A stretch of 64,000 nt of DNA from Schmidtea nova. Its lineage: Eukaryota. The DNA is taken from the NCBI GenBank assembly GCA_044892505.1, contig CM097882.1:284642001-284706000 (forward strand), written 5' to 3'. Shown here piece by piece: positions 1 to 64,000 of this stretch. Numbering within the stretch: position 1 is the first letter of the stretch; each line of letters opens with the position of its first letter. The notes below the pieces were generated by a model that was not told the DNA's origin, searched no databases, and saw only the letters and a list, made by a program, of their open reading frames with translations. Made by a program: the position numbers and the translations under genes.

Positions 1-2245
1 ATAAACGTCGAAAAATATTATAAGTGACAATTATAAAAGTTGTTGCGAATAAAATAAATTAAGCTTCCGACCATAAACATTTTAATAATAAGGAAACAGC
101 GGTGCGCCTCCTCCGCAATGTTCATTTAAATGAAATATTTCGATCTTAAAAAGATCCTGATCACTCCAATACGAAATTCTTTCCAATTGACTTTTCACTT
201 CTTTCTGGATATTTTATTTCTCCTGAATTCTAATTTAATGTTGATTCTTAAAACAAATTAAGATTTATTCTTGAGATATATTAAATAAAATTTAAAATTA
301 AAACTTCTCAAAAATTTATTTAGTTTTCAGTTCGGTATAATTTGACTGAAGTTATTGAGATATTTTAGGTGACCCAGTAAAACAATAATAGGTGTGCTTG
401 TCTGAAAACTAGAACGTCTAAATAACACATGAAAATAGCACCAAAAGTATAATGGATACAAAACCAGATGTGTTAAATAAAAAATTTGAAGAATTACGAT
501 TTAAACTTTGTTTTTCTAATAGAAATTTCTTTAAAAAAATTAAAAGCAACAATCATTCCTAGATTATCAATGGTAAATGTCAAACGAATTACTAGTTTAT
601 ATATCAATTTCAAGTAGGATATCGGAACGGGAAGTTCCGCGATCAATTTTTATACAAATATAAAACCCAAACAAACCAACGGCAACAGAATTGAATGCAG
701 TGACAATAATGCAAGTTGATATTGAATTGCTCAATTCAATGAAAGCTTAATATTTTATTATCGACTGAAGATTAAACTTGTTGTAGCATGTCAGTACCAG
801 ATTACCGAGAAATCAATTAGCCAATAGCTACAATTCAATGAATTCCGCACTAATGTGCTCATTAATTAGATGAAAATATTTTGACTTATAAAAAGCAGAC
901 AAACATTGAGCAAATAAATCATATTTTAAAATTCCAGTTTCCATTGGCAATAAACATAAACAATTATTGATAACATAAAACTATTGATTAAAAAACGAAA
1001 ACTATCTTGACACCAAAAAAAGTAATATTCAAGCAATAAAATGTTTCGTGAAAAATGTTTCGTTATAATATTTCGCTTTATTGAACGGATTTATGTTTTC
1101 ATTTTTTAACGTTAGAATACGAAAACTTATGATTTGTTCTGAAAAAAACGTCATCGCTTAGCTGGTAACCAGGACAGTTAAAATTTTCTTATGTGTAACC
1201 CTTTGGACGCGTAAGTCGACTAAACTCAGCTGATATATATATAATGGTTAAAAACAATTTGATATCTTTAACAGATCAGTTAGTTTTGTTTTAAATCTGA
1301 AATTTATATAAAAGAAAAAATAATAATGACATGGATTAAGAAATCGTTGATGGTTTTATAATTAACATATTTTTAAATTAATTGACTTACGATTTAAAAG
1401 GATGTAAAGTTTATTATTTGTAAAAAAAGAGTGGATGAAACAAATGCCAAATTTTACTACGCGTGTTTAAAAATTCTCTACATAGATTCTCCGAAAACCT
1501 CATTTATCAAAAAGCATTACTACCTCTTAAAATTCAGCTCACATAGAATCATAGATCATTTTGCTTCCGTTTTAATTAAATTCTATAATCACCCAATAAA
1601 ATTAATTTATACCATAAAATACAACTCAAAATTCTTTTGAAAATTTAAATAAAAACTAAATGACTGAAATAACATTTCAAAATGTAGTACCTAAAATGTG
1701 TTGAATAGAAAAAGAAAAATTGTTTGATCAATTATTGTACTGATTTGTTTCCTTTTTTCCATACAGCGAGAAATTAAATTAAAAGAAACACATTGGTAAG
1801 AAGCCTTTTAATTTTTAATAGTTTTAAAATCAATTAAACATTTTTATTAGATAACTTATTATATAAAAATTTGCCAAACAAAAATTAAAATTTGTTTTAC
1901 CTTTATTATTTATTTGAGGTGTAGGAGATCCATTAAATATCACGTTTACTATATTCACGATTATCATGTTAATTAAAAAAATTATGAAATTTTAAAAAAA
2001 TATTTTAAAATTTTTAAAAAATCATAAAGATATTTAATTTTATNNNNNNNNNNNNNNNNNNNNNNNNNNNNNNNNNNNNNNNNNNNNNNNNNNNNNNNNN
2101 NNNNNNNNNNNNNNNNNNNNNNNNNNNNNNNNNNNNNNNNNNNNNNNNNNNNNNNNNNNNNNNNNNNNNNNNNNNNNNNNNNNNNNNNNNNNNNNNNNNN
2201 NNNNNNNNNNNNNNNNNNNNNNNNNNNNNNGTAGCAGGATTAAGT

Positions 2246-2362
2246 ATTAAATAAATTAATAAATAAGTAACAAAATCAGCCTTTGCTGCAAAAACAATTT
2301 TTTCACTTAATAAAATTGTTTTTGCAGCAAAGGCTTATTTTGTTACTTATCTATTAATTTAT

Positions 2363-2367
<5 letters not shown>
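2246..2367. repeat. Near-perfect hairpin, ~56 bp arms and 10 nt loop
   Basis: Left arm ...AAGTAACAAAATCAGCCTTTGCTGCAAAAACAATTTT and right arm AAAATTGTTTTTGCAGCAAAGGCTTATTTTGTTACTT... are reverse complements with about 2 mismatches. Confidence 0.85.

Positions 2368-2430
<63 letters not shown>
2364..2430. repeat. (AAT)n microsatellite
   Basis: About 22 consecutive AAT units. Confidence 0.95.
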
Positions 2431-2431
<1 letters not shown>

Positions 2432-3216
2432 CACACTTGATAAAGGCTGTGCCGAAACATTGTGGTATTGTTTAAAAAAAATTTTTGATCTATAGTCATC
2501 ATTATGAGAATTATTGATAATAATAATAAAAAAAGATCAAANNNNNNNNNNNNNNNNNNNNNNNNNNNNNNNNNNNNNNNNNNNNNNNNNNNNNNNNNNN
2601 NNNNNNNNNNNNNNNNNNNNNNNNNNNNNNNNNNNNNNNNNNNNNNNNNNNNNNNNNNNNNNNNNNNNNNNNNNNNNNNNNNNATTAAAANNNNNNNNNN
2701 NNNNNNNNNNNNNNNNNNNNNNNNNNNNNNNNNNNNNNNNNNNNNNNNNNNNNNNNNNNNNNNNNNNNNNNNNNNNNNNNNNNNNNNNNNNNNNNNNNNN
2801 NNNNNNNNNNNNNNNNNNNNNNNNNNNNNNNNNNNNNNNNNNNNNNNNNNNNNNNNNNNNNNNNNNNNNNNNNNNNNNNNNNNNNNNNNNNAAAATTAAA
2901 AATTATTAATTAAATATGATAATAATTGTCAATTATCATTAGAGCATTTAAAATATTTTAATCTTTGTCTTAAATTTGACATTTAGATAATTTTGAAATT
3001 TGAACAGTCAAATATGCTAGATCAAATTTCAATAACATATAAATATCGTATTTGTAAAATAATAGGTACAATGACAGCTAATCATAGTTCACAAAGTAAT
3101 TACAATTAATTAATTAATATTAAAAAATGAATAATTTTCAATATTCCTATACATTATAATTTTTTAAAAATTAATTAATTAATTGTATAATAACTTTTTT
3201 AACATTGCCTAATTAC

Positions 3217-3516
3217 CTCTTTCGAAAACCAGGCCTGAATGAATAAATATGATGATGCTAGTCCGAATCCTGCACAACAGGCAACAATAACAGTTCCTTT
3301 AATTGTACCAAAAATATAACCACAGAATGCATTCAAAATAAAATAGCCAAAGATAAATGGAAATGATATTATAATAAACAGTATCTGTATGATGCAGATC
3401 TGAAGAAAGACATTGGAATTTTTAACTTCGTTAAAAATAATCCAAATTAGAAATTTATACGATAAGCTTAAAGTAATTATTCCAATAAATAGAATACAAA
3501 AGCGAGTGAATTTTCT
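3217..3516 (-). CDS. TMEM64: Internal exon of a TMEM64-like (DedA/VTT, SNARE-associated) membrane protein; other exons not identified
   Basis: 300 nt phase-0 exon between TTTTAG and GTAATT, with no stops. It encodes ...ILFIIISFPFIFGYFILNAFCGYIFGTIKGTVIVACCAGFG..., matching the TMEM64 motif [26 protein letters not shown]. Confidence 0.75.
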
Positions 3517-5515
3517 CTAAAAGTATATCAAATTTATAAACAATTATTTAATTATTAAAGAAATAAAAAATTAATACAATAATTCGTTCATCTAAATTAT
3601 AATCATTATTACAGAATTTTTAATTTATTTAAAAAATAAAAGTTTTTTTAACAATACATATGCAATATTAAAACAACGAGTTTATCATTTATTTTAACAT
3701 TATATTTCAATAATTTATTATCAGATAAGTATATAATGATTTATCACATAAATTGTTCTCTGAATCTTAGTATAATAATCTTTTCGAATGATCTAATATT
3801 TTAACATGAAATATTAGTTAAATTTATCATTATTATTAACATTGATAAAGATCATATTCCTTTCAGGTTTGCTTCTGTCAATAAGTCAATGTTCAATCTA
3901 AATAATGCATAAAAATTAATAAACAAAAGAATGCATTTCAAAAGTAACCAGTAATAATTTTTACATAAATATAAAAAAAATTGTGTTGAAAAAAAAATTC
4001 TAAACATATTTTTAAATTTACTAAATCAAATATAAAGTAATTTATTAAGAATACTTTATCAGTATCAATACTTCCTTAAATGCGGCTAATTGTGTTACGT
4101 TAACATCCTGTGTTATTTGAAACTGAATTAATCGTGGAGAGCAATGATAACCTACTTTCATAAAATTATAATTTTATAAATTTCAACAATAATAATCAGA
4201 AATCAATATATTTTTGTAAGGGAATAATATAAAAAGTAAGAGAATAGAAAGTTATAAATAAATAAAATATTTTCAAACTGATTGGAAGTCAACAGAATAC
4301 GCAATTACAAAAATACAAACTAATTAATAAATTAATTAAAATTTAGTTAACTTCATCAATCATTTTTTGAGTAAACAAAATCACCGAGTTGGACAGACCT
4401 AATAGCTACTAGTTAAAGTGCAGATTGGAGGTGAAATTAATTATTTATAAATTTGGGATATGATCATTGAGAATTGGTATGATTTAAAAAAAAGAAAGTA
4501 ACTGGTTAATTTCATCGGGAATAATAAGTAAAATAATTTTGACAAAATTTGCCAGAATAGTTAATAAAAAACGTATCTCATGCAGCGTATAGAAGAAAAT
4601 GTTTAAAGTCTTGAAGGAACTATTCTGAAATATATATATTAAAGCATTATTCACCATTGGAAAGTTTACTTTGAGTAAACTTAAACCAAGAAATTTGTAA
4701 ACAAAATATTTTTTAAATTAAAATTTTTTATTGGATTCTTTCCCTACATAAAAATAGTGTGTAGTCAAATATGAGTTTGGATTTTAATAAAATTTCAAGT
4801 AAATCAGATATTTATTAATAAAATAATTTTCTATAAAATACATATATTTCTATGTGATTTAATTTTAAATTAGAAAAATAAATGTAATCAAACTAAACTT
4901 CCTGAGAAGAAATTTATATCTTAACATGCAATAAATATCGAGTTGAAAAAAATAGTCTAAATCTGATCATTTTAAAACGGAATTACGCGAATTTATGAAT
5001 CACTGGACATAATTATGTACATAATCTTAGGCAGTCCAATTTCAAATTATATTCCGAAAACTTAGGTACTTTTCTGTTACATGCTGCTGTTGTCAATAAT
5101 GTGTAATGATTAATCTAAAATTCATTAAATCTCTAGCACTCAATGTTCATTTTTTATAATTTTTTATACCTGAACAAAGCTCCTCTAATAGCATAAACTA
5201 TGCGTAATATTTTCTAAGTGAATATTTTGCCAATAAATAGAATTAGAACTCATTCACAAATTTCACAATCCTTTAAAGAACTTTGAGAAAAAAACGATGA
5301 AATAAAAAATAAATTATTTTTTTGTATAGTGAAGATATTTGCCAAGAGGCTGAAGGGTAAAATTTGCAAAGGATATTAGTAAATGATGAGCAGTTAGAAT
5401 GTGTTTGAAGATTTCTAGAGAAATATTCTTAACAGTATTATTATTGCTCCTTAGCTTTTTAAAACTTAAATATAATCAATAATATATTTTCAAACAAATA
5501 CAAGATACTATATTT

Positions 5516-7344
5516 TTGATATCTTTCAACATAACTGTGATTAAGCATAAAAAACAGTTGATGAACGCGAGTAAATGGGAAAATGACAGAATCAACAAGC
5601 TGGAGAAGCAAGTAAACAATTTCAGGAGAACACAAAAAATTTTGATTGAGGAAAATACAATCCAAGAGACACAATTGACTAATATGATGCGATTAGCTCT
5701 CACCTATCAACAAGAAATCATTATACAAAATGAAATAATCACCAGATTTCAAAACCAACTAATGTCAGTAATACAAGAAATAAATCGATTAGAAGAGAAA
5801 GAAAATCGACACAAACAAGAGTCGACATCAGAATCCGTCAAGATCGCAAGCAATGTGGGAACCATAAAAGGTCTCATCCTAAACGACGAGGTGGTGAAGA
5901 GTGAAGTGTAGAAAGAACAAAGTGAATAAATTGTAAATAATAAAATCAATTCAATGTATACGTATCAATATTTTATTAATATTTGTAGAAGTCAAAGAAA
6001 TGTATATGCCAGTAATAAAACATATATTTAAACCCAATGTATATGTATTTCAAAAATCAAAAAACAAGAAATCATCAAGCTCGTCCACTGTAAAACCCAG
6101 AACATGAAAAAGAAAACTACATCACAAAGAAAGTTAGAACAGAAGATTGGGAAATCAAGTCAGAAATGAGATCCAGAAAAGAAAACATGAAAATCAGCTG
6201 TATTAAATCAAGCATTCAAAGATTTCAAATTAATAAAAATACCCACAACGGGATACGAAGCGAAAAGCCATTATGACAAATGAAACAAAAGTATTGGAAA
6301 TGGTAGAACAATAAAGCTAATTTTAAAATGAAGCCAAAACGAAATTTGATACCAGAAGAAATGGAAGGAATTAAGGAACGCAGGACAATGCAAAGTGAAA
6401 AGAATAGTTGTGGTATAGAGGTCGGGATATGAATATATATAGATAGTGTATATCAAATGTACAACCATATTATTACCTCCTGGGGTATGCATATTATAGA
6501 GCTTTAAAATATAAAAAAACAGAATGAAGTACATCAAGAAACTAGAAAATTAATGAAACCTCCAAAAACCAGGCGAACATTATGGAAATGGGAAAAGAAA
6601 ATGAAGAGAAGAAAAAATCGACAAGAAGCTTCAGTAAAGAAATGGAATCAGAATAGACAGAAATTCGTCAAAGAACAAAGCTGGAAAATTAAAGCAAATT
6701 GGTGAAATTGGTATACAACGAATAGAATGCAAAGAAAAAAGACTGGGTACAAGGCCATTGGTGTAAAATAATGAGAAAATCGCTTGTATAAATAAAACCG
6801 TAATAGTGAATGAACGGACAGTCTATCAATGTATGTGTATCAAAGAGAATTATGGAGAATCGACTCGTTACCCCAACAATCCTCAATATAAAATTAATGG
6901 TATAACACCGAATCCAACCTAATCAAAAGAAGAATCCGATCAGCAATCACAAATCAAACGAAGACTTACCAAATTAATCACAAAAGATTAACAAAGATCA
7001 ACCTCAGACGAAGACAATCAAACCAAAATCCTACAAATCCAAGAAATCCGAAGATTATCAAAGGAGAACAGAGATACTATAAAAAAAGCTAAAACATTCA
7101 AGGAAACCAATCAAGAAAGATGAATCATCGTGATCATCATAATCATCACCCTCAGTATCCTGATAATTGTCATCTTAATCACCTGGACAGCACTCCAAGC
7201 AAGAACATTAAAGAGGAAACAATCAACAATCCAATAATCTGTCCAACCATGAGAAAGGAAACCTTGAACACATCCAAGTCACTCCACAATTCGATATACC
7301 AGAGAAATGAGAAACTTGGAATCAATAGAACCCAAAGTCAATAA
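5516..7344 (+). mobile_element. Heavily degenerate retroelement-like coding relic (coiled-coil ORF plus integrase C-terminus-like fragments)
   Basis: A-rich purine-skewed strand; 131 aa coiled-coil ORF; broken frames such as YNHIITSWGMHIIEL and LWKWEKKMKRRKNRQ loosely resemble the Gypsy integrase tail. An LTR-like repeat follows at 7597. Confidence 0.35.
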
Positions 7345-7596
7345 TCAAATCAGATATGAATTAAAAACGATCAATGAAATCAGCCCATCAGACGAAAACG
7401 AACCCGCAACGAATCGAAGAATCCAACAAACGAACTAACAGTTGCATCGAACAATAACAATTATTGTGATAATGTGTATAAACTGATCACCTTAAGTGAT
7501 TCTTTCATACTTGTGGTTTTGACATTTATTTTGTTTCAATATAAAGAGGAATGACAAAATGATGAAATAGATTTTATGTTGTATAATTAATGACAT

Positions 7597-8816
7597 TGTT
7601 GGGCTGGCAGAATCGAAAATAAATTTAAATTAAATTCATCAAAAATTAAATATAAACAAAAGGAAACAAATTCAAAACTCACGATAAGACGTTAAACAGT
7701 AAAATAACGCAAGGGAAAATGAAACAGTAAAGTACAATAGTAGTCATACGAACCGCGTCTCATAAGTCGGTCGAGATAGGGTTGAAACGATAAAAAAGAG
7801 CACACAATTTGAATGCATGTCGGATATACACACGAAGGACCTCACGAGAATTGATGAGGAAGATCAGTGTTTGTATAGTGAATGCGAAAATCAAATGCAT
7901 GATCTAAGAATAAATCGGTAACAAAATAAAGAAAATAATTTATTAAAAATTATAGAAAAATCCCCATTGAAATATCGTAAAAATAACAGAGATAGGAATG
8001 AAAATAGATTTGAAATTAAATTTGATTGTTTTAATCAATCAATTAATGCACAAAACCACAATGGATACACACCTCATTTAATAGAATTAAAAACAAATTT
8101 TTTAGAAAATAAATAAATATATTATAAAGTTAAAATTTATGAAAAATAAATAAATACTTATTTATTAAAACTAATAAGTAAGTGTAAATCGTTAATAAAT
8201 TACATAAATAGCAAAATATGTAGGCGTCAGTAGAATTAGTATAAATAGACATGAAAAATAACAATCTAAACTTACCTCGGTATTAATTTTCTGAGAGCAA
8301 AATTTTGATTTTGATTTCGCCAGTCAATGGCGTGGATCGATTTCAGAAGTACGTTTTTGTGTTCATTTTAGCGTAATGTTTTTGGGTAATTGTTATACAA
8401 TCGTTACAATAAAATTTTGAGACTAAATTTTGTTTATGATTAAGGGATTCCCGATTAAAATTTTCCCTTATTAAATAAATTAATTTTATTGATACTTAAA
8501 TTTGGGCAATGGATCTAAGTAGATTGGAAAAGAAACCGGAGCAGGCTAAGAGTAGTTTTTCGTGAAAAGACCGAAAGGTAAGCAGATGCGTAAGTCCTTC
8601 TATCGGCAGAAAGAACCCGAAAGAAAAAATATAGTGAGGAGTAGTTTCGGCAACGAAGCGCACCTGCTCACTAGATTCTCGCCACCGTGTACAGTACCAA
8701 CATAGTTAATTTGAGAATAACTATGGGTACGCGAGTGTGGTAGTTTAATATTTATGAAGGGCTAAGGGTTGTATAATTCACTAGCGGCATTAAAAATTTA
8801 TATAACAACACCCATA
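7597..8816 (+). mobile_element. LTR-like repeat, family copy A
   Basis: Starts TGTTGGGCTGG. The 3' ~240 bp (GATGCGTAAGTCCTTCTATCGGCAG...AACAACACCC) is homologous to 32367-32595. Confidence 0.6.
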
Positions 8817-10254
8817 CCAGCGCAACAGTTGTTATAAGCAGAAAACTATTGTAACCCACTGTAGTAATAATTTAGATCATAAATGCTAAACATAAATTAA
8901 GTACAAGCTAAGGGATTATGATTTTTCTTTAATTATGGACGCGTAGCATTGCATGTATCAGTTCTTCTTTCATTTTTTATAGTAAAGTGGTGATAAAAAA
9001 GAAAGGAGTGTTCAGCACTTTTCTTCCTTTTTTAAATAAAATCCCTGAAATGTGGGAGTGAAATAACATGCCAAATAACAGAGTCAAAGCGAGGTAAAAA
9101 ATGCTTTATGAATTTAATCTTTTATTCTTTTCACTATTGATTTAGCAGCTTCGTTATAGATTTTATCCTTTTTCATTTAAGAATATAAAGCAAATCTGTC
9201 AACTGAATTTACTGAATATTGAAAACTTGAAAAAAGTGTTCCTTCAATAAAATGTATATTGAATAAATAATAAATACTTTACATTCCCTTTCCCATACCT
9301 TAATGACCGTATTCTGAAAATCTTTTATTTGGGTGAAATGGTGATTTTTTGAAGCTCACTTGACATGATCGAAAATAATGGGAAGGAGTCAGGCCAAAGT
9401 TATAAGGAGATTTAGGAACACTGCATGACTACACTCCTGAATATTTACCTTTGAGAGGCTACTGGTTAGAATTTATGACTATCATAAAGGTAATACAAGT
9501 CACACGTTCTTCATTCATTTAAAATTATTTCCTTCTTTTTTCCCGTAATTTTTTGATGATCATATGAGGTTCTTTCAACTTAAAATTAACTGAACAAATA
9601 TTTTATTGTATATTATGAAGGATTTTCTAAGCCGTATACAACACTGGATTACATTTGAATTTTACCTCGGCTTTTTCCTTTCAAATACAAATGCGGATCA
9701 CACTGGTATTAGACACTCACCAATGATATATTCAAAATAACGCAATGCAGCTGGTCAATAAGCAATAACAGACTTAAACAAAAATGCGTTAAATTTACCT
9801 AAACACGTTAAACTGTACTTTTTTCATTATATTTTAAAATCCACATTCATCCACAACTTATTGAGCAAATCAAGTACACATATTTCAATTAATTAATTTA
9901 AGTACAAGAATTCTCACTCCAAAATATTCCACTTTAGCCCCATCATGTAAGAATTATTATACCATTGAGAGAAAGAAAAATCATTCATGCATCAGGAAAT
10001 TTCATATAGCAAAATTACCATTATAATGTGAAACTTAAACATGAACGATATTTCATCGAAATAAAAAGACTGAGTTTCTTTCCCTTCCGGGGCACGCACA
10101 AATTATTGACATAATAGCCCAGGTGAGGGGTTTTCAACCTTTTATCAGCCTCACCACATCAAAGGTTACCTTATAAAATTTCTAAAATTCAAGGAGCAAT
10201 CAGCTGGAAAGATTAACAATTCTTTTACTCGATGAAATGTACAACAATGTTTGA

Positions 10255-10665
10255 TCCCGCACATTCCTTTTCTAAAAAAGAAGTAGAGACAACTGATTGT
10301 GATTCCAGTTTAAGATAAAGAGCGACACAAAATAGTTTTTCTTTAATATCTCTGACAAATTTCTTTTGGCTGTAGTTATAAAACTGTGTCCCTTCTGCGT
10401 CATAATTTACATTAAATAAACAGTTAAGTCTTCTGTTAGATCAATTCTAATAATAATATGAGGTAAAGAATATTCATCGTAAATAGGAACTCTGAATGGG
10501 CTATACCATCTCCAGAATCTAGGAAAAAGTTAGAAAGCACAAAAAGTTAGCATAGATTGAATAGAATAGACACATCTAGTTAGAGCATTGAAAGTTTCAA
10601 ATATGAGTGGAGTCATCTTGTCTCTGTTGGCATTTGGAGTGATTGGAGCTTCAATCAACATGATG
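10255..10665 (-). pseudogene. ACT: Intronless actin pseudogene fragment (about residues 105-240), with frameshifts and stops
   Basis: Frames give EAPITPNANRDKMTPLIFETFN, LDSGDGIAH, VPIYDEYSLPHIIIRIDL, DLTVYLM, and VRDIKEKLFCVAL, colinear with actin. Confidence 0.85.
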
Positions 10666-11272
10666 AACATGGAAACCAATTTCGCAGAGATATCAATAGT
10701 TTGAATGAAGCCACATATATCCATAGATGTTTTTGAAACAAAGCGTGAGTCTAGTGAATGGAAATTCACTAGAGATACGAGTTCCAGGAAGATGAGATCT
10801 GAAACATGTCATCAAAAATGATTGATATTGACAATTTTTTGGATCAAAGTGGTATAATCTGTACGTATTTCGCTGTAAAATGTTTGAGAATTAATTCCAC
10901 CTACTACAGCAACATTGTGGAAACTTTCAGACGTAATTACCCAAAGCCAGGTGGTCTCTCTCTATGGCTCCTCCAAGACAATGACCTAATCCACAAAATT
11001 GCAGAAACAATGATAGCGATTGAGAAAAATGGATTTATTCTCTTAGATCACCCTCCCTATAGTTCCCATCTTGCACTCAGCGACTTTTATCTATTTAGAC
11101 ATAAAAAAACATTTGCGAGAGAAAATCTACCGAAAAACTGCAGATTTGTAGCAGGGTATGGAGTTTTTCTTGAAAGATTGAAGTCCAGTTTTCATCAAAA
11201 ATGTGTTCTTGAAATTCTCAAATCGCTGGATGAAGTGTATGGATTTTATATTTGAAAAATAAACCCTACGTA
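10666..11272 (+). mobile_element. Tc1/mariner transposase relic (catalytic domain, 5'-truncated)
   Basis: ETKRESSEWK, LTIFLDQSGII, LLQDN and LDHPPYSSHLALSDFYLF match mariner WVP/DD34D-region motifs (HDNARPH, HPPYSPDLAPSDF). Confidence 0.85.
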
Positions 11273-11404
11273 TCCCTGCTGTTCTTATGTTATGATACAC
11301 CGTTCCTGTTGGTTTCCTCTAGCCACATTTTCTTTTAAAATACAATATTTGTTTGTTAATATAATTTTGAAACAGTAAAATAATATAATGAAAAAATAAA
11401 TTAG

Positions 11405-12550
11405 ATAAGGATAATTCTTTTTACCACGTTTTTATTAATTTGCTTTTCTTGTATGCATGTATGTATGTGCAGTACAAATCTTGCAATCGATTTTTAACTA
11501 ACTTCCCGATGAGCTAGAGTCTTGAGATTTTGAACATAGCTCAGAACCCGATGACAATGCAATATTCAATAGTTTACCACAGGTTCGGGGGCCCCAAATA
11601 AAAGACGGTTGTAAAAGTGATGAAAATGAACTCCTTCTGTTCCAGAAGATTTTCATTTTAAGCTATACTTTTCAGTTTTCAAAGATATTTATTAGCAAGT
11701 CATGTTTTTAATTTTTTGAAAAATTGTACCTCCAAATGATTACCTAATTTTTAATTTTCAAATTATTTTTGTTTTATATTCATCGCAGTCATGCTATATT
11801 CTTGCGTTTATTGTTTATATTCGGCAGCGAATTTCGAAAAGAGGACCAAAAAATGTTTTTTAAATACACACGATATATGTCTATACAAATGTAGATATTA
11901 GTAAATATTTTATTCTTTATTCATAAACAAATTGACCTTTAGTATTAAAATATTTTATTGAAAATTTTCACTCACAGAAGACTAAAAGGCAGAAAATATA
12001 TACAACAAATATTTTAATGTACCATGTTTTTAAAATGGAATAAAAAAAGAAAAAACAATTTTTCCTACACCCACGCAGAAAATTCGAGGGCTTATGATTG
12101 TAAGATTATAGAAAACTATGAAAACATTTGTGAAATTTAAAATTAAAAACGTGGAGCGCACGCATTTTATGGTGTAATATAGTTCCAATGACTACATAAT
12201 ACTTAAGAAGTTTAACTATGATGTTAAAAGAATTCACTTCTTAGTTAAAACCACTTGTGAGTTGAGCATAATTAAATTGCTAATGAACCATCGGAACTGT
12301 ATTATAATTTATACCTAAAATGCATATATTACATGAACTCCGCGTTTTTAATTTTAAATTTCACAAATGTTTTCATAGTTTTTAAAATCTTACAATCATA
12401 AGACCTCAGAATTTTCTGGGTGGGTGTAAGAACAAACATTTTCTCTTTTTTAGTCTATTTTAAATACGTGGTATATTAAAAAAATCTATTTTATTTATTT
12501 ATTTTTTAAATTTAATTAATGAATAGTTAATCATCATCGCAAAGGTGATT
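11405..12550. mobile_element. Non-autonomous element with TGTA microsatellite and ~150 bp imperfect internal inverted repeats (HINE/DINE-1-like or MITE)
   Basis: (TGTA)n at ~11455; inverted pair 12012-12160 and 12336-12484 (e.g. TTGTGAAATTTAAAATTAAAAACG / CGTTTTTAATTTTAAATTTCACAA); short hairpin near 12530. Confidence 0.45.
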
Positions 12551-12965
12551 TATGGCTTATGGTCAACTTAAATGCCTGAAATATTTTTATAAACGGCTTT
12601 ACAGACAAATTAGTATAGAGCCAGAAATAGGAGTATTCTAATAAGAATGTCATAATTACAAATGTTTAGAGGTATAAAAATTATTTTTGTTTTTTTTATT
12701 ACTGTATTTTTGTGAGTTTATTTGAATCTACTTTTCACACAAACCTTCAAAACTTAAAACCGCCTAAACAAATTAAAAATATGGTCACATAGCCAGGTCA
12801 AATTATTAATGCACTTATTAAAAAGAGAATATCAATTCTATAATAAAATTTATCTTAAAATGAAAGATGTTTTAATTAATTGAAAATAAAATATTAAATT
12901 TAATTATATTTTCTATTAAAAAATAAACTGAGAAGTATAAATTTATTTCTGATTGTAAAAAAAAT

Positions 12966-13796
12966 TCAGTATGGAGCATAATGAGGGTAATGAGGCTTTT
13001 TTTTGGAATCAAGAAGAAAACAAGACGACTTTAATTTACACATATGTTTAGATATATTTGTGGTAGACATATCGGATATGGCTGTATTGGAACTTTGACA
13101 AGTAGAGATTGCAGCAGAATCTGAATATGTAATTGCAGACTGTTGGTCTATACTAGAATTCTGAGATAAGGGTTTAGTTTTGTTTGACGTTATAGAATTC
13201 ATAAATGATTTGATGCTAAATATATACATAAAAGTATCATGCGTAAAACCCAAATTAGTAGAGCATGCACATTCACATAATAATTAAAGTATACTAACTT
13301 TGCATTTATGAGCATTTCTGCCGTATTAATAGATTCAGGGGTTCCCGATATCGTGATCTGTCGATCTGTTGATTTCTCTTCGGTGTATGATATTTTTATT
13401 TGAGCACCAGATAAAGATCTTATTTCGTTTATTGTAGACCCTCCTCGACCAATTATGCAACCAATCATGTCATTAGTAATATTAAATTCTTTGACAAGCT
13501 GAGAACCAACTGAAGACGTTTGAGATGATGATAAGGAATCTGATTTTACCGAATAAGGTAAAGGTTGATGCTGCCTTGGCCACATTGGAATTGTCGGAGG
13601 GAATACAGTATATGGGTTATGTTCTGAAACAGTTTTACAATATCCAATAACAGTCTTATAAAAAATATTAACCTGATACAAAAGTCGGAAACATATTCTG
13701 AGTGAAAATCTGTCCAGTTGCAGATTGAGAAACCGGATACAGTGCAATTGTAGGAGACGCATTATTTTGTTGGTATCCATCCATGTGTTTCATCAT
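12966..13796 (-). CDS. PCBP: PCBP/mub-like poly(rC)-binding protein, exons 8-10 (13796-13673, 13623-13299, 13215-12966): KH3 and Ser-rich C-terminus; part 3 of one gene spanning 34732-12966
   Basis: KH3 KEFNITNDMIGCIIGRGGSTINEIRSLSGAQIKIS...RQITISGTPESI. GT-AG introns of 49 and 83 nt have consistent phases; the frame ends ...HYAPY-TGA. Confidence 0.9.
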
Positions 13797-16700
13797 CTTA
13801 ATTAAACATGAAAATAACATATAATTATTTAAAATACAATTTAAAAATATATTTAAAAATACATTGTAATATAATGAAAAAAAATATTTAAAATTTACTC
13901 AAATTGATAGGTTGATAGAACTATCATAAAATTCGATAGAACTATTATAAAATCGAACTCTTCATGTTTTATATATAGGAATTTTGTCATTGTATTATTC
14001 AATAAAGTTTCAGTGTTAAATATATAACCAACAAAAATAATCGCACAATTTTCGATTTGATAAAATAGGTTGTTTACGCATGGTGAAAAAGGTTTGCCAA
14101 AAAACCGTGTTTCTTGTAAAATCGGTTTTAAGGTTTTTACCAAACTAACGCCGGGTTTTTAAAGAAAAAAATTAAATCTATAATAAAATCTCCGTTATTG
14201 TAACCCTTTGCTAACAATTCAATTAAATGTAGTAACACTAGAAATAATTACAATCAATGATAAAAATTTATTTAAATAAAAATGTTTCTGTGTTGCGATT
14301 TGAATGTGCTGAATTGATTTGATCTTCATATTAGTTAAAAACTGCCTTTTTTCGAATTTGCTTCTTACTTTTGTGAATTATAACACGAACTAATTGTTTT
14401 ATAAANNNNNNNNNNNNNNNNNNNNNNNNNNNNNNNNNNNNNNNNNNNNNNNNNNNNNNNNNNNNNNNNNNNNNNNNNNNNNNNNNNNNNNNNNNNNNNN
14501 NNNNNNNNNNNNNNNNNNNNNNNNNNNNNNNNNNNNNNNNNNNNNNNNNNNNNNNNNNNNNNNNNNNNNNNNNNNNNNNNNNNNNNNNNNNNNNNNNNNN
14601 NTTAAATAAAGATTTTTTCATAGTTTTTATTTTATTCCAATTTAGATACAAAAATAACTAAAACCAGGTTTAATTTAGTAAAATAGTATAAACATAGTTA
14701 AGTTAAAAGGATATTTTTGTAAATCATCCAGTATTTTTTTACGCAATCAATAATCTTAAAAAAAACGTTGGATCATAAATAGTAAAGTATTATAACGAGT
14801 TTTAGAGTTAGTTAAGAATCGTTTTCTCAAGATGATAATTAGCATCGCTCTATTTTTGAATTGTTGGGTAGATTTGGTGGATAAAAGGAGTTCAATCGGG
14901 GTATCTGAGGAGAGGTCTGCTTTCCTCCGGCAGTATTTTGATTATCTACTAACTAATTTTAATGATTATTTGATAAGAAGTTTGTCACTCTTATGTGAAA
15001 AGTCTCACCGTTAACTTCTAATAAATACTTATGACTTGGTTCTATTGTATTGCATTCATTATACTAGTCAATCTAGATCATTTAACAGCCGACTCATATA
15101 TCGTTACAGGGTAAACGCTCAATTTTGTATATTGTCAATTTTAAACGTACCATTGATCTGGTTCTTAATCCTTTGTTATTTAAAGCTAAAAATTGCAATT
15201 TATTCGGAAAAAAATTATTTTGAAATCCTTTTCTTTATTGACTTCCTGATACAAATCATTGATAAATATCCCACCACCTTGTCGTAATCTGGATGACCAA
15301 TTTTTATCAAACCCTTTTAAAATGGTCATTTTTAATTTACAAAACTAATTTTGAGTCAATCAATGTTTTTCATCGACTTCCCTCTGACAATAAATTTTAT
15401 TTAATTTAGATTTAAACATGCTGGATTGTATTAATTTGCATACAAATAAAGTTTTCCCACACCCGCTAGGTCCTACATTTTGAAAAACGGCATCATTTCT
15501 TAATTCCATTTTTATTTATTTAATTAATTATTGTTTATATTTGTTTAATTAATCAAAAATAATGAGCAAAATCAATTATCAAGGTAAATGTTTAGTTCCC
15601 GGCGTGATATGTCCAAACGGAAAACTGAAACTAGTTTGTAATTAGAAGTGGAATTCACCCCATCATCTTTTTAAGATCTGGCAAGTGTCGGATAATGGGA
15701 TGCAAGTAATATCTAAAAACATGTGATTTGAAATTCAAGTTTAAAAGTTTAACAATTCAATCATTTACCGAGACGTTTGATTTCAGAAAATTTATTAATT
15801 TATATGAAATATAAAAGAAATATTATAGTTGTTTCGAACCTGAAATATTCCCAGCATTACGCATACAGAAATTTTATCCAGTATGTGTCGATATATTTTC
15901 AAGTGACAAAGTTGTTATGATTGTAATTAAAACTTGGATTATAATAATTATGTGGAAAATAATAGTAATGAAATAAATATGTTAATTAATTAATTGTTAT
16001 TTCGTAATTATAAATGGTCTAAAATAAGGTGTTTGCTTATTTTTATTTTTATTTGTTCTTTAGTTTATTTACTCGGAGTATTTCTTAAAATAGTTTTACT
16101 GAATATAAAAGGTAGTCTGGATTATTGTTCCCCCGATTTGATGATATAAAAAATATACCATTTTACTGGTATCAATATTGATATGGTGCTTGAGGCTTGT
16201 ATCAAATGCATCGAAAACTCTGTTGTATGTAAGGATACAATGCGAGTTTATTGTACCAACGGATACCCTTGCTGTCACGATTTTAAAGGACAGCAAACGG
16301 TTCATATTTTTGTTGCCGAAATGATAAAAGAATACTATTCCGATATTTACAATACAAAATAAATGCCGAAGAAGATTTGCTTTGAATAAAAGTTTATTTT
16401 AAAATCTTGCGTTTTTTCTTTTTGATTTTGTGAATTTTCATTGATAATTCCATGAGTAATTCGTTGTTATGTATTGTTTTGTTTCTCAATCTTTTTTCAT
16501 TGACCACTTTTACGTTTGTCAGCAGAAAAGTTTTTATTTGAATTGTGTATCATTATTTTTTTATTGTTTTTAAGAGTCGACCTATTTCTAAGAGAATTTT
16601 GTTTTGAAGGAGTCTTTTTTCTTTGTATTTGGAATTAATCTTTTGGAAATTTTAGGAGTCCAGACTTTTTATAAGTAAATTTTATTTTGTATGAATAATT

Positions 16701-17339
16701 TTTCTGAGTACTTAAACTTTTTTATTGTATATGAATATCTAAACAAATTAATCAATAATAATCATTCTCAAACTGTATCAAAATTTTAATTTTTAAAATA
16801 AAATTTTAATTTAATTTTACATAAAATTTTAATTTAATTTTACATAAAATTTTAAAAAATTAATAGCTAAAGAAACATAAAATTTTTTATATAAAATTCT
16901 ACATACAATTTAAAAATATTTTTAAAAAATGAAAATTTTCACAAAAACAAACATAAGGAAGTCAATAAATTTATTAATAAAACAAAAAAAGCATGTCCTT
17001 GACTCTTCCCGCAAGCGGGCGTCCCCCTACCTCTGGAAAAGGAAGAAGCTGGTGTGGGATTTTTATAGAGTTTCCCGCAGTTATCTCTTTCTTGGATTTC
17101 TTTGATAAGTTTTGATTGGGTACTTGGAATTGGCTTGTTTAGATGTTGTGTGATACTTTGGATTCTTTGAATAGCTTTGGGATGATGATTCATGATTTTA
17201 GGCTTTTTTGACTTTTGTGATTTCATTGGTATCTTTGAAGGTTTTCTGATAATTGTTCTTGGAAGTATTCTTTTTTGGAGAGTGAGATGGCCAAACATAC
17301 TCTATTGCAAAGTGATTCTGAATGAAATTGATCATCCGA

Positions 17340-18175
17340 TGAATTATGTGCAATACATGGAGCCTTAAAAACTTAAGCGATATCGAGAAGAGTTACCAAT
17401 TGCAAAAACACGATCCTTTCCTTTGGTGAAACTAAATGAACATCATTTTCCTGTTCTCAGTGGATTCGTAAAACCTATTCTATGTGTACCAGCAACATCT
17501 GTCCCATGCAAAATATTATTTAGCTCTTCAGGATATATCGTTAGTAAAATACGTTCAAGTTTGCTTCCAGAAAATGTAAACGTGTTGGTTTGTCTATGTA
17601 ATTGGTTAAATGATTCGAATTTGACAAAGAGTAATTAAATTTCCGATTAAGCGATTTAAAATATTCGTCATTTTTTCTAATTGGTTCTATTTTTTCAATT
17701 TTAACTGGTTATTCGGTATTTATCAACATTTACATATAAAATACACTATTAAATTACTTTCGCCCAGATAAAACTAGCTTATGTTTTGTCCGTATGATGA
17801 TTTTTTAACTGATAACTAGTTAAAATGAATCCTTAATACTTAAGTATAGATACTTAAATATGTTTGTAAATTGATCGGAATTAATCGATTAACCCCTTTC
17901 TGCATGAGTGTTCATATATGAACATAATTAATTAAGACTCGAAAATATTCTTTTTTTCATAAAAATATTATTTTGTTTCTGTTAACATTCTTAAGTTGCA
18001 ACCCTGTTTATTCTAATTTAGTACTAAAAATTGTCAAGTGGCGCTAATGACCCTACTTTTTTAAATGTAACGGTTTCTATTCGGCCATACCTTAAAAATA
18101 TTTTCTAAATATAAACAAAAATTTCATGCAGAAAGGGGTTAATCGAACAAAAAATATTAATCGTTACCAGCCCTA
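17340..18175 (+). mobile_element. hAT transposon 3' remnant (dimerisation domain plus terminal repeat)
   Basis: FPVLSGFVKPILCVPATSVPCKILFSSSGYIVSKIRSSLLPENVNVLVCL matches Dimer_Tnp_hAT; the element ends ...TCGTTACCAGCCCTA, a hAT-type terminus. Confidence 0.8.
17893..18138. mobile_element. piggyBac-type MITE (246 bp) nested in the hAT remnant
   Basis: Perfect 15 bp TIR CCCCTTTCTGCATGA / TCATGCAGAAAGGGG, flanked by TTAA on both sides. Confidence 0.9.
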
Positions 18176-18859
18176 GAAATAACTTTAAAATATTTATTAT
18201 ATAAGTTATATCTAGCGTCATCAATTACACAATAAATCGCTATATAATCGATTACATAATTTTACTGTAATGTATAACATGTAAAATATTAGATAATGTT
18301 TTGAACACCCCTTTTCAGTGGTTCACTGCAAATGGCGTGGATAAATTGCGTTTGCCAGAGCGCTCACTTCTCCCTACGTACTATAACTCACACACAATCT
18401 TGACAATTCGAAATCAGTAACTCATGTACCCATTGTTACTCTCTGATAATCTATGTTTGTAATGTACACGGTAGTGCGATAATCGGATGTGTAGGTGAGC
18501 TTTGCCCCCAAAATATAATCCTCATTGTATATACAATATTAGAAAATAGTTTACAATTTTTGGAATTGTTTAAATTGGTGTGACAACAATGTTAAATGCA
18601 GAGAAAACTGTGTACAAATTAATCAAAAGGGTAAATTCATAAAAATTAAACAATTTTCAAATAAAGTATAAAAATTAATTTATAATTTGAAAAATTAACG
18701 TTTACTGGGGAGAAACGGTTATGGTGGAATCCAAATGATGAGACGAAAGTAAATATAATAAAATCAAATCAAGGGTCCCAGAAAAATTATTAAGAAAATA
18801 TAAATTAATTAAAAATAACAAATGAACTTAATTAGCTAATGGAAAACCCGAGCTTGATT

Positions 18860-19310
18860 TTTACTTTTGTATTGGACAATCGTATGATAACGGTGCCAAT
18901 ATGGCAGGACAGTACAATGGTGTACAAGCAGTTTTGCTAAAACATAATCCTAACTGTATTTTTTAAACTGCAGATATCGCACGTTGAATTTAGTATGATT
19001 CGATAGTGCGGAAAAATATTACGAAGTCATATTATACTTAGTAATAATTCAGCAAATGTACAATTTCTTTAGCAGCAATCCAATGAGATGGGAAATTTTG
19101 GAAAAATAGTTGAAATATTCTCACTTCGTTACATATCGACAACGAGATAGTCTGCAAGAATCGAAGCAATAAACCTTTGGCAAACCACTTGTCTTGTATA
19201 AAAGCTTCCGTAGAAAAAGCAGGATTACTTAACTTTCAACCACATCACGTAGCGAATTACATTCTATTAAGCAATATTTAGCTAACTTTGAGTGTGTTCT
19301 AAGCTTGACA
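18860..19310 (+). mobile_element. hAT (ZMYM1/THAP-like clade) transposase relic
   Basis: CIGQSYDNGANMAGQYNGVQAVLLKHNPNCIF motif, followed by broken frames. Confidence 0.8.
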
Positions 19311-20688
19311 TCCTAAGCAAATTACAGAAAATAAATCTAGTTATAGAAGCTTAAAATGCAACTTTAGATATGAAAGTATAGNNNNNNNNNNNNNNNNNNN
19401 NNNNNNNNNNNNNNNNNNNNNNNNNNNNNNNNNNNNNNNNNNNNNNNNNNNNNNNNNNNNNNNNNNNNNNNNNNNNNNNNNNNNNNNNNNNNNNNNNNNN
19501 NNNNNNNNNNNNNNCATGCAATGCACGGAACTAAGTGATAGTAATGTCCTGTTGTTGTACGGTTTTCAGTTCAAAGATAAATCTAAATTTTTCCATCAGT
19601 GTGAATGCTGAGATCAAAATAAAATAAACAATTTTCTAAAAACAGTAGCAGTTACACTGTAAGTAATAGAAATGATAAAAAATCAGATACTTCCAATTTA
19701 TATGAATAAAAAGTCGTTGTGAATTCAATTCGAACTGGGCAATCTAGCACATCAATATCTTCTACACAGCGCTGCCATTTCGAATTAGATTTCGGTGCCT
19801 AATGATTCATAGATTCCACAAACGCATTTTATAATGAATTTACAGATTTTGCGTTGACTTAATTTTCAAAATGCATTTAATTAGGTACATTTCCATATCC
19901 TGAGACAAAGTACAGCATTGCAGACTATATTCTTAAATAGGATATTTTTATTTTTTTATTTATGCGAAAGAATTTTTCATAAATTTTTTTGTTAAGAGCT
20001 AGAATTTTGCATTTGTAATCGCATTTGTAATATTTATCAGAGGTCTGCAGCTAGTATGTCGCTAAATCTTTGAAAAATAATTTTTCTCGTATAGCTGATA
20101 GATATTTGATTAAAATTGGTTTAATTTAAAAGTGTTTATAATAGTTTTGTAAGATAAAATTGAATGATATTTATTAAAATTATTCAAAAGCATTAACTGA
20201 AAAAATAATATTAGGATACTAAAATCAATACTTATTTCAATGAATTTTAATTTTGAAGTCACTAGCATAAGTTGCGTATTTTTAATAATTTTTAGGGTCA
20301 CATTTACAAAAAATGGTAGTGAACCCTTGATTTACAGAAATAAAATTATAAGGAACGTAACCATATTTATCAAATAAATTAGCATTGTTTTAATTTTGCT
20401 TATGACTGATTATAAATTTGATAAAAACTGATAATTTTATTATTAGAAACAGTAGAAATCAATTTATGTAACAATTACCTCAATTGAATGAACAAAAAAA
20501 AATATTTTTGTGAAAATGAAAATATAAATAATTTGTGAATTTTCTGTGTTTTTTATATTTTCACTTGTTTAAATTAATTCTGTCATTGTATTTTATTCAT
20601 TGTTTTATTGACAGAGATTAATCGTTTAAAGTGGGTACCGTTCAACAGTTTTGTAATTGATATGAAAATAAATAAGCTTTCCTCTAAC

Positions 20689-20985
20689 CTCATGACCTCC
20701 TCCTACAAAGGGAAATAGGGGTGACATATTATTTGGCGAAGGAAGAGGTGTGTGAATACCAGAATAAGAAGATTTTGGTTTGTAAGGAATGGTGTTGCAT
20801 CTGAGTGGAGTCTGGAAAAATGTGAATTTTTTTCGAAATGATAAAAATAATTATACTTCTTGAAGAATAGTTGATATTTCTTGAATACATCGAGCCACTG
20901 CATTGGCCGTCCCTGAAACAGTGACACTGCGCTCTGAGGAATTCGGCAATAACTCACTTGCAACTTGAATTGAAGCACCACACAT
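20689..20985 (-). CDS. PCBP: PCBP exons 6-7 (20985-20857, 20811-20689): second half of KH2 and linker; part 2 of 3
   Basis: MCGASIQVASELLPNSSERSVTVSGTANAVARCIQEI and TIPYKPK match PCBP ([33 protein letters not shown]). The 45 nt GT-AG intron is phase 0. Confidence 0.92.
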
Positions 20986-23588
20986 CTACAAATATTTCAT
21001 ATTTTATAAAATTATAATTTTAAAATATTCTAAAAATAAAATTTTTGAGCAAAGATAAATTATAAAATATAATTAAACTTAAAGAACGCATTATCGAAAG
21101 AATAGAGATTACTGTATGTAAAAATTAATTTAACAGCTCAGCAATCCAATTATTTAAATACAGGAAGATCATAAATTGCATAATTCATACTAAAAATGTA
21201 AAAATGGTCAATATAAAACAAATAAAGTACGAGCGTATCTTATGCAAACATTGACTGATTAAAATGACACTTATCCAAGCGACACTTGGGATAGTCAGTA
21301 CGTAAACAAACGCGCTATCGCAGTGGCACTCTGAATGTGATGCTCGGCTATAGTAAAATGTTATATGAAAAAAATATAATAATTAAGGTAAAAACGAAAA
21401 TCAAGCCACATATGCGTATAAAAAATAAATTAACTTAGAATTATTTTGGATAAAAATAATTCATCGAAGCAGTCACAGACTGTGAGGAAATGAAATAGAA
21501 AATTCGTGGGGAGGTTAAAATGACAGTGGCACGAATGAAATAAGATACGTAGAAGGATGAATTCTTATGCATCTATATTCCTATGAGCCATTCTAGTTTA
21601 AAAATAGCAAACATTTAGTAATATTCATGATACGTTTTCAGAGAACTTCAGTCGGATATCTTCAAAAAATGACTCCATGTGTTTCAAGCACATTATATGA
21701 TTTTATTTTTAAAAATATTACAGCATTTTGATACTACTCTTGTTTTGATAACAGAATTTACTATTCCAAAAAATTTTTAATTAATTTAAAACTTTAATTT
21801 AAATTAAATAACTGGCAATATTTTGTCGCAATAAATTTTTTCGATCAGAATGATAATTTCTCTTAGAATCAATCTGTTTAAATATTAGCGTTTTCCCATT
21901 CAATTATCATAGTAGACTTCCTATTTTCACAGATTTACTTTAGGAAACCCGTTCAATTTCTCAAGTTTATTATTCTTTTATCCCCATCCGATCCTACAAT
22001 TGTCAAAAGTGACATTTGTTTACCTTTTGTAAAATTGTTTTAAGAATAAATAAATTTTTAATTAACTAATTAATAAGTTTTTATTTTATTTCATACATCT
22101 TCTAGGCACCCCTTTTCAATTTGAATTTATTTGAATGCATTTATATTTTAAGTTATAATCTGTTTCCAGTTTTCCGCTTAAAACATGTTGATTTTTCACA
22201 TTAAAATTCAATTAATTAATTTTTGACAACTTTGTACACCTCATATGTTTTCCTTTAGTTTTTGATTATGTACATTAACGTGTTATACAACATTCTATAC
22301 AACTCCAAAATTCATTTGAATTTCCTTCTCAAACCTCAAAAGTGCCTGAGATATCAAGCATAGATAAACTGGTTGCTTTACTCTGTTGAAGCTAAGTAAT
22401 ATTACGGCTTTAATTGCAAAGTTTCAATAGCAATATGCTAAATTTATCTATCAAAGATCCTAATGAAAACCATAAAAGAAGTATTTCCTAGTAAATGTGA
22501 AATTGAATATTCATCAGCAAGTGAACTGAAGTTTACATCTGATAAATCACAAATTAGATCAGACCGCAGCCAAGGATTCCGAGAGGGATTACAATATTAT
22601 GTTCGAGTTTGACATTGGAATAGTTGCAGTATGAAGATATGATTATGTTTGAATAAAATTAATGAAGAATAATAGTTTAATTTACAAAATTTAATAAATA
22701 AAACAATCGTTTTCCATTAATTATTATCCAAATTCTAAATAATTTTCATAATCATAACTTTTTCATTGTAAACTCGTTCATCATTCTCGGAATCAGGGCC
22801 AATCTTGCAGCTGTTCTTGAGGCCCCAGGAGGAACATATTTCTTAGTGGTCGTATAGTTGGTGTTTTTTAATGTTTTTGTAATGAATTTTAGTCAAACTT
22901 ATAATTATTTTAAATCAATTGACGTTGTTTANNNNNNNNNNNNNNNNNNNNNNNNNNNNNNNNNNNNNNNNNNNNNNNNNNNNNNNNNNNNNNNNNNNNN
23001 NNNNNNNNNNNNNNNNNNNNNNNNNNNNNNNNNNNNNNNNNNNNNNNNNNNNNNNNNNNNNNNNNNNNNNNNNNNNNNNNNNNNNNNNNNNNNNNNACTA
23101 ATTGAATGAATAACAGTCCAATTAAAAAATATATTTTCCAATAGTTAAATAATTTTTTACGTTTCAGACACATTCGCATCAAATACCTACAGAAATATAA
23201 ATCATAAAAATACATGCACTGAACTATGACTTATGACTATTAGCTATTTGGTCTTATATTTCCTAATGAAATATTTGCACAAATATAATATCACACACGA
23301 TTTTCACGTCATCTATCAAAATGGACTTTAAATATATTCAATTCACTAAAGTCATCCAAATAAATTTAGACATTCCCATTAAAAAACCAAGGACGTAAGA
23401 ATAAACGTATATTTAACAATATAGAGAGGATTACAATTATATCAAATTACGCAATTCTCTAAAAGGCCCAATTAGAAGAGGCCCTCTAATTTCATATATT
23501 CATGTAGAAAGAAATAAAGCTTTTTATCAATATTATAACCAAATAATTTTAGCCCCTTTTTATTGTTTTATAATTAGTCAAATATGTC

Positions 23589-23591
<3 letters not shown>

Positions 23592-23651
<60 letters not shown>
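23592..23651. repeat. (AT)n microsatellite
   Basis: About 30 AT units. Confidence 0.95.
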
Positions 23652-23653
<2 letters not shown>

Positions 23654-24675
23654 GTGTGTGTGTGTGCAATTTCTATTATATTTAAATTGTTTCTTGTACA
23701 TTTATTATTTTCTTGCTTCTTATTTTAATTTTTTAGTTAAATAAATAAACAATTTTTTAAAAATTAAAATTTTATTATCAAGTAACTTAACGACTCTGAA
23801 GCTCAGAAGAGACAAAAAGTAAACAGAAATCAGATAAGAATGATAATAAATAGAAAAATTAATAGTAACTTTATTAATAACATTTTTATTCATTGTTTAA
23901 ATAATTGATTTTCTATCATTATTGCCTCATTTCCAAATGTTTTTCTTTATTTTGTTTTTCAGAGGTCATAAACAACATCATTTGCAACTTTCCTCATCAT
24001 TTCCTATCATTTTGATCAATTAAATAATCATTGAATTTTATTATTTTAGGTATCCTCAACAGTAGATACACTAAAACCCAAATCAAAATTCAACAACAAT
24101 ACGACTACAACTGCAGTAAAACAATCTATGTATCCTTTTTCATATTATGACTGACAGTTATCCGCAAGGATTAAGTTGAATTTTGCGAATTTCAAAAGCT
24201 GGATAATGCGGGAAATATAAATAATTCAAAAAATATGCAATAAAGATGTGGAAAATATATTCACATTTCTTTTCCACTAAAAATTAATTAATAAGGCAGA
24301 AAAATAAATGACCAGTTATGGTGAACCGTTCGATGGTCTTTTAAAAATCTATATAAATCTTGTATGAATTAGCTAAATAATAAATATATAGAAAATAGAT
24401 AAACTTGTACATAATCTATACAATGGTCAGGATTCTTTGAGAACTTTATGATTTTGCGGACAGAATCTATTTGATATTTATTTAATATATTAATCTATAC
24501 TGACAGCGGATTTCAATAACTCCTGCACCGCATCTAAAGGTTATCAAATAAATTTTAAGTAAACGTCAAATAAAAATTTTGTGCTAAGTTATCAGATATG
24601 TCATACAAATCTTTATATAATCCAAAAGTTTCATATTATAAAAAACAAGTTGCAAAGTCTGCTAAATGGTATTAT

Positions 24676-25526
24676 TGTTGGTGTTAGGCTGAAGTAGTGC
24701 AAGTAAACGGGAGTGCGCTAAGGGTTGAAGGAAAATCAAGAAAAAAGCTGAAAAGTGTTAAATTCACAATTAATAAATAAATACAAAAAAAATTAATTAA
24801 AAATTTGAAAAATTAAAAATAAAGATTTAACGGGGGAAATTGGTATGTACGGATGGCAAATGGAGAGATAAGTACGGATATGATAATAAAATATCAATAA
24901 GGGGTCCCCAGTAAAAAGACATTCGGTAAATAGAAATTAATTAAAAATTTATGAATAATTTATTAGCCATGTAGAAAACTTGAGTCGAGAGGAAGCCCGG
25001 GTGCATGAGAGATCCGGGCTAGTGGAGAGCCCGAGGAAAGGGAAACCCAAGACGAAATCGAATTAACAAAAGCGCGGATCAAATAAATCAAATTAGTGCT
25101 ATTTATAATTATCAAAATTCCAATTACGAAAAATTATAATCGAATTTGATCGCAAGTTTGGAAAACATAACCAATTTATTGATAAAACTATAAAAGCGGC
25201 AAGAATAACAGAAAATTGCCAGTTTGGTTCAAGAGAATTATCGTCAGTTTTAAAGATTGAGTAAGTGAAAAGGATATTTTCGTGCAGTAACATTATCCAA
25301 TCAAGCGTATCAGAAAGGGCAATATACCCTTGGTAGACCTACCCCTGTCGCTTAGACTAAGAGTGCAGATAGAGAGTGTAGAAACAATAAAGATTGTACT
25401 GATTTTAGTTGTTGTGAATTCTCAGATTTGAATAAATAAAATTTATTGTGTTGGGTCTCAGTTATATTGTTATTAAAGGAGCACGAGGAATAAGAAACTA
25501 AACCGACTCAAATTAATAACCCAACA
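24676..25526 (+). mobile_element. Probable solo LTR
   Basis: TGTTGG...CCCAACA termini, G-rich body, AATAAA near the 3' end; no clean target-site duplication. Confidence 0.45.
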
Positions 25527-26608
25527 ATATGCTGGTTGTACGCATACATTCAAGTTGAGTGCAACCCTTCTGTAAACGTTATTTTTAAAAATTGAAAAGA
25601 AATTTACTTTGAAATGGCCATAATAAAAGTGGTTAAAGAAATATTCAGCAAATTTTAATTAAACAATTATTTTTTATCATGTAGCTTCGATAACTGTTTT
25701 TCTTATAAGTTTTCAGTTAAATCTTTTGTTCTTTTCGCCTTAGATTCGTTTTATTTTTATTTTTCAAAAGACTTTTCACATGACCAAGCCCCACATTTTT
25801 ATATATTACAAATTTATCATGAGTAGAAATTTCTTATTTCCATTTTGATTTGATTAGGCCATTAAGCTATTATTAATTTCCATTATCGATTTCCTTCATC
25901 TTCATTTCACACTGCAGGAAAATACTTTTTAAATTAAGTTTATAATGCTTATTTTAATGATATACAGACAAAGTTAATTCGTACCGTGTTATATGGAATC
26001 GATGTTAAGAAAAACTATACAATTTTGTACTTTCAAAAATTCGTACGCCCGAATATTTTACTCGTGTGGGAAAGGGCTCTTATAGTTTTCGACATTACAG
26101 AATAGCATTTAAAAAATTTCTGAACCACGTTGCATGAGGGTTTCTGCGTTGTTGATTTCTAATTGTATGGAAACCCTGTTAAAATTAAAGTTATTTTTAG
26201 AAATAAATCTTTAGACATTAATCATTTACAAATTCTAATTAAATTAGTTTCTTTTGACATAATTTTTATTAAAATTCAAGTATAAATAATTTTATTTTTT
26301 GATTAAAATTAATATTCCATATGAAATAAATGAAAAACGCCGACATTTTAAAAAATTTAAATGTATTGGGAAAAATTTGAATTAACTTATTATTGGACTA
26401 ACTAATTAAAAATATTTCGAAAACCGTTTATAGGACAAAAAAATTGTAATTAACTTTATTGCAATTAAATTGTTGGAAAACTTAAAATTATGATATAATA
26501 TTTATTGTAAAATGACGGTAAATTTATAGTTTAAAAATGAAAAAACGAAACAAAATAATAATTAATAATAAATAAAATGTTTTTTAAAAAATTAATTAAT
26601 AAACAAAC

Positions 26609-29600
26609 TGTGCTTAATTTAATTATTGTGTTTAATTTAATTTCAATTGTTTAAATAGGCAGTTGATGTTACAAAAATAAATTTTCAAAAACTCGTTGGT
26701 AATAACTTATTTTTACTACAAGTTATCACGACTATCGATGGAAATTTTGAAATTTTTGGAAAAATTCGATGGAACAGGCAATGTTGCAAGCTGATTTTCT
26801 CAAATCAAATCAATTGTAAAGATGTCGAAGATAGAAACTATAGAAGTTTTTATGCCTATTATTTTGAAAAGCGATGCATATGCCGTCTACGAACATTTAT
26901 CAGAAAAGGACAAGGCTAGTTTTGAAGCAATCGAGGATGCATTGGAAAAAGCTTTTTCTTCAAGTATGTTTTTATATCATACGAAAAAATGAGAAATTAT
27001 AGATGGACTGGAGGATCAGTGGATGTATTTTTGGCCGATCTAAGATTTCATGCAAACCTTGCAAGAGTGAATGAGAACTCCGTTAGGAACTCTTTTGTCG
27101 TAGGACTACCTAAAGACGTGTCGAGATTGTTGCTGGCTATTCCAAATATTGATACTATGTCAATGGAGGATATTGTTCAGGTGACACGGGCAATGATGAA
27201 TACGAGAGTTCAAGACATTGAATGTGTCAACATTGCATATAACAAAGTAAAACGTTCAACTCATTGCGATAAGATTGGCCATGTAGCTGAACGTTGTTCT
27301 AAGAAGTTTGGTACAAGGTGTTGGTCTTGTAATAGCACCGATCACATATCTAGAGTATGTCCAAATAAGAATTCAAAAAACGATAACAGGGTAGCACTAA
27401 CGCCGGTGTCTACTCCATTGAACCAGTAATGGCGTTGCAAATAATCACAATTAAAGTGGATGGGAGAGAGGCAAATGCTTTAATTGATTCCGGATGCTCA
27501 AGATCTGTTGTTTTGGCTTCGTTGGTATGCAAAATGTTGAGAAGAACGGACGAGGTGATGATAGCAAATGGAACCTCTGTGTCGTGTTATTGTGATATAT
27601 TGGTAAACTTGGTGATTAGAGGTATAGATTTACGAGTAAATTGTCTGGCTCTCGAAAAATTACCCTACGATATTGAAATGATCCTGGGCATGGATATTAT
27701 TGGAAGATTAGGGGGTGTCCGGATTAGTACAGATGGAGTCGTTTTTTTCGAAAGAGAAGGTATGTGTGCTAAGACTGGATCGACAATACCGCCGCCGACA
27801 AAACCGCCGCCCCCATACAAAAGTAACTATTATTAAATGTAAGTATTATGTATTAATTTTAGACAAAAATTTAAATAGTTAACCGCAAAAGCATTCATCG
27901 TAGACATAATGTCTTTGACATTTTTTACTTGAACCTTTCTACCGCCATACTCTAAGCAAACTACATAATGTAACATTTGATTTTTTTGAAATATTTGATC
28001 ATTTATAATTTACGAGTATTTTTCAAAATACTCGAGTATCGTTTACAGTTTATGAAACATCAATGCATTTTTAGAAAGTGCATTTTGTGATTCATCAATC
28101 TTTTATTCACAGTCCTAATGGTAGAAATTATATACGATATATATCGATTCCACGACAACAACTTTCTCTGATTTAGTCAATTTGTTCTAAATGACATATG
28201 TTTATATTACTTTTCAAACAAATAAATTAAAATCGAAGTAATCAGCATTCCTACAAACTGTATAAAACATTTTTTTAAAATTTATTTTGGTTTCCGCCGC
28301 TTATGTCGGCGGCGGTCATGTCGCGACGGTATTGTCACCGGCGGTAAAGTCGGGGCGCCGTGCTGAGTGATAAGTGTGTCACTGAGGCAAGTTCTTTTCC
28401 GAGCGTCATCAATATTATAGACGAAGATTTCGAAGCTAGATTCGACAAGAAATGGGTTGTCAAATGGAAATGGAAGTCTGGATCAGCGATATTGTGGAAC
28501 AAGATTGCTTGTTATAAGATGGCAAACGATATTCAAGCAACTTTTGATGCAGAGATGAAGCGTTGGATAGAGGAAGGATGGCTTGTACCGGCCGAATCAA
28601 GCGTCGGTAGTACGATTCCATTAATGGCAGTGGATCAGCCGAACAAGAATAAAGTTCAACCTGTTATGGATTTCCGAGAATTGAATAAGTTCGTCAAGAG
28701 TCACATTGGGCAAAGTGACGTGTGTGGGGAGTCATTGAGATAATGGCGAAAGATGGTAGAGATGTTATTATGCTTGACTTAAAGAATGCTTATTTACAGT
28801 TGCATGTCGATAAAGAATGTTGGAAGTATCAAAAGGTATGCTATGACGATAAGTTTTAGACTGGGATTCGGGTTGAATGTAGCCCCAAAAATTATGTCTA
28901 GTGTTTTGAAAAGGTGTTGAGTTTACGAAGTGACATTGCTGAAGCGACAGATAGTTATATAGACGACAAAATAGTAGACCAGTCATTAGTTTGCGTCTCG
29001 GATGTTATAAATCATTTGCAGAAATATGGGTTAGAAGTGAAAGATCCAGAGAAGTTTGATGATGCAAGAGTTTAAGGATTGCAAATAACAATGAGTAACA
29101 TTGATCGGATTTGGACAAGAGGTAATGAGCTTCCTGTCATGAAGAATGGGCCGGAAGTGTTGAGACGTCAATTATTTTCAATTTGTGGTCAATTGCTCGG
29201 TCACTATTCAGTGGCAAATTGGTTGCGAGTTGCGTGTGGTTTCATAAAACGTCATAGTAGTGGAGAGAAATGGGATGATAAAATTGGGCATATTGCGCAA
29301 AAGATGTTAACTGACACTATTGGTCGTGTTTTTAAAGACGAATGGCATGTGTCAGAACAACTTAATGGTGTAGTATGGTGTGACGCAAGTAGTTTGGCCT
29401 TGGGTGTTTGTTTGGAAATTGGTGGTCATGTAGTTGAAGATGCGTCCTGGTTGAGGAAGAAGATTGATGTATGTCATATTAATGTAGCCGAGCTAGATGC
29501 CGTTATTAAAGGCATAAATGTAAGTCTAGCTTGGGGCCTGAAAGATATCTTAATAAAAACAGATTCAGCCACTGTGAAAAGTTGAGTTACCTCTATATTG

Positions 29601-30889
29601 TCGAATCAAGAAAGAGTACGTACACACGGAATATCATATATGTTAATTCAGCGGAGATTAAAAATAATCAAGGAGTTGCAAGATAGTTTCAATTTAGCTC
29701 TTTCGATAGAGTTAGTATCTACAGAGAGGAATAAAGCGGATATACTAACCAGAGTACCTAAGACGTGGTTGTACTGGGTAAAGACTGTAACATCTATAGT
29801 AATAACAAGAATGGATGACTTAGTAAAGCCTCACAATGCTCATCATTTAGGCGTCGAAAGAACGTTGCATCTTGCTAAGAGAAAATTCCCAAATATTACT
29901 AAGAAAGACGTGCAAGATGTCATTAGCAAATGTGTAGAATGCAGATCCATTGATCCAGCACCGGTTACATGGAAGCACGGGAAGCTTGATGTCGAGGTAA
30001 ATCGGAAGAGGATCGCGATCGACGTGACTCACTATAAGGATAAAAGGTATTTAACAATTATCGATTGTGGACCGATTCGTTTTGCAATTTAGAGGGAGAT
30101 AGCTAGCGAGGAAGTTGGAGTCATAATTCAAAATTTAGAGCAGGTATTTAGGGAAAGAGGTTCACCAGTAGAAATACTCGTAGATAACGCTACATCCTTT
30201 CGATCTGGAGCAATTGATTCTCTGAGCAAGAAGTGGGGGGGTTAGGCGCATGTTCAGATGTGCATATCGACCTGCTGGAAATGGGATAATCGAGCAGAAC
30301 CATAGAACGATCAAGCGTATGGCAGCACGGTCTGGCAGAGAACCATTGGATATGGTTTATTGGTACAATGTGGCGTTAAGAGACGATGTTGATGAGAACT
30401 TGTCTCCTTCCGATCTAATGTTCAATTACGTATCGAGACACCCAGGTGAAGTGGAAGATGTCTTGCCGGATCCAGAAGGCGGGTTTACTGTGGGAGAGGC
30501 GGTTTTTGTAAAACCTCCTGATGCAAGATGTACTTCTCGGTGGAACGAAGGAAGAGATTGACGGTATGCCTCGCTATGTTTCCGACATAAGAAAAAAGAG
30601 AATTCCAGAGAGGACGAATTACAAATACAAGACACTACCGAGGTTGCAGAGATAGAAGTTGACGATTTAGTAGGTAGAAGTTTAAGAGTACGAAATCCGC
30701 CACGTTACTTAGATGACTATGAACTAACGAGCGATATTGATGCTGACATCACGGGGAGATGTGCTTAATTTAATTTATGTGCTTAATTTAATTATTGTGT
30801 TTAGTTTAATTTCAATTGTTTAAATAGGCAGTTGATGTTATAAAAATAAATTTTCAAAAACTCGTTGGTAATTACTTATTTTTACTACA
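26609..30889 (+). mobile_element. Full-length degenerate Ty3/Gypsy LTR retrotransposon (gag-PR-RT-RH-IN) in PCBP intron 5
   Basis: LTRs 26609-26720 and 30760-30889 (TG...CA); PPT GGGGAGA; flanks CAAAC/TAAAC. Domains: gag from ATG 26738 with CCHC knuckles, PR LIDSGCS, RT PVMDFRELN / LDLKNAYLQL / YIDD, RH WCDASSLALG...HINVAEL, IN HHCC and IAIDVTH...NGIIEQ. Multiple stops and frameshifts. Confidence 0.93.
27774..28359. mobile_element. ~590 bp non-autonomous DNA element inserted between Gypsy protease and RT
   Basis: AT-rich core interrupts pol. Subterminal motifs ACCGCCGCCGACA and GACAATACC recur inverted at the other end. Flanks GTGCTAAG/GTGCTGAG resemble an 8 bp hAT-type target duplication. 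Confidence 0.65.
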
Positions 30890-30924
30890 TAAACATAAAA
30901 ATATTTTTTTTAAATTCAACATAC

Positions 30925-32595
30925 TGTTGGGCTGGTGGAATCAAAAAATAAATTTATGTAAACGTGAGGAAAAACAGAAAAAGTAAATTATTTAATAGAC
31001 ACATAATCTAGTAGAGTTAAAACAAAAATATAAATATTTAAAAAATAAATAGAATAAACTATATACTTATAAATTACAAATTTATCTTTTGTGTACAAAA
31101 AAAAGGCATTTTAACGTAGATTAATAAACGATGGTGAACTTGGTTAAAAGGCTTAATGTGACTGACCGGATATGTGGAAAACTGACAGAAAATTAAATAA
31201 GCACTATGCACGTACAACATTTAGCAGTGCATGAATAATTCTTGTTTAGTTTCAACAAATATATATGAAATAAAAACGAATTATCAACAAATAAATTTGA
31301 ATTGAAAATAAAACAAATAAAATTAATTGCAAAGCAGTTTCTGCAAATAAATAAAATCAAATTAGATTATTAAATGACGTGAGTGATATTGCGTTGCAAT
31401 GTATTGTGATTGCCATCAACGATGATTATTCACCAAATGTCATATGCATGACTGCACTCTTGTTCGTTGTTTTTGATTTACACGTAGTGTCAAAAGAAAA
31501 AATGAAAAATATGTGTGATAGATGGTAGAGTTTCACGGTTCAGTAGTCAGTGTAAATGGTAAATGAATTGTTAATGATTGTTACTGAAAAATAATCCAAA
31601 AATGTTTCTAAAAACAGAAACATAAAAATATTTTGGAAAATACGTGCACGCACTCTCGAAATTGTCGGAATGTGGGAGATTAATATGTCCGAGCGACTGG
31701 TGTTGGGGGTCGGTAAGATGATAGAAAACCGAGAGAAAAGCTGCCACATACACCCACAGTTTTGCTAACAGTTGTATTGCAACCCGCATTAGTAGTGGAC
31801 ACACTGATATCAAAAATAGTATATAAAGGCATTGAAAATTCATAATTTTAACACTTATTCTGAAACCAAAAATTTGCAGACAGTCAATTTTGAGTGATTC
31901 CACCTGCCAGCTTTGATCATTTTATTTGATCATTCGAAAGGAGCAAACCTTCGCAAGCATGATCATGTATATTTTTTTTATGTTTCCATAATACGTAATT
32001 GGAAGTTTTTAAATAAAGTTTTAATTGATTTTTTTAAATATTTGAAATATCAGTTTTGCATTCGTTTTGATTTGGTAATCCCCGAATTAAATTTGGCTCA
32101 TAAAGTAAAAAGATGCATCCCCTTGTAGTGAAAATCACGAGGGTGATTCCGTACAAATGGGACTGTTTATGGCACCACGGTATGATGAGTACAACATAAA
32201 AATTATAGACAATTAAATCTTCGGTGATAGGAGTAGGCAAATTTAAAATATAAGTGTAAAATAAACCTGATGGATTTAAGGAAGGTTATCTATACAATTT
32301 TTGAGAACGAATAAATGTGGGGAACAGAGAGCTAAGATTTAATCAGACGATAGGATCGTAAAGAAAGTAGATGCGTAAGTCCTTCTATCGGCAGCGGGAA
32401 CCCGAAAGAGAGAATATAGTGAGTAGTTTCGGCAACAGAGCTCACCTGTTCACTCTATTATCGTCACCGTGTACAGTACCAACATAATTAGGGAATAACT
32501 ATGGGTAAACGAGTGTGTTAGGTTAATATTTATGATGGGCTATGGGTCATATTAATCCCTAGTGTCAATAATAATTTTTCCAACAACACCCAACA
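30925..32595 (+). mobile_element. LTR-like repeat, family copy B (longest)
   Basis: TGTTGGG...CCCAACA termini; the 3' end matches copy A and the 5' ~900 bp matches copy C. Confidence 0.65.
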
Positions 32596-33022
32596 ACCAA
32601 ATAATACAATTTACAATTTTTTTTAAAAAAAATGAAAATCTTCACAAAAACAAACATATTTTCATTTTTTATAAAAATTTGTAAATTGTATGTTGAATTT
32701 AAAAAAAATTTATGTTTGTGTATTTAAAAAATATTTAGAAAAAAAATATTTAAAAAAAACATTTTATGTACAATAAAATTAAATTTAAAAAAAAATTAAA
32801 AATTTTGATATAGTTTGAAAATAATAATTAATAGAATAAAATTATGTGGAAATTTATTTAAATACAGTTAAAGCAGATTTTTTGTGAAAATTTGAAATAA
32901 AACTAAAAAATGAAATAGCAAAACATAAATCTATAAATAACAAGCTTAGTTTGAAATATCTGCACTTAAATTTAAATATTAATTTATAATTCCATTTTCA
33001 ATTAATCAAAATTAGAATTTAA

Positions 33023-33025
<3 letters not shown>

Positions 33026-33055
<30 letters not shown>
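33026..33055. repeat. (AT)n microsatellite
   Basis: About 15 AT units. Confidence 0.9.
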
Positions 33056-33057
<2 letters not shown>

Positions 33058-33853
33058 TGTCTTTCTTCACGTCCTATCTATATCTAATTTTATCTAAATT
33101 CAAAAAAATGTGACAATCATTTGAAGGGCATTATAGCTAAGAAATTATCACGAAATATAATTCTGCTAGTTGTAAAATTATATATTTTCGTAAGTCCTTT
33201 TAAGTAATATTTTCTTTATTATTTTTATTTTAAACCCTGGATTAAAAATGAAGTTTTTTCTTAATTAACTAGCATCATTATTTTCTCGTTTTTCCACATT
33301 TGATACTTATGTTTCTTTTTCAGAAATTTTCACTTTTTTAAACTAGATTAAAATTCTTTGAATTTTTTACAACTTTTAATAAGTTCTTGTGATTATTTAT
33401 TACCATTTAATGTTAATGAAAATTAAAACATTAATCTCATTTTAAAAATAAATTTGAAATTCTTTACAAAAAATTAGAACGAAATCCATCAGGCTTGAAA
33501 ATAAACTATCGTTGTTGTTAACCTTCTTGATATTTTACCGTACATTACGAACGTGACCTAAAACCAAATCGGTACAAAATATTTAAATATTCAAAAAAAA
33601 CCCCAATTGGACATAGGAATTTTATAATATTAAAACAAACGTGATGAATCTTGCTGGAGTGGCATGCATTAGGAAATATACACACTAACAGCAAGAAATC
33701 ATCATATTAAATAGCTGCTACTTTTTGGGAGGAATTTAATTTAATTTGAAAATTAAAAGAGAAAATCCACAAAAAGAATTTTTTTCTTCAATATTCATAA
33801 TTAAATATTAATTATTCTTTATCATAAAATCTAGAGAAAATGAAACTAATTTA

Positions 33854-34732
<879 letters not shown>

Positions 34733-35809
34733 AATGCTACCAGAAAAATAATCAGCTGTTGTCACCAAAAATTGAGAAATTTATAGTAACTGAACCGATG
34801 AACTTAAGAATCGGCATTAAGTAAATTGGAACAAACCACCACAGTTGACTGGTAATTGTGCAGGCACAACAAACCAGTGTTATATTATCGGTTAAGTGCA
34901 CTCGAATAATTTCATCCATTTAAATGTTTATTGGAAAATTTGATTGCTACGAACTTTCTGTGAAAAAGGTGCATACTACACATCATTAGTCTAACGGAAT
35001 CAGCCAATAACAGAAAAACATAATAAATCCATTTCGCAAAGAAACAAGTGATAAATAGAACAAACTCTAATTCAACAAATCTGTTTTTTACATTAAAAAT
35101 TTAGTCAATTACGATTTGACATAATATTTGAAATGTAAAAAAATCTAATAAAAATAAAAGAACAATACAAAGTGCATGCAACGTAATCTGTACCTCACGG
35201 GGATAGAAAATTATTTCACTTCGTTCTGTAGACACACCTCCTCAAGGTACAAGAAATAGATGATGATCCACTGTTGTCAGGCTGCTTTTGTATTGTCTTC
35301 CTATCTATCCGAATGACTCACAAATTACAGAAATTAGAAATCTGATTATTGATTTTAGTCGATGAAAGATATTCATATTTAAATTATATAAGAAAGAACG
35401 ATTCAAATTATTAGCATTAGTTTTATGCAGTCATGTAGGATATGATTTTTAATTTTATGTACTCCAAATATTATTATTGAAATTTTAAATAATTAAATTG
35501 TATAAAATTAATTTACAAATGTTTCTATTTTTGAAAGAAAATATTAAAATACTCAAAAATTTTAAATGTTATTTTAAAATCTTGTAATTTTTTATTTTTA
35601 ATTGTTTCGTTTGACGTGAATCAATTTTTATAAAAAAACTTTTAATAAAATCAACGGTTTTCATCAGGGTCAAGAAGTCGGAAATCAATGGAGTTGAAAA
35701 CATTTGAATGCAGGTGAGGCAGTTAAATTCAAAGGCGTCACGACTTCGGTTAAAGTATAAATAGATGTGTTGTACATACATTACACCTACGCTCAATTGA
35801 CATTGATTA

Positions 35810-36363
35810 AGGGCCTATATCAATTGAAATGTAATTTTTATGTTTTTGTTTGGTTGTTAAGTAATTTTTAATTTTAGTAAATTAATGCGCATCATGCTTA
35901 CTCTCCCAGTATCTGTTGCAGCAGGAGAATCCAGCTTCTCAAAACTGAAAATAATAAAGAATTACTTGCGATCTACAATGGCAGAAGATCGTTTATCGGA
36001 CTTGGCTATTCTCTCCATTGAGAAAGAAATGGCTTCCAAGGTGGACATCGGTGCACTTGCTCGGGAATTTGCCTCAATAAAAATAAGGTGCATTCCATTC
36101 TTTTCTGATTGAATTATTGTCTGTACGGTTTGCCTGTACTTCAACAATTACATCGCACACATTCTCTGACCATGTATTTTTTCAGTAGACGGTGTAGAAT
36201 AAATAGAATTGTAGACGGGCAGTAGAAAAGATAATTACAACAACAAATATTAAGAGATGAACGCACAGTGATTTAAACAATCCAAAATGAACTTTACATA
36301 TAAGCTATAGGGCGGCAAATTTGCGTTTTGCCTAATGCGGCAAAAACTTACCAACCGGCCCCG
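35810..36363 (+). mobile_element. hAT 3' remnant (dimerisation domain plus terminus)
   Basis: LTLPVSVAAGESSFSKLKIIKNYLRSTMAEDRLSDLAILSIE; GC-rich end GGGCGGCAAATT...ACCGGCCCCG. Confidence 0.8.
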
Positions 36364-36589
36364 GATATATTAATTCATTTTCTTAACTCAACTCTTTCAT
36401 ACCTGGTGTGCAAAATTGTGCAAAGGAACTTCATTCTAGTTTTTAAAGGACTAAGATCAATATTTTTAATTACATTTCAATTATTTAGTGCTTGCTATAT
36501 TAATAAACATAAGTAGGTAGAGGTTTAGAGCCGGGAACAAAGATATATGGCTTATCAATGAATCATAATAAAGAACATGAGCCATCATC

Positions 36590-38890
36590 CTTACCGGATG
36601 ACTCATACTATGCCTCATAGATGACGTCATTTGGATCAGGGGAAAAATGCCATATAGCCCTTTTTTCCCCTGATCCAATTTTGGCATTTTTTCCCATGAT
36701 CTCGTCATTTCAAGGTCAAATTTTAAATTTGAATTTCCTAAGGTCAAACCTTATAATGAAGGTATAATTCGAAAGTTCTTCGAGAGGTGCATGTGATTGT
36801 TATACTCTCAAAGGTCTAAGGTGAGTGCTGGACCTTCAAAGGGTCGAAAACCTTCAAAGTAGGGGGATGTGAGACCCCAGCACAGAATGAGTTATCGCGC
36901 ACCGCCGATTAAAACAAAATATTAAACCCCCCTAGGGGGATGGGGGGCTAATTTTTTTGTTTTAATTTTTGATTTTTGACTTTTTGTTTATTCACATTTT
37001 TGCACAGTGCAAATCAATTTTTTCAAATTTTCTCAACGCATATGGTAGAGCACAATGTGCTGCACAGTTCTATGCCTGAAACTTTTTTATTGGATGCGCC
37101 CAAGTCACAGATTATTGATTTTTATAGTTTTTTCACATTTTTGCACAGTGAGAATAAAATCTTTTTAATTTTCTCAACGTTGTTGGGTAGATCACAATGA
37201 GCTGCACATTTTTTGTTTTGGAAACTTTTTCATAGGATGTGCGGAAAGCACCTAAAAACACGTGTGAGCCCCCAAGCACAAGATGAGTTATCGCGCATCG
37301 CCAATTAAAACAAAAATTTTTTAGCCCCCTCCCCCGGGAGGCTAATTCTTTTTTGTTTTAATCTTTGAATATTGATTTTTTAAAATCTTTTTGTTTAAAT
37401 GAGCACAGAAGGAGAAATAATAAAGTTAAGAGAAATCTTTCAAGACAAAAGTTGTAGATCATATCGAGGCGCACATTTTAGCTTAAAAGACTTTTTATTT
37501 TGATTAACCCAATGTTCCAAATTAGTGTTCCAATGTTTCGTTTAAAGAAATATACGATTTCTAAGGTAGATGTGAGAAAACTTCCAAGACAAAAGTCGTA
37601 GACAATGACGAGACACACTTTATATTTGCAAAATACTTTCATTTTGGTCNNNNNNNNNNNNNNNNNNNNNNNNNNNNNNNNNNNNNNNNNNNNNNNNNNN
37701 NNNNNNNNNNNNNNNNNNNNNNNNNNNNNNNNNNNNNNNNNNNNNNNNNNNNNNNNNNNNNNNNNNNNNNNNNNNNNNNNNNNNNNNNNNNNNNNNNNNN
37801 NNNNNNNNNNNNNNNNNNNNNNNNNNNNNNNNNNNNNNNNNNNNNNNNNNNNNNNNNNNNNNNNNNNNNNNNNNNNNNNNNNNNNNNNNNNNNNNNNNNN
37901 NNNNNNNNNNNNNNNNNNNNNNNNNNNNNNNNNNNNNNNNNNNNNNNNNNNNNNNNNNNNNNNNNNNNNNNNNNNNNNNNNNNNNNNGTATTTCTATGTT
38001 AATTTGGCTTGCAACTGCAATGTCTTTGTTAACTTGCATGTGTATTGCAATGTCTTTATTAATTGGGCTTCATTACAATGCATGGGTCTTGTAATGTCTT
38101 TGTTAAGTTGCTTTGGCATTGAAATGTTTTAGTTAAGTTGCATCGGCATTGCAACGTTAACTATGTCGTTGTTTAAAAATTATATTTGCACACCATCAAC
38201 ATAGTTTTAAATATTATGACAAAGAAAAAATATTTTCAATTATATATAATTTGTTTGAATATTTTGTTTCAAAATTTTATTTTTCAATCACACACCTTCA
38301 AAAATAATACCGTCGTGTGTATCTCATGAAGGATTTTCGAACGATACCAAATTTTACCTTAATACTTGTAATTTTTAAATTTTTTTATTTGTTGTACAAA
38401 ATTTTATTTTTTCGTTCAGACACCATCGTGTGGTTCTGGCGAATGCCTTTCAAACAATACCAACTTTAACCTTCCTACTTTTAGTTTTTTTATTTTTGTT
38501 TCAAAAATTTATTTTTCAATCAGACACCTTAAAAAATAATAGCGAAGGCGGTTTGAACGATACCAAATTTAACATTGGTACTTTAAGTATTTAAAATTTA
38601 TTTAAATTTGAAATGAGTCATCGATGACGTCATAAAATTCTAATTTGAATTGAGCCATCAATATGATGAGTCATTAATTTAAACTTTTTAATTTTTAAAA
38701 ATTTTTAAAAAAATAACTTTATCAAAAAATAGCTGAATCATCGATGACTATGAAAAATCGATTGGTAAAAATTTTTTTTAAAGAGGTATAAAAATGTAAA
38801 GATTAAAAAAAGATTAAAAAATTGACCTCGCTCGCTCACGCAAAAAAAATTGGACCACCTCCCGGGGAGTTCGGTAACTCATGGTCTTGG
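36590..38890. repeat. Composite repetitive element with internal duplications and hairpins (possibly Helentron-associated non-autonomous element)
   Basis: Perfect 17 bp inverted repeat at 36631-36678; duplicated GATGAGTTATCGCGCA block (~36880, ~37280); degenerate ~30 bp tandem repeats at 37990-38170; triplicated ~100 bp unit at 38290-38575; CTCCCGGGGAG hairpin at ~38860. Confidence 0.4.
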
Positions 38891-39424
38891 TTTGAATTTT
38901 TCTGCCCACTCATTTCTTTGTGCTTGACTCCACACATTACCTACTAACCCATACATCAAAATATTGATATTCTTCACACAATATTAAATGTTTTGCTTCC
39001 ATTGAGAGGTACTGCAAAGATTTTCAGTTTCTTCCATTTTATGTATTCATTTATTGCAATAAGATAATTTAAGAATTAACAAAATAAACGAGTTCTTAAC
39101 TTTATATAATGATAATCCGATATTTGTACGTTGTTAATTATTAGTAAACTTGTTCATTTTATTTTCAATTTTTTTAAAATTTCTGTGTTGGTTCATTTGA
39201 AAATTGAAATTTATTTTACAATTCATCCAATTTGAAATCTTCACTACGTCTGTGAAATTGTATGCTCACCATAACATCTCTAATTAGTTATTTAAAAAAT
39301 TAATTGTTAAAAGCTGAACAAATTTATGTGAACAAATAAAGGATAAAAAAATAAATTTATTACAAAAACTGATTGTTAATAATTTTGTATATAAAAATAT
39401 TCTGAATATAAATAATGCATAAAT

Positions 39425-41907
39425 CTATAAAATGAAGTCATCTGAAAATGAAGTACTTCCCGAGGAGTTCAGAAAATCATTAATGAAACCTTCTTCAACT
39501 AGAAAATTCAGTTCATTGTCAAGGTCTATTTCTCCGTTGAGACTGAATTCGAATTTGCAAATCGGCTCTTCATCTGGATCTAATGTGTTCAATTTTTTAA
39601 TTTGTGGATTATTCATGTCCCCGTTGTCCATGGCAGTCACCAAGTCCATTATGAATTCGTCTAATCGATCTGCGGCTCTAATTACTGGATATTTCGCAAA
39701 AATCAATAATTTCAAAATAATCAATAGTTTGAAAATAATCAATAATTTCAAAATAATCAATAATTTCAAAATAATCAATAATTTCAAAATAATCAATAAT
39801 TTAAATATAATCAATAATTTAAATATAATCAATAATTTCAAGATAATAAATAATTTCAAAATAATCAAAAATTTCAAAATAATCAATAATTTCAAGATAA
39901 TATATAATTTCAAAATAATCAATAATTTCAATATACATAACTTAACAAGCATGGCACTAAAACAATTAAAACCGAACGTCAATCCAAATATATATTTTGC
40001 ACAATATATTTCGAGAACTTAATTCTCTTCATCAGGTGCTACCCAATCTTACATTCAACTATGAATCAAATAAATCGATTTTTTCAAACAAAATTATATT
40101 AATTTTTAAAAAAAAATATATATAAATTTTATATATCAGTTAAAAAATTTTAAAACGATTAAAAATATTTTTAATTTAAATAAATTAATCTTAAAATATA
40201 ATATTCTTTTAATTACAAAAAAATATTTTTTTAAGAATATTTTATAAATATTTCCATATTTATAAACAACAGAATGACTGAAAACAAAATCCATAATCCT
40301 CAATTGAAAATGCTTTGAAAAAATCGATTTATTTGATTCATAGTTGAATGTAAGATTGGGTAGCACCTGATGAAGAGAATTAAGTTCTCGAAATATATTG
40401 TGCAAATTATATATATTTGGATTGGCTTTTGTTTTTAATTATTTTAGTGCCATGCTTGTTGAGTTATGTATTAAAGAAAGATAATAATCCGTCAGTTGTT
40501 CCGGTATTCTGTGAAAGTTTGTCTAGGAAAATGTTTGTATTTAATTTTTATAATTCTAAATGTATAGAGTTTTATATTGTCAAATTAATATTTCGATTGA
40601 ATGATGAGGTTTGCATTCGTGCTGATTTCTTCTCTTATTCTATTATTTATGAATTAATTGATGTGATTGTTGGCGATTCTGAGTTTTCTGTATTGTTCTT
40701 TGCTCTGTTCTCGTTTATATTTTCAAACGTCATGGGTGAAATGCCACATACAATGGAAAAGACTACCCGTCTTCTCTGTATTCGAGTTTCAGAGCGGAGT
40801 CAATTAATGGGATTTAGTTTTGTTTTCAGTCATGTCGATGTTTGTAAATATGTGAGTGTGAGAGTTTTGGGTGCGTTTGTTTGCCTCATTTTTTGTGGTT
40901 TAAGTAAATTAACTGATGTGATTGTTGATGATGTTTATTTTCTTCTTTTGATTTGTGTTCTATACTCGTTTAATTTTTCAAACGTCATGGGCGAAATGCC
41001 ACATACTTTTTTCTGTACTCGAGTATTAGAGCATTTTCAATTGAGGATTATGGATTTTGTTTTCAGTCATTCTGTTGTTTATAAACATGGAAATATTTAT
41101 AATATATTCTTAAAAAAAATATTTTTTTGTAATTACAAGAATATTATATTTTAAGATTAATTTATTTAAATTAAAAATATTTTTAATCGTTTTAAAATTT
41201 TTTGACTGATATATAAAATTTATAATATATATTTTATTTTAAAAATTATTACTAATTTGTTCGAAAAAATCGATTTATTTGATTTATTTTTGGATGTAAC
41301 ATTGGTAGCACCCGATGAAGAGAATTAAGTTCTCGAAATATATTGTACAAAATATATATTTGGATTGGCGTTTGTTTTTAATTTCAATATAATCAATAAT
41401 TTCAAGAAAATAAATAATTTCAAAATAATCAATAATTTCAAGATAATCAATAATTTCAAGATAATCAATAATTTCAAGATAATAAATAGTTTCAAAATAA
41501 TCAATAATTTCAATATAATAAATAATTTCAAAATAATCAATAATTTCAAAATAATCAATAATTTCAAAATAATCAAAAATTTCAAAATAATCAAAAATTT
41601 CAAAATAATCAATAATTTCAAAAATAATTAAGTTACAAAAAAATCAATAATTAAAAAAATCAATAATTAAACTAATCTTTAATTACCATGAATTTCGTCG
41701 ATCTTTTTATTAATATTGTCCATTGATAGAGGAAATAGCATTTTTTTGTAATAATTTATCCAATCCAATAATTCTACTATTTCACCTAAATGTAACAATT
41801 GAAAACCATAAACCTCAGCAAAAAACATTTTACCATATTCAATTCCTAAAGCCGAATATTTAATTTTCAAAGATTCATGGTATGCTTTTTTCTTTAATCG
41901 GCAGATT
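39425..41907 (-). CDS. Two exons of an uncharacterised gene (41907-41687 and 39684-39425) with a weak Sec6/EXOC3-like segment
   Basis: Stop-free exons with phase-compatible splice sites (G|GTAATT ... CCAG|TA). KKAYHESL...LHLGEIVELLDWINYYKKML resembles the Sec6 YHxxL...EIVxLLxW motif. The 2.0 kb intron contains the minisatellite and the PLE. Confidence 0.5.
39698..39933 (+). repeat. 18 bp minisatellite (AAAATAATCAATAATTTC)n, left half, ~13 copies
   Basis: Directly visible tandem array; produces the IINNFK and KLLIIL ORFs. Confidence 0.95.
39999..40039 (-). ncRNA. Minimal type I hammerhead ribozyme motif, copy 1
   Basis: GCAC CTGATGA A GAGAA TTAAG TTCTC GAAA TATA TT GTGC: 4 bp stem I, intact core, 5 bp stem II, palindromic ATATAT in place of stem III. 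Confidence 0.7.
40363..40403 (+). ncRNA. Minimal type I hammerhead ribozyme motif, copy 2
   Basis: Identical 41 nt motif to copy 1 on the opposite strand. Confidence 0.7.
41308..41348 (+). ncRNA. Degenerate hammerhead motif, copy 3
   Basis: Core CCGATGA instead of CTGATGA, and stem I partner GTAC instead of GTGC; stem II and GAAA are intact. Confidence 0.5.
41380..41628 (+). repeat. 18 bp minisatellite, right half, ~13 copies
   Basis: Same unit and orientation as 39698-39933. Confidence 0.95.
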
Positions 41908-42024
41908 CTATAAAGTATACAATAACACATTTACAATTTAAAAGAATTATTTTTAAAAAATTTTTAAAAAAGCAAATATTCCTGGTTTGTTTTTTAAATA
42001 AACCAAAAAATAGGTTCAAAATTG

Positions 42025-42650
42025 TGTTGGGCTGGTGAAACGAAAAACAGAAAAAAATAAATTGTTAATAGACACATAATTTAGAATAGTTAAGAAAAAT
42101 AAATTTTGAAAATAAATAGAACTATAAATTTTGTAAACAAACTTGAATTAAAAATAAAACAATACAATTTTTATAAATAATGACATTGAATTTAATTTAC
42201 GTGATTTTAAATTTGCGTGTCACAATTCGCCATGCATCGACGGTTATCATAAGTTCATTGGTGGTGTTTGGCTTTGCTGGTCATTCGCCGAGTGTGTGAA
42301 GATAAGTGAATTGGTGAGTGGCCACGCGATTGGTGATTGATGATTATTTATAATTTTTAGACTTTTACCACTAGGTTGTCTAATGAACAATTAATAATGG
42401 TAGAAATGTTACTAAAATAGTAACATAAAAATGTTTTGGAAAAAACGTGCATGCAATCTCGACAGATTCAACGTGCGAGCTTACACGTAGTGTTCGAGAG
42501 ACTGGTGTTGGGGTCGGTAAAGTGATAGAAAATGAGAGAAAAGCCGAAACATACCTATAGTTTTGCTAACATTGGTATAGGAACCCCGTACTGGTAGTGG
42601 AAACAAAATTGAGTCCAATTAAAATAAAATCACTTAAGAACAAAACCAAA
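42025..42650 (+). mobile_element. LTR-like repeat, family copy C (5' part)
   Basis: TGTTGGGCTGG start; shares AATAGACACATAAT and GACTGGTGTTGGGGTCGGTAA...TTTTGCTAACA blocks with copy B. Confidence 0.6.
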
Positions 42651-43339
42651 TCAAGTCAACCCAAATTTGACTTACAACCGGTTCAGATGTTTCACGATTA
42701 TCAAATGTTTTTCTTCGTAAATGAAATTCCATTCAAGTTATCGTATCCGGTAAAGCTGTCTATTTCGCAATATTCAAACTTAATTGGTCAGCTTTATAAA
42801 GAAAATGTTGTTGCAATCAATAAAGTGTTGAAAATCAACAAGAAATTATCTTGCAATGAAACAATATTTATCAACAACAGGAAAACGGCTTCCATGATGC
42901 ATTTCAATCAGTTGAATTTAAGGATAATGAGAATTGGTTTATCGAAGTATCGATTCAAGGCTATAAATTAGATCCAAAAGAATCAATGTCTCAGATTTGA
43001 AAAATCAACAGTGCTAGTATCGCTTTATGTATTTGTAATAAATGTATTTTAAATAAATTTTGATAATCAGTTTTTGAATTTTTGAAGTTGTCTATGTTTT
43101 TTCGTAATTATTAAAGTTTTTGAAATTTTTCAAGTTTTGTCGAAAATTTTGAATTTTTAAAAATTTGACCTTGTGGTAACCTTAAATGACCTTGACCTGA
43201 AGTTGATCTTGTCCTTATGATGAACTTGGCCTTAAGTAGACCTCGTTGTTTGTCCTTAAAATGACTTTAATAATAAAAAAATAAAATTTGATGTATCATC
43301 GTGTGTATGAAAAAATAAAAATCTAGAAAAAAAAAAATC

Positions 43340-45125
43340 TATGTTCAAGGTAGATTGGTATGGTCATCAAGCTTAGATATTTTCGCTTTCTTGTTAATAA
43401 ACAATCTTTCGTAGGTGACATCAACGTGTTCTCCTTCCTTTTAAACTCTGACTGATCGACATGAAGTAGGCTACTGTGTTTCACCTTACACCCCTCTTTC
43501 CTACAGAATGAAGCCTTTCGACATTCGGACGCCAAATGATTAGGCTTTAAACTATTGAAGCATAACTTCGATTCTTCCACAGCTTTAAGTCGCATTGCGT
43601 ATACAAATAATGATCTTCCTTGCATTTCCAGTTTTTCAACCTTGTGCCCAATGATTCGTTTTTTGACATGTTTGTATTGTTATCATTCCTATTCACTACT
43701 TGCCCAACAGGCGTCCGGTACCTTTGCCTTAGATTTACAAATTCTCTTGACGATCTGGGTTTTTCAATCGTTTTTTCTATTGTCATCCCCAATTTCAAAA
43801 AGAGTTTCCTTAGTTGACCTTAACAGCTCTACTTCATCTTGTAACCAATTTCTTAAATCTTGGATACACTCGGTTCCTGCTTAAAATCTTTTTTTCCATT
43901 TGTATAGCATCGAGCTTGGTAGCTTCTGCAGGTATCTCTTCAATAAATAACTGTTTTTCATTTCATCCTCTCGTTTAATATTAATTATTCTGACTTCCAG
44001 GGTTTCTAATAATCCGACGAATGCTTCTATTTCTAGCATCTCATTTTTCACGAACGGGTCGGAATATGTCTATCAACAAAAGCATGGAAAGCCGCTTTCC
44101 AAATTTCGTATTATTTTTGTTTTTCATCAAATATTTGAATTCGTTTTTGAAATTTTTGAATTTTTTCTATTTGTGCTATTGTCATCCAATCGAACTGACT
44201 GATTGGCCTTTGACGAAATTAAATCCTTCCAACTTTTCATTTTCCTCTTCAATCTCTTTTAAATCCGCGTCTAGTACTAGTAATATCCAGCTTTCCTTAT
44301 CTTTTGCTGATATCCAAGAATCTATCAAAACTTATAATAGTATTTTCCATTGCCTCCTGACATTCATCAAGAATATGTGATGCATTTTTTGCCAGCATCA
44401 TTCATCCATTTATTTCTCATTCTGATTAATCAATATTTAATACTCCTCTTCTTTCTTAATCCTTCCTCTAATTCCTCTTTCTCATTCCCTTCACATAATC
44501 TCAATGTTAGATGAATAGTGAATCCATCATGTACCATATAATCAAGCATTCTATGTCCTTCCTTTAATAGTTTGCCAATGTATGTAAGTCTCTGTTGACT
44601 AGGAGGTATTCCTTCTTTGTCATGATTTTTTTCTTTTAACTTCGCAATTGTGTCATTTATTACTCCTTCAAGAGCGATAGTTTTTCCCGAAAATCTGGAT
44701 TACCTCTCTCGATCGCCCAACCAAATGCGAAGTATACTCATTAACTTTACCACCCATATTCTAAACGAATCGAAAGAAATGCTGGGGCCCATAGCAGCAC
44801 TTCTCTCAAATACCTTGTGGTCAAGTTATTCCACTTTTCACCTCATTTCCATTGGTCAAACTTAAAATTGTAACTTTCATTATTCACTCCTCTCACACAT
44901 TACTCCCTTTCTTAAAACCATTATCATAATTTCTCTTTCAAAACGCTCTTTAGAGGGAAGGGTGATCAATGCCGCACTTAAAACTTTAATTAATTCATAA
45001 AAATTTACAAAATTTACAAATAAAATATCAGAATTGTTAATCAAAATGTAATAAACTAACAGGCTGGATCCTGAATTTCCAAGTTATGCGTAGTCATCCG
45101 CTGGGAAACACGCTCTGCTACCAAT
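43340..45125 (-). mobile_element. BEL/Pao LTR retrotransposon 5' portion (PBS, ubiquitin-like domain, gag), degenerate and truncated
   Basis: ...ATCA T TGGTAGCAGAG (LTR end plus initiator-Met PBS at 45123-45113); YEIWKAAFHAFVD (DUF1759-like); LCFNSLKPNHLASECRKASFCRKEGCKVKHSSLLH (Pao triple zinc-knuckle region). Confidence 0.8.
44487..44700 (-). pseudogene. Ubiquitin-like domain in frame with the start of the Pao Gag
   Basis: IQIF..SGKTIALEGVINDTIAKLKEKNHDKEGIPPSQQRLTYIGKLLKEGHRMLDYMVHDGFTIHLTLRLCEG, roughly half identical to ubiquitin by eye; N-terminal 11 nt deletion. Confidence 0.85.
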
Positions 45126-45152
45126 GATAGATCCAGGCCAGTTGTGACTGAG

Positions 45153-45412
45153 CAAGAGGTTGAGAAACGGAAGAATGTCGCATTTCACAAGGCGAGCGAT
45201 CTGTTGAGTGACTCGTATTCCAGTTTGTCGAGTTTGCCAGAATTTCTTGGAATTGTAAACTGCCTTTAAAAACGGCAACATTTGCTGTAGACCGAGCGAA
45301 TGAGCAGCCACATTAAGTGCACACGAAGTTATCTTTCTCACAGCGTTATTAATTGGTTGCTACATCAGGATGTAGAATCGATATCATGCCATCTAATCCG
45401 GCAGTTTTGCTT
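45153..45412 (-). pseudogene. SF3B1: Intronless SF3B1 HEAT-repeat fragment
   Basis: TAGLDGMISILHPD / AVRKIT...LPFLKAVYNSKKFWQTRQTGIRVTQQIARLVKCDILP matches SF3B1 AAGLATMISTMRPD...[38 protein letters not shown]; one frameshift. Confidence 0.88.
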
Positions 45413-46115
45413 CTGCATGTTTTATTAGATTCATTTCCACAACGAATCGCACAGTTTTGTCCGTATTGTACTCCTTGTAATCAGTAACCAAAGCAAGAGT
45501 TTTATCATTCTCATGTCGATAAATTTCCATTGCGTTTTCTTTGTAAGAGTTAGTCCAAGTTCAAACAGGTAATTCAGTAATTTCCAAAGTAGTACCACCA
45601 AGTTGATTTATTTTACCATTGACTACATATTTAATTTCATACACCTCAACAATCGTTCCGGTAAAATTACCATACCATGGATGCATTTTCACGGGAATTT
45701 CTCCATTAATCAACAGTTTCAATTTATCTATCACGTCTTCTGGGCTAAATTATGAATTTTATTACTCCACCTCGTTCTGATACCGTTACAACCGATGATT
45801 ATTACCATAAAAAACGCTGGTGCATACCATTCATGCTCGATAGGTTGATTATCATCTAACACATGTTTCAATACTGCTTCGTCGTCATGGTGAAATATTA
45901 ATTTCGTTAATTTGTTCAATTGAGTACATATGTAGCGAGGAAAAGCACTGTTTTTGCCCCCAGCTAACCGAGTACCAAAATGGCTGTTTGGCATCAAAAG
46001 ATTGATGTTATTGCTACCGATAAAATATTGAGTCAAGTTAATTATTGTAGATATCATAGATGCTTCCAGTGATGATATACTGATAATTCATTAACGCCGT
46101 TAAAACTCATTATTA
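45410..46115 (-). pseudogene. TOP2: Intronless DNA topoisomerase II fragment (active-site Tyr region)
   Basis: TIINLTQYFIGSNNINLLMPNSHFGTRLAGGKNSAFPRY, DDNQPIEHEWY, LEITELPV*TWT and TDYKEYNTDKTVRFVVEM; contains frameshifts and a CGA>TGA stop. Confidence 0.92.
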
Positions 46116-47377
46116 AAAAGCTAAAATTGTCAATTTAGATGAATATTCTACCAAGACGAATTATTCCAAATTTTCATTCAAAAAATACATCTTACAAAAC
46201 TTACCATTACTCAAACATTTAAAAATTACAAAAACTTATCAAAATTCTCAATCCGAAATAATTCAGTAAAACGCAAGTTCCAAAGAAAAATAAGAAGAAA
46301 TGATACATGAACATAATTTTATCAATTCATAATATTTTTTCTTCAATATAAACAATAATATACATACATAAACATAATATTTTTTTATTCCTATTTTGTA
46401 TACGAGTATAATACGCACCATTACTCAAACATTTAAAAATTACAAAAACTCATCAAAACTCTGAATCCTAAATTGATTCAGTAAAACACAAGTTCCAAAG
46501 AAAAATAATAATCACAATCATAAAATAAAATTAACTTTCCATTCAGTAATCAACACTTTCGTCAGATCCAAAATTTATTAGGTCTTTCATCATCATTAAT
46601 TGCCAAACTTTCTACAACGCTGTTTTCATATTCCAATTCATCTAATTATGTTCAAATTTGTGTTATACTCCAAAGTAAAAAAACATTCTTTGATTAGGTC
46701 TTCAACCTCACCCACCTGCAAAGAAAAGTCGTAGTTCTTTAAAAAATAAAACCAGAGAATTCTTTTAACATTTAAAAGGGGACTTCATATAGAGAGACAC
46801 TCAAAAATATTTTGGAATTGTTGCATAACGAATGCTGCGCACAACAAACTTTCTGTTCATCCATTACGCGACCCACACAACGGACTGCATCGTCGTTTTT
46901 AACATGTATTGTTATAAGAAAACGCGTTTCACACAACTTGCTTTTCGTATAACGAACTTGCTCCTGGAACGAATTAAGTACTTTATGCGAGGGATCACTT
47001 TATTTAACAAGTCCAAGACAGCCAGTTAAGTCTTGCATTTTATATTTTTATTCCGTAACCTGACCCCACCTACACAATCATGCATCATTAAAAAACTAAA
47101 CAGTGATTTTAGTCATTCAACCATACACAGATGAAAAAATGTACAATGACTTGAAACCAAAGTTTATTACCATTTTTATAGTCATGGTCCACCGACAAAA
47201 TATTAATTTTCTCTGAAACCCCAATCCTTCTTTGTTTATATTTTTATTGTACATTACTGCTCTATTTAAATGTCAATTCATTTTGTAAGAATAATGTAAT
47301 ATTTAACAAATAATGTTGTTTATGTATTATGAAAATGGGATAAAATAGAATTTTTGAAACGTGTTCTCACTTACAAG

Positions 47378-47959
47378 TAGGCGTGAATTTATCCTTAGGC
47401 CAACAAGGCTGAAGCCTAGGGCCCTGACTGGCAGGAGCCCCAAATTTTGTATTATTAGTATTATTATCAAAACTTATTACATCTTTTAATTATTTGTAGA
47501 TTATTATATTTATGTAATATAAGTAAAGAAGTATTTAATTATATTACATATTATATTTAATATAATACCTTTCTAATGTATAAATTTCACGAAAACATTT
47601 TCAACATTATCTCGTGTTAAAAATCATATAAGAAGCTGCACTGGACAATATCGACTTAATGCCTTATCATTAATGGCTATAAAATCTGAACTTCTCCACG
47701 AAATGGATTTTGATTTCATTGTTGAAGATTTTGCAGAGAAAAAATTTATAAGAAATAAAATTAATGTTTTTTATTTATGAATTGTACTTCTTGTTTATAT
47801 CTTTTATATATGAATAAATGTAATATTATTTTCGAAATTAAATTATTATTTTAACTATGAAACAGCAGAAAATAAATTAACCTTTTGTTTAAAAAAGGTT
47901 TATAAAAGCGCGCCATAAGATTTTTAGTGTTGGCCCCTAAAAGAGTAAATCCAGCTCTG
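47378..47959 (+). mobile_element. Non-autonomous hAT element (582 bp)
   Basis: Exact 8 bp target-site duplication CTTACAAG on both sides; imperfect TIRs; internal relic FSTLSRVKNHIRSCTGQYRLNALSLMAI (dimerisation domain). Confidence 0.88.
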
Positions 47960-48426
47960 CTTACAAGCTTTCCGGGAAATTGAAATTAACACATTTATCA
48001 TCGAAAACGTGGTGACATCCGATGGCACAAATTCCGATGTAGAAGAATGATCGAAGCAAAGGATGTGAAAAATGTTAAAAAAATGATGTCGTTTTTATTA
48101 GAAGAACCGGCGTATTCAGTATTTAAACAGCTGAAGAAAAGTGAAACGGCGATGAATTTTCATATGCTGAAAATCGAATTACCTAAAACTTTCTGGATGG
48201 ATGAACAAGTACCATTTACGAAACTTTTACGAAAAATGTCATCACCGAGTGATAACATGAATGTCCATGCCAATGAAGTACAGGTGATTTACTACCAAAG
48301 TTCTTTGTAAATAGCCAACTAAATAATCTTCCAAGCCAATTTACGAAGTCAACAGCTTCAACTATAAATCAGTAAGTCACTTAAGCAAAAATGTTTTGCA
48401 AGTCATCATTCATTTAAAAATGAAAT

Positions 48427-51400
48427 TATTAGATGTTGATAGAACATCTTCTAAATCATTTCCTAAATCAGATTGAGAAGTTGAAGTCATAATTCCAAGT
48501 TTTTATTTTATGAAATATTATATAATTTTAAAACAAGTTTTCAGCCTTGAACAAAATATTTTAAAATGTAAATATTTAAAATTATTTATGAAAATTATAT
48601 TTTATTAAAATTTAATTATATATTTTACCGACTTTTAAAAATTAAAATTATAAAAAATTAAATACTCATTTAATTATAATAATTATTTTAAAACTTATTA
48701 AATTTAAATGGTTTATCATGTCAAATAATTTTAATAAATCATTAAAATATTTAGTTCTCAGTTGAAAACACCTCTTCTTTAAGAAATTTCTTCATCTTTT
48801 CAACATTTCTTTGGAGCATTTTCCCACTTTGGTCTTGTAGCAGATATCGGCGATCGTGGATCTTCTGCATTATTCTGTATGGCCCTTCGTATCTTTCCTT
48901 GTCTTTTGTTCTTGATTCTATTTTTACCAGTACATCGTCTCCAATATCGAAGGATCTTTTTGTCTGGGTTGTTTCTCATGTATATCCTTTTTGTGAAATC
49001 GGCGTTTTACTATGAAATTGTTCTCGAGCTATTTTTTTTCCAAATATTACTTCTGCTGGACTTAGCCCAATTGATTTCTGAAACGTTGCATTCAAGATAA
49101 ATTCAATTTCTGGTATGATATCTGCCCAATCCGTTCTACTTTTCCCTTTTAATGATGCATTTATATAATCTCTTATTGTCCTGATTTGACGTTCTATCAA
49201 ACCATTTGTATTATGATGGTACGGACTTGAAAAGAATAGTGTAGTTTCCATTGATTTTGTAAAATCAATCATCATCTTGGATTCAAATACTTTTCCACAA
49301 TCTGTGTGAATTTCCTTTGGTGCTCCAAATATAAGAATCCATTTTTGAAGTATTGTTTCTTTCACCGTTTCCTCATCCTGTTTAGCGACAGCCGTCAGAG
49401 AGATATATCTGCTAAATTTATCAATAATTGCTATTATATATCTTTCTGAATGTTTCCTGTAATGAGCCACATATATCAATGTACACTTTTTCCCATGGTT
49501 CTTCTGCTGTCAGTTTTATTGCCTCTTCCCTCATTTTTGTTGTTACAACTTTCGTTCTTTGACATGCTTCGCATTGTCCAATTGTTTCTTTTACTGATTC
49601 TTTTATGTCTTTCATATCGTAATTGTCTGCTACATATTTTGTCACTTTTTATGCTCCTGTGTGCGATATCAAAATATGTATACTTTTTATCATTTCTTGT
49701 CTTTTGTCTTTTAGTATCTATATCTTACCCTCTATAGTTTTCACCACATTGTCTACCAGTATAAATTTCCAACTAGAACCATGTGCTATTTCCTTTTTTA
49801 TCTGTTCTATTCCTGTATTATTTTTTGACATTTATAATCTTCAGTTTTTTCCATCGTGTTTATTCTTCGAGTTTTCATTCTTTCCACTTTCGCGTCTTCG
49901 TGTGCCAATAAACATTGTGTACATGTTCCACTTGTACTCCTTGACAACATATCTGCATTTGCATGAGCCGTACCTTTCTATACTCTATTTTAATATCCAG
50001 ACTACTGAGGTAGTTAATCCATGTCTGTAATTGCGTTGTTATTGGTTTCTTTGTAGATAACATAAACGTGATAGCTTTATGATCTGTTCTCAAAGTGAAC
50101 CGTTTTCCATATAAATAATGATTGAAGTGTTGACAAAAATAATAAATTGCTAGCAACTCTTTTCTTTTTATGCAATATCCCTTTTCATGATTGTTCATTG
50201 CATGAGAACCGTATGCTATTACCTTTTTATACCCATTATCATATTTCTGTGATAATACAGCACCAATCGTGTCAAAACTAGCATCTGTATCCAGAATGAA
50301 TTCTCTTTCGAAATCTGGAAAACCTAGAATAGATGAGAACATTATAGCATTTTTCATATTTTCGAATGCGATGTTGTATCCATCAGTCCAAATTAATTTT
50401 TTGTTGTTTAACTCGCATAACTCTTCTATAACTCTTGCCTTTTTTGCGTATTCTTTGATAAATATTTTGTAATAATTGCATATTCCTAGGAGGCTTCTCA
50501 GATTCTTATAACATTTTGGTCTTTCAAATGATTTAATCACGTCTTGCTTTGATGGGTCCGTCTGTATACCGTCTTTGTTGATTATATGACCTAAGAATTT
50601 GACTTCTTTCTTAAGGATATGGCACTTTTCAGGGTTTATCCTAAGACCCACCTTTCCAATTTTGTCAAGCACCTAATTAAAGACTTCATAATGATGATTG
50701 ATCGTCTCTGCAAATATCAAAATATGGTCCAGGTATACTGCTGCATATCTCATACCCAATAATACTTTTCCCATCATTTCCTGAAAACTAGCAGGCACCG
50801 CTGATATTCCAAATGGCATTCTGTTAAAACAGTATTGCCGTGACGGTTGAAAACGCCGTTTTTAACTTTGATTCCTCTTCTAGTTCTACTTGATAATATG
50901 CATTTTCCAAGATCTATTGAACTGAAATACTTTTTTCCACCTAATTTATCTAACATCTCTGATACATTTGGCATAGGGAACGCCTGTCTCTCTGTTACTA
51001 GGTTTAATTGACTGAAATCAAGGCATAATCTGATATCTTGCTTTTCTTTCTTCCAGACGCATATTAATGGAGTGTTCCATGGCAAATTACACTTTTTGAT
51101 GATATTGTTTTCCCATAGATTTTTTTTATCGCTTCATCTATTTTACCTTCCCAGTTGACTGTTTGTCTCCAAGGTTTAATATTTATCGGTTTTCCTTGAG
51201 CTTATATTTTGTGCTTCAACAGCTTTGTGCAACCGATGTTTAATTTATCAGCCATAAAAACATTTTGATTCTTTTTTATAATGTCTAGTAGTATCAGGTT
51301 ATCTATATCTATATATGTATTCTTTGGTCTTTTAAATAGATCCATCTTCGTTATTGTCTTCCCAAATTTGGCTTCGATACTGCATGTGTGTCCTTGCTTC

Positions 51401-53385
51401 GTTATCTCTACCTCTTCTACTGGCCACTTTAGTTGTATACCAAATTTATTTTGCAACTCTTTACCACCAATTACTTATGGAGTCATATAACTTACTATCG
51501 TAAACTTTACCCTTCTTTTCCTGCCATTTATTCCTATTTCTAGTTTTGCTTTATCCTTCATTTCTAAAAGCACATCTCGATGTATCACTCATTGTTATTA
51601 GCTCTACATCTTAAAGTTTCTCAAATTTGTTCCAACTCATGACATTTACTGTCGCTCCTGTATCGAGTAAGCATTCCATCTTCTGGTCTTGTATTCTAAT
51701 AGTTACAATTGGCCGTCCTTGCATTTTATAAAAACTAATAATATCGTTTTCCATTCATCTAATGTCATTATTTGTATTTTTTCTCTTTCTCTTTCTGCAA
51801 AATACTTTTTGATGAATCTGTTTACTTTCCTCATTACATTATTATCCTTTCGTTAACTCTGTATCTTTCACATCTTTCTCTATAATAAACGATATTCTAC
51901 TTTTACTATAATAATTAATAATTTGGGAGTCAGCATCGCTGTTTAATACACTTCCCGACTATCTCTTCTTCTATTGGGGCGTTGACGTTTGGGTATTATC
52001 TGTATTTATCTTCTATTTTTTCATCAATTGGTTCGTCTATGAGTGCTACGTATCTCTTGTCTGTCTGTCTTGTCTCCTTTCTCGCTATTTGATAACCATT
52101 CCCTGATTCGTATCACTCTTGTTGCCTACCAAAATTCTGATTGATTCTCCTATATGTCATTCTCTTCAAATTTGTATAGCAATCTGCCTCTTTATGTCCT
52201 CCCAAACTACACCTCTTACACCTTATTTTTGACAATCTCTTTTTGCGTGTTCTCGGGTACCACACGCATAATATTCAACTACCTTTCTCTGCACATGTGG
52301 ACTCTGGCTTTCTACATGTCCTTGTCTTCCACATGTAAAACATATAACTGTCTTCCTTGTTATGCAATCTCTCCTCAAATGTCCTACCTTGTGACATGTC
52401 CAATATCCTCTCTTAGTTCTATTCGGTCTTTCTTCTCGATACTCTCTCTCGGCTAGTTATTATATCTTGGTTATACAATATTTCTTGTTTGATTTGTAAC
52501 CGCGTCTCTGTAACTTCTTGTTATAGTCGGTTCTGGCCTTCTTTCTCTCACTGTATAGATTTCTTCTGCAACTATACGAGATTCGTGTAACTTCTTTATT
52601 TTTTCTTCACTTCGTTGTTATTTTTGTGTCACTTAAACACAATTCTCGCTTCAAAGTTTTCTCGGCTGCACAGTGTACCAGCAGATATTCTGTTAAGCTT
52701 TCCTTGTTTAACTCATGTCCCAATATTTTATAAACTAACTGGTCTATGATCGTAAAATATTTTTTGCCGATTGTAAATCCTCTGCCAACGTTGTTTTCTG
52801 ACGAATGCCTTTCGCATTCTTTCCTTATAGCATTTAATATTTGGATCAACTCCTGTATATATTTCTCTAATACTTTTATCGATCAGTAATTCGACCATCA
52901 CTTGTTTTGAAGTAGGCATTTGAACAACTTTTAAATATTTATCACATTCTTTAATGAATGTTTCAACATCCTCTCCTTATGAAAATCGCTCGGAAATAGT
53001 TTCTTTATGAAGAATTCCATTGACGTGGTCGACATATTAGATGTTGCTAGAAAATTTTCTAAATTATTTCCTAAATCAGATGGAGAAAATGAAGTCATAA
53101 TTCCAAGTTTATATTTTATGAAATATTATATAATTTTTAAACAAATTTTCAGCCTTGAACAAAATATTTTAAAATGTAAATATTTAAAATTATTTATAAA
53201 AATTATATTTTATTAAAATTTAATTATATATTTTACCGACTTAAAAATTAAAATTATTAAAATTATAAAAAATTAAATACTCATTAAATTATAATAATTA
53301 TTTTAAAACTTATTAAATTTAAATTATTTATCATTTTAAATTATTTTAAAAAATCATTAAAATATTTAGTTCTCAGCTGAAAACA
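48427..53385 (-). mobile_element. Full-length degenerate Ty3/Gypsy LTR retrotransposon
   Basis: ~345 bp LTRs at 53035-53385 and 48427-48770; PBS-like TGTCGACCACG; PPT AAAGAAGAGG. Domains: PR CLLDTGAT, RT PWNTP / LCLDF / RMPFG, RH FILDTDAS...ELLAI...TDHKAI, IN HHCC and IDICG / TDCG / NGLIER. Many frameshifts. Confidence 0.93.
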
Positions 53386-53689
53386 CCTCACAGAAATGAT
53401 TGCATTAGTTGTTTGTTACTATCCGTTCATCTATATTTAACAACAAGCCAAGATTGAACTTGCCAAGCTACAGTATAAAAGCGATTATAATCGAAGCAAA
53501 CATCCTTAAGGTGACCCAGTATGGATAAAACTGAACATAAAAAGTCGTGAATATCATAAAACCATTATCAAGTACAACGTTCTCAGCCAGGAATAACGGG
53601 TATTATATGCTGAGAGTAGTACCATATGGGCTATCTACACCACCAGTGCCCCCTCACCTATCCCCCCCCCGATTTTTTTTTTTTTTTTG

Positions 53690-54425
53690 AAATTTTTTGA
53701 ATTTTAAGGTCAATTTTTTACGCCATTTTGAATTTTAAGGTCAAATTTTTACGCCATTTTGAATTTTAAGGTCAAAATTTTACGGCATTTTGAATTTTAA
53801 GGACAAAACTTTACGCCATTTTGAATTTTAAAGTTAATTTTGTACGCCATTTTGAATTTTAAAGTTAATTTTGTACGCCATTTTGAATTTTAAAGTTAAT
53901 TTTGTACGCCATTTTGAATTTTAAGGTTAAATTTCTACGCCATTTTGAATTTCAAGGTCAAGTGGTGTTAAAAATCAAAATATTGTCGGCCATTTTGAAT
54001 CGTCCATTTTGTTTTTCAAGTGGTGTTAAAAATCAAAATATTGTCGGCCATTTTGAATCGGCCATTTTGTTTTTCAAGTGGTGTTAAAAATCAAAATATT
54101 GTCGGCCATTTTGAATCGGCCATTTTGTTTGTCAAGTGGTGTTAAAAATCAAAATATTGTCGGCCATTTTGAATCGGCCATTTTGTTTTCAAGTGGTGTT
54201 AAAAATCAAAATATTGTCGGCCATTTTGTTTTTCAAGTGGTGTTAAAAATCAAAATATTGTCGGCCATTTTGAATCGGCCATTTTGTTTGTCAAGTGGTG
54301 TTAAAAATCAAAATATTGTCGGCCATTTTGAATCGGCCATTTTGAATCAGCCATTTTGTTTTTCAAGTGGTGTTAAAAATCAAAATATTGTCGGCCATTT
54401 TGTTTTTCAAGTGGTGTTAAAAATA
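53690..54425 (+). repeat. Tandem arrays: ~31 bp CGCCATTTTGAATTTTAAGGTCAAATTTTTA units, then nine ~58 bp CAAGTGGTGTTAAAAATC...GGCCATTTTG units
   Basis: Directly visible; mirrored at 63300-64000 with ten 58-mer units. Confidence 0.95.
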
Positions 54426-55609
54426 CAAAATTATGTACTTAATATATGAAAAATATTTTTATTTAATGTAAATTAAGTAAAGTCAAATAAAGTACTTTAT
54501 ATATTAAGTATGTGATATATGAAAAGATTTTTATTTAATTTAAATAAAGTATGTCATATATGAAAATATTTAAAGTCAAATTAAATACTTTATATATGAA
54601 ATTATTTTATTTAATTTAAATAATTTAGCTCATATTGTGAAAAATAAAATAGAAAACAAAATAATAATTATTATAACTTTATTATTTGTATTTTTTGCTT
54701 AAAAAATTTAATATTATTAATATCTATCAAGGAAAGAGAAGACAAGATGAAGAACAAGTGCTTAATATTGCCAGTCCTAAAGAGCGGTGATTAAATGCCT
54801 GTGCCTAAAAGACACGCTGGGCAAGTAATCGCGTCCACAAGGGTCGTCGGTGCCTCCCCCAAAGTGGGGTCAATAGGACCTGGGCATCAATAGTTCGCTA
54901 TCTATAGCGATCACGTCTCAGATAAGCAAGGGTAGCCAGCTACCAAGACATCATCCACAACGTAGTGTTTCATACGCCATGAATGTGCCGGCAAGTTATC
55001 GTCATAGACACTATGACCGAAATTAATTAATATGTACACAAACATTCTCAATCATCGCAGAGGCCTCCCATTAGGTTGGATAACGGTCATCCACCACAAT
55101 GACTAGCATGCTTCATTTAAAAAATAAAATAAGGGATAACAACCCCCCCAACCCTCATTTATTAATATGTATAATAAAATATTAAAGTTTTCTTGTCATT
55201 GTCCTCTCCGGCTTTTCCCAGTCAAATCTAATAATAAAAGATATTGATTAATTATTAAAAGAATAAAAATAGTAATAATAAGAAAAATAAGAACAATAAT
55301 ATTAATTGTAACTTTAATAATAATAAAAGTGTCCCCATCATATATTCTCTTAGTCAAATCTATCAATAACTATTATTGATAGATTTATNNNNNNNNNNNN
55401 NNNNNNNNNNNNNNNNNNNNNNNNNNNNNNNNNNNNNNNNNNNNNNNNNNNNNNNNNNNNNNNNNNNNNNNNNNNNNNNNNNNNNNNNNNNNNNNNNNNN
55501 NNNNNNNNNNNNNNNNNNNNNNNNNNNNNNTTATTATTAATAATAATAAAAACAATATTAATGATAATAATAAAATAATGAATAATGATAATTAATGATA
55601 ATATTAATG

Positions 55610-55649
<40 letters not shown>

Positions 55650-56608
55650 TAATAATAATAATAATAAATATTGATGATNNNNNNNNNNNNNNNNNNNNNN
55701 NNNNNNNNNNNNNNNNNNNNNNNNNNNNNNNNNNNNNNNNNNNNNNNNNNNNNNNNNNNNNNNNNNNNNNNNNNNNNNNNNNNNNNNNNNNNNNNNNNNN
55801 NNNNNNNNNNNNNNNNNNNNNNNNNNNNNNNNNNNNNNNNNNNNNNNNNNNNNNNNNNNNNNNNNNNNNNNNNNNNNNNNNNNNNNNNNNNNNNNNNNNN
55901 NNNNNNNNNNNNNNNNNNNNNNNNNNNNNNNNNNNNNNNNNNNNNNNNNNNNNNNNNNNNNAAAAACAATATTTATATTAATAATAAAAATGATAAAAAT
56001 AATCAATCATAATAAAAGTTTATTTTTACCCTTTTAATATTACACAATGTTTTCTTTGCATTATCTTAATCGTTACACTTCAAAACGCTACACGAGCTTG
56101 AATTTTTAGGTTAAGAATTGCATGAACGACATTTTGAGCATCTATGAGTGTACCATAGCATATGCCTTTAAAATACTTTCTAAAAGCTATTCTTTGTAAA
56201 AAATAAATAACTGTTTGACAAATTTTCCGCTTTCTAGCGACCACCCTGAATTATAAAATTATTAATGATTAATTAAAATATGATTTGTTTTTGTGATATA
56301 TTAATTAATATTTTATTAATTAATTAATCGATTATGATCTTATTGATATATTATCAATACATGTTATCCTTGTCCTGGTTTATCACCACTTAATTGTACA
56401 TGTGTTATTATTATTTATTGGTGTCGCATTAATACCGTACCAGTGACATTTGTAGGGGATCATATGATGTCGTTAATTGTTTAGCCAGAGTTGCAATTGA
56501 AATATTTAGAAATTGAATATTAAATATAATTATAAAAGTAAATAATTAATATTTTTTTTTAAATAATGGAAAAAGGAATGAGTACAAAATTATTGAAAAT
56601 AAACATAC

Positions 56609-57092
56609 CATTGAAGGATATTTGATTTCTGTGAGAAGGTATTTCGAATACTTATACTTGGACATCTCAGTGGCATTGCTGAACACTTGTCTATACAATA
56701 TTCGGAATGTGTTTAACTACCATTTGTGGTAATCAGCATACGACCAATGGACTAGTACTTGATCCGATTCCTAGCATATGTCCCAAATAAGTCATTGGAC
56801 AATTATATTTCAAAAATAACCTTCGAATTCAGTTCTTCAATCATCGGAGCTTCGTTTCCGACGTCCATAAATGACACGGGATTCGTCCAAATACTTGTGA
56901 CGGTGTGTGTCGGTTGAAAGAAAGCATGAACTCTGAATCGGTATTTATTCTGTGGTTGGATGATTTTATCGGTATTATAAAGAATTTATCGGTAATCTAT
57001 AATTAACAGAACAAATAAAAAATGTTACTTGCGATAATTAAATTATAGCTAGACTCTATCCTGCGTCTTTCACACAGAGATTGTTAATAAAA
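56609..57092 (-). pseudogene. FN3-domain gene fragment, left-arm copy
   Basis: Mirror image of 60626-61109. Confidence 0.6.
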
Positions 57093-57833
57093 CTTAACAG
57101 TTAAAAGAAAAGAATTTTTCATCCCAATTCCTGAAATTGTAAAATATAAAAATCGAATTTGTAAACAAAATTATAAATAATGAAATTGCTTAAAACAAAT
57201 ATTTATATATTTATATAATCTTTATATTAATATTTTTATAACTTGAAAATAAATATTTATAAATTGATTTAAACTTTATAAATTAGGTTAAACTTTATAA
57301 ATTAGATTACATTTTTATAATTTACTTTAAAAATTTAAAGAATTTGCTTTTTAATTTACTGTAATATTTTAGTTACAAATGATTTATAAGGGTTTTCATT
57401 GAACTTTTGAATGATAGAGTGATAAAATTTAAATGAGTAAAACATTTCTGAATATGTAAACTAATGCGCGCACAAGTATACTTTATCAACCAAGATTCTT
57501 ATGTTGCACAAAACACTTAGATTGCTTATGTAGAACAAGGTTTTCATGTAGAACAAGGTTCTCATGTAAAACAAGGTTTTCATGTAGAAATTTATTTGGA
57601 TTAATTTGATCGGATTATTCAATCAGAACCCGGTACGCAAAGACAATGATTAAACATTTATAAGTCAGAGTTTTATTGTGAATATTTAGTGGGCATGACA
57701 CTTACAATACAAGTGCACAACACTTACAATACAAGTACAATCAAATTGCACTACTTGTTCAATCAAATGAGTAATACACACACATCTTGGACAAATTTGT
57801 ATAAATACTTGAAAATTTATGATTATTTATAAA

Positions 57834-58125
57834 ATGAAACAAGAAATATTTATTATAAATTTGATTGATGGTCTCTTGTCTAAAGAAAAAGATGATGTAA
57901 TCATATAAAGTTTACAAATCCTAGTGTCCGATGCCGAGAAAATATATAATTCCAATCCCATCGACTATTCATAGATTTTGAACCAAAAATCGGCTACAAG
58001 CAAGAAACACGCATTAAAAAGCGTGTTTTACTCGTTATTTGAGTCTAAAATGGAGTGGTCACATGTCATTGTGGCGTTCATGTATATTAAATAGATAATG
58101 GATAATTCGGGTTCAAATTATGAAA
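57834..58125 (+). pseudogene. Truncated copy of the Bcl-2-family gene (cut at the inner duplication breakpoint; lacks BH2 and TM)
   Basis: Mirror of 59884-59593; the frame runs into the spacer and stops (NYEIVF*). Confidence 0.75.
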
Positions 58126-58354
58126 TTGTATTTTAAATTTTAAAGTTTTATTTAGAACTATAACATGAATTTTAGTATAAAAACCCGCTTTGTTTTTACA
58201 AGAACTTGACTCTAAAAACTATGATATACAGTTTGATTAAAATACAACTATTTTAATTTATTTAACCCGCGCGCGTTCTTTATTTACGATATATTCCCAA
58301 TAATTATTTCAACATTTGTGTCACAGAATATCATTTTATTATGTTAATTTCATG

Positions 58355-59312
58355 CTGGTAGAACCTTGCTAGCAGAACACTAGTAGCAGAACCTTTAGTA
58401 ACAAAACATTTTTTGTGATGGTTTTTATCTGCCAAGGCTCTTACTTGAACATTTATTACTGTTACAATTCAACTTCATTCATCATCAATTGTTATAATAA
58501 TTTCACCCATTAATATTTTCTCGATTGTTTTTTAAAGTAATTATTGGTTTTTCTAATTTTAATGTCGAATTTACTATAACAATTAGTTGACACTCATATA
58601 ATTTTCAAAAATTTTATACAGTAGCAGAACATTGTGAACAGAACATTGCTAGCAGAACATTTAGTAACAAAACATCTTTTGTGATGGTTTTTATGTGCTA
58701 AAGCTCATTACTCACACATATACTACAATAACAATCATTAGCATAATCCTTTATGAACTTCGATCAATGTAACAGACAAATTGTGAAAGTTTATTACATT
58801 TACTGATACATCTTTAATAACAATTATTATGTGAATATTTATTGATTGATGAATATCTATGTATGTTTGATGAATTTCAATGTATTTTTGATATTTTGTG
58901 GGTTTTTTCTTGTAATTGCACTATAGAATGATGATATTTCATGTATGCAATGCAAGTGTATGGTGCATGCAATACAGATGCATGGTGCATGCAATACAGA
59001 TGCATGGTACATGTAATACAGATGCATGACACATGCATATTACGCATCACAGTTATTTATATCAACAATTCAGACTTAAAATGTGATAAGTAACAAAGTA
59101 GTTGAACCCTATTATCAGAACATTAGTATCAGAACCTTAGTAGCAGAACATCTTTTGTGATGGTTTTTATCTGTAAAAGCTCATACTGAATATTTTCATT
59201 CGTGTATCAATAATCTCAAGTATCAGAACCTTCCTAACAGAACATTAATAGCATAACATTGGTAGCAGAACCTCTTTTGTGATGGTTTTTATCTGTAAAA
59301 GCTCATACTGTA
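58355..59312. repeat. Four dispersed ~90 bp modules: 3-4 TAGCAGAAC-type 13-mers plus invariant TTTTGTGATGGTTTTTAT
   Basis: Exact 18 nt core at 58411, 58677, 59153 and 59275. Confidence 0.9.
58958..59040. repeat. 22 bp tandem repeat CATGGTGCATGCAATACAGATG, ~3.5 copies
   Basis: Directly visible. Confidence 0.85.
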
Positions 59313-59347
59313 TTTTCCATTTATATGTCAATTAAACAAAAATAAAT

Positions 59348-59884
59348 TTATTTTCGATAAATTAAATTTACAATAGCATAAATACTACAGAGTCCAATTG
59401 TTATTTTCAACAGATTTTTCAATCTTTCTTTAGTTTTTCTAATAGTTCTACTATTTTCGGTCAATTCTATTAGTTTTTGCCATTGTCCATTTTCTTGAAT
59501 CCAGGGACATATTTCACTTTTGATAATCTTAAATAATCTTAATAATATAATTAAATAAAAACAATATACTTGTACTGACCATTGAAAATAATTTTCATAA
59601 TTTGAACCCGAATTATCCATTATCTATTTAATATACATGAACGCCACAATGACATGTGACCACTCCATTTTAGACTCAAATAACGAGTAAAACACGCTTT
59701 TTAATGCGTGTTTCTTGCTTGTAGCCGATTTTTGGTTCAAAATCTATGAATAGTCGATGGGATTGGAATTATATATTTTCTCGGCATCGGACACTAGGAT
59801 TTGTAAACTTTATATGATTACATCATCTTTTTCTTTAGACAAGAGACCATCAATCAAATTTATAATAAATATTTCTTGTTTCAT
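59348..59884 (-). pseudogene. Bcl-2 family gene (BH3, BH1, BH2, C-terminal TM), two exons (59884-59570, 59527-59348), three in-frame TAA/TAG
   Basis: MKQEIFIINLIDGLL...VII*SLQILVSDAEKIY (BH3-like), SLFESKMEWSHVIVAFMY (BH1-like), CPWIQENGQWQKL (BH2), LLKITIGLCSIYAIVNLIYRK* (TM). The 42 nt GT-AG intron matches the local intron size. Confidence 0.8.
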
Positions 59885-62074
59885 TTTATAAATAATCATA
59901 AATTTTCAAGTATTTATACAAATTTGTCCAAGATGTGTGTGTATTACTCATTTGATTGAACAAGTAGTGCAATTTGATTGTACTTGTATTGTAAGTGTTG
60001 TGCACTTTTATTGTAAGTGTCGTGCCCACTAAATATTCACAATAAAACTGTGACTTATAAATGTTTAATCATTGTCTTTGCGTACCGGGTTCTGATTGAA
60101 TAATCCGATCAAATTAATCCAAATAAATTTCTACATGAAAACCTTGTTTTACATGAGAACCTTGTTCTACATGAAAACCTTGTTCTACATAAGCAATCTA
60201 AGTGTTTTGTGCAACATAAGAATCTTGGTTGATAAAGTATACTTGTGCGCGCATTAGTTTACATATTCAGAAATGTTTTACTCATTTAAATTTTATCACT
60301 CTATCATTCAAAAGTTCAATGAAAACCCTTATAAATCATTTGTAACTAAAATATTACAGTAAATTAAAAAGCAAATTCTTTAAATTTTTAAAGTAAATTA
60401 TAAAAATGTAATCTAATTTATAAAGTTTAACCTAATTTATAAAGTTTAAATCAATTTATAAATATTTATTTTCAAGTTATAAAAATATTAATATAAAGAT
60501 TATATAAATATATAAATATTTGTTTTAAGCAATTTCATTATTTATAATTTTGTTTACAAATTCGATTTTTATATTTTACAATTTCAGGAATTGGGATGAA
60601 AAATTCTTTTCTTTTAACTGTTAAGTTTTATTAACAATCTCTGTGTGAAAGACGCAGGATAGAGTCTAGCTATAATTTAATTATCACAAGTAACATTTTT
60701 TATTTGTTCTGTTAATTATAGATTACCGATAAATTCTTTATAATACCGATAAAATCATCCAACCACAGAATAAATACCGATTCAGAGTTCATGCTTTCTT
60801 TCAACCGACACACACCGTCACAAGTATTTGGACGAATCCCGTGTCATTTATGGACGTCGGAAACGAAGCTCCGATGATTGAAGAACTGAATTCGAAGGTT
60901 ATTTTTGAAATATAATTGTCCAATGACTTATTTGGGACATATGCTAGGAATCGGATCAAGTACTAGTCCATTGGTCGTATGCTGATTACCACAAATGGTA
61001 GTTAAACACATTCCGAATATTGTATAGACAAGTGTTCAGCAATGCCACTGAGATGTCCAAGTATAAGTATTCGAAATACCTTCTCACAGAAATCAAATAT
61101 CCTTCAATGGTATGTTTATTTTCAATAATTTTGTACTCATTCCTTTTTCCATTATTTAAAAAAAAATATTAATTATTTACTTTTATAATTATATTTAATA
61201 TTCAATTTCTAAATATTTCAATTGCAACTCTGGCTAAACAATTAACGACATCATATGATCCCCTACAAATGTCACTGGTACGGTATTAATGCGACACCAA
61301 TAAATAATAATAACACATGTACAATTAAGTGGTGATAAACCAGGACAAGGATAACATGTATTGATAATATATCAATAAGATCATAATCGATTAATTAATT
61401 AATAAAATATTAATTAATATATCACAAAAACAAATCATATTTTAATTAATCATTAATAATTTTATAATTCAGGGTGGTCGCTAGAAAGCGGAAAATTTGT
61501 CAAACAGTTATTTATTTTTTACAAAGAATAGCTTTTAGAAAGTATTTTAAAGGCATATGCTATGGTACACTCATAGATGCTCAAAATGTCGTTCATGCAA
61601 TTCTTAACCTAAAAATTCAAGCTCGTGTAGCGTTTTGAAGTGTAACGATTAAGATAATGCAAAGAAAACATTGTGTAATATTAAAAGGGTAAAAATAAAC
61701 TTTTATTATGATTGATTATTTTTATCATTTTTATTATTAATATAAATATTGTTTTTNNNNNNNNNNNNNNNNNNNNNNNNNNNNNNNNNNNNNNNNNNNN
61801 NNNNNNNNNNNNNNNNNNNNNNNNNNNNNNNNNNNNNNNNNNNNNNNNNNNNNNNNNNNNNNNNNNNNNNNNNNNNNNNNNNNNNNNNNNNNNNNNNNNN
61901 NNNNNNNNNNNNNNNNNNNNNNNNNNNNNNNNNNNNNNNNNNNNNNNNNNNNNNNNNNNNNNNNNNNNNNNNNNNNNNNNNNNNNNNNNNNNNNNNNNNN
62001 NNNNNNNNNNNNNNNNNNNNNNNNNNNNNNNNNNNNNNNNNNNNNATCATCAATATTTATTATTATTATTATTA

Positions 62075-62120
<46 letters not shown>

Positions 62121-64000
62121 CATTAATATTATCATTAATTATCATTATTCATTATTTTATTATTATCATTAATATTGTTTTTATTATTATTAATAATAAN
62201 NNNNNNNNNNNNNNNNNNNNNNNNNNNNNNNNNNNNNNNNNNNNNNNNNNNNNNNNNNNNNNNNNNNNNNNNNNNNNNNNNNNNNNNNNNNNNNNNNNNN
62301 NNNNNNNNNNNNNNNNNNNNNNNNNNNNNNNNATAAATCTATCAATAATAGTTATTGATAGATTTGACTAAGAGAATATATGATGGGGACACTTTTATTA
62401 TTATTAAAGTTACAATTAATATTATTGTTCTTATTTTTCTTATTATTACTATTTTTATTCTTTTAATAATTAATCAATATCTTTTATTATTAGATTTGAC
62501 TGGGAAAAGCCGGAGAGGACAATGACAAGAAAACTTTAATATTTTATTATACATATTAATAAATGAGGGTTGGGGGGGTTGTTATCCCTTATTTTATTTT
62601 TTAAATGAAGCATGCTAGTCATTGTGGTGGATGACCGTTATCCAACCTAATGGGAGGCCTCTGCGATGATTGAGAATGTTTGTGTACATATTAATTAATT
62701 TCGGTCATAGTGTCTATGACGATAACTTGCCGGCACATTCATGGCGTATGAAACACTACGTTGTGGATGATGTCTTGGTAGCTGGCTACCCTTGCTTATC
62801 TGAGACGTGATCGCTATAGATAGCGAACTATTGATGCCCAGGTCCTATTGACCCCACTTTGGGGGAGGCACCGACGACCCTTGTGGACGCGATTACTTGC
62901 CCAGCGTGTCTTTTAGGCACAGGCATTTAATCACCGCTCTTTAGGACTGGCAATATTAAGCACTTGTTCTTCATCTTGTCTTCTCTTTCCTTGATAGATA
63001 TTAATAATATTAAATTTTTTAAGCAAAAAATACAAATAATAAAGTTATAATAATTATTATTTTGTTTTCTATTTTATTTTTCACAATATGAGCTAAATTA
63101 TTTAAATTAAATAAAATAATTTCATATATAAAGTATTTAATTTGACTTTAAATATTTTCATATATGACATACTTTATTTAAATTAAATAAAAATCTTTTC
63201 ATATATCACATACTTAATATATAAAGTACTTTATTTGACTTTACTTAATTTACATTAAATAAAAATATTTTTCATATATTAAGTACATAATTTTGTATTT
63301 TTAACACCACTTGAAAAACAAAATGGCCGACAATATTTTGATTTTTAACACCACTTGAAAAACAAAATGGCTGATTCAAAATGGCCGATTCAAAATGGCC
63401 GACAATATTTTGATTTTTAACACCACTTGACAAACAAAATGGCCGATTCAAAATGGCCGACAATATTTTGATTTTTAACACCACTTGAAAAACAAAATGG
63501 CCGATTCAAAATGGCCGACAATATTTTGATTTTTAACACCACTTGAAAAACAAAATGGCCGATTCAAAATGGCCGACAATATTTTGATTTTTAACACCAC
63601 TTGAAAAACAAAATGGCCGATTCAAAATGGCCGACAATATTTTGATTTTTAACACTACTTGAAAAACAAAATGGCCGATTCAAAATGGCCGACAATATTT
63701 TGATTTTTAACACCACTTGAAAAACAAAATGGCCGATTCAAAATGGCCGACAATATTTTGATTTTTAACACCACTTGAAAAACAAAATGGACGATTCAAA
63801 ATGGCCGACAATATTTTGATTTTTAACACCACTTGACCTTGAAATTCAAAATGGCGTAGAAATTTAACCTTAAAATTCAAAATGGCGTACAAAATTAACT
63901 TTAAAATTCAAAATGGCGTACAAAATTAACTTTAAAATTCAAAATGGCGTACAAAATTAACTTTAAAATTCAAAATGGCGTAAAGTTTTGTCCTTAAAAT
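59593..64000 (-). repeat. Right arm of the giant inverted duplication (continues beyond the window)
   Basis: Reverse complement of 53794-58125. Confidence 0.97.
60626..61109 (+). pseudogene. Fibronectin type III repeat gene fragment with 32 and 50 nt introns and in-frame TAA/TAG
   Basis: IIQPQNKYRFRVHAFF...SIWTNPV (FN3 F-G strands), then ESDQVLVHWSY...*LNTFRILYRQV (next FN3, B and C strands). Confidence 0.6.

Follow-up and report, generated by a model that had tools for sequence, protein, structure and literature searches.

What is a ubiquitin domain doing in front of the Gag of a retrotransposon? The question is raised by a locus in a 64,000-nucleotide stretch of the Schmidtea nova genome (the window), for which a preliminary description proposed a BEL/Pao element with ubiquitin fused in frame to Gag as a cleavable leader. 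The letters on which that description was built (an LTR end, a primer-binding site (PBS), a ubiquitin domain ending LRLCEG and the start of Gag) were all confirmed on the minus strand. The features of the locus are as follows.

45125..46555, minus strand: 5' LTR, about 1,430 nt, with a TG start as in the LTR start of sister copy L167
46203-46296 and 46417-46511, minus strand: internal 95-nt duplication inside the 5' LTR
45409..46090, minus strand: topoisomerase II coding fragment (captured host sequence) inside the LTR; PF00521, E 1.5e-22
45159..45408, minus strand: SF3B1 coding fragment (captured host sequence) inside the LTR, in the PBS/ubiquitin/Gag frame
45113..45123, minus strand: PBS, complementary to the 3' end of host tRNA-Met(CAT); the long frame reads GSRA here
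44701..45112, minus strand: leader; its last part (about 44745-44701) is a decayed remnant of the tail of an earlier ubiquitin repeat
44487..44700, minus strand: ubiquitin domain, decayed, ending LRLCEG; PF00240, E 5.5e-17
43880..44486, minus strand: Gag N-terminal helical region and partial DUF1759, broken by stops and frameshifts and by a deletion at 44070
43341..43879, minus strand: Gag C-terminal part and start of the protease, with Cys-His knuckles at about 43633-43461

The CA at the 3' end of the LTR (45125) is common to the window copy and L167-L180. Within the LTR, the topoisomerase II piece is 90% identical to an intact host gene (L164), and the SF3B1 piece is 82% identical to an intact 1,202-aa host ORF (L163) that we take to be SF3B1 from its sequence resemblance. 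The two pieces lie in one shared frame in L167, L171, L172 and L173. The PBS match is the single occurrence within the 64-kb window, and its tRNA-Met(CAT) is presumably the initiator. The tail of the preceding ubiquitin repeat is clear in sister L003 and in young copies. When reading frames are compared, the ubiquitin of the window copy begins near 44700 in a different frame, which indicates a frameshifting loss near the start of the domain. From LRLCEG at 44487, the minus strand then runs in frame into NEKEELEEGLRKKRSIKY*LIRMRNK. Of the DUF1759-like, zinc-knuckle Gag described downstream, the knuckles and part of DUF1759 are present, but about 175 nt of the DUF1759 region found in sister copies are missing at 44070 and the Gag pieces alone have no Pfam match. 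Using a natural sister ORF as tblastn query, Gag can be followed in broken frames to about 43341. The element is truncated at about 43340, and pol and a second LTR are absent for this copy within the 64-kb window. The window copy is an old, decayed, truncated member of a high-copy BEL/Pao clade.

Elsewhere in the window lie a separate gypsy-type element (48427-53390, minus strand), whose repeats are 94% alike and which matches integrase and RT-RNase H, and a very long near-perfect inverted repeat (53700-64000). The latter has arms at 55679-58136 and 59582-62039, which are 100% identical, and at 54217-55521 and 62200-63504, and includes 31- and 58-nt tandem units. A short plus-strand ORF at 47577-47780 has no Pfam match but is reminiscent of the end of a hAT transposase.

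The assignment to BEL/Pao, which was made from the letters of this copy, is borne out by sister copies, since L044 and L049 carry protease, RT and Peptidase_A17 and L033 carries DUF1759 and integrase. DUF1759 (PF03564) was detected in L033, L045 and young copies, and Cys-His knuckles can be read in copies of the family. The pol order PR-RT-RNase H (Peptidase_A17)-IN-DUF5641 is found in L044 and L049, which belong to the window's subfamily, and in L116 and L096. Bounded LTR pairs were obtained from 22 of 40 long loci and are 96.5-99.9% identical with TG...CA ends; a tRNA-Met(CAT) PBS follows the 5' LTR, a polypurine tract precedes the 3' LTR, and 5-bp target duplications were read in L096, L101, L103, L123, L125 and L132. 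The near-identity of the LTR pairs, their TG...CA ends, the polypurine tract and the duplications show that the clade was recently active. Host tRNA-Met(CAT) genes carry a 3' end complementary to the PBS. A large tandem array of these genes, with 458-bp spacing, lies at 510.09-510.13 Mb of C1 (L264), and its tRNA-Met(CAT) pattern has 1,035 matches genome-wide.

Some features of the young copies (L093-L132) should be recorded here. Pol is absent from 38 of the 40 PBS-picked long loci, RT, RNase H and integrase being found in just two. Many young copies are one long ORF with an acidic, lysine-rich stretch in place of pol; this stretch sometimes displaces the capsid domain too and reaches up to or into the 3' LTR. 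Eleven of 18 young copies with a defined LTR start lie in (ATT)n/(TAA)n microsatellites, as a raw count. Six loci (L099, L105, L108, L113, L119 and L130) are tandem arrays in which the whole upstream 1.8 kb is repeated about 5 kb further on.

The PBS pattern has 1,505 exact matches in the genome, compared to 0 for a control pattern. We examined 70 PBS-picked copies, chosen without regard to ubiquitin and all lying within the first 54 Mb of C1: the initial 30 in order of position, then 40 out of the 46 that follow, with six immediate neighbours passed over. Ubiquitin lies within 1.6 kb of the PBS in 65 of the 70. In 60 of these 65, L-x-G-G directly precedes Gag; one copy reads CGW and four are frameshifted. 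Ubiquitin also precedes Gag in 29 of 30 copies picked by Gag (DUF1759; 28 from one subfamily) and in 18 of 20 picked by pol (every eighth of 150 matches listed, three elements overlapping the Gag-picked sample), although such counts are not of independent events because the copies are related by descent. The misses checked (five PBS-picked, L232 and L252) all lack the Gag start as well, and among the copies examined we found no Gag start without ubiquitin, the extracted sequence of the one remaining miss (L256) being too short to tell. When the genome was searched for further ubiquitin-Gag copies, the 40 scored of 850 candidate places matched at 75-100%, so the arrangement is not due to chance. 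The in-frame fusion claimed for this single copy is therefore a property of the family, and neither of the outcomes that the preliminary description had named as damaging to it (other copies without ubiquitin, or a consensus junction out of frame) was encountered. A one-off processed ubiquitin pseudogene in a dead element would fit the decay of the window copy and its flanking gene fragments, but is refuted by the family-wide presence of the domain; we give it practically no chance.

The window copy itself reads CEG before Gag, and it had been suggested that its ancestor ended LRLRGG. For the recent past of this copy, decay from RGG was not supported. Among the 29 copies nearest to the window, the junction is RLCGG in 21, RVCGG, RLCEG, RLCGE and RLCGW in one each, and unread in four. 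Since RLCGG is this frequent and RLRGG does not occur among the 29, the cysteine is the working state of the window's subfamily and not a sign of decay. RLCGG followed by N is also the commonest junction among young copies (25 of 65). Other subfamilies have RLRGG, GLRGG, RLNGG, GLKGG or RLKGG, and RLRGG was seen once with the window's Gag type (L066).

We compared 18 ubiquitin sequences, 11 from this genome (window included) and seven from the outside relatives described below, in an ungapped alignment anchored at the C-terminal end, in which N-terminal positions of divergent rows are rough. L73 is present in all 18 rows, and G75 and G76 in 17 each, the exceptions being two decayed copies. Residue 74 has seven states, with R74 in only four rows, while R72 is kept in 11; the native pair is present in the subfamilies with an HSP70 leader. 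I44 is kept in 9 of 17 rows, V70 in 3 of 18 and K63 in 7 of 17. The residue after GG is N in 41, M in 10, S in 5, G in 3 and V in 1 of 60 copies, and is Pro in none of the 60. Furthermore, LxGG is found at the Gag junction in 55 of 59 copies, as against 35 of 59 at the tail of the upstream repeat. The partly accessible text of PMC8983731 describes contacts between USP28 and the side chains of ubiquitin R72 and R74. Because these two residues vary, and the ubiquitin of some subfamilies is just 44% identical to the host's, some subfamilies may be cut poorly. A cleavable junction, as first described, is consistent with the conserved GG of the family; the window copy itself, with CEG, lacks the L-x-G-G end.

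The domain is nearest to repeats 2 and 3 of the host polyubiquitin gene L051, in agreement with the proposed origin from a real ubiquitin; this resemblance, together with the repeat tail in front of the domain, shows that it derives from a polyubiquitin mRNA. We computed pairwise dN/dS on 52 copies. For ubiquitin, values are 0.04-0.22 between Gag types (one pair saturated), 0.04-0.13 versus the host and 0.13-0.55 within Gag types, showing the purifying selection that the preliminary description had asked about; for the first 90 Gag codons, they are 0.14-0.33 among close types. The same HSP70 leader (dS 0.05-0.07) precedes Gag types that differ by dN of about 0.85 (the L063, L101 and L102 types), indicating that leader and ubiquitin modules were swapped between lineages. 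It should also be noted that one younger subfamily (L085:1868-1990, and L089) carries within its leader, as cargo, part of a ubiquitin from the window's subfamily.

The larger feature of these elements, absent from the preliminary description, is a translated-frame host cargo in the LTR. Upstream of ubiquitin, the frame stays open through 130-400 leader codons and the PBS, which reads GSRAW, and into the LTR. Position 1 of ubiquitin is I or R, not Met, in the window's Gag type, so translation would not be expected to start at the domain as it does in fusions of the UbL40/UbS27a type. Over the last 130 LTR codons, 51 of 70 copies have no stop in the PBS frame, compared to 0 and 2 of 70 in the other sense frames. 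Of 17 pol-bearing copies, 15 have no stop in the PBS frame and two have one, while the other frames contain 2-20 stops. PBS and ubiquitin lie in the same frame in 48 of 65 copies and in different frames in 17, a number in which post-insertion and assembly indels are counted together. Single ORFs were found that run through LTR cargo, then HSP70 or HSP90, then ubiquitin and then DUF1759. An in-frame ATG is present in 61 of 62 open LTR frames. In 54 of 70 copies an AATAAA lies 10-70 nt upstream of the PBS, compared to at most 7 in any other 50-nt bin; the window's LTR type and the K74 subfamilies lack it.

To identify the cargo, we scanned 60 of the 62 open LTR frames (two tandem duplicates were dropped). 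Host Pfam families of 12 kinds were matched by 37 of the 60: HECT, enolase, FHA, TPR, CCT, FKBP, ThiF, proteasome, Dcc1, SAM decarboxylase, APC2 and ABCD. Further copies carry TCTP, Paf67, a ubiquitin-family domain or a prenyltransferase, and leaders contain pieces of HSP70 or HSP90. In the other five frames, only 2 of 95 stop-free stretches, which are shorter than those of the PBS-frame set, gave a match (the CCT cargo in a shifted sense frame, and one below the cut-off). Among the matches listed, at least 118 element-like SAM-decarboxylase matches and at least 54 partial HSP70 matches are spread through the genome.

The cargo is, by its exon structure, derived from spliced host mRNA. The DCC1 cargo, found in LTR pairs about 5.5 kb apart, consists of two host exons at 99% and 97% identity without the 6.5-kb intron between them, and is joined to an FKBP piece over shared letters (apparent microhomology). 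The UBA1 cargo begins at the host ATG and lacks a short host intron. Both are therefore partial, intron-less pieces of the kind left by LTR-mediated retroposition. Splicing of host exons onto the LTR end was considered as a route of capture; it is disfavoured for DCC1, since both ends of that fragment lie within exons. Likewise, a rule of pure 5'-end (start-codon) capture is true for UBA1 and is suggested for SAM decarboxylase, where most matches begin at profile position 2-3, but is false for DCC1, topoisomerase II, SF3B1 and HSP70. The LTRs of L176-L180 contain the SF3B1 piece alone, and in L167-L175 topoisomerase II replaces its 5' part; this comparison suggests serial capture towards the 5' side.

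Cargo and ubiquitin evolve differently. For leader cargo, dN/dS is 0.62-1.73 among copies, although HSP70 cargo compared to the host gene gives 0.33-0.79, so some amino-acid constraint is possible. In 21 copies with an HSP70 leader, 78 amino-acid changes are common to two or more copies and no stop is; about 4.9 shared stops are expected from site counts (Poisson P about 0.007). Both stops that were found in these copies are private.

The same junction occurs outside this genome. Protein queries containing ubiquitin were swamped by polyubiquitins. We searched for relatives with Gag-protease lacking it. Of 83 hits, ranks 1-6 and 8 have ubiquitin, or its tail ending LxGG, before Gag; these seven polyproteins share 31-41% Gag identity with the query, and PF00240 is not listed for the other 76. 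Recognisable host-type cargo stands in front in four of the seven, including kinesin plus Sec24, and HSP90, and two further pieces are probably DnaJ-like and C48 protease-like. The Sec24 piece of P0124 is about 50% identical to that of many animals. The PBS peptide is in frame in two of the seven. In a quick, midpoint-rooted tree of RT-RNase H (67 rows, 17 too-short hits left out), the seven relatives and L116 form one side of a branch with SH-aLRT 99.

The observed architecture, its presence copy-wide, the mRNA origin of the cargo, the shared frame and the pattern of selection have to be explained together. We consider it likely that the ubiquitin is an internal cut site, at which host deubiquitinases (DUBs) would release Gag from a variable, host-derived front end. 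Transcript ends, translation and cleavage are inferred as follows. Transcription would start in the first 200-300 nt of the LTR (a short U3), and polyadenylation would take place near the LTR end, placing the cargo in a long R region. Reverse transcriptase could then, on the model of PMC5131818, switch templates in R onto co-packaged host mRNAs, and the host sequence picked up would be copied into both LTRs. Ribosomes would start at an ATG inside the LTR, sometimes the host gene's own, and Gag would still be made only from in-frame, stop-free captures. Cleavage after L-x-G-G by host DUBs would make the identity of the cargo irrelevant to Gag. Selection on ubiquitin along the long frame, drift in the cargo, the lack of inherited stops and the invariant L73-x-G75-G76 together favour this cut site as the probable explanation, as do the AATAAA before the PBS, the matching junction in the outside relatives and the ubiquitin insertions of pestiviruses. 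Counting against it are the variation of R72 and R74, the LxGG still present at many upstream tails, the 17 copies in which the frames differ, and the lack of AATAAA in the window's LTR type and the K74 subfamilies. Selection for an open frame is itself weakened as an argument by the fact that coding sequence already lacks stops when it is captured, and joints guided by microhomology may tend to be in frame even if nothing selects for it.

The preliminary description instead saw ubiquitin as a short leader at the N-terminus, cleaved off so as to raise Gag expression, set the Gag N-terminus or recruit ESCRT. Such a leader would suit the HSP70-leader subfamilies and L217, in which ubiquitin has Met at position 1, is near-native (90-95%) and keeps its GG. 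However, ubiquitin of the window's Gag type begins with I or R, the domain is internal, behind the leader codons and the LTR frame, and that frame extends far upstream and is kept clear of inherited stops. The variation of the hydrophobic patch (I44, V70) and of K63 makes ESCRT use or chain functions unlikely. With several different residues following GG, the element does not set one fixed N-terminus, and the commonest residue, Asn, is destabilising at an N-terminus by the N-end rule. We regard this role as improbable.

Alternatively, ubiquitin could remain uncut, or be cut by the element's own aspartic protease, and sit between cargo and Gag to space their folding or to serve as a binding module. 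Purifying selection across the whole domain, core residues included, agrees with a spacer, as do the variable R72 and R74 and the internal Ubi2/SUMO-like domain in the polyprotein of Burro elements (reported in the accessible part of PMC6431247). A spacer does not account for invariance being highest at L73, G75 and G76, for Pro never following GG, or for the many young long-ORF copies that have lost most of pol, some also protease and capsid domain, and yet keep GG; we find it quite improbable. It might also be that the upstream frame is a by-product of microhomology captures and selection against nonsense-mediated decay (NMD), with Gag made from a spliced or internally started message. The cargo is open by origin, its joints show microhomology and it evolves near neutrally, all as expected from a by-product. 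But avoidance of NMD does not demand that cargo and Gag match in frame over LTR, PBS and leader, as they do in 48 of 65 copies and again in the outside relatives, and the commonest type lacks a start codon at both ubiquitin and Gag. This explanation strikes us as very improbable.

A bolder reading, which we advance tentatively and doubt more than we believe, is that the LTR would be a cassette of host housekeeping mRNA, renewed again and again, that shields the element against small-RNA silencing (by analogy with the elements of PMC13534243), since silencing the cargo would hit essential genes. The cassette would supply start codons and a 'self' coding front end, and ubiquitin would be the adaptor that lets DUBs strip the cargo.

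These elements resemble other BEL/Pao elements (Belpaoviridae) in their TG...CA LTRs, 5-bp duplication, tRNA-Met PBS, polypurine tract and one gag-pol frame with DUF1759, Cys-His knuckles, protease, RT, Peptidase_A17, integrase and DUF5641. They differ in the ubiquitin before Gag, the LTR-born frame that crosses the PBS and the exchangeable host cargo. A survey of BEL/Pao, whose Flow superfamily includes planarian families, does not mention 'ubiquitin' in its accessible portion (PMC3118150), and the part of PMC11410931 that is available mentions neither Pao nor ubiquitin. Neither a ubiquitin-Gag BEL/Pao element nor translated LTR cargo was found in titles and the starts of abstracts; supplements, Repbase or subscription papers could describe one.

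As a processing signal, ubiquitin is likely comparable here to that of cytopathic pestiviruses. Cytopathic BVDV (Osloss, CP1, CP Rit) also has cellular ubiquitin in its polyprotein, with other host coding sequence in front, and host hydrolases cut after the insertion, freeing the downstream protein (PMC8310069, in the text available). In contrast to that sporadic RNA-virus recombinant, in which cleavage is proven, the trait described here is old and fixed in a retrotransposon clade whose front end changes constantly, and cleavage is deduced from conservation. In LTR-mediated retroposition and the captures by Bs1 and Ty, captures are likewise intron-less, partial and multi-gene, with microhomology joints and further rounds of retroposition, but internal ORFs give way to the cargo, which leaves the element non-autonomous (from the accessible sections of PMC5131818). 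Here, by contrast, both LTRs and the leader hold cargo that is in frame with an intact gag-pol, also in pol-bearing copies.

The giant planarian gypsy elements Burro/GYPSM1 also combine host-like domains, including Ubi2/SUMO-like, in one polyprotein. Unlike the present family, they are 30-kb gypsy elements with N-terminal Gag, a ubiquitin-like domain downstream and a fixed domain set, and an LTR-borne frame is not described in the available portion of PMC6431247. Fragments of host genes (nxf2, piwi, aub) are carried by an active family of Drosophila telomeric elements, for which anti-silencing and other fitness benefits have been proposed (PMC13534243, as far as its text is accessible). Those are non-LTR elements with 140-235-bp pieces, mostly of piRNA-pathway genes, whereas here hundreds of bases of housekeeping coding sequence are in frame with Gag. 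The fusion is real, shared by the family and more unusual than first described, as it belongs to a BEL/Pao variant with a translated-frame host cassette in the LTR and a likely DUB cut site before Gag.

If the proposed cut site is real, the retrotransposon would leave it to the ubiquitin system of the host to make the first cut in its polyprotein, and the LTR would become a translated, exchangeable slot for gene capture, although LTR and PBS are normally non-coding. The captures would amount to a genome-scale record of co-packaged mRNAs. They would also have scattered pieces of host genes across the genome by the hundred, which can mislead gene annotation. Finally, the family would offer an animal system for testing whether transposons gain protection from piRNA silencing by capturing host sequence.

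Follow-up and report, generated by a model that had tools for sequence, protein, structure and literature searches.

Introduction

Mavericks/Polintons are believed to copy themselves as linear viral genomes by protein priming; to our knowledge, this mode of replication has scarcely been seen in animals. Among protein-primed linear replicons, defective genomes of a snap-back or inverted-duplication type are known, for example the incomplete particles of adenovirus. Large palindromes are also found on primate Y chromosomes, where the arms are kept alike via arm-to-arm gene conversion. The Drosophila element FB has very long inverted repeats of tandem subrepeats, little unique centre and copy-to-copy length variation, and its autonomous copies encode a MULE-related transposase. 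Target duplications are 9 bp in FB and 7 bp in Galileo. Galileo elements have very long inverted repeats of tandem arrays, little unique middle and structurally variable copies (PMC3573991).

The locus described here lies in a window of 64,000 nt from Schmidtea nova, and the window is the whole stretch of DNA that was analyzed. From its sequence, positions 53615-64193 would represent one inserted copy, 10,579 bp long, of a non-autonomous, palindrome-shaped transposon from the Maverick/Polinton family, a reading to which we assign a probability of roughly 85%. The window family shares with Mavericks/Polintons a 6-bp target-site duplication (TSD) and long terminal inverted repeats that start with 5'-AG. 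Unlike a Maverick/Polinton, the window copy lacks all of the genes, forms an inverted repeat along its entire body and has non-viral cargo inside. With FB and Galileo the family shares very long inverted repeats made up of subrepeats in tandem, a unique centre that is small or missing, and variable copy length, whereas its ends are common to a Maverick family of this genome and not to carriers of a MULE or P transposase. No description of palindromic non-autonomous Maverick/Polinton derivatives surfaced in the literature searched.

Results

Extent of the inverted repeat

An earlier, sequence-only reading of the window had described a giant inverted repeat, which repeat search and BLAST bear out. 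The arms span 53615-58125 and 59594-64193, including 193 nt beyond the window, and about 1.47 kb of single-copy sequence lies between them. The arms are composed of the following features.

53615..54431, plus strand: left outer terminal inverted repeat, with the 34-nt terminus, a C-run, a T-run and 31-mer and 58-mer arrays
53695-53961, left arm: 31-mer array (TRF)
53958-54431, left arm: 58-mer array (TRF)
54432..55388, plus strand: left family-specific outer arm, present in sisters c2, c24, D and E and absent from 16-kb copies
54428-54663: AT-rich 41/72-nt repeats in the left family-specific outer arm
54720-55150: GC-richer 0.43-kb block in the left family-specific outer arm
55389..55961, no strand: left-arm (TAA)n tract with N runs at 55389-55530 and 55679-55961
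55962..58125, plus strand: inner left arm, 99.7% reverse-complementary to 61756-59594
59594..61756, minus strand: inner right arm, by alignment to the left arm
61757..62332, no strand: right-arm (TAA)n tract with N runs at 61757-62045 and 62200-62332
62333..63289, minus strand: right family-specific outer arm, identical to 54217-55388 over the non-array part
63290..64000, minus strand: right outer terminal inverted repeat (58-mer and 31-mer arrays), which goes on to the terminus at 64193

Identity is 99.68% between 55962-58138 and 61756-59581 (6 mismatches and 1 gap in 2177 nt) and about 96% between 53763-55388 and 64000-62333. The inner limit of homology is 58125/59594, as 58126-58138 is merely similar to its partner. 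All four substitutions listed in the sequence-only reading (57032, 57668, 57696 and 57710) are present and private to the left arm. The extra 58-mer unit that it reported is on the right arm; within the 58-mer array, indels of 59 nt and 14 nt separate the two outer arms. The outer arms also differ by two substitutions and by small C-run and T-run changes beside the terminus, and not at all within 54217-55388. Once the following 10 kb of the contig are added, the repeat extends outward to 53615 at one end and 64193 at the other, and the flanks further out are unrelated.

The four N runs all fall within the non-coding (TAA)n tract and are mirrored between the arms. The interval bounded by the gaps is 573 nt long in the left arm and 576 nt in the right. 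Sequence that was read is collinear on both sides, and no reading frame crosses any of the four runs. The interpretation is independent of what the N runs contain. A proposed "hairpin island" in each arm folds no better than shuffled sequence (z -0.72), and no Rfam match was found in 54432..55388.

Termini and target-site duplication

The element opens and closes with the same 34-nt terminus (53615-53648, which begins AGTAGTACC) and is flanked by a hexamer on each side.

53609..53614, no strand: left copy of the 6-bp TSD, GCTGAG; the right copy, GTTGAG, lies beyond the window at 64194-64199

Inspection of the sequence beyond 64000, proposed earlier as a check, placed the outer end at 64193, directly followed by the right TSD copy. 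The two hexamers match at 5/6 positions. Among ten paired elements the TSD is perfect in seven and matches at 5/6 positions in three, the window copy included. In the 1.25-Gb genome there are 206 forward and 209 reverse hits to the 34-nt terminus (control, 0 and 0), and many forward/reverse pairs are spaced 6-16 kb apart. Neither an empty site nor a second haplotype of the window locus was found in the assembly. Within 53615..54431 the 9-mer GCCATTTTG is present 21 times, against 0.7 hits expected for the window as a whole. Each arm has about 21 of these 9-mers in its subterminal arrays, which are likely protein-binding sites.

Relationship to 16-kb Maverick/Polinton copies

The terminal inverted repeats, which run to hundreds of bp from a 5'-AG start, are common to a set of copies of 15.6-16.2 kb. 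BLAST homology between 16-kb copies A and B and the window element is confined to 53615-54431 (84-98%), and the 34-nt tip is identical. The 16-kb copies encode an rve integrase (Pfam 35.3 bits, cutoff 32.6), a Pox_A32-like ATPase (28.2 bits, cutoff 22.8) and a TBP-like protein (E 1e-14). In addition, their 1444-aa ORF is nearest to Endonuclease_7 and DNA_pol_B_2 clusters (score 0.97) and has a polymerase-B type motif, and another ORF is nearest to double-jelly-roll major-capsid clusters (Atlas score 0.97); these PolB and capsid identities are language-model look-alikes plus a motif, and Pfam, PHROGs and PDB sequence searches gave neither ORF a name. No protease or minor capsid was recognized in copies A and B. 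With their rve integrase, A32-like packaging ATPase and PolB-like and double-jelly-roll-capsid-like ORFs, the helper copies resemble Mavericks/Polintons, and they make up a young Maverick/Polinton family (polintovirus-like) in this genome.

No PolB or rve integrase ORF is present in 53615-64000, so the window copy is considered non-autonomous, and the 0.8 kb shared at the outside of its arms with the 16-kb copies points to a Maverick/Polinton derivative. It is decayed, with mirrored cargo in place of viral genes. The rve integrase of the helpers would have integrated the element in trans via the shared ends.

Also considered was a classical element of the Foldback or Galileo type (Mutator-like or P superfamily) whose ends resemble those of the Mavericks by chance. 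The family has very long inverted repeats of tandem arrays (31-mer and 58-mer), a scant or absent unique middle and copies that vary greatly in structure, features typical of FB and Galileo. However, the TSD is 6 bp rather than 9 or 7 bp, and the terminal 0.8 kb with its identical tip is common to the integrase/ATPase/PolB-like/capsid-like elements. No MULE or P transposase was seen, and the partners encode an rve integrase. We regard this alternative as improbable.

Sister copies and a probable module loss

At least a dozen sister elements at dispersed loci elsewhere in the genome share this mirror arrangement, which answers the earlier suggestion to search for other copies. The closest sister, C2, lies on another chromosome, is 13,028 bp long, has the order A, S', c', S, A' and carries a perfect TSD, AGTGAA. 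Its arms are in the same order as in the window copy at 98-99.6% identity, and module S is present in both arms around a 113-nt asymmetric centre. Internal deletions are found in copies C24, D and E, a different one in each. The corresponding features of the window copy are as follows.

58126..58238, plus strand: central unit "c", 113 nt, the asymmetric centre of the family's complete palindromes
58239..59593, plus strand: module S, single here and in both arms of complete sisters, with four 80-100-nt repeats and a 22-nt array

Module S has more than 30 genomic copies at about 98%. Since S stands in both arms of C2, the asymmetry of the window copy would reflect the loss of one S module and 13 nt (about 1.38 kb), which would account both for the 1.47-kb apparent spacer and for the interruption of the left Bcl-2-like frame. 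The earlier statement that the left arm is the derived copy does not fit this sister. No other scored locus has the 58125/58126 junction, and thus the deletion is probably private to the window locus. The palindrome itself appears to be older than the window insertion, because a subfamily just 90% identical is also palindromic.

Two other explanations bear on these copies. The first is a local inverted segmental duplication or palindromic amplicon of host DNA at the window site. Break-induced fold-back repair usually yields palindromes of this kind, with nearly identical arms around a spacer, and a host-type (Bcl-2-like) gene lies within the arms. However, the palindrome ends exactly at a terminus with more than 400 copies in the genome, a near-perfect 6-bp duplication lies at both of its edges, and the C2 sister has the same arms on another chromosome with a different, perfect duplication. 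These observations refute a local origin in practice, and we give it almost no credence. Both the inverted segmental duplication and the palindromic amplicon or minichromosome of the sequence-only reading are contradicted by the same structure at other loci with other flanks, while its "giant foldback-type mobile unit" was essentially right in view of the defined termini, the 6-bp TSD and the dispersed sisters of the same layout.

The kind of mobile unit, a gutted Maverick/Polinton derivative, had not been recognized in that reading.

The second explanation is that two single-arm elements were inserted or recombined head to head and the mirror is a composite. In C24 the two arms differ at 27 of 1551 positions and are nearest to different family members, L010 for one (11 differences) and D for the other (16), so that C24 may have a composite origin. 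The window copy, in contrast, has one terminus pair and one TSD, each of its arms is closest to the other (1 difference in 1551 nt), and its centre is the same as that of the C2 sister. Neither internal termini nor a second TSD was found at its centre. A composite origin of the window copy is thus very improbable, and a single inserted palindrome is preferred.

Bcl-2-like cargo

Divergent FN3 and Bcl-2 genes had been proposed in each arm. The Bcl-2-like frames are positioned as follows.

57834..58136, plus strand: left, truncated Bcl-2-like pseudogene, in-frame stops 57906-57908, 57972-57974 and 58092-58094
59348..59884, minus strand: right, full-length Bcl-2-like frame of 178 codons, in-frame stops 59810-59812, 59744-59746 and 59624-59626

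The left frame exits homologous sequence after 58125. The right frame has its BH1-like stretch in the arm and its BH2-like and tail-anchor stretches in S. Pfam Bcl-2 matched the BH1 piece of the window copy at E 0.067 and the stop-free piece of a 90%-identical copy at E 2e-4, both below the 31.4-bit gathering threshold, and the BH2 piece matched PDB Bcl-xL at E 0.003. The Bcl-2 reading is therefore retained on the Pfam and PDB matches, but the gene is not intact here, given its three in-frame stops. Like the Bcl-2 family, including the viral homologues of large DNA viruses, the cargo has collinear BH1-like, BH2-like and C-terminal hydrophobic tail segments; it differs in scoring under the Pfam threshold and in the stops of the window copy, and the likeness is drawn from sequence. 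The in-frame stops are common to all long-arm copies, and pN/pS of the frame is about 0.2 against the C-type subfamily. Judged from these comparisons, the cargo evolved under purifying selection across subfamilies and is a pseudogene in the window copy.

The FN3 gene was dropped, as there was no Pfam match at E up to 1 and no PDB FN3 match at E up to 10. The putative FN3 region is missing from the sister subfamily.

Concerted arms

Between the window and C2 copies, 8-9 substitutions or indels are common to both arms of one element only. Such changes, carried by both arms but not by the sister, indicate that the arms evolve in concert, in agreement with the earlier suggestion that they are kept homogeneous. 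In the other subfamily, 7/12 arm pairs have equal BLAST scores to a reference while the scores vary between elements, and the arms of L015 are 100% identical across 4311 nt. Young copies have arms 99.8-100% alike, and together with the shared, sister-absent changes this suggests that arms are re-equalized in propagation or by arm-to-arm conversion. "Both-arm" changes are also expected from mirrored assembly of one arm, and the argument for concert leans on copies whose arms differ. C24 is one such copy, and C-type arms have diverged by a few per cent. The mirror form is recurrent; for example, at C1:476320404-476330996 two polymerase genes of equal score sit next to each other in inverted orientation.

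An assembly artefact was weighed for the same reason. Here the real locus would be a single-arm element whose interior was mirrored by the assembler or by a fold-back chimeric long read. Several sister loci have 100% identical arms, as mirrored assembly would yield, and two features are unconfirmed in public contigs: none of the short public Logan contigs bridges the copy-specific junction 58125/58126, and the left-arm variant 57032 is unseen in them, though such contigs do drop rare variants. Against this, the window arms differ by the 4 substitutions, the array indels and the terminus run-length changes described above, and the locus is deep within a 612-Mb scaffold with a different unique flank on either side. 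Furthermore, C24 and the C-type copies have clearly diverged arms, and the same layout is found at many loci with proper TSDs. An artefact is therefore considered quite unlikely, and the palindrome is treated as a real insertion.

Discussion

Two routes to the origin and maintenance of the mirror shape are plausible at best. In the first, which we put forward tentatively, a Maverick that replicates by protein priming and strand displacement switches strands or snaps back while being copied, and mismatches are repaired in the displaced strand after it has folded into a hairpin. The signs of this route are indirect: the recurrent mirror forms, one of them made of polymerase ends, and the concerted arms. 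The second, given slightly less weight, is repair of a hairpin or break in the chromosome, with gene conversion afterwards. Other routes account for the remainder. Like snap-back defective genomes, the window family has one end duplicated in inverted orientation, giving identical termini, and would depend on a helper; its complete copies, at 13.0-13.6 kb, approach the 15.6-16.2 kb of the helpers from below. Unlike them, the copies here are chromosomal, number in the dozens, are built of cargo rather than helper genes and are known from integrated copies. Like primate Y palindromes, the family has arms of several kb at 99.8-100% identity, an asymmetric spacer and changes common to both arms, but those palindromes are single-locus host structures and this is a dispersed mobile family with termini and TSDs.

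A broader proposal, unlikely when all of its parts are taken jointly, is that an animal Maverick virus had satellite genomes able to form hairpins, of which the palindromes are the fossils in the chromosomes. They would have arisen by snap-back in protein-primed replication, with arms re-equalized in each replication cycle, so that arm divergence would date insertions as LTRs do. They would have grown toward the packaged genome length of the helper, and the selected Bcl-2-like gene would keep the infected cell alive.

For the window, the exotic readings of minichromosome and amplicon are removed. Near-perfect palindromes of 10-16 kb are sites of deletion and assembly error, and whoever annotates this genome or related ones needs to recognize them. 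On the evidence of this family, Maverick ends can mobilize kilobases of foreign cargo, here a Bcl-2-like gene that appears to have been kept under selection. If true, dispersed, mirror-image, gene-less derivatives with concerted arms would be indirect evidence for Maverick replication intermediates, and the concerted arms would provide a built-in clock for dating insertions.

Extent, termini and insertion of the palindromic element

The sequence-only reading described a giant inverted duplication in the last part of the window. This repeat was recovered by both a repeat search and BLAST, with positions 55962-58138 matching 61756-59581 at 99.68% identity (6 mismatches and 1 gap over 2177 nt), far above chance. 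The look past position 64000 that had been called for was carried out by adding the next 10 kb, and it placed the limits of the repeat at 53615 and 64193, outside of which the flanks are unrelated to each other. True arm homology stops at 58125/59594. The outer arm parts are ~96% alike, with indels limited to the tandem arrays (BLAST); they differ by 59-nt and 14-nt array indels, two substitutions and run-length changes adjoining the terminus. The four substitutions named earlier (57032, 57668, 57696 and 57710) are present, and each of them occurs in the left arm alone. The locus lies deep within a 612-Mb scaffold of an AT-rich animal genome of 1.25 Gb. The four N runs lie in the (TAA)n tract, which is non-coding, at mirrored places in the two arms. 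The gap-bounded interval measures 573 nt in the left arm and 576 nt in the right arm, with no reading frame across it, and the interpretation is independent of the N runs. The supposed hairpin island at 54720-55150, folded as DNA, gave a z of -0.72 and is a GC-richer block without unusual structure. An Rfam search of 53500-64000 at E values up to 0.1 returned no matches.

Both arms terminate in one 34-nt sequence (53615-53648, starting AGTAGTACC). A genome search allowing 2 mismatches found 206 forward and 209 reverse matches to this 34-mer, compared with 0 and 0 for a reversed-pattern control, and many of the matches form forward/reverse pairs spaced 6-16 kb apart. The hexamers outside the termini are identical in 7 of 10 readable paired elements (TGCAGT, TCTGAG, CCGCTA, AAAATA, TATTCC, AGTGAA and ACTATA) and match at 5 of 6 positions in the other three, including the window copy (GCTGAG and GTTGAG). 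Because these hexamers agree outside paired termini, insertion of the unit generates a target duplication of 6 bp. Among the origins proposed from sequence, a mobile unit is therefore retained, whereas local duplication is contradicted by the dispersed termini and the 6-bp duplications. The three imperfect duplications (the window copy and sister copies E and C) have one mismatch each, at a position that differs every time; two of the three flank young-looking elements, and the mismatches exceed the expectation from arm divergence. Sequence immediately next to the element (53402-53614 and ~90 nt beyond 64193) is unique to this locus, and the remaining flank sequence consists of other dispersed repeats. 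No empty site or second haplotype was found in the assembly.

Sister copies and the asymmetric centre

A search for other copies, as had been suggested, found the inner 2.1 kb of the arm at ~10 loci and the central module S (58239-59593) at more than 30 loci with ~98% identity. The closest relative, at C2:308676318-308689345, is 13,028 bp long, is flanked by the perfect duplication AGTGAA and is 98-99.6% identical. Along it, the outer arm is followed by the TAA tract and the inner arm, then by S in reverse, the 113-nt central unit c and S forward, after which inner arm, TAA tract and outer arm return in reversed orientation. The window copy has this layout minus one S and 13 nt. Because the sister keeps both S modules and the junction created by the loss is carried by no other scored locus, the asymmetry of the window copy is most simply read as a private 1.38-kb deletion beside the centre. 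This deletion would also be the reason that the left Bcl-2-like frame is cut. The cut frame had been taken to mean that the left arm is the derived copy, a view we do not retain, as the cut is no evidence of right-to-left copying.

Other copies are also incomplete. The C24 copy has lost part of its right inner arm, and copies D and E lack most of one side. A second subfamily, present at no fewer than 20 loci, overlaps the window element only in S, c and the innermost 0.47 kb; its arm module, of 2.5 kb, is a different one. At one readable locus the arms of this subfamily show 100% identity across 4311 nt, and no perfect 34-mer adjoins the subfamily's loci among the matches listed. The third subfamily, named C (8.1 kb), has only 90% identity and is likewise mirror-shaped. 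The mirror shape is a trait of the family and, since the 90% identical subfamily also has it, the palindrome appears to long predate the window insertion.

Maverick/Polinton helpers

Two terminus pairs with a spacing of ~16 kb delimit the helper elements A and B, which are 15,598 and 16,195 bp long. Their overlap with the window element is limited to 53615-54431 (tip, C/T runs, 31-mer array and 58-mer array), and their own inverted repeats are ~1 kb. The helpers contain the following open reading frames:

A/B: rve integrase, 35.3 bits (Pfam cutoff 32.6), with a chromodomain-like stretch after rve
A/B: Pox_A32-like ATPase, 28.2 bits (Pfam cutoff 22.8)
16-kb helpers (L048:2856-3326, minus strand; L050): TATA-binding-protein-like frame, Pfam TBP E 1e-14
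A/B: PolB-like frame of 1088-1444 aa with a polymerase-B type motif; nearest Atlas clusters Endonuclease_7 and DNA_pol_B_2, score 0.97
A/B: capsid-like frame; nearest clusters double-jelly-roll major-capsid, score 0.97

The TATA-binding-protein-like frame and the packaging ATPase are arranged head to head. For the 1444-aa frame, phmmer against PDB gave no matches, and PHROGs and Pfam gave only an Endonuclease VII-like stretch; its designation as polymerase-like is based on the Atlas look-alikes and the motif. At least 40 copies of the helper polymerase region are 98-100% identical, which marks the helper family as young.

Mavericks/Polintons are defined by a 6-bp duplication, 5'-AG ends and a gene set of the helper type. 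They have been reviewed (PMC6431247, PMC4028283). The window element contains none of the Maverick/Polinton genes and is thus a non-autonomous derivative of this class.

Concerted evolution of the arms

With E as the outgroup, the window copy's arms were compared with those of the C2 copy. Eight to nine changes (substitutions and indels) are common to the two arms of one element and missing from either arm of the other, although a 22-nt array indel at 57692, counted here as shared, may be two separate unit losses. Only four changes are private to one arm, all in the left arm of the window copy. Elements of the second subfamily vary in their BLAST score against a single reference (4365-4509 bits), and the arm scores within an element are equal in 7 of 12 pairs. 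Because changes are common to both arms of one element, independent drift of the arms of an old palindrome is excluded. The arms appear to evolve together, either equalised during propagation or by mutual conversion in the chromosome.

A misassembly that mirrored one arm would mimic this result, since it would yield the same both-arm pattern. However, the window copy's own arms differ, the arms of the C24 copy differ at 27 of 1551 sites with each arm closest to a different relative, and in C-type copies the divergence between arms amounts to a few per cent. These internal differences indicate two physical arms. The C24 copy (C24:25563-39162, L016/L017) is a 13.6-kb palindrome on a small unplaced contig, and its split arm affinities suggest inter-element recombination or misassembly.

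The public read data covered were Logan contigs 80-800 nt in length, drawn from four small libraries of this organism and from a relative. These contigs span neither the 58125/58126 junction nor the arm-private sites, so the assembly question is answered by the internal evidence only. In these contigs, abundance is 10-100 times higher for S and the inner 0.45 kb than for the outer arm. S holds four copies of an 80-100-nt unit (58360-58440, 58626-58706, 59096-59194 and 59218-59316), each containing several 12-14-mers of the AGCAGAAC type and, after them, a conserved tail of ~40 nt. Depth over these units in the public contigs exceeds that of the remaining S 10-40-fold, and therefore the unit is itself a far more abundant dispersed repeat.

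Origin of the mirror shape

At C1:476320404-476330996, on the same contig as the window, two helper polymerase regions lie inverted, 3.65 kb apart, with identical scores. This locus is a mirror-image element built from the polymerase end. Mirror forms therefore arise also from helper sequence and the process recurs in the family, a recurrence that favours a replication-linked origin. Polymerase strand switching, or self-priming by a displaced strand, could generate the mirror, and mismatch repair on a hairpin-folded single strand would also account for the concerted arms. Break-induced fold-back repair together with gene conversion in the chromosome is a serious alternative to the favoured replication-linked origin.

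Cargo

Divergent FN3 and Bcl-2 genes had been proposed in each arm. The FN3 gene found no Pfam or PDB support, and its region is absent from the second subfamily. The Bcl-2 proposal stands in part, as BH1-like and BH2-like signals are present in a frame that is interrupted by in-frame stops in the window copy:

59884-59348, minus strand: Bcl-2-like frame of 178 codons with BH1-like and BH2-like stretches and a hydrophobic tail
59810-59812, 59744-59746 and 59624-59626: in-frame stops, common to all long-arm copies

With the pieces of the frame searched separately, the BH1-like stretch of the window copy matched Pfam Bcl-2 at E 0.067 and the BH2-like stretch matched Bcl-xL (PDB) at E 0.003. A stop-free N-terminal piece from a C-type copy matched Pfam Bcl-2 at E 2e-4, below the gathering score. 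A 48-nt intron in the frame is possible. In other subfamilies the frame is broken differently. Between subfamilies, synonymous differences (~0.22 per site) exceed non-synonymous differences (~0.05 per site) by 4-5-fold, and for this reason the Bcl-2-like gene is read as having evolved under purifying selection while the family carried it.

Other features of the window

The remainder of the window contains the following:

10806-11255: mariner-like transposase fragment
13199-13780, minus strand: frame with a KH-domain-like stretch (GxxG motif), probably a host RNA-binding protein exon
26989-30092, plus strand: retrotransposon remnant with gag, protease, reverse transcriptase, RNase H and integrase frames in series
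39425-40022: long tandem array of 21-nt period in which either strand can be read as an open frame (LIILK-type repeats), probably satellite DNA and not a gene
48976-50672, minus strand: reverse transcriptase/integrase retrotransposon fragment

Significance

Maverick expansions in planarian genomes have been reported in one preprint, and a full-text literature search found no description of palindromic non-autonomous Maverick/Polinton derivatives. The window element is a decayed copy of a gutted, Maverick-ended palindromic transposon. Such an element is ordinary within the S. nova genome, yet little described. The window copy contributes an asymmetric centre whose origin becomes legible by comparison with the sister element, a count of changes shared between arms, and a signal of selection on the cargo.
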